This document shows, in pieces, positions 1-64,000 of a DNA stretch of 64,000 bases. Under the pieces are notes generated by a model. The model was not told the origin of the DNA and made no database searches. It saw nothing but the letters and a program-made list of their open reading frames with translations. Each line of letters starts with the position of its first letter. Within the stretch, counting starts at the first letter, position 1. The stretch comes from an uncultured Chloroflexia bacterium. Its GTDB lineage: Bacteria > Chloroflexota > Limnocylindria > Limnocylindrales > CSP1-4. The DNA lies in contig CAVVNQ010000015.1 of NCBI GenBank assembly GCA_963749705.1, forward strand, positions 224,001-288,000. Reading direction: 5' to 3'. The position numbers and the translations under genes were made by a program.

Positions 1-2988
<2,988 letters not shown>

Positions 2989-3101
2989 CCGGCGTGGGGC
3001 CATCCGGCCCTTGCACGCTCCCGGGCGTCGGCGGCGCATAATGCGGCCCATTCGCGGTGACGTCGGCATTCTCTCGACGACACCATGAGAAGGAGGAGCG
3101 A

Positions 3102-4031
3102 ATGTCCACGCGTGGACGACTTTCCCTGTTGGCATCGGTCGCGGTACTTGCCGCGGCCTGCTCGAGCGGCGGAGCCACGCCGTCGCCGTCGGCCGCCGAG
3201 CCGTCGATGGCCGAGAGCATGGCACCATCGGCGGCTCCGTCCGAGGCCATGGCCACACCGATCCCCGGCGGCCTGCTGGAGAAGGTGCTGAACGCGGGCA
3301 ACATCGTCATGTCGACCGACCCCCAGTATCCGCCCCAGTCGTCGATCACGGCTGACGGGACCTATGAGGGTTTCGACATCGACGTCGGCACGGAGATCGC
3401 GAAGCGCCTGGGCGTGACCATCTCGTTCCAAACGCCCGACTGGGACGCACTGACCGCCGGCTCATGGGGTGGCCGCTGGGACTTCAGCGTCGGCTCGATG
3501 ACCATCACCAGCAAGCGCCAGAAGGTGCTCGACTTCACGATCCCGTACTACTACACGCCCGCCCAGCTGGCGGCTCGCACCGACACCGGCATCACGACCC
3601 CCGACGGGCTGGCCGGCAAGGCCATCTGCGTCGGAGAGGCCACGACGTATCTCGACTGGATCAACGGTGAGCTTGACTTCGGGAGCGAGTCGCCCACGAC
3701 CCAGCCGCCCGCCGGTGCGACGGCAACCACCCTCAAGACCGACCGCCTGTGCGCCGAGAGCTGGAAGGCGGGCCGCAAGGACTTCGATGGCTGGCTCAGC
3801 TCATCGACGACCGTCCAGGCGGCCATCGATGACGGGCTTCCGGTCGTCAAGGTTGGCGATCCCGTGTTCTACGAGCCCCTTGCGGCCGCGTTCGACAAGA
3901 GTGGGCCCGATGCGACCGACATGGTCGCCAAGGTCAACCAGATCCTCACCGACATGCATTCGGACGGCACGCTGAGCGCGATGTCGATGAAGTGGTTCGG
4001 CGAAGACCTGACCGTGAAGCAAGGAAGCTGA
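3102..4031 (+). CDS. Polar amino acid ABC transporter substrate-binding lipoprotein
   Basis: AGGAGG RBS, lipobox LAAAC, DPQYPP, GFDIDV, DFTIPYY, DGTLSAMSMKWFG. Confidence 0.92.
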   Translation: MSTRGRLSLLASVAVLAAACSSGGATPSPSAAEPSMAESMAPSAAPSEAMATPIPGGLLEKVLNAGNIVMSTDPQYPPQSSITADGTYEGFDIDVGTEIAKRLGVTISFQTPDWDALTAGSWGGRWDFSVGSMTITSKRQKVLDFTIPYYYTPAQLAARTDTGITTPDGLAGKAICVGEATTYLDWINGELDFGSESPTTQPPAGATATTLKTDRLCAESWKAGRKDFDGWLSSSTTVQAAIDDGLPVVKVGDPVFYEPLAAAFDKSGPDATDMVAKVNQILTDMHSDGTLSAMSMKWFGEDLTVKQGS

Positions 4032-4043
4032 CGCTGGGTAAGC

Positions 4044-4076
4044 CTGCGAGGCCGCGCGAGGAGCGCGGCCTCGCAG
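4044..4076 (+). terminator. 14-bp GC hairpin after the binding-protein gene (mRNA stabiliser or partial terminator)
   Basis: CTGCGAGGCCGCGC-GAGGA-GCGCGGCCTCGCAG perfect inverted repeat, no U-tract. Confidence 0.6.
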
Positions 4077-4092
4077 CATCCGGGAGCGTGCT

Positions 4093-4950
4093 GTGAACTA
4101 TGGACAGAGTGGTCCCCACGTAGCCTCGGGCGCACTGATCGGAACAGGCGGCCCGGCCGAGATCGTGGCCGAGATCGCGAGGTCGCGAGCCAGGGCGCGT
4201 GGTCGGTTCCGGACCACCTTCGTCCTGACCTGGCTGGCGCTCGTCACCGTCATCGTCGGAGCCCTGCTTGTGGCGGGCAAGATCGACGCCGAATTCCTCG
4301 GCAAGTGGGCCTCATACATCCTGGGCGGCGTTCCGCTCACCATCATCATCTCGGTTGCGTCGATCGCCGTCGCGATCGTGCTGGCGACGCTCGGCGCGCT
4401 CGGCCGGCTCAGCGCCAATCCTGTGATCTACGCGCTCGCGAGCTTCTACGTGTCGCTCGTGCGCGGCACGCCCCTGATCGTCCAGCTGCTGTTCTTCTAC
4501 CTCGCGCTGCCCCAGATCTGGGAAGGCTTCGCCTCGATCGACCTCGTCGTCCTCGGGATTGCCGCGCTCGCCTTCAACTACGGCGCGTACATGACCGAGA
4601 TCTTCCGTGCCGGCATCCAGGCCATCCCGCGCGGGCAGCTGGAGGCGGCGGCGGCATTGGCCATGCCGCAGAGCACAACGATGCGACGGATCATCCTGCC
4701 GCAGGCGATCCGGATCGTCACTCCGGCGATCGGGAACGAGTTCATCGCCATGATCAAGGACTCAGCGCTGGTCTCCATCATCAGCGTCCAGGAGCTGCTG
4801 TGGCGCGCGCAGCGGATCGGCCAATCGAACTTCCGGAGCCTGGACACGCTGCTGCTGGCCGCCCTGGTGTACTGGGTCATGACCATCATCCTCAGCCTGT
4901 TCCAGGACCGGCTTGAGAAGCGGCTGGCTGAAAGCGACGTGCGACTGTGA
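4093..4950 (+). CDS. Amino acid ABC transporter permease
   Basis: RGTPLIVQL, AYMTEIFRAGIQAIPRGQLEAA (EAA motif), IKDSAL. Confidence 0.93.
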   Translation: MNYGQSGPHVASGALIGTGGPAEIVAEIARSRARARGRFRTTFVLTWLALVTVIVGALLVAGKIDAEFLGKWASYILGGVPLTIIISVASIAVAIVLATLGALGRLSANPVIYALASFYVSLVRGTPLIVQLLFFYLALPQIWEGFASIDLVVLGIAALAFNYGAYMTEIFRAGIQAIPRGQLEAAAALAMPQSTTMRRIILPQAIRIVTPAIGNEFIAMIKDSALVSIISVQELLWRAQRIGQSNFRSLDTLLLAALVYWVMTIILSLFQDRLEKRLAESDVRL

Positions 4951-5801
4951 CCACGATGGGCGAGCGAGATCCATATGCACAGCCGGGTGCGCTGACCCCG
5001 GCGGGAGCCGAGCCCATCGTGCGCGCCCTGGCCCTGGAGAAGTTCTACGGTGCAAACCACGTCCTGAAGGGCTGCACCCTGGAGGTCTACCCGCGCGAGA
5101 CGATCTGCCTGATCGGCAAGTCCGGGTCGGGCAAGAGCACGCTGCTGCGCTGCATCAACTTCCTCGAGGAGCCGACCGTGGGTGCAATCGAGGTCGACGG
5201 AATGCGCGTCGATGCCGATCCGCTCCACACCCGGAGCCGGCAGCACCGCGAGCAGATCCGCCAAATTCGGCTCCAGGCCCAGATGGTGTTCCAGGAGTTC
5301 AACCTGTTCCCGCACCTCAAGGTCATCGACAACCTGATCGAGGCGCCGATCCGCGTGAAGGGCGTGCGGCGTGACGACGCGATCGCGACGGCGGAGAAGT
5401 ACCTGGACAAGGTCGGGTTGGCCGAGAAGCGGAACGAGTATCCGGGTCGGCTGTCAGGCGGCCAGAAGCAGCGTGTCGCGATCGCCCGCGCGCTGACGAT
5501 GGAGCCCAAGGTGCTGATGTTCGACGAGCCGACATCGGCCCTCGATCCGACGCTGGTCGGCGAGGTCCTGAACGTCATGGAGGAGCTCGCCCACGAAGGC
5601 GCGACCATGATCGTCGTGACCCACGAGATGGCGTTCGCGCGCGAGGCTGCGGACCGTGTCTACTACATCGAGGACGGCGTGTTCGTGGAGGTCGGTCCGC
5701 CGGAGCAGGTGCTCGGCAATCCGTCCGACCCGCGGACGCGCGAGTTCCTCGCGAGGACGCTGGGTGAGAGCGCCTTGAGCGGCGCGCCGGTCGAGGGCTA
5801 G
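4947..5801 (+). CDS. Amino acid ABC transporter ATP-binding protein (GlnQ-like)
   Basis: GKSGSGKST, LSGGQKQR, DEPTSALD, VTHEM. Confidence 0.95.
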   Translation: MTTMGERDPYAQPGALTPAGAEPIVRALALEKFYGANHVLKGCTLEVYPRETICLIGKSGSGKSTLLRCINFLEEPTVGAIEVDGMRVDADPLHTRSRQHREQIRQIRLQAQMVFQEFNLFPHLKVIDNLIEAPIRVKGVRRDDAIATAEKYLDKVGLAEKRNEYPGRLSGGQKQRVAIARALTMEPKVLMFDEPTSALDPTLVGEVLNVMEELAHEGATMIVVTHEMAFAREAADRVYYIEDGVFVEVGPPEQVLGNPSDPRTREFLARTLGESALSGAPVEG

Positions 5802-5874
5802 GCGCGGCGGGGTTCGGCAGGGTCGCGAATCCTTCCTCCCCGGGTCGGCGTCGCCGTCCGCGTATCATCGGGCC

Positions 5875-6171
5875 ATGGCCACGCTGACCCGCGCCGACGT
5901 CGAGCACGTCGCGTATCTCGCCCGCCTCGGGCTCACCGACGAGGAGCTCGCCCGGCTCGAGGGCCAGCTCAACCACATCCTCGACCAGTACACCAGGCTC
6001 GCGGAGCTGGACACCGACGCCATCCCGCCGACGGCGCAGACGATCGAGCTCGAGAACATCCTGCGCGAGGACGTTGCACAGCCGTCGATGCCGGTCGAGG
6101 CGGTGCTCGCGAACGCGCCCGAACGCGACCGCGAGTTCTTCGTCGTGCCGGCCATCCTGGGCGGCGAATGA
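5875..6171 (+). CDS. gatC: Asp/Glu-tRNA amidotransferase subunit C
   Basis: VEHVAYLARL, LREDV, LANAP, FFVVPAIL; directly upstream of gatA. Confidence 0.95.
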   Translation: MATLTRADVEHVAYLARLGLTDEELARLEGQLNHILDQYTRLAELDTDAIPPTAQTIELENILREDVAQPSMPVEAVLANAPERDREFFVVPAILGGE

Positions 6172-6220
6172 GCAGGCCCCGGCGCCCGAGCGCGGCGTGG
6201 CGAACGGGCACGGCTGCGCG

Positions 6221-7813
6221 ATGACCGACCTCGATCCGACGCGCCTCACGGCGCACGAGATGGCCGCGCACCTCCGTGCCGGCGACGTCTCGTCCCGGGA
6301 CCTGGCGGCCGCGCACCTGGAGCGGATCCACGCCACGGATCGCGGCCTCCATGCGTGGCTGACCGTCGACGACGAGCGCGCGCTTGCCGAGGCCGATGCC
6401 GCCGACGCCCGCCTTGCCGCGGCCCGTGCGGATGGCGGCGGCGCCGTCGACGCGCTCCACCCGCTGCTCGGCATCCCGGTGGCGCTCAAGGACCTGGTGT
6501 CGGTCGCCGGCGGCCAGTGCACCGCCGGCTCGCGGATCCTCGACGGCTACCTCGCCCCGTTCGATTCCCACGTCACGGAGCGGTTGCGCGACGCCGGCGC
6601 GGTGATCCTGGGCAAGACCAACATGGACGAGTTCGCGATGGGCTCGTCGACCGAGCACTCGGCCTTCGGCCCGACGGCCAACCCATGGGACCTCGACCGG
6701 GTGCCGGGCGGCTCGAGTGGCGGCTCGGCGGCGGCGGTGGCCGCCAACCAGGTCCCGCTCGGGATCGGGACGGACACCGGCGGCTCGATCCGCCAGCCCG
6801 CCGCGCTGTGCGGGATCGTGGGCATGAAGCCGACCTACGGGCGGGTGAGCCGCTACGGGATCGTCGCGTTCGCGAGCAGCCTCGACCAGATCGGCCCGCT
6901 CGCGCGCGACACGCGCGACGCCGCCGCGCTGCTCCACGCGGTCTCGGGGCGCGACGCGCGCGACTCGACGTCCGCGCCGGTCCCCGTGCCGGACGACCTG
7001 CTCCACCTGCCCGACTCCGATGACGAGGCGGCCTCGTGGCTGCGGGGCAAGCGGTTCGGGCTGCCCCGCGAGTACTTCGTGAGCGGCATGGAGCCCGGCG
7101 TCGAGGCGCGGGTGCGCGAGGCGGTGGCGGCGCTCGAGGCGGCCGGCGCGATCGTCGAGGAGGTCAGCCTGCCGCACACCGACTACGGGCTCGCGACCTA
7201 CTACATCGTCGCGCCGGCCGAGGCATCGTCCAACCTCGCGCGCTACGACGGCGTCCGGTTCGGCTACAGCGTCCGTGGCGGCGACGACTACCTGGCCGAC
7301 TACCTCGCGACCCGCGGCCAGGGGTTCGGCGCCGAGGTCAAGCGCCGGATCATGCTCGGCACGTACGGGCTGTCGGCCGGCTACTACGACGCGTTCTACG
7401 TCAAGGCCCAGAAGGTGCGGACGCTGATCAAGCGCGACTTCGACCGCCTGTGGGAGGCGGGGTTCGACGCCCTGGTCGCGCCCACCTCGCCATCGGTCGC
7501 CTTCCCGTTCGGTGCCCGGATGGCCGATCCCGTGCAGATGTACCTGTCCGACGCGTGCACGCTGCCGGTGAACATGGCCGGGCTGCCCGGGATCTCCGTC
7601 CCGTGCGGGCTGTCGGAAGGGCTGCCGGTCGGCCTCCAGCTCATCGGCGCCGCGTGGTCCGAGGCCGCGCTGTTCCGCGCCGCCCGGGCCTACGAGGGCC
7701 TGACGGCAGACGCCGACTGGCGTCGGGTCGAGCCGCGGGACCTGCCACGCCTCGACGATCCATCCGCGCCGACGCCGGCCGAGCGGGTCGCCGCGTCCCG
7801 GGCGGCCGAGTAG
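6221..7813 (+). CDS. gatA: Asp/Glu-tRNA amidotransferase subunit A
   Basis: GKTNMDEFAMGSS, GGSSGGSAAAV, GTDTGGSIRQPA, EVKRRIMLGT. Confidence 0.97.
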   Translation: MTDLDPTRLTAHEMAAHLRAGDVSSRDLAAAHLERIHATDRGLHAWLTVDDERALAEADAADARLAAARADGGGAVDALHPLLGIPVALKDLVSVAGGQCTAGSRILDGYLAPFDSHVTERLRDAGAVILGKTNMDEFAMGSSTEHSAFGPTANPWDLDRVPGGSSGGSAAAVAANQVPLGIGTDTGGSIRQPAALCGIVGMKPTYGRVSRYGIVAFASSLDQIGPLARDTRDAAALLHAVSGRDARDSTSAPVPVPDDLLHLPDSDDEAASWLRGKRFGLPREYFVSGMEPGVEARVREAVAALEAAGAIVEEVSLPHTDYGLATYYIVAPAEASSNLARYDGVRFGYSVRGGDDYLADYLATRGQGFGAEVKRRIMLGTYGLSAGYYDAFYVKAQKVRTLIKRDFDRLWEAGFDALVAPTSPSVAFPFGARMADPVQMYLSDACTLPVNMAGLPGISVPCGLSEGLPVGLQLIGAAWSEAALFRAARAYEGLTADADWRRVEPRDLPRLDDPSAPTPAERVAASRAAE

Positions 7814-7874
7814 GGTCGTCCGGCTCTCGTCCTCGACAGGCGCCCTCGCCACCATCTCGGGCGGAGGTGCAGGG

Positions 7875-8657
7875 ATGCGCAAACGGGTCATTGTCGGGTC
7901 GACGATCGCGGCCATCTGCTGGGCCGGCTACTACCGCACGCGACGCTGGTGGGCGACCTGGGGTGTCGACTCCGCCGAGCGAGACCGCGCGCTGCCGGGC
8001 GACGGCCTGGTGCCCGAGCCGACCATGAGCGACACGCGCGGGATCACGATCGCGGCGCCGCCGTCAGCCGTGTGGCCGTGGATCGTCCAGCTGGGCTATG
8101 GCCGCGGCGGCTGGTACAGCTACGACCGGGTGGACATGCGCGGCGGCAGCGCCGACGAGATCCGGCCGGAGTGGCAACAGCTGGCGGTCGGCGACGTGGT
8201 GCCGACCGACCCGGATGGCGGGTTCGAGGTCCGCGCCCTGGAACCCGGGCGCGCGCTGGTCCTGACGGTCGACAACGAGCTCGTGGCGCGGCAGCGGGGC
8301 ATGTCCACGGCAACGGATGGCGTCCCGGTCGGCCTGGCCACGTCGGGTCGGTTCATGCAGGCGTCGATGCCGTCCGAGTTCGCGGTGTCCTGGGCGTTCG
8401 TGCTCGAGCCGCTCGACGGGGACCGGACGCGCCTGATCGAGCGCGTGAGGGGCCGGTTCGGCCAGGGGACACCCGCGACGCGCGCGCTCGGGCCGCTGCT
8501 CGGCTTCGGCGTGTTCCTGATGACGCAGCGCCAGATGGTGGGGATCCGCGAGCGAGCAGAGGCCGCCCCGCACGTCGTGATCGGGCAGCCGATGGACCAG
8601 CCGGACGAGCCGCCGACGGCCGTGGAGCACGAGGAGCCCGTCCTGGCGCCCGCGTGA
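7875..8657 (+). CDS. Hypothetical protein, SRPBCC-like family
   Basis: GGAGG RBS; LPGDGLV, VWPWIVQLGYGRGGWYSYD, WAFVLEP, TRLIER. Confidence 0.7.
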   Translation: MRKRVIVGSTIAAICWAGYYRTRRWWATWGVDSAERDRALPGDGLVPEPTMSDTRGITIAAPPSAVWPWIVQLGYGRGGWYSYDRVDMRGGSADEIRPEWQQLAVGDVVPTDPDGGFEVRALEPGRALVLTVDNELVARQRGMSTATDGVPVGLATSGRFMQASMPSEFAVSWAFVLEPLDGDRTRLIERVRGRFGQGTPATRALGPLLGFGVFLMTQRQMVGIRERAEAAPHVVIGQPMDQPDEPPTAVEHEEPVLAPA

Positions 8658-8724
8658 CGCAGCCTGTCCGGACCATCGCCGGGCCGCCGGATCGGCCCAC
8701 CGCGATGCCGTACCCTAGGCCGTC

Positions 8725-9951
8725 ATGAGCGCCGACGAGACCCTCACCGTCCATCCGGTCGTCACCGACCGCCCGCCGCTCGCCGGTCGCGCGCTCGCTC
8801 GGCGCGTGCTCGACGTCCCGCCGTCCGGCATCCGGCGGTTCTTCGACATCCTGGCCACGATGGACGACGTGATCAGCCTCGGGGTGGGGGAGCCCGACTT
8901 CGACACCCCGCGCGAGATCGTCGAGGCGGGCGTCGAGAGCCTCCGCGAGGGCCGGACGCACTACACCTCGAACTTCGGCACGATCGAGCTGCGGCGTGCG
9001 CTGTCCGAGCACCTCGAGCAGCGCTACGGCGTCCGCTACGACCCGGCCACGGAGATCCTGATCACCGTCGGCGCGTCGGAGGCCGTCGACCTCGCGCTGC
9101 GGGCGACCTGCGACCCGGGCGACGAGGTGATCCTCCACGAGCCGTCGTACGTGGCGTACGTGCCCGCGATCGTGTTCGCGGGCGGCGTGGTGCGCTCCGT
9201 TGCCACCCGCTTCGAGGACGACTTCGCGCTCGACCCGGCCGCCGTCGAGGCGGCGATCACGCCGCGGACCAAGGCGCTGTTCCTGGGCTACCCGGCGAAC
9301 CCGACCGGCGCGGTCCTCAACGACGACGTCCAGGACGAGCTGGCGCGGATCGCACGCGACCACGACCTGCTCGTGTACAGCGACGAGATCTACGACCGGC
9401 TGGCGTACGGCACCTACCGCCACCGCGCGTTCAGCTCGCTGCCCGGGATGCGCGAGCGCACGATCCTGATGGGCGGCTTCTCGAAGGCCTATGCGATGAC
9501 GGGCTGGCGCGTCGGCTGGATGTGCGCCCCGGCGCCGATCCTGGAGGGCATCGTCAAGGTCCACCAGTACGGGATCATGTCCGCGCCCACCGTCGCCCAG
9601 GACGCGGCCCTCGCGGCGCTCCAGGGCGGCGAGCCGCACGTCGCCGCGATGGTGGCCGAGTACGACCGCCGCCGCCGGCTGCTGGTCGACGGGCTCAACC
9701 GGATCGGGCTGCCGACGTTCGAGCCGCGCGGCGCGTTCTACGCCTTTCCGAAGATCACCTCGACCGGCCTCACGTCCGACGAGTTCACGGAGCGGCTGCT
9801 GCGCGAGGAGCAGGTGGCGGTCGTTCCCGGCAACGCGTTCGGCCCGTCGGGCGAGGGGCACGTGCGGATGTGCTACGCGACGGCGTACGAGCAGGTCGAG
9901 GAAGCCCTGGTCCGGATCGGCCGGTTCGTCGAGCGGGTGCGTCCCGCCTGA
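8725..9951 (+). CDS. Class I/II PLP-dependent aminotransferase
   Basis: ISLGVGEPDF, PANPTG, SDEIY, FSKAYAMTGWRVG. Confidence 0.95.
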   Translation: MSADETLTVHPVVTDRPPLAGRALARRVLDVPPSGIRRFFDILATMDDVISLGVGEPDFDTPREIVEAGVESLREGRTHYTSNFGTIELRRALSEHLEQRYGVRYDPATEILITVGASEAVDLALRATCDPGDEVILHEPSYVAYVPAIVFAGGVVRSVATRFEDDFALDPAAVEAAITPRTKALFLGYPANPTGAVLNDDVQDELARIARDHDLLVYSDEIYDRLAYGTYRHRAFSSLPGMRERTILMGGFSKAYAMTGWRVGWMCAPAPILEGIVKVHQYGIMSAPTVAQDAALAALQGGEPHVAAMVAEYDRRRRLLVDGLNRIGLPTFEPRGAFYAFPKITSTGLTSDEFTERLLREEQVAVVPGNAFGPSGEGHVRMCYATAYEQVEEALVRIGRFVERVRPA

Positions 9952-10090
9952 GGCGACCGGGGGCCGGATCGCAGGCCCGCCCGGTGACCTTCGTCACTTC
10001 CTCGACCGGCGCCTGCGGCGCACGCTCGTGGTTCCGGGATCCCGACCGGCGCGGTCGGGGCTTCCCGCCCCGTTCAAGGTGGTGCGCCCC

Positions 10091-10530
10091 ATGACCCGAG
10101 CCCTCGTCGTTCATCACGATATCGACCTCGCCGACCAGGAGGTGGAATCGCTCCGCCGGCTCGGCTATGACGTCGAGCAATGCAGCGGTCCCACCGCGAA
10201 CACCTGCCCCATCCTCAACGGCGGAACCTGCCACCTCGCGGCCGAGGCGGACGTCCTCGTGTACGACGCGTGGGCGAGCGGCGACACCGATGGCTCCGGA
10301 GATCTCATCTCGGGGCTCCGCCAGCTGCATCCGTCGATCCCGCTCGTGCTCACGACGCCCGGCATCGGGTATGCGTGGGAGCCGTCGGGCGACCGCGGCG
10401 TCGTGGAGCTCCAGGGCCAGCCCACGGGTGCGCGCCTCCACGAGGCCATCCAGCAGGCGATCATGGGCCAGCAGGCGATGACCGAGCCTGCGGAGGGACA
10501 CGAAGCCGGCGTAGTCGCTCGATCACGCCG
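10091..10530 (+). CDS. Hypothetical receiver-like protein with Cys motif (3' end uncertain; frame stays open to 10669)
   Basis: ALVVHHD...LRRLGYDV..CSGP..CP..C..ADVLVYD...LRQLHPSIPLVL resembles a CheY-like fold. Confidence 0.55.
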
Positions 10531-10559
10531 GTGGCGCCGTCTATGCCAAACTCTGGGGC

Positions 10560-10823
10560 ATGCTCGGTGCGCTGCTCGTCCTGTCCGGCCTCGTCGCGCT
10601 CGTCTACGGATCCTGGCGGGGATACCACGCGGCGAGGTCCGCGCTCGCGCCGCTGATCCGGGACGGTGAGCCCACCCGCAGCCTGATCGAGGCCGGGCGC
10701 CCGATCCTCGGCCGCGCCCGGGTCCGCGTCGCGGTGCGCCACGTGCTCCAGTCCGTCGGCTGGCTGGCGATCGCGATGTACGGGCTGTACCTGGCAACGG
10801 TCGGCCTCACGGTGCGCTCGTGA
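10560..10823 (+). CDS. Small membrane protein
   Basis: Two hydrophobic segments; stop overlaps the gatB start (GTGA). Confidence 0.65.
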
Positions 10824-12317
10824 CCGCAGCCGTGGAGCGCGCCGCGGACGTCCTCGAGCGCTACGAGCCCGTGATCGGGATCGAGGTCCACTGCCAGCTG
10901 CGGACCGAATCGAAGATGTTCTGCAGCTGCTCCACCGCCTACGACGGGGCGCCGCCCAACAGCCACGTGTGCCCGGTCTGCCTCGGGCTGCCGGGGACGC
11001 TGCCGGTGATCAACCGGCGCGCGGTCGAGATGGTCATCGCGACCGGGCTGGCGATCGAGGCCGCGATCCCCGAGCGCACCCAGTGGGAGCGCAAGAACTA
11101 CTTCTACCCGGACCTGCCCAAGGGATACCAGATCAGCCAGTACGCGATCCCGCTGGCGGCGCGGGGGCGGCTGGCGATCGAGACATCCGGCGGCCCGTTC
11201 ACGGTCGGGATCACCCGTGCCCACCTCGAGGAGGACACGGCGAAGCTCATCCACGCGGACGCCGCAGGGCGCGGCGGGCCGTCGCGCCTCGCTGGTGGAC
11301 TTCAACCGGTCCGGGGCGCCGCTGATGGAGATCGTCACCGAGCCCGACATCCGGTCCGCGGAGCAGGCGCGCCGCTACGCGGAGGAGCTCCAGCTGCTGC
11401 TCCGCGCGATCGGGGTCAGCGATGCGGACATGGAGCGCGGCCAGATGCGGGTCGAGGCCAACGTGTCGCTCCGGCCGCGCGGGACCGAGGCGTTCGGGAC
11501 CCGGGTCGAGGTCAAGAACATGAACTCGTTCCGGGCCGTGGAGCGTGCGATCGCGTTCGAGATCGAGCGGCAGGCGCACGCGCTCGACACGGGCGATCCG
11601 CTGTCGATGGAGACGCGCGGCTGGGACGACGGGCAGCAGGCGACGTACCGGATGCGCTCGAAGGAGACGTCCGAGGACTACCGCTACTTCCCCGAGCCGG
11701 ACCTGCCGCCGCTCCACGTCGAGCCGGCCTGGATCGACGGGGTGCGTGCCGGCCTGCCGGAGCTGCCCGCGGCCCGGCGATCCCGCTACGTCGCGCTCGG
11801 GATCACCGGCTACGACGCGGCGGTGATCGTCGCGGACCCGGCGATGACGACCGCGTTCGAGGCGATCTCCGGGGCCGGGTCGGCGCCCGCCAAGGAGGTC
11901 GCCAACTTCGTGAGCGGGCCGCACGCCCGGGCGGTCAAGGCCGGTGGCCTCAACGACCGGGGCACGGCCGGAGCCTCGGATCCGGCCGGCATCGCGCGCC
12001 TGATCGAGGCCATCGCGGAGGGTCGCGTGTCCCGGCCGACCGGGCGCGACCTGCTCGACCGCCATCTCGCGGATGGGCTTCCCGCCGACGAGCTGCTCGC
12101 GAGTGCGGGGCCCGGCCCGATCTCCGATGACGCCTCGCTGCTCGAGCTCGTCGACACGGTGATCGCCGCCAACCCCAGGGCCGTCACCGACTATCGGGCC
12201 GGAAAGCCGGTGACCGGGTTCTTCGTCGGCCAGGTGATGAAGGCGACCCGTGGCGCCGCCGATGCCGCGCGGGTCACGGCGCTGGTGCACCAGCGCCTCG
12301 ACGACACGGAGGGTTAG
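10820..12317 (+). CDS. gatB: Asp/Glu-tRNA amidotransferase subunit B, one frameshift near 11270
   Basis: [28 protein letters not shown], then [43 protein letters not shown] in a second frame. Confidence 0.96.
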
Positions 12318-12320
12318 CCG

Positions 12321-12593
12321 TTGGGCGTGCTCAATCTCGTGCTCTGGGCCGCGGGCGTGGCGCTGATCGCCACCGGGTTCGTGCGCGCCAGGGGGCCGTA
12401 CCGGCGATACATGATGCTCCGGGAGCAGGATGCCAACGTCGCCCGCTACGAGGCGTGGCGCGGCGGCTCGCGACCGGATGCGCGGACCGGGGCGTCGGTC
12501 GCGATGCAGCTGCTCCGCCGCCAGTGGCAGATCGGGGTCGGGATCCTGGTGGTGGGGATCGTCCTGGTGCTGGCGGGGTTCGCCGTCCGCTGA
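12321..12593 (+). CDS. Small membrane protein
   Basis: N- and C-terminal hydrophobic helices; TTG start right after gatB. Confidence 0.65.
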   Translation: MGVLNLVLWAAGVALIATGFVRARGPYRRYMMLREQDANVARYEAWRGGSRPDARTGASVAMQLLRRQWQIGVGILVVGIVLVLAGFAVR

Positions 12594-12645
12594 CCCGTGG
12601 CGAGCTCCCGGCGAGCTCGCGCCGATCACCCGGGCGGCGCGGCGA

Positions 12646-13155
12646 TCAGCCCAGGCGCAGGCGGCTGACCTCGATCGAGGTGCAGCGGTCCATCACGACG
12701 GGGATGCCGCCGTCGGCCGCGATCCTCGCCGCCTCCCAGCTCACGATGCCCAGCTGCAGCCACAGGCAGCCGGCGCCCGCGGCCACGGCCTCGCGGGCGT
12801 GCCCGGGGCAGGCGGCGGCGTTGCGGAACACGTCGACGATGTCGACGGGACCCTCGGCGGCAACGGCCGCGGCCAGGTCCGGGTAGCAGCGACGGCCGAG
12901 GACCTCGGTCTCGCGCGGGCTGACCGGGACCACCTCGTAGCCGGCGTCCATCAGGTGGGCCATCACGCCGTGCGAGGGACGGAACGGACGCGACGAAGCC
13001 CCGATCACCGCGATCCGCCTCGCAGACCGCAGGAGGTCGGCGATCGCGGCGTCGTCGAGCAGGGGCGCTTGCCACCGCCCCTCGTGCAGGTCGAGGATGT
13101 CCCGGAGCCGCTCGCGCTCGGTCGAGCCGCCGGGCCTGGGTTCGTGATCGTCCAT
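12646..13155 (-). CDS. CoA-binding protein (YccU-like)
   Basis: IAVIGAS, GYEVVPV, VDIVDVFR, LWLQLGI, VVMDRC. Confidence 0.9.
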   Translation of the reverse strand: MDDHEPRPGGSTERERLRDILDLHEGRWQAPLLDDAAIADLLRSARRIAVIGASSRPFRPSHGVMAHLMDAGYEVVPVSPRETEVLGRRCYPDLAAAVAAEGPVDIVDVFRNAAACPGHAREAVAAGAGCLWLQLGIVSWEAARIAADGGIPVVMDRCTSIEVSRLRLG

Positions 13156-13214
13156 CCGTCCTTCGGGATCCTGTCGCGGGCCGTGTAGCAGGTAGATGCG
13201 CGACCCACGGATGA

Positions 13215-13244
13215 TTGCACGGGAAACGCCGGGACAGGCATACT
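13215..13244 (+). promoter_or_regulatory. Putative housekeeping-sigma promoter of the nucleoside ABC operon
   Basis: TTGCAC-N18-CATACT about 150 nt upstream of the start. Confidence 0.5.
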
Positions 13245-13394
13245 CTCCCCAGCCGCACGGGTCCCGACCATGGAGGCCGCAGGGAGGCCGCGACCCGCGA
13301 CCGGCGAACCGGCGCAACCACGTCGCGCCGCGAACAACCTCGGCGACTGCGAGACCATTCTGGCTCGCGCGCCGACTATCGAGGAGGAGCAACC

Positions 13395-14588
13395 TTGCGG
13401 ACCAGCACCCGACTCGTCGCCCTGGTGGGCGCCGCGTCGTTCGTCTTTGCCGCTTGTGGCGGCAGCACCGCCACCACCGCGCCCCCCGCCAGCCAGGCAC
13501 CCGAGTCCATGGCACCCGAGTCCATGGCACCGGAGTCCATGGCACCGGAGTCCGTGGCCCCGACGTCGAACCTCAAGATCGGCGTTGTCACGGATATCGG
13601 GACGCTCAACGACAAGGGCTACAACGAGTACAGCTTCAAGGGCGCCGAGGACGGCGCCACCGAAATCGGCGCACCTGCGCCGCAGTCGACCGTGCCGAAG
13701 GACGCCTCCGAGTACGCGGCCGACATCCAGGCGTTCATCGACCAGAAGTACGACATCATCGTCACCGTCGGGTTCAACCTGACGAACGACACGGTCGCCG
13801 CGGCACACGCCAACCCCACGATCCACTTCGTGGGCGTGGACCAGTCCCCGGTGTGCGTCGATGAGACGGGCGCCCCGGATGCCACCTTCGCCTGCAAGGG
13901 CGACGCCAAGACCCTCGTCCCGAACTACACCTCGCTGTACTTCGCGGAGGACCAGGCGGGCTATCTCGCCGGGATCGTCGCGGCGTACGCGTCCAAGAAC
14001 GGCTCGGTCGGTGCCATCGGCGGCACCACGCTGTGCGCTCCGTGCGTGCGCTACATCCAGGGCTATGAGCTCGGCGCGAAGTCGGTCAAGTCCGACATCA
14101 AGGTGAGCACGGCCTACGTCACGAACGACTTCTCCGCGGCCGCCTTCAACGACCCGGCCGGCGGCAAGACGTTCGCCCAGACATTCATCAAGGCCAACGG
14201 CGTGGACGTCCTGTTCCAGGTCGCGGGCAAGACCGGCAACGGCGTCCTCGAAGCCGCCTGCCAGGCCGGCATCGACGGCATCGGCGTCGATGTCGACCAG
14301 TGGGTGTCCATCGGGGCGCCCAACAACTCGTGCATCATCACGAGCGCTGAGAAGCACGTCGAGTCGGCCGTGAAGCAGGCCATCGTCGGCATCGCCGCCG
14401 ACAACCTGGCCGCGGGCGACGTCCTGTTCAACGCCGCCAATGACGGCATCGGCGTGTCGCCGTTCCACGACGCCGCCTCGATGTTCGGTCCCGAGGTCCA
14501 GACGGCCCTCGATACCGCGCTCGCCGGCATGAAGGCGGGCACGCTCAAGACCTGCCCCGACACCGGCTGCGGCGTCTACACGCCCTAG
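13395..14588 (+). CDS. BMP-family (PnrA-like) nucleoside ABC transporter substrate-binding lipoprotein
   Basis: GAGGAGG RBS, TTG start, lipobox FAAC, DKGYN, AGYLAG, VAGKTGNG, IGVDVDQ, TSAEK. Confidence 0.92.
   Translation: MRTSTRLVALVGAASFVFAACGGSTATTAPPASQAPESMAPESMAPESMAPESVAPTSNLKIGVVTDIGTLNDKGYNEYSFKGAEDGATEIGAPAPQSTVPKDASEYAADIQAFIDQKYDIIVTVGFNLTNDTVAAAHANPTIHFVGVDQSPVCVDETGAPDATFACKGDAKTLVPNYTSLYFAEDQAGYLAGIVAAYASKNGSVGAIGGTTLCAPCVRYIQGYELGAKSVKSDIKVSTAYVTNDFSAAAFNDPAGGKTFAQTFIKANGVDVLFQVAGKTGNGVLEAACQAGIDGIGVDVDQWVSIGAPNNSCIITSAEKHVESAVKQAIVGIAADNLAAGDVLFNAANDGIGVSPFHDAASMFGPEVQTALDTALAGMKAGTLKTCPDTGCGVYTP
13497..13556 (+). repeat. In-frame 15-bp tandem repeat x4 encoding (APESM)3-APESV linker
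   Basis: GCACC(C/G)GAGTCC(A/G)TG repeated four times. Confidence 0.9.
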
Positions 14589-14608
14589 CCTCCACCGGGT
14601 AAACGGTT

Positions 14609-14642
14609 CGGACGGGTCGGCTGCTTGCGGCCGACCCGTCCG
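14609..14642 (+). terminator. 13-bp hairpin after the BMP gene (stabiliser or attenuator)
   Basis: CGGACGGGTCGGC...GCCGACCCGTCCG. Confidence 0.6.
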
Positions 14643-14679
14643 CATAACCGCCCAGCGCGTACTGCCGGAGTCATCGCTC

Positions 14680-16257
14680 ATGGCCGACTCGACGGGAACG
14701 ATCGTCGCCCCGGCGCTCGAGATGCGAAGCATCACGAAGCGGTATCCGGGTGTGGTGGCCAACGACAGGATCAGCCTCGAGGTCCGCCCCGGGGAGATCC
14801 ATGCCCTGCTGGGCGAGAACGGCGCCGGCAAGACCACCCTCATGAACGTCCTGTACGGGCTGGCAACACCCGACGTGGGCGAGATCCTGCTCGATGGGTC
14901 GCCGGTGCAGATCGCCGGCCCCGCCGACGCGATCGCCCGTGGCATCAGCATGGTCCACCAGCACTTCATGCTGGTGCCGGTGCTCACGGTGGCCGAGAAC
15001 ATCCTCCTGGGGGAGGAGACGATGGCCAACCGGTTCTTCCTCGATCGCAGGGAGGCGCACAAGCGGATCATCGAGCTCGGCCGGCGGTTCGACTTCGAGA
15101 TCGACCCCGAGGTCAAGGTCGGCTCGCTGTCGGTGGGCTGGCAGCAGCGCGTGGAGATCCTCAAGGCGCTGTACCGGAACGCGCGGATCCTCGTCCTCGA
15201 CGAACCGACCGCGGTGCTCACGCCCCAGGAGACGGAGGAGATCTTCGCCGTCCTCCGGCGGCTGGCGGCCGAGGGCCACAGCATCGTATTCATCAGCCAC
15301 AAGCTGTACGAGGTCCTCGAGATCGCGGACCGGATCACCGTCATCCGGCGTGGCCGCGTGGTCGGCGAGCGCACGCCGGCCGAGACCGACGAGGACGACC
15401 TGGCCGAGCTGATGGTCGGTCGCGAGGTCCAGCTGACCGTCGACCGGGGCACGTCGCATCCGGGTGCCACGGTGCTCAACGTGACCGGGCTCGAGGCGAG
15501 CGACGACCGAGGTCACCCGATGGTCAGGGGCGTCGACCTCGAGGTTCGTGCCGGCGAGATCTTCGGCATCGCCGGCGTCGCCGGGAACGGCCAGGACGAG
15601 CTGGTCGAATCGATCATCGGCCTGCGCCATCCCACGACGGGCACGGTCACCCTCGACGGGCTGGACATCACCGCGTACACCCCCCGCCAGATGAACGAGG
15701 CACAGGTCGCGTACGTTCCCGCGGACCGCCACCGGTTCGGCCTGATCCTGTCGTTCCCGCTGGCCGACAACCTGGTCCTGACCAGCTACTACCGGCCGCC
15801 CTATGCCCGCGGGCTCATCCGCGACCGCGAGGCGATCGATCGGGACGCCGCCACGGCGGTCGAGAAGTTCGACATCCGGACGCCGTCCGCAACCGTCAAG
15901 GCGAGCACGCTGTCCGGTGGCAACCAGCAGAAGGCGGTCGTCGCCCGCGAGTTCGACCGGGACCTCAAGCTGCTGATCCTCGACCAGCCGACGCGCGGCC
16001 TCGACGTGGGCAGCATCGAGTTCATCCACCGCCAGGTGATCGCCAAGCGCGACGCGGGCACCGCGGTGCTGCTCGTCTCGGCGGAGCTCGACGAGGTCCT
16101 CGAGCTGTCCGACCGGATCGGCGTCATGTACGAGGGCCGGATCGTCGCCGTCCTCGACGGCCCCACCGCGGACAAGAACGCGGTCGGCCTGCTGATGGCG
16201 ACCGGTGGCGAGGAGCGCGACCCGGCTGCCCGCCCGGTGACGGGAGCCGTGGCATGA
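14680..16257 (+). CDS. Nucleoside/sugar ABC transporter ATP-binding protein with two ATPase domains
   Basis: GENGAGKTT, VHQHFML, DEPTAVLT, LSGGNQQK, QPTRGLD. Confidence 0.95.
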   Translation: MADSTGTIVAPALEMRSITKRYPGVVANDRISLEVRPGEIHALLGENGAGKTTLMNVLYGLATPDVGEILLDGSPVQIAGPADAIARGISMVHQHFMLVPVLTVAENILLGEETMANRFFLDRREAHKRIIELGRRFDFEIDPEVKVGSLSVGWQQRVEILKALYRNARILVLDEPTAVLTPQETEEIFAVLRRLAAEGHSIVFISHKLYEVLEIADRITVIRRGRVVGERTPAETDEDDLAELMVGREVQLTVDRGTSHPGATVLNVTGLEASDDRGHPMVRGVDLEVRAGEIFGIAGVAGNGQDELVESIIGLRHPTTGTVTLDGLDITAYTPRQMNEAQVAYVPADRHRFGLILSFPLADNLVLTSYYRPPYARGLIRDREAIDRDAATAVEKFDIRTPSATVKASTLSGGNQQKAVVAREFDRDLKLLILDQPTRGLDVGSIEFIHRQVIAKRDAGTAVLLVSAELDEVLELSDRIGVMYEGRIVAVLDGPTADKNAVGLLMATGGEERDPAARPVTGAVA

Positions 16258-17408
16258 GCGAGGTTCGCCGGCCCGGCTGGCTGCGGCCGCGGAAGGTCTC
16301 GGCTGCGGGCATCTGGTCGATCGTCGCGGTCCCGGTCACGGTCATCGTCCTGTCGGTGCTGCTGGGCGCGGCGATCGTGCTCTTCTCGGAGCTGCTGGTC
16401 CCGGGCAAGGAGTTCGACTGGGGCCTGCCGCTGGTCGCCTATGGCGCGCTGATCGAGGGCGCGCTGGGCAACCCGGACGCGGTCGTCTCGACGCTCGTCA
16501 ACTCCACGCCGCTGCTGTTCGGCGGCCTCGCGGTCGGCTTCGGCTTCAAGGCGGGGCTGTTCAACATCGGCGCGCAGGGCCAGTTCCTGGTCGGCGCCCT
16601 GGGGGCCGTGATCGTGGGCGTCCAGCTGGCCGACGCGCCCGCGATCGTCGCGATCCCGGCCGCGGCCCTGGCGGGCTTCGTCGCGGGCGGCCTGTGGGGC
16701 TTCGTGCCGGGCTTCCTCAAGGCGGTCTCGGGCGCCCACGAGGTCGTCAGCACGATCATGATGAACTACATCGCGGTCCAGCTCCTGGCGGCGCTCGTGA
16801 GCGGTCCGCTCAAGGTGCCCAAGTCGCCGTCCCCGGTCACGTTCGACGTCGGCAACGCGGCGTTCCCGGTGATCCTGGGGCGCAACGGGCACCTCGGCAT
16901 CGTGCTCGCCCTGATCGCGGCGTTCTTCGTGTGGTGGCTGCTGTTCCGCACCACCTGGGGGTTCGAGGTCCGCGCCGTGGGCGCCAACCCTGACGCGTCG
17001 CGCTATGCCGGCATGCGACCCCGGCTGATCACAATCGCCACCATGACCTTCAGCGGGGCGCTGGCCGGGCTGGCCGGGACGAGCGTGCTGCTGGGCGTGA
17101 CCCACACCATGACGTCGAGCTTCGGCACGACGGTCGGCTTCGACTCGATCGCGGTCGCCCTGCTCGCGCGATCGCACCCGCTGGTCACCATCTTCGCGGC
17201 CCTCCTGTTCGGTGGCATGCGGGCGGGGGCCGGGCTGATGCAGATCCGGGCCCAGATCCCGGTCGAGCTGGTGGACGTGCTCCAGGCGGTGATCCTGCTG
17301 TTCCTGGTCGCGAGCCCCGTGCTCCGCTACGTGCTCCGGGCGCGGGGCCCGGGCCAGGGCGAGCCCATCGTCGCGACCGGTGGCCTGGCGCCCAAGGCGG
17401 CCGCCTGA
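16254..17408 (+). CDS. Nucleoside ABC transporter permease 1
   Basis: GLFNIGAQGQ, HEVVSTIMMNY, GFDSIAVALL. Confidence 0.93.
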   Translation: MSEVRRPGWLRPRKVSAAGIWSIVAVPVTVIVLSVLLGAAIVLFSELLVPGKEFDWGLPLVAYGALIEGALGNPDAVVSTLVNSTPLLFGGLAVGFGFKAGLFNIGAQGQFLVGALGAVIVGVQLADAPAIVAIPAAALAGFVAGGLWGFVPGFLKAVSGAHEVVSTIMMNYIAVQLLAALVSGPLKVPKSPSPVTFDVGNAAFPVILGRNGHLGIVLALIAAFFVWWLLFRTTWGFEVRAVGANPDASRYAGMRPRLITIATMTFSGALAGLAGTSVLLGVTHTMTSSFGTTVGFDSIAVALLARSHPLVTIFAALLFGGMRAGAGLMQIRAQIPVELVDVLQAVILLFLVASPVLRYVLRARGPGQGEPIVATGGLAPKAAA

Positions 17409-18493
17409 TGGACATCACGCAGCTGTTCGACGCGCTGTACGCCATCCCGTTGCTGGGGATCCTGTTCCAGGCGGTCGGCTTCCTGGTCGCGGTCATCCCA
17501 TCCAACGCGCCCAACATCATGAACCAGGCGACCCCGCTCGCCCTGGCCGCCCTGTGCGGCGTGCTGTGCGAGCGCTCGGGCGTGGTCAACATCGGCATCG
17601 AGGGCACGATGCTCGCGGCCGCGTTCACGGCATGGGTCGTCGGCGTTGCCGTCAACCCGATGTTCGGCAGCCCGGCGCCCGGCGAGGTGTTCGGCCTGAC
17701 CATCCCGCTCCTGATCTGCCTCCTCGCCGCGGTGCTGGTGGCGGTCGTGATCTCCGCGCTCCATGCGTGGCTCTCGATCTCGCTCCGCGCGGACCAGATC
17801 ATCAGCGGCACGATCATCAACATCGCGGCGTTCGGGGTGACCGGCTATCTCGACCAGCTGATCTCGCGATCCTCGCCGGCCGGTGCCGGCAGCTTCGCCG
17901 CGTTCAGGCCGCCGGCCGAGCTGATCCAGATCCCCGTGATCGGCTGGATCATCGACATGTTCCTCGCCCAGGGCCCGATCGCGATGTCCACGATCGTGAT
18001 CATGGTGGGCGCCCAGATCTGGCTGTTCCGGACGCGCTGGGGGCTCCGGACGCGCGCCGTCGGCGAGCACCCGCGCGCCGCGGAGACCGTCGGCATCGAC
18101 GTGATCCGGCTGCGCTACCGGAACGTGATGCTGGGCGGCGTGTTCGCCGGCCTCGGCGGCGCCTGGCTGAGCATCGAGGCCACCAACTCGTTCCAGATCG
18201 GGATGACCACCGGACGCGGCTTCATCGCGCTGGCCGCGATGATCATGGGTCGCTGGACGCCGATCGGGGCGTTCGGCTCGGCCCTCCTGTTCGCACTGTT
18301 CCTCCAGATCAGCCAGCTGATCAAGATCGCGCCCCCGACGGGCGACCTGGGGGTCGTGATGCGGTCGGTGCCCGCGCAGCTGTGGGATGCGCTCCCGTAC
18401 CTGCTCACGATCGTGATCCTGGCCGGCGTCGTCGGTCGGAGCGTCCCGCCGGCCGCCGACGGGCAGCCGTACGAGCGCGAAGCGGCGGCCTGA
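17408..18493 (+). CDS. Nucleoside ABC transporter permease 2
   Basis: ERSGVVNIGIEG, AVGEHP, GRGFIALAA, LPYLLT. Confidence 0.93.
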   Translation: MDITQLFDALYAIPLLGILFQAVGFLVAVIPSNAPNIMNQATPLALAALCGVLCERSGVVNIGIEGTMLAAAFTAWVVGVAVNPMFGSPAPGEVFGLTIPLLICLLAAVLVAVVISALHAWLSISLRADQIISGTIINIAAFGVTGYLDQLISRSSPAGAGSFAAFRPPAELIQIPVIGWIIDMFLAQGPIAMSTIVIMVGAQIWLFRTRWGLRTRAVGEHPRAAETVGIDVIRLRYRNVMLGGVFAGLGGAWLSIEATNSFQIGMTTGRGFIALAAMIMGRWTPIGAFGSALLFALFLQISQLIKIAPPTGDLGVVMRSVPAQLWDALPYLLTIVILAGVVGRSVPPAADGQPYEREAAA

Positions 18494-18497
18494 GCCC

Positions 18498-19496
18498 GTG
18501 ACGCCGGGCGACGCCGAGCGGGCGGCCGCCCTCGCCGCGCTGCCGGGCCGGCCGCCGGGGGGCGAGCCGCGACCGGTGATCCTGGACTGCGACCCCGGAC
18601 ACGACGATGCGCTGGCGATCCTCCTGGCCTGCGCCTCGCCCGGGCTCGAGGTCCTGGGCGTCACGACCGTTGCCGGCAACTCGGGGCTCGCCAACACCAC
18701 GCGCAACGCGCTGCGGGTGCTGACGCTGCTCGACCGGACGGACATCCCGGTGGCCGCGGGTGCGGCCCGGCCGCTGGTCCAGGATCCGCTGATCCAGCCG
18801 GCGTTCCACGGTGATTCAGGGCTGGACGGCTCGGACCTGCCCGACGCCGCGATGGGCGCACGTCCCGAGGCCGCGGTCGAGCTGATGGCGTCGCTGGTCC
18901 GCGCGTCCCCGGCGCCGGTGACGCTCGTGCCCACCGGACCGCTGACCAACGTCGCGCTGTTCCTGCGCGCCTTCCCGTCGCTCCACGATCGGCTCGGCGC
19001 GATCTCGCTGATGGGCGGCTCGCTGGGCGCGGGCAACACCACGGCCTCGGCCGAGTTCAACATCTGGCAGGATCCGGAGGCCGCCGCGATCGTGTTCGGG
19101 GCGGGCGTCCCGATCCTGATGGCGGGCCTGGACGTGACCCACCAGGCGCTGGTGCTGCCGGAGGACGTTGCCCGGCTGGAGGCGCTGGGCACCCGGACCG
19201 GGCACGTGTTCGCGGACCTGATGCGGTTCTTCGCCATCCACCACCGCAACCGGTACGGCTGGCCCGGCCCGCCGATCCATGATGCGGTCGCGGTCGGGGT
19301 GCTGGTCGCCCCGTGGCTCGTCGAGCGCCGCCGGATGCGCGTCGACGTCGAGATCGGCGATGGGCTGACCCGGGGGCGAACGGTCGGGGACGAGGAGGGG
19401 ATCAGCGGCCGGCCGCCGAACGCGGAGGTTGGGATCCGGCTCGATCGGGAGGGGCTCATCGACCTCGTCGTCGACGCCGTCGCGCGCTTCCCCTAG
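18498..19496 (+). CDS. Inosine/uridine-preferring nucleoside hydrolase (Rih family)
   Basis: DCDPGHDD, HGDSG, GPLTN, AEFNIWQDPEAA, IHD. Confidence 0.95.
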   Translation: MTPGDAERAAALAALPGRPPGGEPRPVILDCDPGHDDALAILLACASPGLEVLGVTTVAGNSGLANTTRNALRVLTLLDRTDIPVAAGAARPLVQDPLIQPAFHGDSGLDGSDLPDAAMGARPEAAVELMASLVRASPAPVTLVPTGPLTNVALFLRAFPSLHDRLGAISLMGGSLGAGNTTASAEFNIWQDPEAAAIVFGAGVPILMAGLDVTHQALVLPEDVARLEALGTRTGHVFADLMRFFAIHHRNRYGWPGPPIHDAVAVGVLVAPWLVERRRMRVDVEIGDGLTRGRTVGDEEGISGRPPNAEVGIRLDREGLIDLVVDAVARFP

Positions 19497-19506
19497 GATC
19501 GGGAGC

Positions 19507-20787
19507 ATGCCGACCACGCCGCCGCCCGCCGCGCGCGAAACCGCCGATCCGTACGCCGCCACGCCGCTCGAGCTCGGGTTCGACCCGGCCGACCCGTCGT
19601 TCATCGCCGACCCGTACCCGGTGTACGCGCGGCTGCGCACGGACCACCCGCTGCTGTGGAACCCCGACACCAGCCAGTGGATCGTGTCCCGGTTCGGGGA
19701 CGTCAACGCGCTGCTCCGGGACCGGCGCCTCGGCCGCACCTATCTCCACGTCGCGACCCACGAGGAGATGGGCCACGCGTCACCTCCCGAGTTCCAGGAC
19801 CCGTTCTGGACGCTGGTGCAGGACGGGATGCTGGACCGCGAGCCGCCGGACCACACGCGTCTCCGGCGGCTGGTGTCCAAGGCGTTCACCCCGGCCACCG
19901 TGGAGGGGCTCCGAGGTCGGATCGAGACGATCGTCGACGGGCTGCTGACGGCGGCGATCGCCAAGGGCGAGTTCGACCTGATCGCGGACGTGGCCGAGCC
20001 GCTGCCGGTCACCGTGATCGCGGAGCTGCTCGGGGTGCCCGAGGCGGACCGCCACCTGCTCCGGCCCTGGTCGTCCGACATCTGCCTGATGTACGAGCTC
20101 AACCCGCCCGAGGAGAGCCAGCACCGGTCGGTCGCGGCGAGCGTCGCGTTCGGCGACTACCTGCGGGAGCTGGCACGGGACCGGCGGCAGCATCCGGGCG
20201 ACGACCTGATCTCGGGCCTCGCGCAGGTCGCGGAGGCCGGGGACATCCTGACCGAGGGCGAGCTCGTGGGGACGTGCGCGCTGCTGCTCAACGCGGGGCA
20301 CGAGGCGTCCGTCAACGGCGCGGGCAACGCGTGGTGGACGCTGTTCCGGCACCCCGACGCGCTCGCGGGGCTGCGGGCCGACCCGTCGCTCGTTCCGACC
20401 GCGCTCGAGGAGCTGCTGCGGTTCGACACGCCGTTGCCGATGTTCGAGCGCTGGGTGCTCGAGGACATCGAGCTGTATGGGGTGCGGATCCCGCGCGGGG
20501 CCGAGCTCGCCCTCCAGTTCGCGTCGGCGAACCGGGACCCGGACGGCTTCGACCGGGTGGACGAGCTGGTGCTGGACCGCAGGCCCAACCCGTACCTATC
20601 GTTCGGTGCCGGGATCCACTACTGCCTGGGCGCGCCGCTGGCCAAGCTCGAGATGGGGATCCTGTTCCGCGAGATCCTCGCGCGGATGCCCGCCCTCGAG
20701 CTCCGCGAGCCGCCGGCCTGGAAGCCGACGTTCATCCTGCGGGGGCTGCAGTCGCTGCCGGTCTCAGCGGGACGTGACGCCACCTGA
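19507..20787 (+). CDS. Cytochrome P450 (CYP107-like)
   Basis: EPPDHTRLR, I-helix NAGHEAS, EELLR, heme motif FGAGIHYCLG. Confidence 0.96.
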   Translation: MPTTPPPAARETADPYAATPLELGFDPADPSFIADPYPVYARLRTDHPLLWNPDTSQWIVSRFGDVNALLRDRRLGRTYLHVATHEEMGHASPPEFQDPFWTLVQDGMLDREPPDHTRLRRLVSKAFTPATVEGLRGRIETIVDGLLTAAIAKGEFDLIADVAEPLPVTVIAELLGVPEADRHLLRPWSSDICLMYELNPPEESQHRSVAASVAFGDYLRELARDRRQHPGDDLISGLAQVAEAGDILTEGELVGTCALLLNAGHEASVNGAGNAWWTLFRHPDALAGLRADPSLVPTALEELLRFDTPLPMFERWVLEDIELYGVRIPRGAELALQFASANRDPDGFDRVDELVLDRRPNPYLSFGAGIHYCLGAPLAKLEMGILFREILARMPALELREPPAWKPTFILRGLQSLPVSAGRDAT

Positions 20788-20846
20788 CATGCTGAAGCAC
20801 CCGGCCTGAGAGATCCTGGCCGGGTGCGGGGTCGGACCCAGGTGGC

Positions 20847-21834
20847 TCAGCTGGCGGGCGTGAGCCAGACCGGGTAGTCGGTCACGTTCTCCGGCGAGCC
20901 GTCCTTGGCCGAGTAGTCGAGCACCCGCAGGGTGCCCCACTGCGCCTTCGAGACCGAATAGCTCAGCTGCGCCGAGAACGTGCCCCAGCAGCCCGTGCCG
21001 CAGGTGGCCATCACCTGCTGGTCGACGAGCCGGGTACCGGCGGCGTCCATCAGCTGGACCCGGAACGTCGCCTCGAACACGTTGGCCAGACCGGTGACCG
21101 TGCCCGGGTTGCCGAGCGCGGCGCCCCAGGCGGGGCGGTCGACGAAGATCGCCGGCAGCTGGTCGTGATAGTCGGCGCGGCCGACCGGGTGGTCGAGGAT
21201 CAAGGCCCTCACCGCCGAAGATCGTGACCGGCTGTCCGTCGAGCTTGAACAGGACCCCGTCGACGGTCGAGAACTGGGTCAGCGTGTAGACGACCTGCGA
21301 CAGCCGCCCGAACATCGAGGCGCTGCCGCCGCCGGTCTCGTATTCGCGGGACAGGTCGATGGTGGCGACGCCGCCGGTGATCGACAGGCCGAGCAGCTGC
21401 GTGCCGGCCGGGATCGTCGTGACCAGCGCGGGGCTGGCCGCCTGCTCCCTGGCGTTGGGGCCGGCGAGCAGCTCGCGGATGGCGGCGGTCGCGACGGCCT
21501 GAGTCCTGGGGATCTCTCGCAGGACGGGCACCAGGTGCTCGTTCGCCAGGAAGTAGGCGCGGACGATGACCGTGGCCGTGGGCGCCGGTGTGGCGGTGGG
21601 CGCCGTCGTCGGGCCCGTGGACGGGGTCGTGGAACCGGTGGGCTGCGCCGTCGGCGTCGGCGAGGCCGTGTCCGGCGTGACGTCGGCGGTCGGGACCTCG
21701 ACCGACGGGTTGCTGGTGGCGGGTGGCGTGGCGGGCGTGCCCAGGGCGCCCGTCGCGGGCGAGCACGCCGCGGCGAGCAGCACGACGGCTGCGAGGACGG
21801 TGATCGATGTCAGCGAGCGGGTGGTGGCGATCAT
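20847..21834 (-). CDS. GerMN plus Gmad2-like Ig-domain lipoprotein, frameshift near 21210
   Basis: Lipobox LAAAC, Thr/Pro linker, ELLAGP, TIDLS, QVVYTLTQF, then GLANVFEA. Confidence 0.85.
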
Positions 21835-23297
21835 GGCTGGGACCTCGATGTGGGCTCCGATGCCCCACGAGCATCGCCCGCGCGCGTCACGCGCCCAGCA
21901 CCGGCGGGTAACGATCCGGTGACAGGCAGCGTCAACGAGAACACCATGCCGCCGCCGGGGCGCCGGCGCGCGGTCAGCGTTCCGCCGACGAGCGCGGCAT
22001 GCTCCCGGGCGATCGCCAGCCCGAGCCCGGAGCTGCCGCCGCGCCGCGACGGGTCGGCCTTGTAGAAGCGATCGAACAGATGGGGCATGGCATCGGATGC
22101 CACCCCGGGTCCACGGTCGGCGACCACGATCACCGCGCCGTCGCGGGTACCCGTGAGCGACACCTCCACCGGCGCGCCCGGCGCATGGTCCCGGGCGTTG
22201 TCGAGAAGGTTGCCCAGGATGCGGTCGAGCCGGCGCGGCTCGGATTCCACGACCACCGGGTCCCGCGGCAGCGACACCTCGGCCTCGGGCAGCCGGGCGG
22301 CGACGACGCCGGTCACGATCCGGCCGAGATCCACGGGTTCCAGCGCGGCCTGCTCGGCCTGCGCGTCGAAGCGCGAGACCTCCATCAGGTCGTCGACGAG
22401 CACCCGCAGCCGCCGGACGTCGGCAACGAGGAGCTCGGCGGCCCGTCGCGCGTCGGGCGTGAGGCGGTCGAGTCCCGTCTCGATCAGCGACGCCTCGGCG
22501 ACCAGGGCGGTCAGCGGTGTTCGCAGCTCGTGCGAGACGTCCGCGACGAAGTCCCGGTTCTGGCGCTGCGCCGCTTCCAGCCGGACGACGGTCGTCTCCA
22601 GCGAGTCGGCCATGCGATTGAACTCGGCCGCCCAGCGTCCGAACTCGTCCCGACCCTCCTCGGGCACCCGTGCCGAGAGGTCGCCCCGCGCGATCCGGCG
22701 GGCCGCCTCGCCGGCGGCGGCGACCGGCTGCAGGATCCGTCGCGCGATGACGCGGGCGGTGAGCAGCGCCACCAGCACCGCGATCAGCGCCGCGGCCGCA
22801 AGCCCGAGCCGGAGCTGGGCCAGCGCATCCTCGACCGGGCGGGCGGAGAACACGAAGTAGAGATCCGGCGGGCCGCCCACCCGGCCGCCCACCACGAGGG
22901 CCGGCCCACCCGACAGGTCCAGCCACGCGTAGCCCAGCTGTCCGTCGGCCACGATCTGGCGGAGCGAGGCCGGGATCCGGTCCGGGACGCCCTGGAGGGC
23001 AAGGCTCGACAGGTACGGGTTGCCGTCGCCGAAGTCCGCGATGACCTCGGAGTCGCCGCGCAGCCGGAACGCCGCCGGCAGGCTGCTGGCGCGGAAGCTG
23101 TCCGCGTCGGTCGGGCGCGGCTGTGCGTCCGGGAGCAGGACCGAGAGGTTGAAGTCCACCTGCTGGCGAGCGTCGGCGATCAGCCGGTCGCGCAGCGACG
23201 CATCGACGAACGCGTACGTTCCGATGCCGATCGCGGCGACGGTCACGGCGACGAGCGCCACCAGGGTCAGCGCGAGCCGGGTCCGGATGCCGCCCAT
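21831..23297 (-). CDS. HAMP sensor histidine kinase (MtrB-like)
   Basis: Two TM segments, FVADVSHELRTPL, NLLDNA, DRGPG, GSSGLGL. Confidence 0.95.
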   Translation of the reverse strand: MGGIRTRLALTLVALVAVTVAAIGIGTYAFVDASLRDRLIADARQQVDFNLSVLLPDAQPRPTDADSFRASSLPAAFRLRGDSEVIADFGDGNPYLSSLALQGVPDRIPASLRQIVADGQLGYAWLDLSGGPALVVGGRVGGPPDLYFVFSARPVEDALAQLRLGLAAAALIAVLVALLTARVIARRILQPVAAAGEAARRIARGDLSARVPEEGRDEFGRWAAEFNRMADSLETTVVRLEAAQRQNRDFVADVSHELRTPLTALVAEASLIETGLDRLTPDARRAAELLVADVRRLRVLVDDLMEVSRFDAQAEQAALEPVDLGRIVTGVVAARLPEAEVSLPRDPVVVESEPRRLDRILGNLLDNARDHAPGAPVEVSLTGTRDGAVIVVADRGPGVASDAMPHLFDRFYKADPSRRGGSSGLGLAIAREHAALVGGTLTARRRPGGGMVFSLTLPVTGSLPAGAGRVTRAGDARGASEPTSRSQP

Positions 23298-23325
23298 CTG
23301 CTGCTCGTGCCCGCCGCTCAGCGTC

Positions 23326-24021
23326 TCAGCCGGCCGGCCGGGCGGCCTTGTACCCGGCGCCGCGGACGGTGAGGATCAGGGCCGGCTCGGCCGGGTCCGC
23401 TTCGACCTTGGCCCGCAGCCGGCCGATCGCGACGTCCACCAGCCGCGAATCGCCGAGGTAGTCGTAGCCCCAGACGTGGTCCAGCAGGACGTCCCGCGTG
23501 AACACCTGGCCCGGCCGGCTCGCCAGGTCGGCCAGGAGGTCGAACTCGGTCCGCGTGAGCGGCACCTCATGGCCGTCGCGCTCCACCGTGCGCCCGGCGA
23601 GGTCGATCCTCAGCGGGCCCAGCTGGATGAGGCGCTCGACGGACGGGTCCTCGTCCCGCCCTCGCCGCCGCAGGGCCGCGCGCAGCCTGGCGACCAGCTC
23701 GGGCATCTCGAACGGCTTGCGGACGTAATCGTCCGCGCCGGATTCCAGGCCGACCACGACATCGATCGTGTCGGCGCGTGCGGTGAGCATGACGATCGGC
23801 GTGGTGGCCTCGCGGCGGATGGCCCGACACACCTCGAGGCCATCCATCCGCGGCAGCATCACGTCGAGCAGGACCAGGTCAAACGGCTCCGCGCGCCAGC
23901 GTTCGAGGCCCTCGGCGCCGTCGCCGGCCGTCGTCACGGTGAAGCCCGCCGCACGCAGCCCGAGCGCGGTCACCTCGCGGATCGACGGGTCGTCCTCGAC
24001 GAGCAGGATGTGCGCGTCCAC
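23326..24021 (-). CDS. OmpR-family response regulator (MtrA-like)
   Basis: LLVEDD, LLDVMLP, GADDY, GDSRLVDV, TVRGAGY. Confidence 0.95.
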   Translation of the reverse strand: MDAHILLVEDDPSIREVTALGLRAAGFTVTTAGDGAEGLERWRAEPFDLVLLDVMLPRMDGLEVCRAIRREATTPIVMLTARADTIDVVVGLESGADDYVRKPFEMPELVARLRAALRRRGRDEDPSVERLIQLGPLRIDLAGRTVERDGHEVPLTRTEFDLLADLASRPGQVFTRDVLLDHVWGYDYLGDSRLVDVAIGRLRAKVEADPAEPALILTVRGAGYKAARPAG

Positions 24022-24088
24022 GGCGCGAGTATGGCAGCGGCCGATGCGCGCGGTGAGTGCCGACGGTCAGGGCCCGCGAGCCCGAGCG

Positions 24089-24469
24089 TCAGCGATGCCC
24101 GTGTTCGCGGGCCAGCTCCTGCAGCCGCGCGTCGGAGATCCCGAAGTGGTGGGCAATCTCGTGATGGACGGTGTCGATCACCTTGGCGCGCATGGCCTCG
24201 GGGGTTCGGTGGTGCTGCGCGATCGTGCCCCGGAAGATCGTGATCCGCGACGGAACCGCGGCGGAGTCCGCGCCCCAGGCCGAGCGCGGCACGCCCTGGT
24301 AGATCCCATACAGTCCGGCGGCGCCAACGGAGGCGAGCTGCGCCGGCGTCGGCCAGTCCTCGACCACGATCGCGACGCTGCCCAGCCGGTCGCGGAATGC
24401 CGCGGGCAGGGCGTCGATCGCCTCGGCCACCCAGGTCTCGAACGTCTCGTCGTCGATCGGCTCGTGCAT
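24089..24469 (-). CDS. Zincin-like metallopeptidase family protein (DUF1025 type)
   Basis: YGIYQGVP, ITIFR, HEIAHHFG. Confidence 0.88.
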   Translation of the reverse strand: MHEPIDDETFETWVAEAIDALPAAFRDRLGSVAIVVEDWPTPAQLASVGAAGLYGIYQGVPRSAWGADSAAVPSRITIFRGTIAQHHRTPEAMRAKVIDTVHHEIAHHFGISDARLQELAREHGHR

Positions 24470-24524
24470 GTCGTGTGGGGAGGGTATCCCGACCGGTGGA
24501 GCCGCGACGCACGGGAGCCTGGCG

Positions 24525-25286
24525 TCAGCTGGTGGACACGGCCTTGAGCCCCGGCCTTGTCGTCGCGACGCGGGCGCTCCAGGGGACGCCCAGCCTGGGC
24601 AGCAGGTAGCGGTCCACCCCGTAGTAGCCGGCGACACGCCAGCCCAGGATCAGCCCGATGGCCAGGGCGAACATGACCGGGTTGACCGATGTCGAACCCG
24701 CCAGCAGGTAGGACATGTTCATGGTGGTGCCGAAGAAGGCCGCGATCCCGACCAGGGCGCCGGTCAGCAGGGCGATGCCGACGGCGAGCTCACCCAGGGC
24801 GATCAGCCAGCCGAACCAGCTCTGGGCCTGGATGTCGATCAGGAACTGGAGAAACGAGCGGTACCAGTCGAAGGTGATCGGGGCCGAGCCCTGTGCCGGC
24901 ACCTTGACCGCGTTCTGCCAGTAGCCGAGCAACGATGCGCCGCCGTCCGTCCAGCCGGTACCCGAGAGCTTGTGCCAGCCCGCGACGGCCCACTCGAAGC
25001 CCAGGAAGATCCGGATCGGCAGCCAGAACAGGCCCGCCCGAGTGTTGCTGAACAGGTAGCGGGTGAACGCCGGTCCCTCGACCTCGACAACCTCGGCGCC
25101 GGGCGACCTGCGGTCCTCGAACATCAGGACCACAACGACGACCGTGAGCACCCAGAACAGAATCGTCGCGACGGTCAGCGCCGTGGACCCCTGGGCGGGG
25201 TAGAACCACGGGTTCTCCATATAGACCAGGATCACCGCCGCGATCAGCGCGAGGGGCGTGACAAGGGACCGGTAACGAGCAAGCAC
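24525..25286 (-). CDS. DoxX/DoxD-family membrane protein
   Basis: GGAGG RBS; RIFLGFEWAVAGWHK, GELAVGIAL, MNMSYLLAGSTSVNP, GYYGVDR. Confidence 0.88.
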   Translation of the reverse strand: MLARYRSLVTPLALIAAVILVYMENPWFYPAQGSTALTVATILFWVLTVVVVVLMFEDRRSPGAEVVEVEGPAFTRYLFSNTRAGLFWLPIRIFLGFEWAVAGWHKLSGTGWTDGGASLLGYWQNAVKVPAQGSAPITFDWYRSFLQFLIDIQAQSWFGWLIALGELAVGIALLTGALVGIAAFFGTTMNMSYLLAGSTSVNPVMFALAIGLILGWRVAGYYGVDRYLLPRLGVPWSARVATTRPGLKAVSTS

Positions 25287-25456
25287 GGCAACCTCCCGGC
25301 GCCGCCCGGGTCCGTGGTCCGGTGATCACGGGCGGGCGACGATCGAGTGGCCATCCCGAGAGTAGGGGACGAGACCGCGGAACCCGCGTCGACGATGGTG
25401 GGGTCCCGCAATGCCCGCGGGGCGGTGCCCTTTGACGGGATGATGCGCAGCCGCAC

Positions 25457-25473
25457 GTGAGAAGCCGCTGAGA
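25457..25473 (-). promoter_or_regulatory. Candidate OmpR-family binding box TCTCAG-N5-TCTCAC upstream of the doxX-like gene
   Basis: Hexamer direct repeat at 11-bp period, 11 nt before a -10-like CATCAT (25445-25440). Confidence 0.45.
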
Positions 25474-25510
25474 TGGCGCGGCAGCACGGACCGGGCACCG
25501 GGTGAGGTCG

Positions 25511-25534
25511 GCGTAGAGCCGGCATAGAGCGCGG
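25511..25534 (+). promoter_or_regulatory. Candidate SARP operator 1 (TAGAGC-N5-TAGAGC)
   Basis: GCGTAGAGCCGGCATAGAGCGCGG, 21/24 identical to the box at 30282-30305 (-). Confidence 0.65.
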
Positions 25535-25615
25535 ATCGGGATCGTGCGCCGCGGGCTTCCACTACGGGCGCCGCGTCCAAGTGAGATAGGTCCGCGAAGC
25601 AGGAGCCGAGCTTCC

Positions 25616-26482
25616 ATGACGTTCCGATCCCGCATGCGTCGCACCTGGGCGATCGCCGTGACCATCCCGCTCGTCCTGTCTGCCGTTGCTGCCTGTTCCG
25701 GGTCGACGGCAGCCACGAGCGATGCAGCCAATCCGCCGAGTGCCACCCCGGCGGCAACGCCGGTCGCGACGGCGAGCCTGCCGGCGACGGCAAGCCCGCC
25801 GGCGTCGGCAGCGCCGTCCGAGGCGGCGTCCCCGCTGACCGTGACCTCCTCACTCGCGGACGGACCGCTCGCGCGCGCCGTCGAGTGGACTGCGCGCGTT
25901 TCCGGACCCACCGACGTGGCGATCGACCGTGTCGAATTCCTGCTCGACGGGAAGGTGGCCTGGACCGAGCACAACCCGCCGTACACGTTCAACGACGACG
26001 GCAACGTGCTCATGCCGTGGGCGCTCGAGCCTGGGACGCACCAGCTCGCGATCAACGTCGTCACGGCCTCGGGTGTCGCCACTTCGGCCCCGGTCACGGT
26101 GACCACGGACCGTCCGCCGGTGCCCGAGGCGCTTCTCGACCAGCGGTTCGTGCGGACCGTGCCGGCGAGCGCGACGGGACCCGTCGGCGACTGGCACCTG
26201 AAATTCGCGGCGGACGGCGTGATCACCTTGACCGACCCATGGGGCGGAGGTGTGACCGAGGGATTCCAGGCCGCTGCGGACGGGACAATGTCCCTGTACG
26301 GGCCGGCGAACTGGGTTGCGCCGGCCTCCCTCCGCGGCAGCATCTGCGACTACGCGGAGGGCGCGGTCGCAATGGGCTGGCAGGTCAAGGGCTCCGAGCT
26401 GACGCTGTCCTCCGGCGATCGCCCCGACCCGTGTCCGGATCGCGCATTCCTGTTCGTCGGCACCTGGACGGTCAGCCCCTGA
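25616..26482 (+). CDS. Hypothetical lipoprotein with Ig-like domain
   Basis: AGGAG RBS, lipobox VAAC, Ala/Pro/Ser linker, VEFLLDG...EHNPPYTF. Confidence 0.75.
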   Translation: MTFRSRMRRTWAIAVTIPLVLSAVAACSGSTAATSDAANPPSATPAATPVATASLPATASPPASAAPSEAASPLTVTSSLADGPLARAVEWTARVSGPTDVAIDRVEFLLDGKVAWTEHNPPYTFNDDGNVLMPWALEPGTHQLAINVVTASGVATSAPVTVTTDRPPVPEALLDQRFVRTVPASATGPVGDWHLKFAADGVITLTDPWGGGVTEGFQAAADGTMSLYGPANWVAPASLRGSICDYAEGAVAMGWQVKGSELTLSSGDRPDPCPDRAFLFVGTWTVSP

Positions 26483-26557
26483 GAATCGCTTGACCGGGCG
26501 CCTCACGACGGCGACGATCCACCTTCGACCAACGGTCCTGACGCGCTGAGGGTTGCG

Positions 26558-29500
26558 ATGGACTTTCGCCTGCTCGGATCGCTCGAGGCCGTGGCCGGTG
26601 GGGTCACGGCCGACCTTGGGCCGCCCAAGCAGCGCGCCCTGCTCGCGGTCCTGTTGCTGCACGCCGGGGAGATCGTCTCCGTCGATCGGCTGATCGACGA
26701 CCTGTGGCCGGAGGCGCCGCCGCGCACGGCGGCGCACTCGATCCAGATCTACGTCTCGGAGCTGCGCAAGGCACTGTCGCGGCTCGCGCCCGGCGAGCTC
26801 ATCGTCACGCGCCAGCCGGGCTACCAGCTGCAGGCGCCCGACGATGCGATCGACACCCGCCGGTTCGAGCGGCTGGTCGAGGAGGGCCTGCAGCGCCTCC
26901 GGACGGGCGACCGGGTCGGGGGCATGGAGCGGCTTCGGGCGGCCCTGACCCTGTGGCGGGGGCCCGTCCTGTCCGACTTCGCCTACGAGGAGTTCGCCCA
27001 GCCGTACATCCGGCGGCTCACCGATCGGCATCTCGACGCGATCGAGGAGCTCGCCGCCGCGGAGCTCCTGGCCGGGCTCGTCGCCGACGCGCTTTCGCTC
27101 GTGGAGGCGGCCGTTCGCGAGGACCCGCTCCGCGAGCGGTCGCGCGAGATCCTGATGCTCGCGCTCTCCCGATCGGGTCGCCACGCCGAGGCCCTCCGGA
27201 CGTACCAGCGGCTCCGGGAGCTGCTCGACGACGAGCTCGGGCTGGATCCATCGCCGGCACTCCAGCAGCTCCAGCAGCGGATCCTGCTCCACGACCCGTC
27301 CCTCGCGCCGGCCTCGGAGGTTGCCGCGGGAACCGAGGAGCGGGCTCGAAATCCGTACAAGGGCCTGCGCGCGTTCACCGAGCAGGACGCCGCCGACTTC
27401 TTCGGCCGGGACGACCTGGCCGACCGCCTCGTCGACAGCCTGCGGGCCGGCCAACGCCTCGTCGCGCTCGTCGGCCCCTCGGGTTCGGGGAAGTCCAGCG
27501 TTCTCGCGGCCGGCCTGATCCCCAGGGTTCGCGCCGGCGCGATCGCGGGGTCTGTGCAGTGGGACGTCGTCCACGTCATCCCCGCGACCAACAACCTGGC
27601 TGAGATCGAAGCGACGGTGCGGACGCCGGCACCGCACCGACGGCTGCTCGTGCTCGACCAGTTCGAGGACCTGTTCGCCGTCGCCGACGAGCCGGCCAGA
27701 CGGCGCTTCCTCCAGACGATCTCGGCAGCGCTCCGTGACCCGGATGGAGCGGTCACGGTCGTGCTCGCCCTGCGGGCCGACTTCTACGACCGCCCGCTGC
27801 TCGATCCGGCGTTCGCCGAGATCTTCATCCCGGGCGTCATGAACGTCGTGCCCATGACGACCGACGAGCTCAAGGCGGCCGTCGCGGGCCCTGCGGAGCG
27901 TGCCGGGGTGAGCGTCGAGCCGGGGCTGCTCGCCGAGCTCGTCGCGGACACCGTGGCGCAGCCTGCGGCGCTGCCGCTGCTCCAGTTCGCCCTGACCGAG
28001 CTGTTCGACCGCGGCAACGGCGTGACGCTGACCCTGGCCGAGTACCGGGCGCTCGGCGCGCTCCACGGGATCCTGTCGCGCCGCGCCGAGGCCCTCTACG
28101 GTGGGCTCGACGCCGCCGGACGCCAGGTCGCCATGCAGGTGTTCCTGCGCCTCGTACGTCCCGGTCGGTCACCGATCGATTCGAGGCGGAGGCCATCGCT
28201 GTCGGAGCTCACAGACCTCGACGTCGACCCGGTCGCCCTGTCCGAGGTCCTCGACAGCTTCGGCCGCCACCGGCTCCTGGCCTTCGACCGCGACCCGGTC
28301 ACCGGCGACGCCACGGTCGAGGTGGCCCACGAGGCGCTGCTCCGCGAATGGGATCGCCTCGCCGGCTGGATCGATCGCCACCGCGCGGCTCTGCGGCGCC
28401 ACAGCTCGTTCGCCTCGGCCGCGGAGGAGTGGGAGGCCGCCGACCGCGACCCGGACTATCTCCTGACCGGGACACGCCTGGCGGAGTTCGAGACGACGAT
28501 CCGCGAGGGAGCGCTCCAGCTCACCGGGCGTGAGCGAGCGTTCCTCGAAGCGAGCCTGGAACGACGGCGCTCCGAGCAGGCGACTCAGACCGCGAGCGCC
28601 GCGGCCAGCCGCCGCCTGGAACGGCTTGCACGGATCCGCCTCGTGGGGCTCGGGATCGCGGTCGCGGCCGTGATCGTGCTCGGCGGGTACACCGCCCTGG
28701 GTCTCGCCACCCCGGTCCGGGCGCCCGTCTCGCTCATCTACAACGGGGACGGCGCGTGGTCGGTCGCGCTGATCGTCCAGGGCGGCTTCGATCGGGCGGT
28801 CACGGACTTCGGGCTGACCTCGCGCAAGATGTCCGTCATTTCCGGTCCGGCGGCGGACGACGCGATGCGGAGCGTGTCCCAGGGTGGCTCCGCGCTGGTG
28901 GTCGCGGCGGCCGTGGACGCCAACGTGGATTCCGTCGCGGCGGACTTCCCCGACACGCGCTACGCCGTGATCGACTTGCCCGCCGCGGAGCCCAACGTGA
29001 TCCACCTGGCGTTCGGTGACAACGAGAGCTCGTTCCTCGCCGGCGTGGTGGCGGCGAAGACGACGCGTACCGGCACGATCGGCTTCATCGGGGGCGCGGA
29101 CGGTCCCGTGATCTGGCCGTTCGCCGCGGGCTACGAGGCCGGGGCCCGGGCGGTGGACCCGTCGATCCGGATCCTGTCGGCGTACCTCGGCCGGGACGGC
29201 GACTACGAGGCCTACGTCGACCCGGCGGGCGCGTCCTCGGAGGCCATGTCGCAATTCCGCGGCGGCGCCGACGTCATCTTTGCGGCCGCGGGCGACTCGG
29301 GTGTCGGCGTGTTCAGTGCGGCGACCAGCGAATCGACAGCGCAGGGACGCCAGCTGTGGGCGATCGGCGTGGACTCGGACCAGTACGTAACCGTGGGCGA
29401 CAACCCGGTCAACGTCGGCTGGCGCGACTGGCAGCCGCACATCCTGACATCGGTCCTCAAGCGGATGGACACCGCGGTGTACGACCTGCTGGCGCAGTAC

Positions 29501-29719
29501 GCACGTGGCGATCTCGCGACCGGTACGCGGCGCCTCGGCCTCGCCGCCCATGGGGTCGACCTCTCGACCAGCGGCGGCTTCATCGATGGGCTTCGCGCCG
29601 AGATCGACACCTGGCGCGCGCGGATCGTCGCGGGGTCCGTCGCGGTGCCGTGCATCCCGGTCGGGCGCGAGGCCCAGGCTGGCGCGCTGGGCATCGACCC
29701 GACCGGGTGCGGCGGCTGA
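26558..29719 (+). CDS. SARP-family regulator fusion: wHTH-BTAD-STAND NTPase (nSTAND1-like)-TM-BMP ligand-binding domain
   Basis: FRLLGSLE/KQRALLAVLLL; ALTLWRG, DPLRE, ELGLDPS; NPYKGL, FFGR, GPSGSGKSS, LVLDQFEDLF, LPLLQFALTELF, VAHEALL; TM near 28640-28705; SFLAG, IGFIGG, ADVIFAAAG, IGVDSDQ, TSVLK. Confidence 0.9.
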   Translation: MDFRLLGSLEAVAGGVTADLGPPKQRALLAVLLLHAGEIVSVDRLIDDLWPEAPPRTAAHSIQIYVSELRKALSRLAPGELIVTRQPGYQLQAPDDAIDTRRFERLVEEGLQRLRTGDRVGGMERLRAALTLWRGPVLSDFAYEEFAQPYIRRLTDRHLDAIEELAAAELLAGLVADALSLVEAAVREDPLRERSREILMLALSRSGRHAEALRTYQRLRELLDDELGLDPSPALQQLQQRILLHDPSLAPASEVAAGTEERARNPYKGLRAFTEQDAADFFGRDDLADRLVDSLRAGQRLVALVGPSGSGKSSVLAAGLIPRVRAGAIAGSVQWDVVHVIPATNNLAEIEATVRTPAPHRRLLVLDQFEDLFAVADEPARRRFLQTISAALRDPDGAVTVVLALRADFYDRPLLDPAFAEIFIPGVMNVVPMTTDELKAAVAGPAERAGVSVEPGLLAELVADTVAQPAALPLLQFALTELFDRGNGVTLTLAEYRALGALHGILSRRAEALYGGLDAAGRQVAMQVFLRLVRPGRSPIDSRRRPSLSELTDLDVDPVALSEVLDSFGRHRLLAFDRDPVTGDATVEVAHEALLREWDRLAGWIDRHRAALRRHSSFASAAEEWEAADRDPDYLLTGTRLAEFETTIREGALQLTGRERAFLEASLERRRSEQATQTASAAASRRLERLARIRLVGLGIAVAAVIVLGGYTALGLATPVRAPVSLIYNGDGAWSVALIVQGGFDRAVTDFGLTSRKMSVISGPAADDAMRSVSQGGSALVVAAAVDANVDSVAADFPDTRYAVIDLPAAEPNVIHLAFGDNESSFLAGVVAAKTTRTGTIGFIGGADGPVIWPFAAGYEAGARAVDPSIRILSAYLGRDGDYEAYVDPAGASSEAMSQFRGGADVIFAAAGDSGVGVFSAATSESTAQGRQLWAIGVDSDQYVTVGDNPVNVGWRDWQPHILTSVLKRMDTAVYDLLAQYARGDLATGTRRLGLAAHGVDLSTSGGFIDGLRAEIDTWRARIVAGSVAVPCIPVGREAQAGALGIDPTGCGG

Positions 29720-29748
29720 CCTCGGCCCCGCCGGCGGCAATGGCTGGG

Positions 29749-30195
29749 TCAGGGAATGACGGCGATCCCGACGTAGTGATCGTCGATCCCCTCCGCGTCG
29801 CACGAGTTGGTCGGGTAATACGTCCCGACGAGGGTCCCGGCACCGTGCATGCCCGCGAGGCTGCCGGTGCCGCCCGTGACCACCCAGCTGCCTTGGTCCT
29901 GCGGGTCGCAGGGGCGGACGCTCGCATGGATGTGGACATCGAAGGACCCGCCCGCGCAGGTGAACGTCTCGTGGACGTCGAACACGAGCGCCGCGCCGCG
30001 ACCAACGACCCGTGTGTCCTGCGCCAGGGTTCCGGCGTCGCAGTCCGGCAGCCCGGTGGCCGTGAACGTTGCCGGCCCTTCGAACCCGACGTGGGCGTCG
30101 ATCGTCACCGGCGTGGCAGCCGCGCCGCGGACCGGCGACACCGCCAGCGCGAGGAGCATCGAGGCCCCGATGAGAGAAGCAGATCGCCTGCGCAT
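29749..30195 (-). CDS. Small secreted beta-rich hypothetical protein
   Basis: AGGAGG RBS, Sec signal peptide, 4 Cys, WVVTGGTGSLAGMHGAGT. Confidence 0.75.
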   Translation of the reverse strand: MRRRSASLIGASMLLALAVSPVRGAAATPVTIDAHVGFEGPATFTATGLPDCDAGTLAQDTRVVGRGAALVFDVHETFTCAGGSFDVHIHASVRPCDPQDQGSWVVTGGTGSLAGMHGAGTLVGTYYPTNSCDAEGIDDHYVGIAVIP

Positions 30196-30281
30196 CTGTG
30201 CGCCTCCTGATCGCGGGTCGTGTCGCTGGCGACACCACTCCGGGCGACCCGTTCCCGAGTGGCGCCCGCCCAGCGTCCACG

Positions 30282-30305
30282 CTGCGCTCTATCGCGGCTC
30301 TACGC
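30282..30305 (-). promoter_or_regulatory. Candidate SARP operator 2 (TAGAGC-N5-TAGAGC)
   Basis: Minus strand reads GCGTAGAGCCGCGATAGAGCGCAG, 86 nt before the ATG at 30195. Confidence 0.65.
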
Positions 30306-30369
30306 GGCCGCTTCGCTTCCTCTGCGCAACGGTGGGACGTGGCGAGGGCCCGTGGCGAGGCCTGCCGGA

Positions 30370-31931
30370 TCAGCGGTTGGTGTGCTCCGTCGCGACCGTC
30401 CCGATGCGCTCGATCCCGGCGAACACGTCCGCGTAGTCGCGTACGGTTGTCGCGATCCCGGCCGGCTCGGGAGTGGGTGCAGCCCCGGCCACCGACGGGA
30501 CCGACGGCGCGGCCGCCGCCGCGACCTCGCTCGCCACCGTCGACACGACCCCGGCCGCGCGCCCGATCCAGCGCGGGAGGAATGCCGAGTTCGGGATCGT
30601 GCCGGCATCCATGCCGCTCGTCGTCCGGCGCAGCAGCGCCTCGATCTCGGGGCGGAGCCCGAGCGCCACGCCCCATACCAGGGCCTGGTCCGGGGTCTCG
30701 AGCCACTTGAGGCCAGTCGCCGTAACGGCGTCATCGAGCGTCGCCGACGTCGCGAACGTTGCCTTGAGCGTGCGGCGATACGCGGCCAGCTGGGCCTTCA
30801 TCACGGCGCCCTCGTGCGTGCGCGAGGCCATGAACCGGGCCAGGAGCCAGGTCGCGACGCCGCCGCCCGCGATGCCCAGGCCGACCCCGTAGACGAGCCC
30901 CTGGTCCGTGGCGCCCGCGGACGCCACCACCAGGCCGGCGACGACCTCGACCGCCGCCAGCCCCTCCCACTTCCAGCGGGCGATGAACGAGAGTCCCTTG
31001 ATCCAGCCCTTGCGGCGGGCGTAGTTCTCGACGAACGTCGCGAACCCGAGCGGCGGATGGAACCGCAGCGCGCGATCGCCGGGGATGTACGGCCCGGTCG
31101 CCCCGTCGGAGCCGGAACCGGTCGCAGACGCGGGGGCACCAGCAACGCGGTGCTTGCCCAGCCACGTGGTGAGCTCCGCCATCTCCTGGGCGGACGGGGC
31201 ATGCCCGGTGACGTCCTCGACGTGCCTGGCGAACGCCTCGGGATCCGCCGTCACCGCGTCGGGGTTGGCGAGCACCTCGCGCATGAGCGCCATCATCGGC
31301 GCCTGCCTCGCCTGGGAGGTGCGCAGCGATTCCGGGACCGGCTTGCCCGCCCGGGTGAGCGCCCCGATGAGCGACGCCTGGAGATCGGGTGTCGGTCCCG
31401 AGGTCATCCCCTCGACGAGGTCGCCGGGTGCGATGCCCTCAGGGCCCTTGGCCAGCGCGGCCGCGATGAACCCCGAGAACTCGGACATGGCAACCACGGC
31501 TTCCATGGCCCGGGCGTCGCCGGCGTCGTCGGCGACGTCGATCGCGGCATACGTCTTGAGGTTGGCGAGCAGCCAGGCCTCACCCTCGCCGACGGGCCGG
31601 CGACGGTTGAGCTGGATGCGGGGAGCATCCGTGTGCGTGCCGTGGATCTCGATCCCGACCCGGTGGGCGCCCCGCGCGTCGGGCGTCTCGTCGACGGAAC
31701 GCGATCTCGTCGCGGCTGGCGAGGTCGAACAGGGCGGCCATGAACGCGGTCGTCGCCGGTCCGCCGTCCACGATCGTCGCGGTTGCGGCCGTCATCCCCT
31801 CCGGCGGCGCGGGCAGGAGGATCGAGGCGATCATCGAGATACGAGGGGTCGCGGCCGGTCGCCCGCCAGCGCACCAGGACCCAACCCACCACGACCGCGA
31901 AGGCCACCAGCCCACCGACGATCGCCTGCAT
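30370..31931 (-). CDS. DUF2207-like membrane protein, 2-3 frameshifts in the 5' part (near 31830 and 31690)
   Basis: GGAGG RBS; W..TGRDP, PPEGMTAA, ALFDLASR, MASRTHEG, WGVALGL. Confidence 0.6.
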
Positions 31932-32200
31932 CGCCACCTCCCAGCGGGACGGCTCCGGGAAGGTCGTTCGAGCTCGAGCCGACGGCCTCCGGCGTCGCTT
32001 GGCGAAGGATGCCACTCGCGCTCGCGATGCGCAGGCGGCCGCGGCTGGAACGGGATCCGCCAGGAAGATGGATGATCGACCCGACCGGGCCGATGCGCCC
32101 AATCAGGAGACGAACATGCAGCTCGGACCCGTCCCGTGGACGGCATCCTGATCCGCCGCGACGGGTGGCATCCGCCCGCGCCGGGCGCGGAGGCCAAGGC

Positions 32201-34648
32201 ATGAACGAGCAGGAGGCGACCCTCGCGCCCGGCGCCCCGGGCATCGCGCCCACGTGGTCGAGCAGCGACAAGGACGCGGTCGGGACATCTCACTACGCGA
32301 GCCGCGTCTGGTTCACGGTTGGGCGGGGGATCCTCAACGAGGTCTACTGGCCGCACGTGGACCGGCCGCAGATCCGGGACCTCGGGTTCGTCGTGGCCGA
32401 TGACGCGGGGTTCTGGAGCGAGGTCAAGCGCGACGCCGACCACGAGGTCCGCCACGAGCGCGCCGGCATCCCGGCGATCACCGCCATCCACCGTCACCCT
32501 CGCTACGAGCTGACCCTGCGGATCTGCGCCGACGATCACGCCGACGTCATCCGGATCCAGGCGCATCTCCAGGACCGCCGGGCGCAGGACGACCCGCGGC
32601 GGGCGGCGCATCCGCTGCGGCTGTACCCGCTGCTCGCGCCGCACCTTGGCTTCGGCGGCGACGCCGGGCAGGCCTGGGTCGGCGAGACCAAGGGCCGGTC
32701 GATGGTGTTCGCGCGCCATGGGGCGTGGGCCCTGACGTTGGCGTCCGACCCCGGGCCCGATCGCCAGGGCGTCGGCCACGTCGGCGTCTCCGACGGCTGG
32801 CAGGACTTCGCCGCGAACGGGCGGATGACCTGGACGTACGGACGCACCGGCCAGGGCAACGTGGCCGGCATGACCGAGATCGCGCTCGACGGCGGACGAG
32901 CGCAGATCGTGCTGGCCTTCGGGGCGACGCCGGACGAGGCCGGGCTGGAGGCGTGTGCGGCCCTGGCCGTGCACTTCGAGGGCGCCTGGGACGAGTACAT
33001 CGCGAACTGGGAGGGCTTCGTCCGAACCGTCGTGGACCCTCCCGCGGACCTGCCTTCGGCCGACCGCGATCTGTACCTCACGTCGGCCGCGGTCCTGCGG
33101 ACCCACCAGGACCGGACGCTACCGGGTGCGACCGTGGCCAGCCTGTCGATCCCATGGGGCAACACGCGCAACGACCTGGGCGGCTACCACCTCGTATGGT
33201 CACGCGACCTCGTGGAGACCGCGGGTGCGTTCGTGGCCCTGGGGGCCGAAGCGAGTGCGCGCCGTACCCTCGCGTACCTCGTCGCATCGCAGGAGCCCGA
33301 CGGCCACTGGCCGCAGAACCAATGGGTGGACGGCGACCCCTACTGGGGTGGCCTCCAGCTCGACGAGGCGGCGTACCCGATCCTCCTCGCCGGCGCGCTC
33401 CGCACGGGCGCCACGCACATGCACGGGCGCGCGGGGCAGCAGGCCGATGCCTTCCAGAGCCTCCTGACGCGAACGTCGCTGGACCGGATGATCGCGCGGG
33501 CCGCGAGCTTCATCGTGCGAACCGGACCGTCCACCAGCGAGGACCGCTGGGAGGAGACCGCCGGGCTCTGCCCGTCGACGCTCGCTCCGGTCGTGGCCGC
33601 GCTCGTGGTCGCGGCCGAGCATCTTCCGGAGCCGGCTGCCGGGTATTGCCTCGAGCTCGCCGACGACTGGAACGCCTCGATCGAGGACTGGACCTATGCC
33701 CCCGGGAGCCGCCTCGCCCGGGAGCACGGCGTGGACGGCACCTACGTCAGGATCGCGTCGCCGGACGTGCTGGCGGGCGCTCCCATCTCGACGCCCGTGC
33801 CACTGCGCAACCGGCCGCCCGAGTCGTCGATGGTGCCGGCCGACGAGATGATCGGAACGGACTTCATCGCGCTGGTGCGGTTCGGGCTCCGGCTGCCCGA
33901 CGATCCCCGGATCGTCGCCAGCCTTGCGGTCGCAGACGCCCTGCTGCGGGTGGACACGCCCAGCGGCCCGGCCTGGCACCGGTACACCGGCGACGGCTAC
34001 GGTGAGCACGAGGACGGCAGCGCCTACGACGGGACCGGAGTGGGCCGCGGCTGGCCGCTGCTGATCGGCGAGCGCGGCCACTACGAGCTCGACGCCGGCC
34101 GCGATGCGCGCCCGTACCTCGAGGCGATGCGTCGGATGGCGTCGGGAGGGGGCATGCTGCCCGAGCAGGTCTGGGACACGGCCCCGATCACGGCCCGTGA
34201 CCTGCTCCCCGGCCGGCCGAGCGGCTCGGCAATGCCACTCGCCTGGGCCCACGCGGAGTACGTCAAGCTGGTTCGCTCCATCGCCCTGGGACACTCGATC
34301 GACCGCCCCGAGGCGGCCTGGCGCCGCTACGGCGGCAAGATTCCGGCGGCAACCCGGGCCACGTGGCGGTTCACGGCACAGCGTCCCACGATGCCCGCCG
34401 GACGCACGCTGCGCCTGGAGGTGATGGCGCCGGCGCGGGCCCGCTACACCCTTGACGGTTGGGCGACCTGGATGGATCTCGACGCCCGCGACACGACCCT
34501 GGGCGTCTGGGTCGCCGACATCCCCGGGTCGGACCGCCTGGTGCCGGGTGCCGCCGTCGACTTCACGTTCTGGTGGCCCGACGCGGGACGCTGGGAGGGG
34601 GTGGACTTCCGCGTCGGGGTGACCGAGGCACGCGTCGGCGGCGAATGA
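32201..34648 (+). CDS. GH15 glucoamylase / glucan 1,4-alpha-glucosidase with glucodextranase-like N-domain
   Basis: APGAPG, ASLSIPWG, GYHLVWSRD, QLDE, DRWEE, GRGWPLL, LPEQVWD, PLAWAHAEY. Confidence 0.92.
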   Translation: MNEQEATLAPGAPGIAPTWSSSDKDAVGTSHYASRVWFTVGRGILNEVYWPHVDRPQIRDLGFVVADDAGFWSEVKRDADHEVRHERAGIPAITAIHRHPRYELTLRICADDHADVIRIQAHLQDRRAQDDPRRAAHPLRLYPLLAPHLGFGGDAGQAWVGETKGRSMVFARHGAWALTLASDPGPDRQGVGHVGVSDGWQDFAANGRMTWTYGRTGQGNVAGMTEIALDGGRAQIVLAFGATPDEAGLEACAALAVHFEGAWDEYIANWEGFVRTVVDPPADLPSADRDLYLTSAAVLRTHQDRTLPGATVASLSIPWGNTRNDLGGYHLVWSRDLVETAGAFVALGAEASARRTLAYLVASQEPDGHWPQNQWVDGDPYWGGLQLDEAAYPILLAGALRTGATHMHGRAGQQADAFQSLLTRTSLDRMIARAASFIVRTGPSTSEDRWEETAGLCPSTLAPVVAALVVAAEHLPEPAAGYCLELADDWNASIEDWTYAPGSRLAREHGVDGTYVRIASPDVLAGAPISTPVPLRNRPPESSMVPADEMIGTDFIALVRFGLRLPDDPRIVASLAVADALLRVDTPSGPAWHRYTGDGYGEHEDGSAYDGTGVGRGWPLLIGERGHYELDAGRDARPYLEAMRRMASGGGMLPEQVWDTAPITARDLLPGRPSGSAMPLAWAHAEYVKLVRSIALGHSIDRPEAAWRRYGGKIPAATRATWRFTAQRPTMPAGRTLRLEVMAPARARYTLDGWATWMDLDARDTTLGVWVADIPGSDRLVPGAAVDFTFWWPDAGRWEGVDFRVGVTEARVGGE

Positions 34649-34742
34649 TCGTGACCAGGACGTCCGGTGCCACCTACCCACCGCCCGACGGTCGGCGGTC
34701 GGGCGTCGGTTTGCTTCGCGCGGCCGTATCCTCCGGGTCGAG

Positions 34743-35738
34743 ATGACTGGCTCCTCGTGGGTGCCCGATCGCGACGGGTGGAACGCGGCTCGCTGGCCGG
34801 TCGCCGGCGGTCACTACGAAAGCTGGTTCATCCGGGCCAACCATCCGACGCGCCCGCTCGCCTTCTGGATCCGGTACACGATCTTCGCCCCGATCCATGA
34901 CCCCGACAGGACAGAGGGGGAGCTGTGGGCCGTCTGGTTCGACGGCGAGCGAGGCTCCAACCTGGCGCTTCGGTCGGCGCACCCACTTGCGGACTGCCGG
35001 TTCAGCCGCGAGCGCCTCGACGTCGAGGTCGGGCGCGCGTCCCTCGTCGATGACGGTGCGTCGGGCGCCGTGGAGCAGGACGGCCGGCGGATCAGCTGGA
35101 GCCTCACCGTTCGGGGTGGGGGATCGCCGCTGTTGCTGATGCCACGCGGCAGCTACGCGCGACGATTCCCAAAGGCCAAGGCGCTCGTTGCACGTCCAGC
35201 CTGTCGGTTCGACGGGTCACTCGATGTCGACGGCGATCGCGTCGCGATCGACGGTTGGCTTGGGAGCCAGAACCACAACTGGGGCCCAGCGCACACCGAT
35301 CGGTACGCATGGGGTCAGGTTGCGGGGTTCGACGAACGGGAGGACGCCTTCCTGGAATGCTCGAGCGCAAGGCTCCGGATCGGGCCGATACCGACTCCGT
35401 GGTTGACGGTCGCCGTGCTTCGCCTCGGCGGCGAGGAGCTTGCGTTCAACACCATCGCGCGATCGCCGCTCGCCCGTGTCCGGTTCGACGGCGCCGGATG
35501 GTCGTTCAATGCGGCGACGAGGAACGCCCGCCTGCGGGCGGCCTTCACGGCATCGCCCGACCGGTTCGTCCGCCTCGAGTACCGAAACCCACCGGGCGGC
35601 ACGAAGACCTGCCTGAACACGAAGATTGCGTCGTGCCAGATCTCGCTGCAGCGGCCTGGCCAGCCGACCGTGCGCCTCGAGACCAGGAACCGCGCCGCGT
35701 TCGAACTCCTCGACATTCCTGCGCCGAGATCCTCGTGA
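34743..35738 (+). CDS. Hypothetical protein, tocopherol cyclase/AttH-like beta fold
   Basis: GHYESWF, AFWIRYT, GSQNHNWG, YAWGQ. Confidence 0.6.
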   Translation: MTGSSWVPDRDGWNAARWPVAGGHYESWFIRANHPTRPLAFWIRYTIFAPIHDPDRTEGELWAVWFDGERGSNLALRSAHPLADCRFSRERLDVEVGRASLVDDGASGAVEQDGRRISWSLTVRGGGSPLLLMPRGSYARRFPKAKALVARPACRFDGSLDVDGDRVAIDGWLGSQNHNWGPAHTDRYAWGQVAGFDEREDAFLECSSARLRIGPIPTPWLTVAVLRLGGEELAFNTIARSPLARVRFDGAGWSFNAATRNARLRAAFTASPDRFVRLEYRNPPGGTKTCLNTKIASCQISLQRPGQPTVRLETRNRAAFELLDIPAPRSS

Positions 35739-35882
35739 TGTCAGCGGTGGGGTAGCGGTCGCACCCGACCGCTCACTCTCGTCTCACGCCGGTGCGTCGT
35801 CGATCGAGGATGCGATGCAGGCTGGAATCGGTTCTGCGGATTGGTGATGCGGGGCGAGCGGCGATTCGATACGCTCCCGCGC

Positions 35883-36806
35883 GTGTCCCCGACCATCGCC
35901 GCGATCGGTCTGCGTAAACGGTACGGAACCGTGGCCGCCCTCGACGGCCTCGACCTCGCGGTCGACGAGGGGCAGGTCGTCGGGCTGCTCGGGCCGAACG
36001 GCGCCGGCAAGACGACGGCGTTGCGGATCCTGGTCGGCCTCGTCCAGGCCGACGCCGGCACCGTGACCATCGCCGGCGAGCCAGTCAGCCGGACATGGGT
36101 GGCCGGCGAGCGTGTGGGGGCCATGGTCTCGACCCCGGTCTTCTACCCGCACCTGTCGGGCGCCGAGAACCTGCGCGTGCTGGCGGCAGCCTGGGGATGG
36201 CCCAGGGCGCGCGCGGACGCCAGGATCGCGGCCACGCTCGACCTGGTCGACCTCGGCGGTCCAGGCTCACGGCCCGCCAAGGGCTATTCGACGGGCATGC
36301 GGCAGCGCCTCGGGATCGCCCTCGCGCTCCTCGCCGACCCGCCGATCCTGATCCTGGACGAGCCGGTCAATGGCCTCGACCCGGCCGGCATCGTCGAGAT
36401 CCGCGACCTTCTCCTCGCCCTCGCCGGCGGTGGCCGGACGATCCTGCTCTCGAGCCACCTCCTGACCGAGGTCGAGAAGACCTGCGATCACGTGACGATC
36501 GTGGACCGGGGCCGGATCCTGGCGTCTGGAACGCCGGATGCCCTGGCGGGTGGTGGACAACGGATCCAGCTGCGCCTCGCCGCGGAGCAGATCCCCGCGG
36601 CTCGGCGCGTGCTCGAGGCGGCCGGGTTCGGCGTCACCCTGCGGGAGGAAACGGAGCTGTGGGTTGACGGTGCGCCGGACGGATCGACCGTCGCGCGCCT
36701 GCTCGCCGCTGCGGGCTGCTACCCGGACGAGCTGATCCGCCGACGCGACTCGCTGGAGGATGTCTTCCTGCGCCTCACGACCGACCCTCAGGAGCCCCCG
36801 ACGTGA
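35883..36806 (+). CDS. ABC exporter ATP-binding protein (BcrA-like)
   Basis: GPNGAGKTT, YSTGMRQRL, DEPVNGLDP, SSHLL. Confidence 0.93.
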   Translation: MSPTIAAIGLRKRYGTVAALDGLDLAVDEGQVVGLLGPNGAGKTTALRILVGLVQADAGTVTIAGEPVSRTWVAGERVGAMVSTPVFYPHLSGAENLRVLAAAWGWPRARADARIAATLDLVDLGGPGSRPAKGYSTGMRQRLGIALALLADPPILILDEPVNGLDPAGIVEIRDLLLALAGGGRTILLSSHLLTEVEKTCDHVTIVDRGRILASGTPDALAGGGQRIQLRLAAEQIPAARRVLEAAGFGVTLREETELWVDGAPDGSTVARLLAAAGCYPDELIRRRDSLEDVFLRLTTDPQEPPT

Positions 36807-37675
36807 GGCGCCTGCTGGCCGCCGATCTTGTTCGCTTCGGGCGCCGCCGAGACCTTCGAATCCTGGTCGCGCTGGTCCCGGTGGTCCTGGCGGCCATGTT
36901 CGTCTCGGACTTCAACAGCGCCACCACGCCGCCGTCGTTCTTCATCAACCTGGAACCGCCCGATCCCGTCGCGGAGGCGGCCATGCGGGCCCAGATGCTC
37001 GACGAGTGGCGCGGGCAGCTGGCCTCGGTCCTGCCGGCATTTGCGTTCCCGGCCAGCCTGATCAAGGTCGCGGGGAACATCGGACCTCTGGCGCTGATGG
37101 CGATCTATGTCGCTGCCGCGCTGATCGGTGGCGAGTTCGAGTGGGGCACCGTGCGCACGGTCCACCTGACCTCGAGCCGCGGTCGCACGCTGGCCGTGCG
37201 GATCGGGGTGGTCGTCGGCCTCGTCGGGGTCGTGATGGCGCTGGCTCTGGTGCTCGCGGCGATCCTGCCGTTCTTCATGTCGTTCGAAGGCACCGCGGTA
37301 CAGCAGTTTGCGATGCCGGTGCCCGATCTCGCGCCCGCGGTCCTCACGCGCCTCGCCGTTGCGCTGCCGTTCATCGCGATCCCGACGCTGATGGCGGTCC
37401 TCGCGAGGTCGATCAGCCTCTCGTTCCTGCTCGTCGTGCTGTTCTTCGTCCTCGACCTTGCCGTGACGGGGTTCCCGGTGTGGGTGGGCAGCCCGACGCC
37501 ATGGCTGCCTGCGCTGACCGTGTCCGGCTCGATCTCGCGTCTCCTGGGCGCAACCCTGGGGCCGGACCCCGGGACCGTGTCTGCCGGTGTTGCGATGACG
37601 GCGCTGCTGGCATGGGGGATCGTGCCGATCGTCGCGGCGATCGCCCGCTTCCGGCGGATGGACCTCGATCAATAG
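36803..37675 (+). CDS. ABC-2 type permease
   Basis: Six hydrophobic segments, GGEFEWGT, coupled to the ATPase. Confidence 0.85.
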   Translation: MRRLLAADLVRFGRRRDLRILVALVPVVLAAMFVSDFNSATTPPSFFINLEPPDPVAEAAMRAQMLDEWRGQLASVLPAFAFPASLIKVAGNIGPLALMAIYVAAALIGGEFEWGTVRTVHLTSSRGRTLAVRIGVVVGLVGVVMALALVLAAILPFFMSFEGTAVQQFAMPVPDLAPAVLTRLAVALPFIAIPTLMAVLARSISLSFLLVVLFFVLDLAVTGFPVWVGSPTPWLPALTVSGSISRLLGATLGPDPGTVSAGVAMTALLAWGIVPIVAAIARFRRMDLDQ

Positions 37676-37713
37676 GAGCAGCCCGGCGGCTCGGGCCTGC
37701 GGCGATCGGCCGC

Positions 37714-39006
37714 CTACGGATCCAGCCGGAGCCCTCGCTTCGCGAGTCGATAGGCGCCCTCGATCGCAAGCGCCAGGGCGAGCATCGCGGCCAGGATCCA
37801 CAGCTTGCCGGGATCGGTCGTCGTTGTCTGCCACATCAGGGCACCGAGTGCCACGACGCATGCCACAGCCCCGACGACCGAGATCCAGGCGCGGCTGCCG
37901 GCGTGGGACGCGTGCCGCACGTTGGCGGCGTTAACCGCGGCGAAGATCAGCAGGAAGCCGGCGCTGCCCAGCGTCGCGATGCTCGTCAGGTCGAACACGT
38001 TGGCGATCAGCAGCGTCAACCCTGCGGTGATCAGCAGCCCCTCGACGGGCTGACCCCACACCTTGCGCTCCAGCGTAGCCGGCAATTCGCCGTCGCGCGC
38101 GATGCTGTAGCTCAGGCGCGCCGCGCCGTAGATCGTGGCATTGATCGCCGAGGCGGTGGACAGCATCGCCGCGACCGCGATCAGCGTGAAGCCGGCCTGC
38201 CCGAGAAACGGTCGCGCCGCTTCCGCCAGCGCGTAGTCCTTGGCCGCCACGATCTTGTCCAGCGACAGGTTGCCGACGGTGACGATCGCCACCAGGACGT
38301 ACAACGCGATCACGAACCCGACCGAGGTGAAGTACGCGCGCGGCAGCGTCCGAGCCGCGTCATCGACGTCCTGTGCCGTGTTGGCGATCAGCTCGAATCC
38401 TTCGTAGGCGAGGAAGATGATCATCCCGCCCGCCGCCAGCTGCAGGGGCGGCGACCATGTGCCCGGCGCGAGCTGGGCGGAGTTGATCCCGGTCACGCCA
38501 GCGGCGACGAAGAACAGCAGGATCACGACCTTCAGGCCCACGATCCAGCTCTCCGCCCTCCCGATCAGCTCGGCGCTGAGCAGGTTCAACCCGCCGATCG
38601 CGATCACGCTGAGGCTGATCAGAGCATGCGTTCCGAGTCCCTGCCAGGCCTGTGGCAGGAACGTTGCGCCATAGCCGCCGAACGCGAACGCGTACAGCGA
38701 CAGCATCACCACGTAGCTCAGCCACAGCAGCACGTTGAGGCTGCCGGTCAGCATGCCGGACCCGAACACGCGATCCAGGAACGTGACCGTCCCCCCGCGG
38801 CTCGGGTAGGCAACCGAGAGCTTCGTGTACGAGTACGTCGTGAGCAGCGCCACGACGCCCGCCAGCGCAAACGCCACCGGCGTGCCGCCACGCGCCAGCT
38901 GCACGGCCAGGCCGAGGACCGCAAAGATCCCGCCCCCGACCATTCCGCCGACGCCGATTGCGACCACGGCCCAGAACCCGATCTTGTCGTTGGCCGCTCC
39001 ACGCAC
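37714..39006 (-). CDS. APC-family amino acid permease
   Basis: GGMVGGGIF, FLAYEGFELIA, SAINAT, about 12 TM segments. Confidence 0.9.
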   Translation of the reverse strand: MRGAANDKIGFWAVVAIGVGGMVGGGIFAVLGLAVQLARGGTPVAFALAGVVALLTTYSYTKLSVAYPSRGGTVTFLDRVFGSGMLTGSLNVLLWLSYVVMLSLYAFAFGGYGATFLPQAWQGLGTHALISLSVIAIGGLNLLSAELIGRAESWIVGLKVVILLFFVAAGVTGINSAQLAPGTWSPPLQLAAGGMIIFLAYEGFELIANTAQDVDDAARTLPRAYFTSVGFVIALYVLVAIVTVGNLSLDKIVAAKDYALAEAARPFLGQAGFTLIAVAAMLSTASAINATIYGAARLSYSIARDGELPATLERKVWGQPVEGLLITAGLTLLIANVFDLTSIATLGSAGFLLIFAAVNAANVRHASHAGSRAWISVVGAVACVVALGALMWQTTTTDPGKLWILAAMLALALAIEGAYRLAKRGLRLDP

Positions 39007-39235
39007 GAGCCGGTCACCTCCCGGTCAAGCGCCCGCTCCGATTGCCTGCCTCCGGCGGACGGCGCGCCACGGGCCGGTCGGCGACGGCTGGGCAGTCCCG
39101 AAGCGATCCCATCAGCGTAGCCGGTCGGCCGCGCTCGGCGCGCGCGCCTCTGATGGAGGTGTGGGAGCCGGACTATCGACCGATGGCCTGCGCGGACAGT
39201 GGCTCAAACAATCTGCCCATGGGCAGCGCCGGACC

Positions 39236-40510
39236 ATGACCGGGACCGTTCGGGCTTCGAGCCTGCGGGTGGGCGAGCTGACCGCGAGGTCCGGCATCGG
39301 CCGCCCGCGGCTGTTCGCCCTCCTCGTGGGGGCCTACGCCGGGCTCGGGTTGGGCGCCGTCATCATCGCGACGCTGGTATTCCAGCCCCTGTTTCCGGCG
39401 ATCCGGCTCCCGTTCTCGCCGCTCGGCGTCGACCCCGCCGTCGCCGGGCTCGGCCTGTGGATCCTCGTCTGCCTTGGCACTTCGAACCACGGAACGCTCG
39501 GAACCGGTCAGGTGCCCCTCGCCTTCTCGACCGGCCCGGTCCTGGCGGCCGGATTGCTCGGGGGTCCCGTCGCCGCTGCCTGGGTCGCGCTGATCGGCTC
39601 CATCCAGGTCCGAGAGCTGCGTGGTGCTGTGACGTGGCGCGAGGTCGCCGCCAACCACGGAATGCGTGCGCTGTCCGGGACCGTCGCCGCGATGGCGATG
39701 CTGCTCGTCCGCGTGATCGACGTCCAGCCCATTCAGCTCCGAGATCTGATCGCCATCCTGGTCGGGACGCTCGTGATGGTCGTGATGGAGGAGGGTCTGG
39801 GCCTGTTGCTCTGGCAGGCGCGCACCGGCCGTCAAGTTGCAGAGGGATTCAGCATCGTCAGCCGCGCCGACTGGAACCTCGCGTCCATTGCCGAAGGCTG
39901 CCTCGCGTGGCTCGTCGCCCTGGCGTACTTCTCGGGCCTTTGGTGGGCACCGATGCTGATCGTGGTCGCGGACCTGGCGGCGAGCCGGTCGATGGCGCAT
40001 CACCAGGCGACCTGGCAGCTTGGGCACCACCCGCTGACCAACCTCGCCAACGGGCGGGCCCTCCGAGCGTATGTGGATCGACTGCGACGGCTCGGCGCCC
40101 CGACTTCGGCGTGTCTCGTCTACCTGGACCTCGATGGGTTCAAGGCCGTCAATGACGACCACGGGCACGATGTCGGGGACGATGTCCTCCGAGAGGTCGG
40201 GCGGCGGCTGAGTTCGATCATGCGGCCGGACATGTTCGTGGCCCACCTGCACGGCGACGAGTTCGCCATCCTGGCCATGGGTGTTGCCGACGGCTCGGCA
40301 GCGGAGGCGCTTGCCAGCGAGGTGTGCGGGCTGGTCGAGCCGCCGATCACCCACGAGCTCGGCCAGCTCCGTGTCTCGGCCACGGCCGGCACCGTGCTTG
40401 TTCGGGATCTGGCCGATTTCGAAGCGGCCATGCGTACCGCAGACCGCAGGATGCTCGCGCTGAAGGCCGAGCGAGCGAGGATGTCCGGCCGGGATCGAAG
40501 GCGCTCCTGA
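39236..40510 (+). CDS. Membrane-bound GGDEF-domain protein with variant active-site motif
   Basis: Multi-TM N-terminus; PLTNLAN, DLDGFKAVNDDHGHDVGD, HLHGDEF. Confidence 0.88.
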   Translation: MTGTVRASSLRVGELTARSGIGRPRLFALLVGAYAGLGLGAVIIATLVFQPLFPAIRLPFSPLGVDPAVAGLGLWILVCLGTSNHGTLGTGQVPLAFSTGPVLAAGLLGGPVAAAWVALIGSIQVRELRGAVTWREVAANHGMRALSGTVAAMAMLLVRVIDVQPIQLRDLIAILVGTLVMVVMEEGLGLLLWQARTGRQVAEGFSIVSRADWNLASIAEGCLAWLVALAYFSGLWWAPMLIVVADLAASRSMAHHQATWQLGHHPLTNLANGRALRAYVDRLRRLGAPTSACLVYLDLDGFKAVNDDHGHDVGDDVLREVGRRLSSIMRPDMFVAHLHGDEFAILAMGVADGSAAEALASEVCGLVEPPITHELGQLRVSATAGTVLVRDLADFEAAMRTADRRMLALKAERARMSGRDRRRS

Positions 40511-40650
40511 TCTGCGGCCCGGCCCACGCTTGGTGGCGGGGCTGGCGATCGCAACCGGGTCGGCAGGACGGGCGGTCACCGTTGTGGGCCGGCGAGGAGC
40601 GCCTGCTGGTCAGTCGGTGAGTTCGCCGCCGCCTCCGGCGTCATGTCGTA

Positions 40651-40911
40651 GCGAAGGATGGCATCTCGGCACCTGTCCGCACCGGCGGTAGCCGCGATGA
40701 ACCTGTCAGGCACCGCGAGGCCCGGTGATAGTCACGGTTCTGCCACCATGCGCGGCACGCCGGCTGCCCGCGCGGTCAATTTCGCGCTCGGCTGGCTCGA
40801 CTTTCCGGCCGCAGGAACGCACATCCTTCGTAGAGCCTGGACTACCACCGGCGGTCGCGGTACCTGACAGCGGATCCATCGATCCGGGGCGATAGCACCG
40901 CGACCCGCGGT
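40651..40911. other. Structured intergenic element (candidate ncRNA or cis-regulator)
   Basis: Several inverted repeats and two related hairpins sharing ACCTG(T/A)CAG...GATAG. Confidence 0.35.
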
Positions 40912-40928
40912 ATCTGGCTGCCGATGCC

Positions 40929-40989
40929 GTCGAGCGACGGACGCGGTCGAGCGACGGACGCGGGCGAGCGACCGAACGCGGGCGCGCGA
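40929..40989. repeat. 17-18 bp tandem repeat x3.5 upstream of dnaE
   Basis: GTCGAGCGACGGACGCG x2, GGCGAGCGACCGAACGCG, GGCGCGCGA. Confidence 0.85.
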
Positions 40990-41127
40990 ATCCTGGCGAT
41001 CGTCGGACGCAGCCTGCGGCGCTGCACGGCGAGCGTCCACGGTCTCCTGGGCATCCCCGAGCAACGGCTCCTGGACCCCTCTCCGCCACGTCGAGATGGG
41101 TCTCCCCGGGCTACCATGGTCCTCCCG

Positions 41128-44100
41128 ATGACCATCGCTCCCAACGACTTCGTCCACCTCCACACCCACTCCGAGTTCAGCCTGCTCGACGGGCTGGGGC
41201 GGATCACCGAGCTCGTCGACACGTCGGTCAAGCACGGCTTCGACAGCCTCGCGGTCACCGACCACGGCGCGCTCTACGGGGCGGTCGCGTTCTACCAGGC
41301 GGCCACCAGGAAGGGCATCAAGCCGATCATCGGCGTCGAGACGTACGTCGCCCGGCGGTCGATGCGGGACAAGGAGGGCAAGGCGGACAGCCAGCCGTTC
41401 CACCTGGTCCTGCTAGCGACCGACATGACCGGCTACCGGAACCTCAACCGGCTGCTCACCGACGCCCACGTCGACGGCTATTACTACAAGCCGCGGATCG
41501 ATCGTGAGCACCTCGCGAAGTACAGCAAGGGCCTGGTGGGGCTGTCGGCGTGCCTCAGCGGCGAGATCCCCAAGGCGCTCGAGGTCGAGGACTGGGAGCT
41601 CGCGCGCAAGCTTGCCGGCGAGTACGGCGACATCTTCGGCAAGGACCGGTTCTACCTCGAGCTCCAGGACCACGGCATCCCGGATCAGCGGAAGCTCAAC
41701 GAGCAGCTGCTCCGCCTGGCGCCGGAGATGGACCTGCCGCTGGTGGTGACCAACGACCTCCACTACGTCCACAAGGCGCAGCACGAGGCCCACGACGTGC
41801 TGCTGTGCGTCGGGACGGGCAGCAACGTCGACACGCCCAACCGGATGCGCTTCGACACCCAGGAGTTCTATCTCAAGACCGCGGCCGAGATGTTCGCGCT
41901 GTTCCCGGACCAGCGGGAGGCGTACCTCAACACCCGCCGCGTCGCCGAGATGGTCGACCTCCAGCTGCCGCTGGGCGAGACGCGCATCCCGCACTTCCCG
42001 GTGCCCGACGGCGAGACGGTCGAGACGTGGCTGCGCAAGGAGTGCGAGGCGGGCCTTGTCCGGCGGTACGGCGCGATCACGCCGCCGCTCCAGGAGCGCC
42101 TGGACTACGAGCTGGGCGTGATCATCTCGATGGGCTACGCCGGCTACTTCCTGATCGTGGCGGACTTCGTCCGGTTCGCCCGGCAGCAGGGGATCGCGAC
42201 CACCTGCCGGGGATCGGCGCCGGGCTCCATCGTGACCTACACGCTGGGCATCACGCCCGTTGACCCGATCGACTACGGGCTCCCGTTCGAGCGGTTCCTC
42301 AACCCCGACCGGGTGACGATGCCCGACATCGACGTCGACTTCGAGGACGAGCGCCGGGACGAGGTCATCAACTACGTCAGCCACAAGTACGGCCAGGACC
42401 ACGTCGCCCAGATCATCACGTTCGGCACGATGCTCGCGCGGGCCGCGATCCGCGATGTCGGCCGGGTGCTGGGCATGTCCTACGGCGACGTGGACCGGAT
42501 CGCCAAGGCGGTCCCGAACCAGCTGGGGATCAAGCTCGAGGAGGCCGTCCAGCTGTCACCCCAGCTCAAGGAGATGCAGGACGGCGATCCCCAGATCGCG
42601 AAGCTGCTGGGCCTTGCCCGCCAGCTCGAGGGTGTGGCGCGCAACGCGTCGACGCACGCCGCGGGCGTGGTCATCAGCCGCGAGCCCCTGACGGAGCTGA
42701 TGCCGCTCCAGAAGGCGACCAACTCGGACGCGCTGATGACCCAGTACGAGATGCACGCCATCGAGGCGCTGGGCCTGCTCAAGTTCGACTTCCTGGGGCT
42801 GTCCAACCTCACCATCCTGCGCAAGGCCGTGGACCTCATCCGCGAGCATCGCGGCGTCACGGTCGACCTCGAGAGCATCCCGCTCGACGACGCGAAGACG
42901 TTCGAGCTGCTGGCGTCGGGCGAGACGACCGGCGTGTTCCAGCTCGAGTCCGCGGGCATGCGCCGCTACGTCCGCGATCTCCAGCCGACGTCGGTGTTCG
43001 ACCTCGCCGCGATGGTCGCGCTGTACCGGCCCGGCCCGATGGACAACATCCCGTCGTACATCCGGCGCAAGCACGGGCAGGAGCAGGTCGAGTACCTCCA
43101 CCCGCTGCTCGAGCCGTTCCTCAACCGGACCTACGGGATCTTCGTGTACCAGGAGGACATCATGGCCGCGGCCATGGCCCTGGGCGGGTTCACGGGTCCC
43201 GAGGCGGACACGCTGGGCTACGCGATCCGCAAGAAGAAGTCATCGGTCCTGCGCTCGATGAAGGACAAGTTCGTGACCCAGGCGGCCGAGCGCGGCGTGC
43301 CGCCCCAGACGATCGACGCCGTGTTCAAGGCGTTCGAGCCGTTCGAGCGGTACGGGTTCAACAAGGCGCACGCCACGTGCTACGGCCTGATCGCGTACCA
43401 GACGGCGTACCTCAAGGCGAACTACACGGTCGAGTACATGACCTCGGTGCTGACCGCGTTCCGCGACAACGCGGAGAAGGTCGCCGCGGCGATCGCGGAG
43501 TGCCGTCGCCTCGGGATCGAGGTGCGGACGCCCGACGTCCACCGGTCGGGCCTCGGGTTCACGGTCGAGGGCGAGGCGATCCGGTTCGGGCTGCTTGCGG
43601 TCAAGAACATCGGCGAGGGGGCGATCCAGTCGATCATCGACGCCCGCGAGGAGGGCGGCGAGTTCCGCTCGCTCACCGACTTCTGTACCCGGGTCGACCT
43701 TCGGCTGGCCAACCGCAAGGTGCTGGAGTCGCTGGCCAAGGTCGGCGCGCTCAACATGCTCGGCCACCCGGCCCAGATCCTGCTCGGGCTCGACGATGCG
43801 CTGGCGGCCGGCCAGGCGACCCAGCGTGACCGGGTGTCCGGCCAGACCTCGCTGTTCGACCTCGCGGGGGACGAGGCGACCACCCTCGAGCGCCCGCTGC
43901 CGGCCACGCCAGAGACGCCGGTCCGCGAGCGGCTGCGCTGGGAGAAGGAGCTGCTCGGCCTGTATCTCTCCGACCATCCGATGGGCGAGGTCGCGGAGCG
44001 CGTCGGGCAGTACGTGACCGCGTATTCCGGGGATCTCAAGGATGAGTCGCTCGACGGGCAGCGGGTGGTCCTGGGCGGGATCGTGACCGGGCAGCGGACG

Positions 44101-44979
44101 ATCATCACCAAGACCAAGTCGACGATGGCGGTGGTCACGCTCGAGGACCTCCAGGGGACGCTCGAGGTGGTGGTGTTCCCGCGGACCTACGAGCAGACGC
44201 TGGGCCAGTGGCGCGACGGCGCGATCCTGCTGGTCGCCGGCCGGGTCGACCACCGTGGCGACGAGGCGTCACTGCTCGCGGACGCGGTGTGGGACTGGGA
44301 CACGGTCGCGGAGCATGGCCCCGAGGCGTTCGCGCGCGAGGTGGGGACCCTGGACCGGCGGGGCGGCCGCCGGGGTGGGGGAGGACCGGGCGGGTCGAAC
44401 GGCCGCGGGTCGAACGGCAACGGGGGCTACGGACCCGCGGGTCGCGAGCCGGTCGCGGTCGGACCGGGATCCGTCGCGCAACCGGCGCCGGGGACCGCGT
44501 CCGCCGGAGCGCCACCGATCCGGATCTCCCCGGTCCGCGATGCCGAGCCCAGCGCGTCGCTGCCGCGGGTGGCCCCGGCCGAGCCGATCGCCGCCTACGC
44601 CGAGCCACCCGACCTTGCAGCTGCCTCCGCCAGCGACGCGGGAAGCGACGCCGAGGAGCCGGCGCTCCCCGACGAGCAGCGCGCGCAGGCTGCGGCGGCT
44701 GCCCAGGCGCCGAGCGCGCCGATCGAGGCTGCCCCCGACGCGGTGCTCAACGTCCGCTTCGCCCGTGACGCAGGAACCGAGCGGGTCGTGTCCGCGATGC
44801 AGGCCTTCAAGTCGCTGCTCCGCGAGCGACCCGGGCAGACGCGCGTCGTCGTCCATGTGCCGGCGCCCGGCGGCTCGGCGCTGCCGATGGAGCTGCGCGG
44901 CGTGGCCTACGACGCGGAGCTGCAGGCGGAGGTCCGGCGGCGGGTCGGCGACGGGGTGATCGAGCTCAGGCTCGGGTAG
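41128..44979 (+). CDS. dnaE: DNA polymerase III alpha subunit
   Basis: FVHLHTHSEFSLLDG, RGSAPGS, FERFLNPDR, PDIDVDF, HAAGVVI, KFDFLGL, YGFNKAH, QTSLF. Confidence 0.98.
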   Translation: MTIAPNDFVHLHTHSEFSLLDGLGRITELVDTSVKHGFDSLAVTDHGALYGAVAFYQAATRKGIKPIIGVETYVARRSMRDKEGKADSQPFHLVLLATDMTGYRNLNRLLTDAHVDGYYYKPRIDREHLAKYSKGLVGLSACLSGEIPKALEVEDWELARKLAGEYGDIFGKDRFYLELQDHGIPDQRKLNEQLLRLAPEMDLPLVVTNDLHYVHKAQHEAHDVLLCVGTGSNVDTPNRMRFDTQEFYLKTAAEMFALFPDQREAYLNTRRVAEMVDLQLPLGETRIPHFPVPDGETVETWLRKECEAGLVRRYGAITPPLQERLDYELGVIISMGYAGYFLIVADFVRFARQQGIATTCRGSAPGSIVTYTLGITPVDPIDYGLPFERFLNPDRVTMPDIDVDFEDERRDEVINYVSHKYGQDHVAQIITFGTMLARAAIRDVGRVLGMSYGDVDRIAKAVPNQLGIKLEEAVQLSPQLKEMQDGDPQIAKLLGLARQLEGVARNASTHAAGVVISREPLTELMPLQKATNSDALMTQYEMHAIEALGLLKFDFLGLSNLTILRKAVDLIREHRGVTVDLESIPLDDAKTFELLASGETTGVFQLESAGMRRYVRDLQPTSVFDLAAMVALYRPGPMDNIPSYIRRKHGQEQVEYLHPLLEPFLNRTYGIFVYQEDIMAAAMALGGFTGPEADTLGYAIRKKKSSVLRSMKDKFVTQAAERGVPPQTIDAVFKAFEPFERYGFNKAHATCYGLIAYQTAYLKANYTVEYMTSVLTAFRDNAEKVAAAIAECRRLGIEVRTPDVHRSGLGFTVEGEAIRFGLLAVKNIGEGAIQSIIDAREEGGEFRSLTDFCTRVDLRLANRKVLESLAKVGALNMLGHPAQILLGLDDALAAGQATQRDRVSGQTSLFDLAGDEATTLERPLPATPETPVRERLRWEKELLGLYLSDHPMGEVAERVGQYVTAYSGDLKDESLDGQRVVLGGIVTGQRTIITKTKSTMAVVTLEDLQGTLEVVVFPRTYEQTLGQWRDGAILLVAGRVDHRGDEASLLADAVWDWDTVAEHGPEAFAREVGTLDRRGGRRGGGGPGGSNGRGSNGNGGYGPAGREPVAVGPGSVAQPAPGTASAGAPPIRISPVRDAEPSASLPRVAPAEPIAAYAEPPDLAAASASDAGSDAEEPALPDEQRAQAAAAAQAPSAPIEAAPDAVLNVRFARDAGTERVVSAMQAFKSLLRERPGQTRVVVHVPAPGGSALPMELRGVAYDAELQAEVRRRVGDGVIELRLG

Positions 44980-45040
44980 CGCCGGCCGAGGCTGCAAGCG
45001 CCCGGGCGAGGCTGCTGTCGCCGGCCGAGGCTGCTGCGCC
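44980..45040. repeat. 18-20 bp degenerate tandem repeat x3 after dnaE
   Basis: CGCC(C)GG(C/G)CGAGGCTGC core repeated three times. Confidence 0.7.
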
Positions 45041-45093
45041 CGCGGCCCGCGCCGCGCTGCCGACCCGTGGGGCGCGTCAGGACCCGCGACGCG

Positions 45094-45672
45094 TCAGTTG
45101 CCGGCGACCCTGCGGACCTCGCGGACGCCCGAGAGCTTGTCGTGGAACTCGGAGCGGATCCGGTTGAGCGCGGGTCGCTCGATGTCCAGCTCCTCCGCCA
45201 TCCGGTTGACGAGCCATGCCTCGGTCGCATCCACCTCGTCGTCGACCGCCATCACCATCAGGCAGCACCGGAGCAGGCGCTCACGGTCCTCCATCGTGCT
45301 GATCGCCTTGAACTCGCGGGTGACGAGGTAGTCCTCCGTCGGCCCGAACCGCACCGCCTGCGACCGGGCGAGGTCGACGACCAGCGCCGTCGACGTCGCG
45401 TCGAGCCCGCCGACCTCCGCGACGATCCGGGTCATCTCGGCCGCCTCGGCGTCGGTCACCTGGAGGTCCGCATTGGCCGCCCGGCCGAGCAGGTACGCGA
45501 ACGCCGCCACGAACCGCGCGCGTGCCGGGGGCAACGACGTCAGCCGGGCCTCGATGCGGCGCACGCTCGCCGTCTCGCCGGCCGGCGTGGCGGGCAGCGG
45601 CGCGTGGGGGTCGAACGAGAGGCCGTCGGATGCGGGTGCATCGAGGCCGAGGACGCGACGGAACACGCTCAT
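45094..45672 (-). CDS. TerB-family protein
   Basis: RAANADLQVTDAE and VMAVDDEVDATE...MAEELDI duplicated TerB motifs. Confidence 0.8.
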   Translation of the reverse strand: MSVFRRVLGLDAPASDGLSFDPHAPLPATPAGETASVRRIEARLTSLPPARARFVAAFAYLLGRAANADLQVTDAEAAEMTRIVAEVGGLDATSTALVVDLARSQAVRFGPTEDYLVTREFKAISTMEDRERLLRCCLMVMAVDDEVDATEAWLVNRMAEELDIERPALNRIRSEFHDKLSGVREVRRVAGN

Positions 45673-45720
45673 GAGGACTCCGGGGCTTTGGTGGCCGAGC
45701 TCCGAGTCTACCGCTGGGGC

Positions 45721-46446
45721 TCAGTCGCCGCCTTTGACCTGGTATCGGGCCAGGCGCATGGCGCCCAGCACGGAGCCCGCCACGAGCACCACGACGATCA
45801 GCGTGAGCGAGCCCTGCAGGTCGAGCCCGTCGCGGACGAAGGTGGGCGGGGACACGGCATCGATCACGCCCAGCGTCGCCTCCCGCAGGCTGAGGCTCTT
45901 GGTCCCCGGCAGGATGCCCGCCAGCCAGCCCTCCCACAGCAGCGTATACACGAGGCCGACAACCAGCGCCCGGGTCGTGACCACGCTGATCGCGACGAAC
46001 GCGGTGGCGTAGGCGAGCGCGCCGACGATCACGCCGACGATGTAGCCGACGAGCGTCCCGCCCGCGGTGCCCAGCAGGAGGCCGGTGACGACGGCCGACA
46101 CGCCGGTGAACGCCGCCGTCACGATGCCCGCCACGACGATCTTGGCCAGCACGATGTGCCAGCGCGGGATCGGCTTGGTCAGGAGCGCGACGCCCGTCCC
46201 GTCGTCGAGCTCGCCGCCCAGCGCGGTCGTCCCGAACACGAGGGCGGTCAGCGGCAGCACGGTCCGGATGATCAGGAGGTCGAGGATCGCCCGGTCATCG
46301 GCCACGCCGTCGCCGGCGACGCGCGACAGCAGCGCGACCAGGATCGGGACGAGCGCGAGCAGCCCCATCAGGATCGTCCGCCGCCGCCCGAGCAGGGCAC
46401 GGAACGTCGCCTGCGCGATGGTCCAGATGACCGACACGGCGCTCAC
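45721..46446 (-). CDS. ABC transporter permease
   Basis: ELDDGT..LLTKPIPR, six TM segments. Confidence 0.88.
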   Translation of the reverse strand: MSAVSVIWTIAQATFRALLGRRRTILMGLLALVPILVALLSRVAGDGVADDRAILDLLIIRTVLPLTALVFGTTALGGELDDGTGVALLTKPIPRWHIVLAKIVVAGIVTAAFTGVSAVVTGLLLGTAGGTLVGYIVGVIVGALAYATAFVAISVVTTRALVVGLVYTLLWEGWLAGILPGTKSLSLREATLGVIDAVSPPTFVRDGLDLQGSLTLIVVVLVAGSVLGAMRLARYQVKGGD

Positions 46447-47468
46447 CTCGACACCAGGTAGGCGAACACGCGCTCGAGCGACTCGTCGGTCGGGAGCACC
46501 TCGTGGATCGTGACGCCGGCGGCGCGCGCCGCCCTGGGCAGCAATCGCGCGAACCGTTCGCCGTCGCCGGTGCGGACGATCAGGCCGGCCGGTCCGAGCT
46601 CGACGCCAGCCACCGACTCGTCGGGCAGCAGCACCGTGGCGAGCTTCCGGTCGTCGGCCGAGTGGATCGCGATGGTGCGCGGGCGATCGGTCATCAGGCG
46701 CCGGATCTGGCGGAAGTCGCCCCAGGCCGCGAGGCGGCCGGCGTAGATGACCAGGATCGAGTCCGCGAGGCGCTCGACCTCCTCCAGGATGTGCGACGAG
46801 AACAGGATCGTGCGCCCTTCCGCGGCCATCGACCGCAGCAGGTCGATCATGTGCAGGCGCTGGCGCGGGTCCATCCCGTTGAACGGCTCGTCGAGCAGCA
46901 GGATCGGCGGATCGTGGACCAGCCCGCCTGCGATCTTGGCGCGCTGCTGCATCCCCTTCGAGTAGGTGCCGATGGCGCGGTCCGCCGCTGCCTCCAAATC
47001 CACCGTCGCGAGCGCCCGGGCCGCCGCCGCGCGCGGATCCGGGAGCCGGTGGAGGCGGGCGTTGAACTCGGCGTACTGGCGGCCCGTCAGGTGTCCGGGC
47101 ACCGCCTCGCGCTCGGGCACCAGCCCCAGGCGACGGTAGATGGACGGGTTGCGCCAGGCGGTCTCACCGGCGATCGTGACGCGCCCGGTCGACGGCGCCA
47201 GCAGCCCCGCGGTCATGTGCAGGATCGTCGTCTTGCCTGCGCCGTTGGGTCCCAGCAGCCCGGTCACGCCGGGCCCGAGCGAGAACGAGATGTCGTTGAC
47301 GGCCACCACGTTGCCGTACCAGCGCGAGGCGTGGTCGAGCTGGATGCCGAACGCGCCGGGGGCCGCCGGTGGCGGGGGAGGTGCGGGCAGCCCCGGCGCC
47401 GTCGCGTCGGGCGGGGGAACCGGCGGTGCCGCCACGGCAGGCTGGCGGGTCTCGCGCACCTCGCTCAT
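46443..47468 (-). CDS. ABC transporter ATP-binding protein
   Basis: GPNGAGKTT, YSKGMQQR, DEPFNGMD. Confidence 0.93.
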   Translation of the reverse strand: MSEVRETRQPAVAAPPVPPPDATAPGLPAPPPPPAAPGAFGIQLDHASRWYGNVVAVNDISFSLGPGVTGLLGPNGAGKTTILHMTAGLLAPSTGRVTIAGETAWRNPSIYRRLGLVPEREAVPGHLTGRQYAEFNARLHRLPDPRAAAARALATVDLEAAADRAIGTYSKGMQQRAKIAGGLVHDPPILLLDEPFNGMDPRQRLHMIDLLRSMAAEGRTILFSSHILEEVERLADSILVIYAGRLAAWGDFRQIRRLMTDRPRTIAIHSADDRKLATVLLPDESVAGVELGPAGLIVRTGDGERFARLLPRAARAAGVTIHEVLPTDESLERVFAYLVSR

Positions 47469-48418
47469 GCGGAGATCCGCTGGTAGCGCCGGAGGAGGAT
47501 GGCGCCGAGCACGACCATCGCCCCGATCGCGGTCGCGAAGTAGATCTCAGGCCCGAGCGCCGCGGCGCGCACCGGGTCGCTGTCGGGACGGACGTCGAAC
47601 AGCCACGCGTTGGTCGCCGTCAGCACGTCCTGCGCGCTGGCCAGCACCGTCCAGCGGGCCAGGTCGTGGCGGGCGACCTGCTCCGCGATCTGGGCGATCA
47701 CGGGCGGGATCACGATCACGGCGATGATCGCCGCCGTGGCATACGCCCGGCGCGGCGTGAACGCGGACACGGTGACGGCGATCGCGCCCAGCAGGCCCGC
47801 CGTCAGCAGCCCCTGCCCGATGATCGCGGGCAGCACCGGCAGGTTGTCGCCCAGCTCCGCGATGATGTCGGGCGCCGACAGGATCCGGCCCAGGAACACG
47901 ATCGCCTGGGGGAGCAGGACGAGGATGAGGATCGCGATCGCGAAGCCACCCACCCGCGCGACGACGTAGTCGGTGCGGGCGAGCGCCCGCGAGAAGTACA
48001 GCGACAGGACGTGGTACCGCTGGTCCTTGCCCAGCAGCTCCGGGGCCTGCGCCGCGCAGAACAGGAACACGATCTGCGCGATCGCGCCGTACAGCGAGTC
48101 GTAGCGCAGCGGCGAGGCCTCGGCGAGCAGCTGGCCGGCCTCGCCCGCCTGGCGCGCGAGCGCGAGGATCGCGACGGCGACGATCGCGGGCACGATGCCC
48201 ATCGCCGCGAGGCCGAACGGGATGATCTTGGCCCGCCCGCCACGTCCGATCCCGTACGTCGTCCGGATCGTGTATGCCATCAACGCGACCAGCGCGTGGC
48301 GGCGTCCGAGCCGCGGGCCGTCGTAGTGGCGGTAGCCGAGGTCGTAGATGCTCCCGGTGGACGGCGCTCCGCTGCCATTGGCGGTGGGCGCGGTGCCCGC
48401 CGGGACCCCGCCGGTCAC
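47465..48418 (-). CDS. ABC transporter permease
   Basis: IYDLGYRHYDG, LYFSRAL, multiple TM segments. Confidence 0.88.
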   Translation of the reverse strand: MTGGVPAGTAPTANGSGAPSTGSIYDLGYRHYDGPRLGRRHALVALMAYTIRTTYGIGRGGRAKIIPFGLAAMGIVPAIVAVAILALARQAGEAGQLLAEASPLRYDSLYGAIAQIVFLFCAAQAPELLGKDQRYHVLSLYFSRALARTDYVVARVGGFAIAILILVLLPQAIVFLGRILSAPDIIAELGDNLPVLPAIIGQGLLTAGLLGAIAVTVSAFTPRRAYATAAIIAVIVIPPVIAQIAEQVARHDLARWTVLASAQDVLTATNAWLFDVRPDSDPVRAAALGPEIYFATAIGAMVVLGAILLRRYQRISA

Positions 48419-49420
48419 GATGTGGCTCCCGGCCCGGCGGTCGGCTCTCCCGGGGCTGCCGAGGCAACCGGCGCCACCGGGGTAGCTGCGGCGGCCACGG
48501 CCGCGCCCGGGGTCGACGGCGTCTCGTCGCGGAACAGGTCCTCGAGGCTCCGGCGCCGGGGCTCGAGACGCACCAGCGCGAGGCCGAGGTCGGCCACCGC
48601 GTCGCGCACGATGTCGTAGGCAGGTTCGGAGTCGATCGCCACCAGCAGGGCGCGTCCGTCCGGCGTGACCGGGAGCCCGTGGGTCACCAGCGCCGCCGCC
48701 AGTGCCTCCTCGCCGTCCTCCACTTCGACCGCGACCATCCCCGTTCGTCCGGTGAGCGAGCCCAGCGGCGCCGCCTGGAGCAGTCGGCCGCCCTCGATCG
48801 CGACCAGGAAGTCACACACGCGCTCGATCTCGCCCAGCAGGTGGCTGGCCACGATGATCGCGATGCCGAACTCGTGCCCGGTCCGTTCGACCAGGCGCAG
48901 CATCTCGTCCCGTCCGCCGGGGTCCAGGCCGTTGGTCGGCTCGTCGAGCAGCAGCAGCTTCGGATCGTGGACCAGCGCCTGGGCCAGCTTGACGCGCTGC
49001 TTCATCCCGGTCGAGTAGCCGCCGATCGCGCGGTACCGCTCCTCGTACAGCCCGACGTGGCGCAGGACCTCGGCCGTCCGCTCGCGCGCGGCGTCGGCCG
49101 GGAGCCCGCTCATCCGCGCGAGGTGGGTGACGAGGTCGGTGGCGGTCAGGTCGGGTGGCAGGGCGTCGTGCTCCGGCATGTAGCCGACGAACTGGCGGAT
49201 GCGGGGTCCCTCGCTCCGCACGTCGAGGTCGAGCACGGTCGCCGAGCCGCTGGTGACGTCGATCAGGCCCAGCAGGACCTTGATCAGCGTGCTCTTGCCG
49301 GCCCCGTTCGAGCCGACCAGGCCCACGATCCCGGGCTCGATGTCGACGCTGAGGTCGTCGAGCGCGGTCACGCCCGGATACCGCTTGGTCAGGTTCGACA
49401 GTGGAGACGAGCGGGCTCAC
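48415..49420 (-). CDS. ABC transporter ATP-binding protein, frameshift near 49395 at the N-terminus
   Basis: VSPLVST / LTKRYPGVTAL, GSNGAGKST, YSTGMKQR, DEPTNGLD. Confidence 0.92.
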
Positions 49421-49663
49421 CGGGGGAGAGTACCGGTCGCACGCAAGGGGGACGCCTGCCGTTCGGCCGTGCCAGGCGGTCTCGTGGAACCGCGCCATTG
49501 CCCCATCGGGCATCGCCGCGACCCGCGCGGGCGCACCCGCGGGACTGGTCGCCGTCCGTGGTGCGTGCGACCATGGCGCACGCCGCGCGTGCGTGCAGCG
49601 CGGCGGCGCCCGGGATCGAACGGCCGGGCACGACGGGTGCACGCCCTGAGCCCGAGGACCGCC

Positions 49664-50053
49664 ATGCCCCAGCTCGTCGTCAACGGCGCCATGCTCACCT
49701 GCGCGTTCGGGGTCGCGCCCGCGACGCTGACCGTGATCCGGCCCACCATCAACATCGCCGGCCAGCCGGCGGCCACGATCATGGACTTCGCGCCCAACAC
49801 CAACATCGCGCCGTTCGGCATGTGCACGACGTTGTCCAATCCGCAGGTCGCCAGCGCCACGTCGGCCGCCTCCGGCGTGCTGACCCCGCAGCCGTGCATG
49901 CCGGTGACGACCAGCCCGTGGACCCCCGGATCGTCGACGATGATGATCGAGAACAACCCGGCCCTGACCGACAGCTCGACGTGCATGTGTGCGTGGGGCG
50001 GCGCGATCACGATCACGCAGCCCGGCCAGATGACCGTCAGCGTCGGCAGCTAG
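49664..50053 (+). CDS. DUF4280 (PAAR-like spike tip) protein
   Basis: GAMLTCAFG, NIAPFGMC, NPQVA, PCMP, WTPG, CMCAWGGAITI. Confidence 0.9.
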   Translation: MPQLVVNGAMLTCAFGVAPATLTVIRPTINIAGQPAATIMDFAPNTNIAPFGMCTTLSNPQVASATSAASGVLTPQPCMPVTTSPWTPGSSTMMIENNPALTDSSTCMCAWGGAITITQPGQMTVSVGS

Positions 50054-50144
50054 TGGTGCCGGCGAGCCAGCCCCGACGCGCCGAGTCCCGTCCGTGGTCA
50101 GCCCCGACGATCGCCGTGGCGCGCGCCACGGCGGAGGTCGACTG

Positions 50145-50684
50145 ATGCGGATCGCGTTCCTGACGTTCGGCAACATGCTCGCTCCGTGGGGCGACCCGGT
50201 GGTGGCCGAGTTCGAGGCGAGAGAGGAGGCCGTGTTCGGGGCTGCCGAAGAGAGCCCGGGCTTTGTCGCCTACGCGCCCTCCGTCGATCGCGCTCCCGGC
50301 GCACCCGTCCGGCACTCGCCGTTCTACATGGGATCGCCCGGCGAAGCCCTCGACTCGGAAGCATCAACGCTCACGGTGTGGCGCGATCTCGAGTCAGTCT
50401 TCGCGTTCGCCTACGGTGGCCGGCATCTGGAGGCGTTCAAGCGGCGTCGGAGCTGGTTCCATCCCCCGGCCTGGCCGCGCTACCTGGCGTGGTGGATCGG
50501 GGACGACGAGCTCCCGACCTGGGAGGACGCGTACGCCCGTCAGGAACGGCTGCATGCGATGGGGCCGACGCCCGAGGCGTTCGACTTCCACCACCCCTTT
50601 GACGCTGACGGCCAGCCGACCACGGTGCGGCGACCGCCGGCCCGCCCGGGTGGCGCCGGCGGCGCAACAGGCAACGGCGCCTGA
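50145..50684 (+). CDS. DUF3291-family protein
   Basis: AEESPGFV, TLTVWRDLES..AFAY, H..A..RRRSWF, GPTPEAFDF. Confidence 0.85.
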   Translation: MRIAFLTFGNMLAPWGDPVVAEFEAREEAVFGAAEESPGFVAYAPSVDRAPGAPVRHSPFYMGSPGEALDSEASTLTVWRDLESVFAFAYGGRHLEAFKRRRSWFHPPAWPRYLAWWIGDDELPTWEDAYARQERLHAMGPTPEAFDFHHPFDADGQPTTVRRPPARPGGAGGATGNGA

Positions 50685-50687
50685 CGG

Positions 50688-51257
50688 TCAGCTTCGCGTT
50701 GCCGGGAGCGCCTGGGGTGCCCGTCTGATCTCGTCGAGAAAGGCGCGAACCTCCGCCGGCGTGCGGAGCCTGACCACCGATACGTGGTCCCAGGTGCCAT
50801 CACCCAGCAGCGCCTCGTACTTGCGACGGGTGTGCCGATGGCGGGTCCAAGCCCACAGGATGATGTTGTTCTCGGGCCTCGGATCGAACAGGTTCGACCA
50901 GGGTTCCCGGTTGCCGTTCCACAGCTCCTCGCGGGTGATCATCCGCCGCAGGGTGCGGGCCACAACGCGCCGAAGCACGGTCGTCCTGGGTGGGTCGAGC
51001 CAGACCACCGTGTCGGCCCGCGGCCACACGACCTGGGCGACCCCGTGGCTCGTGTAGTTGCCGTCGATCACCCACGCATCGCGCTCCGCGAACGCCGCGA
51101 CCTTCGCCTGGAACGCGTCATCGTCCAGCTGGCGCCAACCGTTGAGGTGGAACAGGGAGTCGAGCTCGAGATGAGGGAGCCCGAGCGCCTGCGACAACGC
51201 CCGCGCCATCGTCGTTTTGCCCGAGGCGCTCGACCCGATCACCGAGATCCGCTTCAT
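50688..51257 (-). CDS. P-loop nucleotide kinase-like protein (adenylate kinase / FlaR-related)
   Basis: GSSASGKTT, LELDSL, WVIDGNY, WPRADTVVWLD, ELWNGNRE. Confidence 0.85.
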   Translation of the reverse strand: MKRISVIGSSASGKTTMARALSQALGLPHLELDSLFHLNGWRQLDDDAFQAKVAAFAERDAWVIDGNYTSHGVAQVVWPRADTVVWLDPPRTTVLRRVVARTLRRMITREELWNGNREPWSNLFDPRPENNIILWAWTRHRHTRRKYEALLGDGTWDHVSVVRLRTPAEVRAFLDEIRRAPQALPATRS

Positions 51258-51301
51258 CGATCGCGTTCCTGGAGCCTCCGGCCGGTGCGCGACAGTGATG
51301 G

Positions 51302-51387
51302 TGGTACCGAAGGTGGGATTCGAACCCACACGAGGTTGCCCTCAACGGTGTTTGAGACCGTCGCGTCTGCCATTCCGCCACTTCGGC
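51302..51387 (-). tRNA. tRNA-Leu(CAA)
   Basis: GCCGAAG acceptor, anticodon arm ACGGT-CTCAAAC-ACCGT, long variable arm, GGTTCGAATCC, encoded CCA. Confidence 0.96.
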
Positions 51388-51572
51388 ACGTGCGGCAATC
51401 GTAGCGGAGCCGCCACACGGGTTGACGGCGCCGGGGGGAACCGATCCCGGGCGCGTGACGTCGATGCGGCAATGCCGATCCCGTCCGCGTTCCCGCGACC
51501 CCGCCGTGCGCCCGCGCCCCGATGCTAGACTCGCCGCGCCTCACCATCCCCGTCAGGAGGGCCGCGCCCGTC

Positions 51573-52190
51573 GTGCAGGACGCCCGCGCGTCCGAGGCCG
51601 TTGACGATCCGATCCAGCGCCGCGACCTGATCCTGCTCGAGCAGGCACGGGACGGCAGTCTGGACGCGTTCAACAGCCTCGTCGAGTGCTACCAGGACCT
51701 GCTCTTTGCGCTCGTCGCGCGAATGGTTCCCGACCGGGACCAGGCCGGCGACGCGGTCCAGGAGGCGTTCTTCTCGGCGTACCGCAACCTTCGCTCGTTC
51801 CGCGGCGGCAGCGTCCGCTCATGGCTGAGCCGGATCGCGGTGAACGCAGCGATGGACCAGCAGCGGCTCAGGAAGCGACGGCCGTCCCAGCCCTACCCGG
51901 AGCTCGAGGACGACACGTGGCAGCCACCGGCGGGTCCCGAGGCGGACCCGGAGCGGACGGCGATGCGCAGCGAGCGCGCGCGGGTGCTCAAGGCGGCGTT
52001 GGGGGAGATCACGCCCGACCAGCGGCACGCGATCGTGCTGTTCGATGTCGAGGGGTTCGACTACTCGGAGATCGCCGAGATGACCGGCGTGTCGCTGGGC
52101 ACCGTCAAGTCCCGGATCCACCGCGGCCGGCTTGCGCTGCGTGACCGGCTCGAGGGCTCGATCGGCCTGTTCCGCGGGGAGGATGGCTGA
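51573..52190 (+). CDS. ECF-type RNA polymerase sigma factor
   Basis: AGGAGG upstream; DAVQEAF, SWLSRIAVN, YSEIAE..GVSLGTVKSRIHRGR. Confidence 0.93.
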   Translation: MQDARASEAVDDPIQRRDLILLEQARDGSLDAFNSLVECYQDLLFALVARMVPDRDQAGDAVQEAFFSAYRNLRSFRGGSVRSWLSRIAVNAAMDQQRLRKRRPSQPYPELEDDTWQPPAGPEADPERTAMRSERARVLKAALGEITPDQRHAIVLFDVEGFDYSEIAEMTGVSLGTVKSRIHRGRLALRDRLEGSIGLFRGEDG

Positions 52191-53146
52191 TGCCCGGCCA
52201 CCGCGACTCGCACGACCACGCGACCAACGACCTCGGACCTGCCACCGGCTCCACCCCGGGCGGCGCGAGTGGCCTGCCGGCGTCCGCCGCGCGGGAACCA
52301 GCGGCGGACGGGGATCGTCAGGGTATCGAGATGTCCAGCCATGCTGACCCGCACGACCACGCGACCCACGACCCGGAGCTGATCGCCGCCTTTGCCGCGG
52401 GCGATGCCGTCGGAGCGGATCTCGAGACCGCGACCACGCTGGTCGCCGTCTGCGCCGCGTGCGCGTCGCTCCACCACGACCTGCGGGCGATCGCCGCCGC
52501 GCTGCCCGACCTGCCGGTGCCCGTCCGCCGCCGTGACTTCCGGCTGACCGAGGACCAGGCCGGCGCGCTGCGCACGAACCGCTGGCGCCGCCTGGTCGGC
52601 GTGCTCGCCGGTCCGCGGTTCAGCTTCGCTGCCCCGCTGGGCACCGGGCTCGCCACCCTCGGCATCGCCGTCCTGGTCGTGTCGGGCAGCCTCGGCCTCC
52701 CGTTCGCCACCGGTGGCGCCACGAGCGCGGAGCGCGCGGTGTCGGGGCAGCAGTTCGCCGCGCAATCCCCGCTGCCGACCGGCGCGGCCGCGCTCGACGG
52801 CAACGGCGCCGTCGCGAGCCAGCCGATCCCCCCGGCAGCGCCGACAACCGGGCCTGTCGCGGCGGCGACAGCGGCTCCCGCGGCCGCATCGGGAGCTCCC
52901 GCCGCTCCGACGGCGGACTCGGGGACCGATGCCTCCGCCGGCGACGGCACCGACACGACCAACACCGGCGGCGACATCCAGGCCGAGGGCGCACCAACCA
53001 CCGGCGGCAAGTCATCGACCGGGAGCGACTTCGGCGCGCAGCCCGGGTTCGACGGTCGCGACCTGCCGCTCGCCGTCGGCATCACCGCGTTCCTGATCGG
53101 GCTTGCGCTCGTGGTGCTCCGGCAGCTGGTCCGCCGGCTGGCCTGA
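52190..53146 (+). CDS. Probable membrane anti-sigma factor (ZAS-like CxxC)
   Basis: Coupled to the sigma gene; CAAC, RDFRLT, central and C-terminal TM helices. Confidence 0.75.
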   Translation: MPGHRDSHDHATNDLGPATGSTPGGASGLPASAAREPAADGDRQGIEMSSHADPHDHATHDPELIAAFAAGDAVGADLETATTLVAVCAACASLHHDLRAIAAALPDLPVPVRRRDFRLTEDQAGALRTNRWRRLVGVLAGPRFSFAAPLGTGLATLGIAVLVVSGSLGLPFATGGATSAERAVSGQQFAAQSPLPTGAAALDGNGAVASQPIPPAAPTTGPVAAATAAPAAASGAPAAPTADSGTDASAGDGTDTTNTGGDIQAEGAPTTGGKSSTGSDFGAQPGFDGRDLPLAVGITAFLIGLALVVLRQLVRRLA

Positions 53147-53195
53147 GCCGCCTCGGCGCCGGCCGGCCGACATCGCCGCTTTGTGGCAGTGCCTC

Positions 53196-54293
53196 CTACA
53201 CGAACCCCAGCGGCAGCCGCACCGTGAACGTCGATCCGTGGCCGGCGATCCCATCGCTCCGGACGTCGATCGTGCCGCCGTGGGCGATCGCGAGGTTTCG
53301 CGCGATCGTCAGGCCAAGCCCGCTGCCGCCGGAATCGCGGCGGCGATAGAACCGGACGAACACCCGATCGAGGTCCTCGCGCCGGATCCCTTCACCATCG
53401 TCGGTGACGGTCAGCACGGCATCATCGCCCTCGCGCCGCACGTCGACGCCGACGGTGCCCCCGGACGGCGTGTGCCGCAGCGCGTTGGTGACGAGGATCG
53501 CGAGGATCTCGCGGACGCGGACCGGATCCACGGAGGCGTCGACGGGCGCGCCGCCATCCGCGCGGAGATCGACGGCCCCGGCGGACGCCGCTGCGGAATG
53601 CGCCCGGACGACCTCGCCCGCGAGGGCGCGAAGCTCCACCGGCTCGCGGTGGAGCGGGAGCGCGCCGGCCTCCGCCAGCGACAGCGTTCGCAGGTCGTCC
53701 AGCAGGCGATCCATGACCCGCGTCTCGGCGAGGATCGGCGCCAGGTGCTCGGCATCGGCCGGGTGGACGCCGTCGAGCATCGCCTCGACGCCGCCGGCGA
53801 TGACCGTGAGCGGCGTTCGCAGCTCGTGGGTGACGTCGGCGAGCAGCGCCTGGCGATCGGCCCGAGAGCGGTCGAGCCGCTCGGCCATCGTGTTGAACGA
53901 TCCGACCAGCCCGCGCACCGCCTGCGGACCACGGGCACGAACGCGGACATCGGTGTCACCGTCGGCGAGCCTGCCCGTCGCGGCGGCCAGCTCGGCCAGC
54001 GACCGGAACGCGCTGCCGAACGTGCGCGCACCCATGATGAGCGCGAACGCGATCACGACGACGACCGCGACCGCCGTGGTCGATGAGGGCGCGGCACCGG
54101 GCGCGACGATGCCGAGCAGGGCGCCGGCGACCCACGTCGCGAGGGCGGTCAGCAGCCCCACGAACAGGACGACCGCGACCATGAGGCAGCCGATGAGCCG
54201 GGCGGGGTGCCGCGGGCCGCGGCGCCACGGCCCGTGCGAACGATCGCGCCATGGTCGACCCCGCCAGGGCTCATCCCCGTCCGACGGGGTCAC
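53196..54293 (-). CDS. HAMP sensor histidine kinase (BaeS-like, no large extracellular domain)
   Basis: ADVTHELRTPL, NALRH, DDGEG, GSGLGL. Confidence 0.93.
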   Translation of the reverse strand: MTPSDGDEPWRGRPWRDRSHGPWRRGPRHPARLIGCLMVAVVLFVGLLTALATWVAGALLGIVAPGAAPSSTTAVAVVVVIAFALIMGARTFGSAFRSLAELAAATGRLADGDTDVRVRARGPQAVRGLVGSFNTMAERLDRSRADRQALLADVTHELRTPLTVIAGGVEAMLDGVHPADAEHLAPILAETRVMDRLLDDLRTLSLAEAGALPLHREPVELRALAGEVVRAHSAAASAGAVDLRADGGAPVDASVDPVRVREILAILVTNALRHTPSGGTVGVDVRREGDDAVLTVTDDGEGIRREDLDRVFVRFYRRRDSGGSGLGLTIARNLAIAHGGTIDVRSDGIAGHGSTFTVRLPLGFV

Positions 54294-54976
54294 GCGTCGG
54301 GCTCGTTGAGCGCGTACCCGACCCCGTGGACGGTCCTGACATACCGTGACTCGCCGCGCTCGGCCTCGAGCTTGCGGCGAAGGTTCCGGACGTGACCGTC
54401 GATCGCCCGCTCGTACGTCTCGAGGCTGAACCCGTGGACCGCATCGAGCAGCTGCGCCCGCGTCCAGACCCGGCCGGGCTCGCGCGCCAGGGTCGCCAGC
54501 AGCTCGAACTCGGTGGGCGTGAGCGACACCGGCCGGCCGCCGGCCACGACGCGACGCCGCCCCAGGTCGATCTCGAGGTCGCCGCTGACCAGCCGGCCAT
54601 CGGTTGTCGGCCCAACGTCGACGCGCCGGAGCACGGCGCGGATCCGGGCCACCAGCTCTCGCGGGCTGAACGGCTTCACGACGTAGTCATCGGCACCCAG
54701 CTCGAGCCCGGCGACCTTGTCGGTCTCGTCGCCGCGAGCGGTCAGGATCACGATCGGGACGGTCGACTCCCGGCGCAGCGCGCGGATCACGTCCAGCCCG
54801 TCGAGCCGGGGCAGGCCGAGGTCGAGGACCAGCGCATCGGGTCGCCGGGCACGGGTCAGCGCGAGCGCAGAGACGCCGTCCCCGGCGGCGAGGACGGCAA
54901 AGCCCGCATGTTCGAGGTAGTCACGGACGAGGCCGGCGATCTGCGGCTCGTCCTCGACGACGAGGATGGTGCGCAT
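54290..54976 (-). CDS. OmpR-family response regulator (BaeR-like)
   Basis: LVVEDE, LDLGLP, GADDY, KPFSPREL, TVHGVGY. Confidence 0.95.
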   Translation of the reverse strand: MRTILVVEDEPQIAGLVRDYLEHAGFAVLAAGDGVSALALTRARRPDALVLDLGLPRLDGLDVIRALRRESTVPIVILTARGDETDKVAGLELGADDYVVKPFSPRELVARIRAVLRRVDVGPTTDGRLVSGDLEIDLGRRRVVAGGRPVSLTPTEFELLATLAREPGRVWTRAQLLDAVHGFSLETYERAIDGHVRNLRRKLEAERGESRYVRTVHGVGYALNEPDA

Positions 54977-55095
54977 CGGGTGCTCCGGGATGCGGCGACG
55001 CCGGACGCGTCGGCGCCGGGCGCGTCGGCGCCGGGCGAGGATACCCGCCCGGCGCCGCGCTGGACCAGGAGTCGAAGGTCGGTCGGCCGGCCCGG

Positions 55096-55461
55096 TCAGC
55101 CGGCCGGGTTGGCGCCGGTGCCACCCGCAGCGCGGCCTTCGTCCTCCTCGTGGAGGCGGCGGTGCATGTCGGCGACCCAGCGGCGGCGAGGGTCGTCAGG
55201 GTCGGTGGCTGCCATCCGCCCGGTCCACGGCCCGTGGCCGTGACCCCACGCGCCACGGCGCCGGCCGGCGAAGGCGAAGAACAGGAACCCGATGAACAGC
55301 AGGAAGAACAGCGTGCCGAGCCCGGGGAAACCGCCGGTCACGACAACGGTGGCACCCGCCGTCGCGGCATTGGAGGCGAGACCGGCCTGGTAGCCGATGA
55401 GGCCCGCGACGATCGCGACGAAGGTGAGGAACAGGAGGCCGACGAGGCCGGTGCGACGCAT
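55096..55461 (-). CDS. Small membrane protein
   Basis: GGAGAG RBS, two TM segments, His/Trp-containing tail. Confidence 0.7.
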   Translation of the reverse strand: MRRTGLVGLLFLTFVAIVAGLIGYQAGLASNAATAGATVVVTGGFPGLGTLFFLLFIGFLFFAFAGRRRGAWGHGHGPWTGRMAATDPDDPRRRWVADMHRRLHEEDEGRAAGGTGANPAG

Positions 55462-55534
55462 GGTGATGATCTCTCCGTTGAGGCCCGGATCCCCGGGCGG
55501 TGTTGACGTGATGTGGCGAGGATGGCGAGCAGAT

Positions 55535-55572
55535 GTGCGCAGGTCGTGCGCATGCCGTGCGGGTTCGGTGGG
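55535..55572 (-). promoter_or_regulatory. Array of four C(G/C)CAC direct repeats at 11-bp period
   Basis: Plus-strand GTGCG at 55535, 55546, 55557 and GTGGG at 55568; -10-like CATCCT at 55524-55519. Confidence 0.5.
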
Positions 55573-55673
55573 TTTCGAGACCCGGCGGCGCCGGCGCCTG
55601 GCGGTCCGCCGTCTCCCGACCCCGGCGCCCCGGCGGCTACACTGGCCGGGTCCCGCCCCGCACGGACCCGCCG

Positions 55674-58656
55674 ATGGAACGCCTCCTGCTGCTCGACGGC
55701 AACGGCCTCATCTACCGCGGCTACTTCGCCCTCATCGACCAGCCCCTGACGACGTCGAAGGGCGAGCTGGTCACGGCCGTGTTCGGCTTCACCAACATCG
55801 TGCTGCGCGCGATCCAGGACGTGAAGCCGGATCGGATCGCGGTTGCGTTCGACCTCGGCAAGCCGACCTTCCGTCACGAGCGATACGCCGAGTACAAGGC
55901 CAACCGGACGCGGATGCCGGACGACATGCGCGAGCAGATCCCCAAGGTGCGCGAGGTCGTCAGGGCGCTGGGGATCCCCGTCTACGAGCGCGAGGGCTTC
56001 GAGGCGGACGACGCGATCGCGACCCTGGTGGGCCAGGCCGAGGCGCACGACTTCGAGGTCACCATCCTCACCGGCGACCTGGACATGCTCCAGCTGGTCA
56101 GCGAGCGCACCCGGCTCATGGTCTCGCTGCGCGGCGGGATCGCGAACACGGTCGCGTATGACCTGGCGAAGATCGATGACCGGTGGGGCCTGCGTCCGGA
56201 CCAGATGCTCGACTACAAGGCGCTCAAGGGCGACCCCACCGACAACATCCCGGGCATCCCCGGGGTGGGGGAGAAGACCGCCTCAAAGCTGATCGCCACC
56301 TGGGAGTCGCTCGACAACCTGTACCGGCATCTCGACGAGGTGACCCCCGAGAAGCTGCGCCCGCTGCTCGCCGAGCACAGCGAGTCGGTCCTCGAGAGCC
56401 GGGAGCTGATGCGCCTCGTGCGGGACGTGGACGTGACCCTGGATCCCGAGGCCGGGCGGGTGGGGGAGTACGACCGCGAGGCCGTTGTCCGGCTGTTCCG
56501 CGAGTACGAGTTCCGGACGCTGATCGACCGGCTGCCGCCGCTGTCGGGCGAGCGGCCGGAAGACGCGATCCTCGCGCTGCGCGAGGTGCGCGACGCGGGG
56601 TTCCCGGCAGCGCAGGGCGTCGGTCGCAGCGCGGGCACGGGGCCCGGCGGCCCGCGCTCGGGGGCGCGCGACGGTAACGGGGCAGGCGCGACGGCCGGCG
56701 GTGCGCTCCAGCTGTCGATGGACTTCGACATGGTGTCGGGCGGTGCCGGCGCGGCCACGGGGCGGCTGGGCGGGCTGGCCGGGACCCGCGCCGCCGAGGA
56801 GCGCGCGGAGGCGATCGCCCAGGCGTCCGGTGACCTGCCCGGCGCCCTGGCGGCGGCGATCGTCGACCCGGGGCGGATCGAGGTCGTGGGACCGGATGGC
56901 GTCGCGGGTCTCGAGACATGGCTCCGTGGACAGCCGGCGGTCGGCGTCGCGCTCGTGGTCGACGATCCGCGGCCGCTGGCCGGGACGCCGCTGGCGCTCG
57001 CGGTCGCCGGGGACGACGGGCGGGTCGTGGCGGCCGAGGGCCCCGACGCCGCGCTCGCGCTGCGCCACCTGCTGGAAACGGTCGGGGCGCATCTGGTGGG
57101 CCACGAGGTCAAGCCGTTCCTGACTGCGAGGTTCGCCGAGGCGCCGGCGGAAACGCCGCTCGTCGTCGACTTCGACACCCAGATCGCCGCCTACCTCGTC
57201 AATGCGGCGCTGCGTGCCCAGAAGATCGCGGACGTGGTGGCCGAGCGGCTCGACCTGGTCCTGCCGCCGGCCGCGGCGGGCCTGCCCCCGACGGCGATCG
57301 CCGGGCTCGAGGCGCTGTCGGTGCTCGCCGTCCGACCCTCGCTGGCCCAGGCGCTCCGCGACGAGGGCGTCGAGCGCCTGTTCGCCGAGGTCGAGCTGCC
57401 GCTGATCCCGATCCTCGCCCGGATGGAGGCGGTCGGGATCGCGCTCGACGAGGCGGCGCTGGGCGAGCTCGAGCGCGAGTTCGCGACCGAGATCGAGCGG
57501 CTGGAGCGCGAGATCTACGACGCGGTCGGCCACGAGTTCACGATCGGCTCACCCAAGCAGCTGGGCGAGATCCTGTTCGTCGAGCTCCAGCTGCCCAAGG
57601 GCCGCAAGACGAAGACCGGCTATTCCACCGATGCCACCGTGCTCGAGGAGCTGCGCGGCGTCCATCCCGTCATCGAGCCCGTGCTCGACTGGCGGATCTA
57701 CACCAAGCTCCGGTCCACCTACGTCGAGGCGTTGCCGCACCTGATCGGGCCCGACGGGCGGCTCCACACCCTGTTCCACCAGGCCGTCGCGGCGACGGGC
57801 CGGCTGTCGTCATCGGACCCCAACCTCCAGAACATCCCCATCCGCACGCCGCTGGGCCGACGCATCCGCCACGCGTTCGTCGCGGGCTCGCCGGACACGA
57901 CGCTGGTGGCCGCCGACTACAGCCAGATCGAGCTCCGGATCCTCGCCCACGTCTCCGGGGACGAGCACCTCGCGGACGCGTTCGCGCGTGGCGCCGACAT
58001 CCACCGCGAGACGGCCGCGCGCGTGCTGCGCAAGGAGCCGGCCGAGGTCACCAGCCGACGAGCGGTCGATGGCCAAGATGGTCAACTTCGGGCTGGCGTA
58101 CGGGATGAGCGACTTCGGCCTGTCGTCGCGGGCCGGGATCAGCCGCCAGGACGCCCAGGAGTTCATCAACTCCTACTTCGCCGCGTACGGCGGGATCAGC
58201 CGCTACATGCTCCACATCCGCGAGACCGCGCGCGAGGTGGGCTACGTGGCGACGCTGCTCGGCCGGCGCCGGCGGATCCCGGAGCTCGAGGCCCGCAACG
58301 GCGCGCTGCGCGCGGCGGGCGAGCGGATGGCGATCAACATGCCCATCCAGGGCACGGCCGCGGACATCGTCAAGATCGCGATGATCCGGCTCGACCAGGC
58401 GCTCCGCGACGGCGGATTCCATTCCCGGCTGCTGCTGTCGGTCCACGACGAGCTGCTGCTCGAGACGCCCCGCGACGAGGTGGACCGGCTGCTGCCCGTG
58501 CTGCGCGAGACGATGGAAGGGGCGCTGCCGCTGTCGGTCCCGCTCACGGTCGAGGCCAAGGTCGGCGACTCGTGGGAGGGGATGACGCCGGTGTCGCGCC
58601 GGGACGCGGAGCTCTCGGAGGCAGGTGCCGCCCCGGACCTCAGCACCGGTCCCTGA
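55674..58656 (+). CDS. polA: DNA polymerase I, frameshift near 58052
   Basis: LLLLDG, YKANR, FEADD, GIPGVGEKTA, TGRLSSSDPNLQNIP, DYSQIELR, AKMVNFG..YG, VHDEL. Confidence 0.97.
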
Positions 58657-58677
58657 GCTCACCGGGAGGATCGGCGA

Positions 58678-59622
58678 ATGCCCAAGGGACCGCCGCTTCC
58701 GCTCCAGCGAGATGATCCCGCGCGACTGCCACCCCGCCTCGTGCGGGAGCTCGAGGCCGGCGCGGGGCTGTGGTGGGCGAGTGACCACTACACGAGCCCG
58801 GCCACGATCGTGGACCAGGCGCGCGAGGTCGGCGCAACGGCGCTGCGGCTCGATGTCCGGGACCTGTCGCTGCTGGCCGCGCTGCCGGATCTTCGGTACC
58901 TGTGGCTCCGGACCGACGGCATCCCGGATGTCACGCCGATTGCCGGCCTGCGTGCGCTCCGTGGCCTGCTGGTCGAAGCCCGTGGCATGCGAGGCAGCCT
59001 CGACCCCCTCGCGTTCCCGCACCTCCGCTGGCTCAGGATCGGGCTGGGCGGCAAGCTGGGGCCGGACATCACGGCGTCGATCGCGCGCGGGCACCCCGGG
59101 CTCGAGTGGCTGGCGCTGACCGAGACCAGGGCCCGGGTCGTGACCGACCTGTGCCCCGCCTTTCCGTCGCTGCGCGTCCTCCGGATCGGGTACGCGGACC
59201 ACCTGAGGCACCTGGGTCACCTCGACGAGGCGTCACCCAGACTCGAGAAGCTGTCGCTGCACCTGACGCCGATCGAGTCGCTGGACGGGCTGGCCGGCGC
59301 GACGAACCTGTCGGTCCTCGACCTGACCGGCGGTCGCATCACGGACCTCGAGCCCATTCGCGCGCTCCCGGCGCTCCGCTACGTCCAGCTGCTCCAGCCG
59401 CGCCTGCCGTCGATCGAGCCGCTGCGTGGGCACCCGACGATCCGGATGCTGTCGCTGGTGACGGCCCAGGAGCCCGAGGCCGACGTGCTCGCGTCCATGG
59501 CCAGGCTCGTCGGCGTGGTCCATGGCAAGGGGTTCGAGCGCGAGGTCGGGGTGCCCGACCTCCTCCGGCTCGCCAGGGACCACCCGTTGCGCCGGGAATG
59601 GTTCGAGGCGATCGACGCGTAG
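58678..59622 (+). CDS. Leucine-rich-repeat protein
   Basis: Repeats such as LPDLRYLWL, FPHLRWLRI, FPSLRVLRI, LEKLSL, NLSVLDL, LPALRYVQL. Confidence 0.7.
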   Translation: MPKGPPLPLQRDDPARLPPRLVRELEAGAGLWWASDHYTSPATIVDQAREVGATALRLDVRDLSLLAALPDLRYLWLRTDGIPDVTPIAGLRALRGLLVEARGMRGSLDPLAFPHLRWLRIGLGGKLGPDITASIARGHPGLEWLALTETRARVVTDLCPAFPSLRVLRIGYADHLRHLGHLDEASPRLEKLSLHLTPIESLDGLAGATNLSVLDLTGGRITDLEPIRALPALRYVQLLQPRLPSIEPLRGHPTIRMLSLVTAQEPEADVLASMARLVGVVHGKGFEREVGVPDLLRLARDHPLRREWFEAIDA

Positions 59623-59655
59623 ATCCGCCGGCGCGATCCCCGGCCGGCAGCCGGG

Positions 59656-60885
59656 TCAGCCGACCGGGCTCACCGGGGCGCCACGCAGCGTGCCCGTCCT
59701 GAGCAGCGACGGGGCGAGTGCCGCGACCGCCAGCGCGGCCGCCGTCGGGATCAGGAACGCGACCGCCAGCCCGGCTGCGTCTGCCGCGACCCCGACCAGC
59801 GCCGGAGCGATCACGAACCCGACCCGGGCCAGCCAGGACACGATCGCGATCCCATGTGCCGGGGCGACGCCGGGCACCGTCGCGGCCCGGTCGACCATCA
59901 CCGGGAACATGGCGGCGGCACCAAGGCCGACGAGGATGAACCCCAGGTACGCGAGCGGCGGCGCCTCGAACGCCCCGGCCCCCATCACGAGCCCCAGCCC
60001 GGCCGCGGCCACGAGCGCGCCGGCCCGCGCGACCTCGGTGCCGCCCCAGCGGTCGACCCAGCGATCGTTGGTCAGGCGGCCCAGCGTCATTGCCGCCGCG
60101 TACAGGACGTAGGCAACCGCCGCGAGACCGGCCGCGACGCCGAGCGTGTCGTGGACGTACACGGTGCCCCACGTCTGGGCCGCGTCCTCGAGCATCACGC
60201 CCAGGACGCCGAGCAACGCCAGCGGCCCCAGCAGCCGCAGCAGCCGGGGCGCGTTGCGGAGGTGGATGTGCTGGTCGGCCACGCCATCGATCCCGGCCAC
60301 ATGATCGATCCCGCGTTCCGTGAGCAGCCCGCGCGCGGCGATCAGCGTGACCCCCGCGAGCGCGATCCCCGCCAGCGCGAGGTGGGCGGGGACCGGGACC
60401 ATCGCGCCCGCCGCCAGCGCCCCGACGGATCCGCCGACCAGGGTGCCCGCGCTCCACCAGCCATGGAACGAGTGGAGGATCGACCGGCCATACCGCCGCT
60501 GGACGATGATCCCGTGGGCGTTCTGCGCGGCGTCCATCGTCGCGTCGAGCGCGCCCAGCACCAGGAAGCCGGCTGCGAGGACCGGCCACGACGGCGCCAG
60601 CCCCAGCCACGCGAGCAGCGCGCAGAACACGAGCCCGGTCACGACGGTCAGCCGGCCGCTGCCGAATCGCTGGATGAGCAGGCCGGCCAGCCCGCCCGCG
60701 ATGAGCCCGCCCACCGGCATCGCGGCCACCGCGGCGCCCAGCTCCGCGTTGGACAGGCCGAGGTTCGCCTTGATCACGGGGAGCCTCGGCAGGACGTTGG
60801 CGATGAGCGCGCCGTTGACGAGGAACAGGGCACTGACCGCGAGCCGCGCGCGTCGGGCGTCGGGCGCAACGGTCGTGGCGTTCAC
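59656..60885 (-). CDS. MFS transporter
   Basis: About 12 TM segments, DAAQNAHG, SFHGWWSAG, GRL..DR..DRWG. Confidence 0.9.
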   Translation of the reverse strand: MNATTVAPDARRARLAVSALFLVNGALIANVLPRLPVIKANLGLSNAELGAAVAAMPVGGLIAGGLAGLLIQRFGSGRLTVVTGLVFCALLAWLGLAPSWPVLAAGFLVLGALDATMDAAQNAHGIIVQRRYGRSILHSFHGWWSAGTLVGGSVGALAAGAMVPVPAHLALAGIALAGVTLIAARGLLTERGIDHVAGIDGVADQHIHLRNAPRLLRLLGPLALLGVLGVMLEDAAQTWGTVYVHDTLGVAAGLAAVAYVLYAAAMTLGRLTNDRWVDRWGGTEVARAGALVAAAGLGLVMGAGAFEAPPLAYLGFILVGLGAAAMFPVMVDRAATVPGVAPAHGIAIVSWLARVGFVIAPALVGVAADAAGLAVAFLIPTAAALAVAALAPSLLRTGTLRGAPVSPVG

Positions 60886-60923
60886 CGCTCCATCATCGCG
60901 TATCTGTCCTATCGTCACGACCG

Positions 60924-61986
60924 ATGCCTGAGCTTCCCGAGGTCGAGACCGTCGCCCGCGACCTCCGGCGCCACCTGCTGCCCGAGGGCGGCGGGCCGGG
61001 GCCGGTGATCATCGACGCGCGCGTCGGATGGGCGCGCACGCTTCGTGATGCGGACCCCGCGGCGTTCATCGCCGCCGCTTCCGGGCGCCGGATCATGGCC
61101 ATCGGGCGCCGCGGCAAGCAGGTCGTCATCGACCTCGACCATGGGGCATTCCTGACCGTCCATCTCAAGATGACCGGCCAGCTGTTCGTGGTCCCGGCAT
61201 CGCTGGCGCGCGATCCCTACGAGCGGCTGGCCCTGGCGCTCGACGACGGGCGCGAGCTCCGGTTCCGCGACATCCGCAAGTTCGGCCGAGTGGGGCTGTA
61301 TTCAACCGAGGACGACCCGTTCGGCGACGTCGGACCCGAGCCGCTCGAATCCCGCATTCACGCTGCGGGCGTTCCGGGCACGGATCCGGGGTCGTCGCGC
61401 CCGGCTCAAGCCGTTGCTCGTCGACCAGTCGTTCATCGCCGGCGTCGGCAACATCTACGCGGACGAGGCGCTGTGGCGGTCGAAGCTCCATCCGCTCCGG
61501 TCGGCGGCGTCGCTGCGTCCGCGCGACGAGCGGCTGCTGTATCAGAGCATTCGCGACATCCTGGCCGAGGCCGTGGAGCGCCGCGGGAGCTCGATCGACG
61601 ACTACACCGCTCCCGACGGCGACGGCGAGATGCAGGAGCGGCTCGAGGTCTACCAGCGCACGGGCTCCCCGTGCCTCCGCTGCGGCCGCCCGATCCGGCG
61701 GATCGTCATCGGCATCCGCGCGACGCACTTCTGCTCGTGGTGCCAGCGGCTGCCGGCGGCGGAGCGACCTGCCGCCGCGGCGCTGTTGCGGACCATGACG
61801 CCGCGGCCCGGCGGGTCATCGAAGGCCCGCACCGGCCGCCCGGGTCGCCGCTGGGTCGAGCTCGATGGTGACGGCGCCCTGGGGCGAACCGCCGACGAGG
61901 CCGCCGCGGCGCGGGAGCGGGCGCAGCGCACCCGGGCGGCCGCCGCGGCGCGCCGGGCGGTCGCGCGCGAGGGGGCGGGGGCATGA
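60924..61986 (+). CDS. mutM: Formamidopyrimidine-DNA glycosylase (Fpg), frameshift near 61350
   Basis: MPELPEVET, RRGK, HLKMTG, DIRKFG, GVGNIYADE, CLRC...CSWCQ. Confidence 0.95.
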
Positions 61987-64000
61987 GCCTCATCCGGCTC
62001 GAGGCCGTCGTCCGCGAGATCGGGACGTTCGTGATCCTGGACCATGTCCAGGCGGCGATCGCACCCGGCGAGCGGATCGGGCTGGTGGGGCCGAACGGTT
62101 CCGGCAAGACCACGCTGCTGCGGATCGTGGCCGGTCGCGACGAACCCGACCGTGGCACGGCGACCAGGCGGCGCGGGCTGAGCCTCGGCCTGCTGAGCCA
62201 GGAGGCGCACTTCGACGAGGCGTTCATGGCCGCGCCCGACCTTCGGTCCGCGGTCCGCCACGGCGCGCAGCACCTCGAGGTGATGGCCGCGGAGCTGGCC
62301 CGGATGGAGCACGGCGGACATGCCGCGGGTGCCGCGTATGCGGATCTCCAGCACCGGTTCGAGGTGCTGGGCGGCTACACGCTCGACCAGCGGGTGGACG
62401 AGGCGCTGTCGGGCCTGGGCTTCGCGCGTGACGAGTGGCTGCGGCCGCCGACGGCGGTCTCGGGTGGGCAGCAGACGCGTGCCGCCCTGGCCCGGCTGGT
62501 GATCGCGAACCCCGACCTGCTGCTGCTCGACGAGCCCACCAACCATCTCGACATCGGCGCCATCGAATGGCTCGAGGAGCACCTGCGACGGCGGACCGGC
62601 GCCCTCCTCGTCGCGTCGCACGACCGCGCGTTCCTGGACGCGACCGTGTCGCGGATCTGGGAGCTCCGCGACCGCCGGCTGACCGCGTTCCGCGGCGACT
62701 ACAGCGCCTATCACCGCCAGCGGGTGGAGCGCGACGCGCGGGCCGCGAAGGATGCCGAGTCGCACGCCCAGCAGGTCGAGCGCGAGCAGGAGCTCATCCA
62801 GCGCTATCGGAGCCACCGCAAGTTCTCCAAGATGCACGAGCACGAGGCGCGGCTCGACCGGCTGCGCGAGAACGAGGTCCATGCCCCGAGGTCCGGTCGC
62901 GCGCTCAGGCTGCCGGGCCAGGCGCTCACCGGCGGCCCGGTTCGCTCGGGTGAGCTGGTGATCCGCCTCGACGACCTGGTGGTCGGGTACCTGCCCGGTC
63001 GCGGGGCGCTGGCCGCGGACGGGTCCGAGGCGCCGGAGCCGGTACGCGTGGCCCGGGCGCCGTTCCTGGCCGCGCAGCGGGGCGACCGGATCGGCATCGT
63101 CGGGCCCAATGGGGCCGGCAAGACCACCCTGCTGCGCACGATCGCCGGTGACCTGCCGCCACTCGATGGCTCGCTCACCTTCGGGCACCAGGTCCAGCCC
63201 GCCTACCTCGCCCAGCTGCGCGACGCGGCGATCCCGGGTGCGACCGTGCTCGACGCGATCATGGAGGCCATGCCGATCACGCCCGGCGAGGCGCGCGGCT
63301 ACCTCGCGCGGTTCCTGTTCCGCGGCGACGACGTGTTCAAGGAGGTCCGGTCGCTGTCGGGCGGCGAGCGATCACGGCTCGAGCTGGCCCTGCTGGGGAT
63401 CCTGCCGTCGAACCTGCTCCTGCTCGATGAGCCGACCAACCACCTGGACATCCCGGCGCGCGAGGCGATCGAGACCTTCCTGCTCGAGGCGCCCGCGACG
63501 CTGCTGGTGGTCTCGCACGACCGGCGGCTGCTGGAGACGATCTGCGACCGGTTGTGGGTCGTCGACGAGGCGACCGCGGTGCCGTTCGACGGCGGCTACC
63601 ACGCGTGGCGCGCCGCGGTGGCGGACGGCTGGACGATCCAGGCCGAGGCCGCCCGCCGCGCGCACCGCGGCCGCGGAGCCACGCCGGCCACGGCGGTCAC
63701 GCCCGGTGGGTCCGCGCCGCGTGGGTCGCGCCGCGGGAAGGCGGCCGCTGCCGCTGCACCCGTCCCGGTCGCGGCGCCGGTGGCGGCACCCGTGCGCCGC
63801 GCGTCCCGCGCGAAGCTGTCCAAGGAGGCGTACCGTCGCAGGCGCGAGGCCATCGACGCGGAGCTGTCGCGGCTGGGCCTCCGCCGGAGCCAGCTGGAGC
63901 TCGCCGTGGGATCGCCCACCGTGGCCGCGAACTTCGTCGAGATGCGACGCGTCACCAGCGAGCTGGCGGACGTCGAGCGAGCGCTGGCCGAGACGGAGGA
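61983..64000 (+). CDS. ABC-F family ATPase (Uup/YheS-like), runs off the window
   Basis: Two ATPase domains: GPNGSGKTT..SGGQ..DEPTNHLD and GPNGAGKTT..LSGGE..DEPTNHLD; no TM segments; C-terminal coiled coil. Confidence 0.92.
   Translation, partial: MSLIRLEAVVREIGTFVILDHVQAAIAPGERIGLVGPNGSGKTTLLRIVAGRDEPDRGTATRRRGLSLGLLSQEAHFDEAFMAAPDLRSAVRHGAQHLEVMAAELARMEHGGHAAGAAYADLQHRFEVLGGYTLDQRVDEALSGLGFARDEWLRPPTAVSGGQQTRAALARLVIANPDLLLLDEPTNHLDIGAIEWLEEHLRRRTGALLVASHDRAFLDATVSRIWELRDRRLTAFRGDYSAYHRQRVERDARAAKDAESHAQQVEREQELIQRYRSHRKFSKMHEHEARLDRLRENEVHAPRSGRALRLPGQALTGGPVRSGELVIRLDDLVVGYLPGRGALAADGSEAPEPVRVARAPFLAAQRGDRIGIVGPNGAGKTTLLRTIAGDLPPLDGSLTFGHQVQPAYLAQLRDAAIPGATVLDAIMEAMPITPGEARGYLARFLFRGDDVFKEVRSLSGGERSRLELALLGILPSNLLLLDEPTNHLDIPAREAIETFLLEAPATLLVVSHDRRLLETICDRLWVVDEATAVPFDGGYHAWRAAVADGWTIQAEAARRAHRGRGATPATAVTPGGSAPRGSRRGKAAAAAAPVPVAAPVAAPVRRASRAKLSKEAYRRRREAIDAELSRLGLRRSQLELAVGSPTVAANFVEMRRVTSELADVERALAETE

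Follow-up and report, generated by a model that had tools for sequence, protein, structure and literature searches.

A membrane-spanning SARP-STAND regulator with a BMP/PnrA-fold ecto-domain and candidate SARP boxes flanking its gene cassette

The window, a 64,000-nucleotide stretch of DNA from an uncultured Chloroflexia bacterium, contains a single open reading frame that encodes a 1053-residue regulator, P0001. The regulator gene is the middle member of a three-gene cassette that is bordered on both sides by a candidate SARP box. The locus comprises the following features.

25513..25530, + strand: candidate SARP box 1, GTAGAGC-cggc-ATAGAGC, direct repeats spaced at 11 nt (motif search, PWM)
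25540..25545, + strand: -10-like hexamer GATCGT, 9 nt past the second heptamer of box 1 (fixed offset)
25616..26482, + strand: gene of a 288-aa lipoprotein, the first to follow box 1, with lipobox AVAAC, a linker of Pro/Ala/Ser and a weak match to an Ig-like domain
26558..29719, + strand: regulator gene P0001 (1053 aa)
26624..27286, + strand: SARP module, OmpR-type wHTH (residues 23-91) and BTAD (98-243) (Pfam)
27353..28456, + strand: nSTAND1 NTPase (residues 266-633) (Pfam)
27473-27496, + strand: Walker A motif GPSGSGKS of the NTPase, from residue 306
27647-27670, + strand: Walker B motif LVLDQFED of the NTPase, from residue 364
28526..28711, + strand: neck helix running into the TM helix (helix 657-711 in the model, with its hydrophobic core at about 695-718) (hydropathy, AF2 model)
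28712..29716, + strand: extracytoplasmic BMP/PnrA-fold domain (residues 719-1053) with the C-terminal Cys pair C1032 and C1051 (profile, AF2 model)
29749..30195, - strand: gene of P0195, a small secreted protein of 148 aa with Cys residues and a signal peptide; it lies behind box 2 and converges with the regulator gene
30286..30303, - strand: candidate SARP box 2, GTAGAGC-cgcg-ATAGAGC, with a -10-like GACGCT at 30272-30277

Domains of P0001 were called with Pfam profiles against their curated cut-offs, and all four domains score far above them. The SARP module begins with a Trans_reg_C wHTH (43.1 bits, cut-off 26.2), directly followed by a BTAD domain that spans the full profile (positions 1-146; 136.2 bits, cut-off 22.1). 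The nSTAND1 NTPase also covers its profile in full length (positions 1-379) with 337 bits against a cut-off of 27.1. The Walker A motif starts exactly at nt 27473, and it and the Walker B motif are both intact, as the sequence-only reading had stated. NTPase residues G306-S314, D367 and E370 are invariant among 55 family members, and so are the recognition-helix residues W50, P55, R56, A58, H60, S61, Q63, Y65, S67, L69 and R70. Neither NB-ARC nor TPR was found above the Pfam cut-off in P0001. The NCBIfam AfsR equivalog NF053617, which has a cut-off of 1430 bits, reaches 174.6 bits and aligns with residues 2-313 only.

P0001 contains one strongly hydrophobic stretch, with a Kyte-Doolittle 19-mer maximum of 2.26 at residues 690-708 and hydrophobic character up to about residue 718 (nt about 28640-28711). 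Hydropathy thus agrees with the single TM helix that had been placed at about 28640-28705. Because the sequence RRLERLARIR precedes this stretch, an N-in/C-out orientation is assigned to P0001. The topology is based on hydropathy, the positive-inside rule and the conserved extracytoplasmic Cys pair, which is present in 108 of 138 family proteins. A hydrophobic segment occupies the equivalent place in 124 of the 138 full-length family proteins. The order wHTH, BTAD, STAND NTPase, helical region, TM helix and BMP domain that had been read from the sequence is reproduced by Pfam, hydropathy and structural models.

The layout of P0001 resembles that of the ToxR/CadC-type activators, in which an N-terminal cytoplasmic OmpR-type wHTH is joined by one TM helix to a C-terminal sensor outside the cell. 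P0001 has the same three elements in the same order, and the likeness is one of design. P0001 differs from the ToxR/CadC-type proteins in the approximately 600 residues of BTAD and STAND NTPase between the wHTH and the membrane and in a BMP fold that is unrelated to their sensor domains.

The fusion of a SARP-STAND regulator to an ecto-domain recurs widely. Bmp is present in 112 of the best 120 NTPase-region matches, and all four Pfam families occur in 84 of 120 among the matches listed (both counted by eye). The ecto-domain is found in 67 of the best 150 representatives at 50% identity, 61 of which have a TM segment before it. The source genome is an assembly of 22 contigs with 88% completeness, which might favor an assembly or gene-calling artefact as the origin of the fusion. 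However, the reading frame is continuous, its GC3 is uniform (0.91, matching the neighbor genes), the helix of the AF2 model is unbroken across the junction between the NTPase and the ecto-domain, and many independent records share the architecture, including the complete genome of a cultured strain. The likelihood of an artefact is negligible; this explanation, like the assembly chimera considered beforehand, is already refuted for practical purposes. Cultured carriers of the family include Oryzobacter terrae NBRC 109598 (L052) and Fodinibacter luteus JCM 17809 (L043). P0001 is a real and widespread variant of the SARP-STAND regulators.

This variant apparently has no earlier description. In the available portions of open-access main texts, including PMC8195603, PMC13581612, PMC10972967 and PMC9602780, the combination of a TM helix and an SBP ecto-domain was found described for neither SARP nor STAND proteins. 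The available part of a 2024 SARP review divides the SARPs into small, medium, large and SARP-LAL classes and contains 0 occurrences of 'membrane' or 'transmembrane'. In databases, family proteins are automatically annotated as 'BMP family ABC transporter substrate-binding protein', a misleading name for a transcription regulator of 1000 residues.

P0001 was compared with SARP-containing proteins of other architectures. AfsR and the other 'large' SARPs (SARP, NB-ARC/NOD and TPR) share with P0001 an N-terminal OmpR-type wHTH and BTAD, a STAND NTPase behind them and a sensor at the C-terminus. P0001 is distinguished from AfsR by an nSTAND1 instead of an NB-ARC NTPase, the lack of TPRs, the location of the sensor across the membrane and the repeat core TAGAGC. 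The closest non-BMP relatives, the SARP-(Pkinase)-nSTAND1-WD40 proteins, have the SARP module, nSTAND1 and the neck in common with P0001, whereas their sensor is a cytoplasmic β-propeller and a TM helix is not expected. Six of seven sampled non-BMP relatives carry WD40 and the seventh carries PQQ_2, in line with the statement that nSTAND1-type NTPases usually end in WD40 repeats. In P0001, a C-terminal WD40 or TPR sensor in the compartment of the NTPase is absent, and the TM helix and BMP domain are found instead.

The Pfam Bmp match in P0001 (residues 789-1017, 124.4 bits against 24.1) covers profile positions 74-284 only. In contrast, positions 12-310 of the 328-position ecto-domain family profile align with BMP proteins of solved structure (E values of 7e-65 to 2e-44), and AF2 models residues 719-1053 with a pLDDT of 94.4. 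The ecto-domain is therefore complete, which substantiates the proposed full BMP/PnrA-like domain. Foldseek TM-scores between the model and BMP proteins are 0.71-0.83 (by query or target length). The best matches in both sequence and fold (PnrA, BmpD, Lbp-guanosine and TmpC) are all nucleoside-binding. The ecto-domain shares the fold, the ribose Asp and Lys and one stacking Phe with PnrA/TmpC, BmpA/BmpD and Lbp, which are lipoproteins of ABC importers. Unlike these proteins, it lacks a lipobox and is anchored by the preceding TM helix rather than by a lipid, no permease or ATPase genes or other transporter genes adjoin it, and the Phe and Asn of the N-lobe are replaced.

The putative ligand pocket was analyzed by comparison with BmpA. 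BmpA residues F151, F176, V224, D225 and K242 correspond to P0001 F826, F855, V938, D939 and K968, which are conserved in the family. The residue at position 826 is aromatic in 138/138 family proteins and that at 855 in 136/138. The ribose-holding D939 is retained as Asp in 131/138 and K968 as Lys in 125/138. The equivalent of BmpA D98, D806, is present in P0001, but its column is variable (D in 53/138 by local alignment; D/E in 20/23 in A2). In the C-lobe and hinge, conservation of the pocket residues far exceeds the average identity per column across the ecto-domain (35%). In the N-lobe, the stacking Phe27 and the Asn28 of BmpA are replaced by Val736 and Ala737; position 736 is V/I/L in 88/138 family proteins and F in 16/138. 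The aromatic sandwich around the nucleobase (BmpA F27 and F176) is therefore incomplete in P0001, in which F855 is kept and V736 takes the place of F27.

The pocket is not degenerate, and nucleoside sensing as suggested by the sequence-only reading is borne out in part: the Asp and Lys at the ribose positions and one of the stacking aromatic residues argue for it, and the Val/Ala pair in place of the second stacking Phe and the Asn argues against it. Alternatively, the ecto-domain might bind a protein or envelope partner, possibly one of the exported proteins thought to be co-regulated with it, or only serve to anchor or dimerize P0001, a role that Med (2hqb), a protein of BMP fold designated a comK activator, may also have. 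The match of Med to the family profile (E 7.8e-21), the variable pocket residues of the N-lobe and a cassette that always couples the regulator to exported proteins fit this alternative. However, the strong conservation of the C-lobe and hinge pocket is not predicted by a purely structural role, and we regard the alternative as unlikely.

The BMP-type ABC operon that had been noted about 12 kb upstream of the regulator gene is real and contains the following genes.

13396..19496, + strand: whole operon, genomic context (SBP lipoprotein, ATPase, two permeases, nucleoside hydrolase)
about 13396 to 14588, + strand: SBP lipoprotein gene
14680-16257, + strand: ABC ATPase gene
16254-17408 and 17408-18493, + strand: permease genes
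18498-19496, + strand: inosine-uridine nucleoside hydrolase gene

The operon raises a second alternative, in which purine nucleosides, such as those released by cell lysis, are the ligands of the ecto-domain and the ABC transporter and hydrolase genes are the targets of the regulator. The only two Bmp domains of the source genome are those of P0001 and the transporter SBP (13396-14588), and the nucleoside-binding best matches and the five conserved pocket residues described above are also consistent with this scheme. The proposed tie between the regulator and the operon is nonetheless not supported at the DNA level: neither a box with ≤2 mismatches nor a PWM match is found upstream of the operon. 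The operon is not syntenic with the regulator gene in 80 related loci, and in a congener the cassette sits elsewhere without the operon as a neighbor. Moreover, the transporter SBP retains Tyr-Asn where P0001 has Val736/Ala737, and in the accessible part of the BmpA study, the F27A change abolished binding (PMC13325309). Taken together, nucleoside-dependent control of this operon is quite unlikely. A second 11-nt tandem repeat upstream of the SBP gene (13269-13290, CATGGAGGCCG/CAGGGAGGCCG) shows no sequence relationship to the box, and the number of equally good tandem 11-mers does not stand out from chance (5 positions, compared with 2.55 on average over 20 shuffles).

The candidate operator consists of two 11-bp direct repeats (cGTAGAGCg) located 9 nt before a -10-like hexamer (CANNNT, counted below as NANNNT). 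Only two sites with ≤1 mismatch exist in the 3.6 Mb genome, and they flank the three-gene cassette. A PWM built from other genomes only ranks box 1 (25513) first genome-wide at 31.0 bits, and the next site scores 19.4. The 80 related loci contain 42 box matches, whereas 10 shuffles yield 4-12 and 30 permuted heptamers 0-19; the motif was derived from these same 80 loci, and only the own-genome scan, the congener, the contrast between helices and the spacing to the -10 do not depend on that derivation. NANNNT, which lies outside the search pattern, is positioned exactly 9 nt downstream in 25 of 40 boxes against a chance expectation of about 1 in 40, estimated from base composition.

The box is linked to the recognition helix. 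Of 46 loci that encode the family's version of this helix, 28 have a box close to the gene, compared with 0 of 34 loci that do not (Fisher 1.2e-9, relatedness uncorrected); the other 18 of the 46 lack a box with ≤2 mismatches. The regulator itself is the gene behind the box in 10 loci. In three Intrasporangiaceae loci with the helix sequence HAVQ instead of HS[IV]Q, the boxes read GTTGAGC, a co-variation that counts as one event because the three loci are related.

The accessible text of PMC10936776 describes SARP promoters in which repeats are 11 or 22 bp apart and the 3' repeat is about 8 bp from the -10, and in which the afs box spans -40 to -19 and is followed by CACTGT as a weak -10. Like the boxes of P0001, AfsR promoters in this source have two 11-bp direct repeats that replace the -35 at an equal distance from a weak -10. 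The 9-nt offset of NANNNT from the heptamer agrees with this geometry, since reading the heptamer as TAGAGCN shortens it to 8 nt. A scan of 25300-30500 detected no canonical sigma-70 promoter and no intrinsic terminator. The lipoprotein gene is probably co-transcribed with the regulator. The SARP-type candidate operator beside the gene lends support to the earlier view of P0001 as a one-component transmembrane transcription activator.

Among 20 relatives, only the congener G010 contains an orthologue of P0001, and the flanking box pair is likewise restricted to it. In the congener, the cassette and its two boxes recur in other genomic surroundings; its lipoprotein is 74% identical and its P0195 homologue 81% identical. 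Homology with the congener is confined to the cassette, and nucleotide homology stops at 30305. P0195 has no Pfam match, and in the Atlas it falls into unnamed clusters only (0.93), with recognition below the reliable range. Its homologues adjoin the regulator in L013, L021 and L052, each behind a box, and of 19 window neighbors checked, the small secreted protein alone recurs beside the gene (4 loci). The largest neighbor cluster in the search for conserved operon partners, LAL-type regulators (AAA_16 and GerE) in 14 loci, occupies varying positions and is regarded as a sign of family abundance, not linkage.

In the genus, the cassette is patchy and occurs in 2 of 13 searched genomes, including that of the window. 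This distribution, together with the naming of nSTAND1 in the context of counter-invader systems in the available part of PMC8195603, would suit a conflict or immunity protein rather than a housekeeping signal transducer. Such a role is highly improbable: the effector is a putative transcription activator with a conserved candidate operator, the sensor lies outside the cell, and the PADLOC match is of P-loop length only (E 3.7e-4).

P0001 is probably a membrane-spanning one-protein receptor that activates itself and two neighboring exported-protein genes. As a single-pass membrane protein with its N-terminus inside, it would hold the SARP module and the nSTAND1 switch in the cytoplasm, and a helix of about 55 residues would run from the end of the STAND module through the membrane to the two-lobed BMP/PnrA-fold domain. 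A small ligand, probably ribose- or polyol-bearing and not necessarily a canonical nucleoside, would close the outside domain. The signal may travel via the neck and TM helix, most likely through altered self-association; a self-association prediction for residues 640-1053 returned a score of 0.00 against a mark of 0.42, which gives no answer either way. The NTPase would thereby be freed from an ADP-locked, auto-inhibited state. Two SARP modules would then bind side by side to the 11-bp direct repeats, which replace the -35, and recruit RNA polymerase. The box 1 promoter is predicted to drive the lipoprotein gene and the regulator, resulting in positive autoregulation, and the box 2 promoter to drive P0195.

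STAND/NLR switches are understood as cytoplasmic, with a sensor that holds the NTPase shut by direct contact. In all STAND proteins studied to date, to our knowledge, the sensor contacts the NTPase domain. The sensor of P0001 cannot touch the NTPase, and the coupling step is therefore one for which we found no precedent. NTP-dependent oligomerization, as initially suggested, may be part of this step. However, the switch may be poorly described by the term 'oligomerization', as ATP altered neither the oligomeric state nor the DNA binding of AfsR in vitro in the accessible text of PMC10936776.

A large natural family with its sensor beyond the membrane raises the question of how a STAND switch is thrown via one helix and offers a simple bacterial system for its study. 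As far as we know, SARPs have been described almost wholly as soluble proteins that activate the antibiotic gene clusters of Streptomyces; the P0001 family extends them to membrane-bound receptors of uncultured soil lineages. The analysis provides a 22-bp candidate operator, two predicted promoters, a three-gene regulon, pocket residues for mutation and the two cultured carriers as experimental handles.

We tentatively consider it possible that P0001 represents a transmembrane counterpart of the NLRs, in which a STAND NTPase is gated from outside by a solute-binding domain via one rigid helix and the ligand is perhaps nucleoside-like. With its own operator pair, P0001 might form part of a 'sense and secrete' cassette of three genes that is movable and activates itself, and might belong to an unrecognized class of one-component receptors of soil Actinomycetota and Chloroflexota. 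The outside sensors (Bmp or SBP_bac_1) and the inside transducers (nSTAND1, Ser/Thr kinase or both) of such a class would be interchangeable. In all three nSTAND1 proteins of the source genome, a TM helix is followed by an SBP-type ecto-domain. Variants of about 862 aa that combine the BMP ecto-domain, a SARP and a Ser/Thr kinase account for 11 of 120 among the matches listed. In EmbR/PknH and AfsR/AfsK, the Ser/Thr kinase and the SARP under its control are separate proteins, whereas the BMP-SARP-kinase fusions in the database join the same functional partners in one chain. P0001 itself differs from these systems in having no kinase domain, and in P0066 and P0086 the BMP ecto-domain is fused to both a kinase and nSTAND1.

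The regulator P0001 is encoded by a single open frame whose third-position GC (0.91) is similar to that of real genes nearby. It contains four Pfam domains, each far above its curated cut-off and in the order proposed by the sequence-only reading (wHTH, BTAD, STAND NTPase and BMP).

Features of the regulator P0001 (Pfam scores with cut-offs in brackets)
26558–29719, plus strand: regulator ORF, single open frame, 1053 residues
Residues 23–91: Trans_reg_C, 43.1 bits (26.2)
Residues 98–243: BTAD, 136.2 bits (22.1)
Residues 266–633: nSTAND1, 337 bits (27.1)
From residue 306 (nt 27473): Walker A, GPSGSGKS
From residue 364: Walker B, LVLDQFED
Residues 789–1017: Bmp, 124.4 bits (24.1)

Both Walker motifs are intact, as had been proposed. 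The one TM helix of that reading corresponds to a single strong hydrophobic stretch that reaches approximately residue 718 (Kyte-Doolittle 19-mer peak of 2.26), and the arginine-rich RRLERLARIR on its N-terminal flank puts the N-terminus, by prediction, inside. The first 73 positions of the Bmp profile are absent from the Pfam match in P0001. A profile of 23 family ecto-domains (length 328) aligns with solved BMP proteins over positions 12–310, matching Lbp (E 7.1e-65), pneumococcal PnrA (8.8e-63), TmpC (5.2e-61), BmpA (1.8e-46), BmpD (1.9e-44) and Med (7.8e-21). The AF2 model of residues 719–1053 has a pLDDT of 94.4, and its top Foldseek matches are all nucleoside-bound BMP proteins with TM-scores of 0.71–0.83 (query or target length). 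The profile alignment and this model bear out the claim of a full BMP domain. In the full-length model (pLDDT 86.0, pTM 0.58), the STAND module is followed by one unbroken helix (residues 657–711) that enters the membrane segment. Collectively, the domains, motifs, hydropathy, profile and models confirm the earlier observation on 26558–29719 almost to the base.

The possibility of an assembly chimera is not borne out, as the architecture recurs across a large family. In a search with residues 680–1053 only, among proteins of 579–1843 aa, 84 of the 120 matches listed carry all four Pfam families (counted from the listing), and 11 more combine SARP, Ser/Thr kinase and Bmp but lack nSTAND1. With the NTPase region (residues 255–690) as query, there were 7666 matches among 8000 scored, and Bmp was present in 112 of the best 120 (counted by eye). 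After 50% clustering, the ecto-domain is found in 67 of the best 150 representatives and is directly preceded by a hydrophobic segment in 61 of them; such a segment lies at the expected position in 124 of 138 full-length database members. Among species-representative genomes, tblastn verified at least 588 of the 598 pattern matches as relatives of the query. The best 80 of these at least 588 relatives were retained as related loci, whose record titles name Chloroflexia/Limnocylindrales, Acidimicrobiia, Thermoleophilia and Actinomycetes, including cultured Intrasporangiaceae. The fusion is, judged by this recurrence, a genuine member of a large family, whose proteins are named in databases as either 'BMP family ABC transporter substrate-binding protein' or 'BTAD domain-containing putative transcriptional regulator'.

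The family varies in composition. SARP-Pkinase-Bmp variants of ∼862 aa were observed (P0094, P0095, P0100, P0103, P0107, P0108, P0111, P0113, P0114, P0118 and P0120), and P0066 and P0086 (1342–1497 aa) contain all four families plus the kinase (SARP-Pkinase-nSTAND1-Bmp). The kinase-bearing Bmp variants, reminiscent of AfsK/AfsR, would act as a Rosetta-stone link of Ser/Thr kinase, SARP and STAND. Many members, mostly from Acidimicrobiia (L030, L031, L035, L040, L071 and L084), extend 105–312 residues beyond the BMP domain, as do 33 of the 67 BMP-bearing representatives; this extension has a conserved cysteine and no assigned family. The whole-protein tblastn match does not lie within one open frame at 14 loci (L013, L014, L017, L024, L025, L033, L034, L039, L042, L045, L046, L058, L072 and L081), likely owing to assembly frameshifts or real splits; some database entries from the same contigs end before the BMP domain (e.g. 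P0121, 824 aa).

The window's own genome (3.6 Mb, 22 contigs, 88% complete) encodes three nSTAND1 proteins over the cut-off, P0001 included, and all three have the same neck followed by a single TM helix and a solute-binding-type ecto-domain.

Paralogues in the window's own genome
G000:C16:43593–47513 (L009:594–4514): SARP-nSTAND1-TM-SBP_bac_1, 1306 aa
G000:C15:107963–112706 (L010:964–5707): Pkinase-nSTAND1-TM-SBP_bac_1, 1293 aa

A separate SARP ORF (324 aa) in another frame overlaps and precedes the kinase-bearing paralogue; the pair is either a true two-gene arrangement or one fusion gene broken by a frameshift. Among relatives that lack an outside domain, SARP-(Pkinase)-nSTAND1-WD40 proteins are the nearest. 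WD40 repeats occur in six of seven sampled and a PQQ_2 propeller in the seventh, so the earlier statement that WD40 is usual in nSTAND1 proteins is true for this clade. The TM-plus-SBP sensor is a recurrent alternative to WD40.

Membrane-bound wHTH activators are known, as are SARP-STAND regulators. Searches in the main text of openly available full-text papers found no account of a STAND or SARP protein that joins a TM helix to a solute-binding domain outside the cell, and the word 'membrane' does not occur in a 2024 SARP review. SBP-type domains serve as receptor sensor domains, according to the excerpt of PMC9602780. The membrane-spanning SARP-STAND family that P0001 represents is widespread yet apparently unstudied, and a predicted operator and minimal regulon make it directly testable.

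The conserved BMP nucleoside site (BmpD and PnrA, PMC7093131) contains, in the excerpt of PMC13325309, an aromatic sandwich of BmpA F27 and F176, neither of which tolerates replacement by alanine, together with F151, V224, D225 and K242; the ribose is held by D98, D225 and K242. These residues were mapped onto P0001 by profile alignment and counted over 138 family members.

Pocket residues of BmpA, their P0001 equivalents and family counts (n = 138)
F27: V736; V/I/L 88, F 16
N28: A737; D 55, N 7
D98: D806; D 53, F 30 in a poorly aligning loop (D/E in 20 of 23 in the 23-sequence alignment)
F151: F826; Y/F 138
F176: F855; F/W/Y 136
V224: V938; V 114, A 20
D225: D939; D 131
K242: K968; K 125

Conservation across the 138 members, notably at F826, F855, D939 and K968, indicates that the pocket is under selection and not degenerate. 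A C-terminal cysteine pair (C1032 and C1051), present in 108 of 138 members, is as expected of an exported domain. The idea of a nucleoside ligand stands in part: the pocket is conserved, but its base-recognising N-lobe half (V736 and A737) has diverged and is unlike that of any nucleoside binder characterised so far. The own-genome transporter SBP keeps Tyr-Asn at the F27/N28 position. Another ribose- or polyol-bearing or heteroaromatic ligand is tentatively favoured, a canonical nucleoside is doubtful, and the absence of any small ligand, with a protein or envelope ligand as an alternative, is unlikelier still.

The recognition helix is invariant at W50, P55, R56, A58, H60, S61, Q63, Y65, S67, L69 and R70 in 55 members that are otherwise 49–93% identical to P0001, and the upstream regions of orthologues were therefore searched for common words. 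Ten of the 69 upstream regions contain the word CGTAGAGC, in several instances paired at a distance of 11 nt near −100. GTAGAGC-N4-GTAGAGC with up to two mismatches gives 42 matches in 30 of the 80 loci, versus 4–12 in 10 shuffles and 0–19 for 30 permuted heptamers; merging of arrays leaves 40 boxes, including the window's two. A NANNNT hexamer (e.g. CAGGCT, CAGCCT, CATCGT or GACGCT) lies exactly 9 nt past the second heptamer in 25 of the 40; it was not part of the box search, and its chance expectation is ∼1/40 as estimated from base composition. The same layout characterises SARP promoters in the excerpt of PMC10936776, where direct repeats lie 11 or 22 bp apart and the 3′ repeat is 8 bp from the −10 element. 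At afsS, two SARP protomers occupy a 22-bp box (−40 to −19) side by side, upstream of a weak −10 element, CACTGT (PMC10936776). In 10 loci the box precedes the regulator gene itself, and in four (window, L013, L021 and L052) it precedes a gene for a homologue of P0195, a small secreted protein. The remaining genes behind boxes mostly encode signal-peptide or lipobox proteins without a Pfam family, in addition to one DctP-type binding protein and one lipoprotein alpha/beta-hydrolase.

In the own genome, 16 sites on both strands match the box with up to two mismatches, three of them tRNA genes. Only the two that flank the regulator, 25513 (+) and 30303 (−), have at most one. A weight matrix built from other genomes' sites only ranks 25513 first genome-wide (31.0 bits versus 19.4 for the runner-up). 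A box lies near the gene (up to 1.3 kb upstream or 0.9 kb downstream) in 28 of the 46 loci with the family recognition helix and in none of the 34 whose SARP-nSTAND1 protein is a paralogue with another helix (Fisher 1.2e-9, kinship among loci ignored). Three loci with helix HAVQ, versus HS[IV]Q otherwise, have GTTGAGC repeats; because these loci are related, the co-variation is one evolutionary event and only suggestive of a helix–box link. At C15:445758 (−), C15:330193 (−) and C18:137938 (+), the own genome also contains direct repeats GTTGAGC-N4-GTTGAGC and GTCGAGC-N4-GTCGAGC, the latter twice with identical flanks; these sites may be operators of its other SARPs.

Features of the cassette
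25513–25530, plus strand: box 1, precedes the lipoprotein gene
25540–25545: hexamer GATCGT, precedes the lipoprotein gene
25616 (ATG) to 26482 (stop): lipoprotein gene
26558: regulator start, 76 nt after the lipoprotein gene, behind a GAGGG ribosome site
30195 (ATG, behind AGGAGG): P0195, ending 30 nt from the regulator stop
30277–30272, minus strand: hexamer GACGCT, precedes P0195
30303–30286, minus strand: box 2, precedes P0195

No terminator-like site was found between the lipoprotein gene and the regulator. Among 20 relatives, only the congener G010 has a regulator orthologue (ecto-domain 85% identical), and it alone has a plus-strand and a minus-strand box 4.8 kb apart. The orthologue is thus found in 1 of 12 congeners and in none of eight small genomes (1.0–1.4 Mb) of the same order. 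The G010 locus matches the window only across a stretch (89.5% over 4552 nt) that runs from the lipoprotein gene up to 30305, at the border of box 2. The cassette proteins are 74%, 92% and 81% identical, and the outer neighbours seen in the window are all missing there. This limit suggests that the unit is a three-gene cassette bounded by its two candidate operators. It is patchy, occurring in 2 of 13 searched genomes of the genus, the window's own included.

Upstream of the cassette, a HAMP histidine kinase, an OmpR-type response regulator and a Zincin_1 metallopeptidase-like gene (21831–24637, minus strand) are not conserved with it. Downstream, a long GH15/glucodextranase-like ORF (31085–34648, plus strand) has Pfam matches only from residue 381 on, so its true start is probably later than called. 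LAL-type regulators (AAA_16 and LuxR-type GerE) lie at variable positions within 6 kb of the regulator in 14 related loci (e.g. L013:3571–6315).

ATP binding frees the SARP module of AfsR from inhibition by its NTPase and sensor, and MalT and GutR need inducer and then ATP (excerpt of PMC10936776 and work cited there). By analogy, ligand binding outside the cell would relieve inhibition of the SARP module by the NTPase and sensor. Because the sensor cannot touch the NTPase, the signal would travel along the single neck/TM helix, most likely as a change in self-association, which would supply two SARP protomers for the two-repeat box. Alternatively, the cytoplasmic part may be released by proteolysis. 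From the box positions, the regulator is predicted to activate its own expression and to control two exported proteins.

A further alternative assigns the regulator to nucleosides and the upstream BMP ABC operon (13396–19496, plus strand). The operon is real and complete, encoding an SBP lipoprotein, an ATPase, two permeases and an inosine-uridine nucleoside hydrolase, and it holds the only other Bmp domain of the own genome. The regulatory tie suggested by proximity is only putative: no box was found at the operon (up to two mismatches, or by weight matrix), it was not found as a neighbour of the regulator in related loci, and it is absent beside the G010 cassette. A tandem 11-nt repeat (CATGGAGGCCG/CAGGGAGGCCG, 13269–13290) between the BMP SBP gene and its divergent upstream neighbour was rejected as an operator; its sequence is unrelated to the GTAGAGC box and its count no better than chance. 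The SBP gene likely starts at TTG 13396, behind GGAGGAG, and a cytochrome P450 gene (19429–20787, plus strand) directly follows the nucleoside hydrolase gene.
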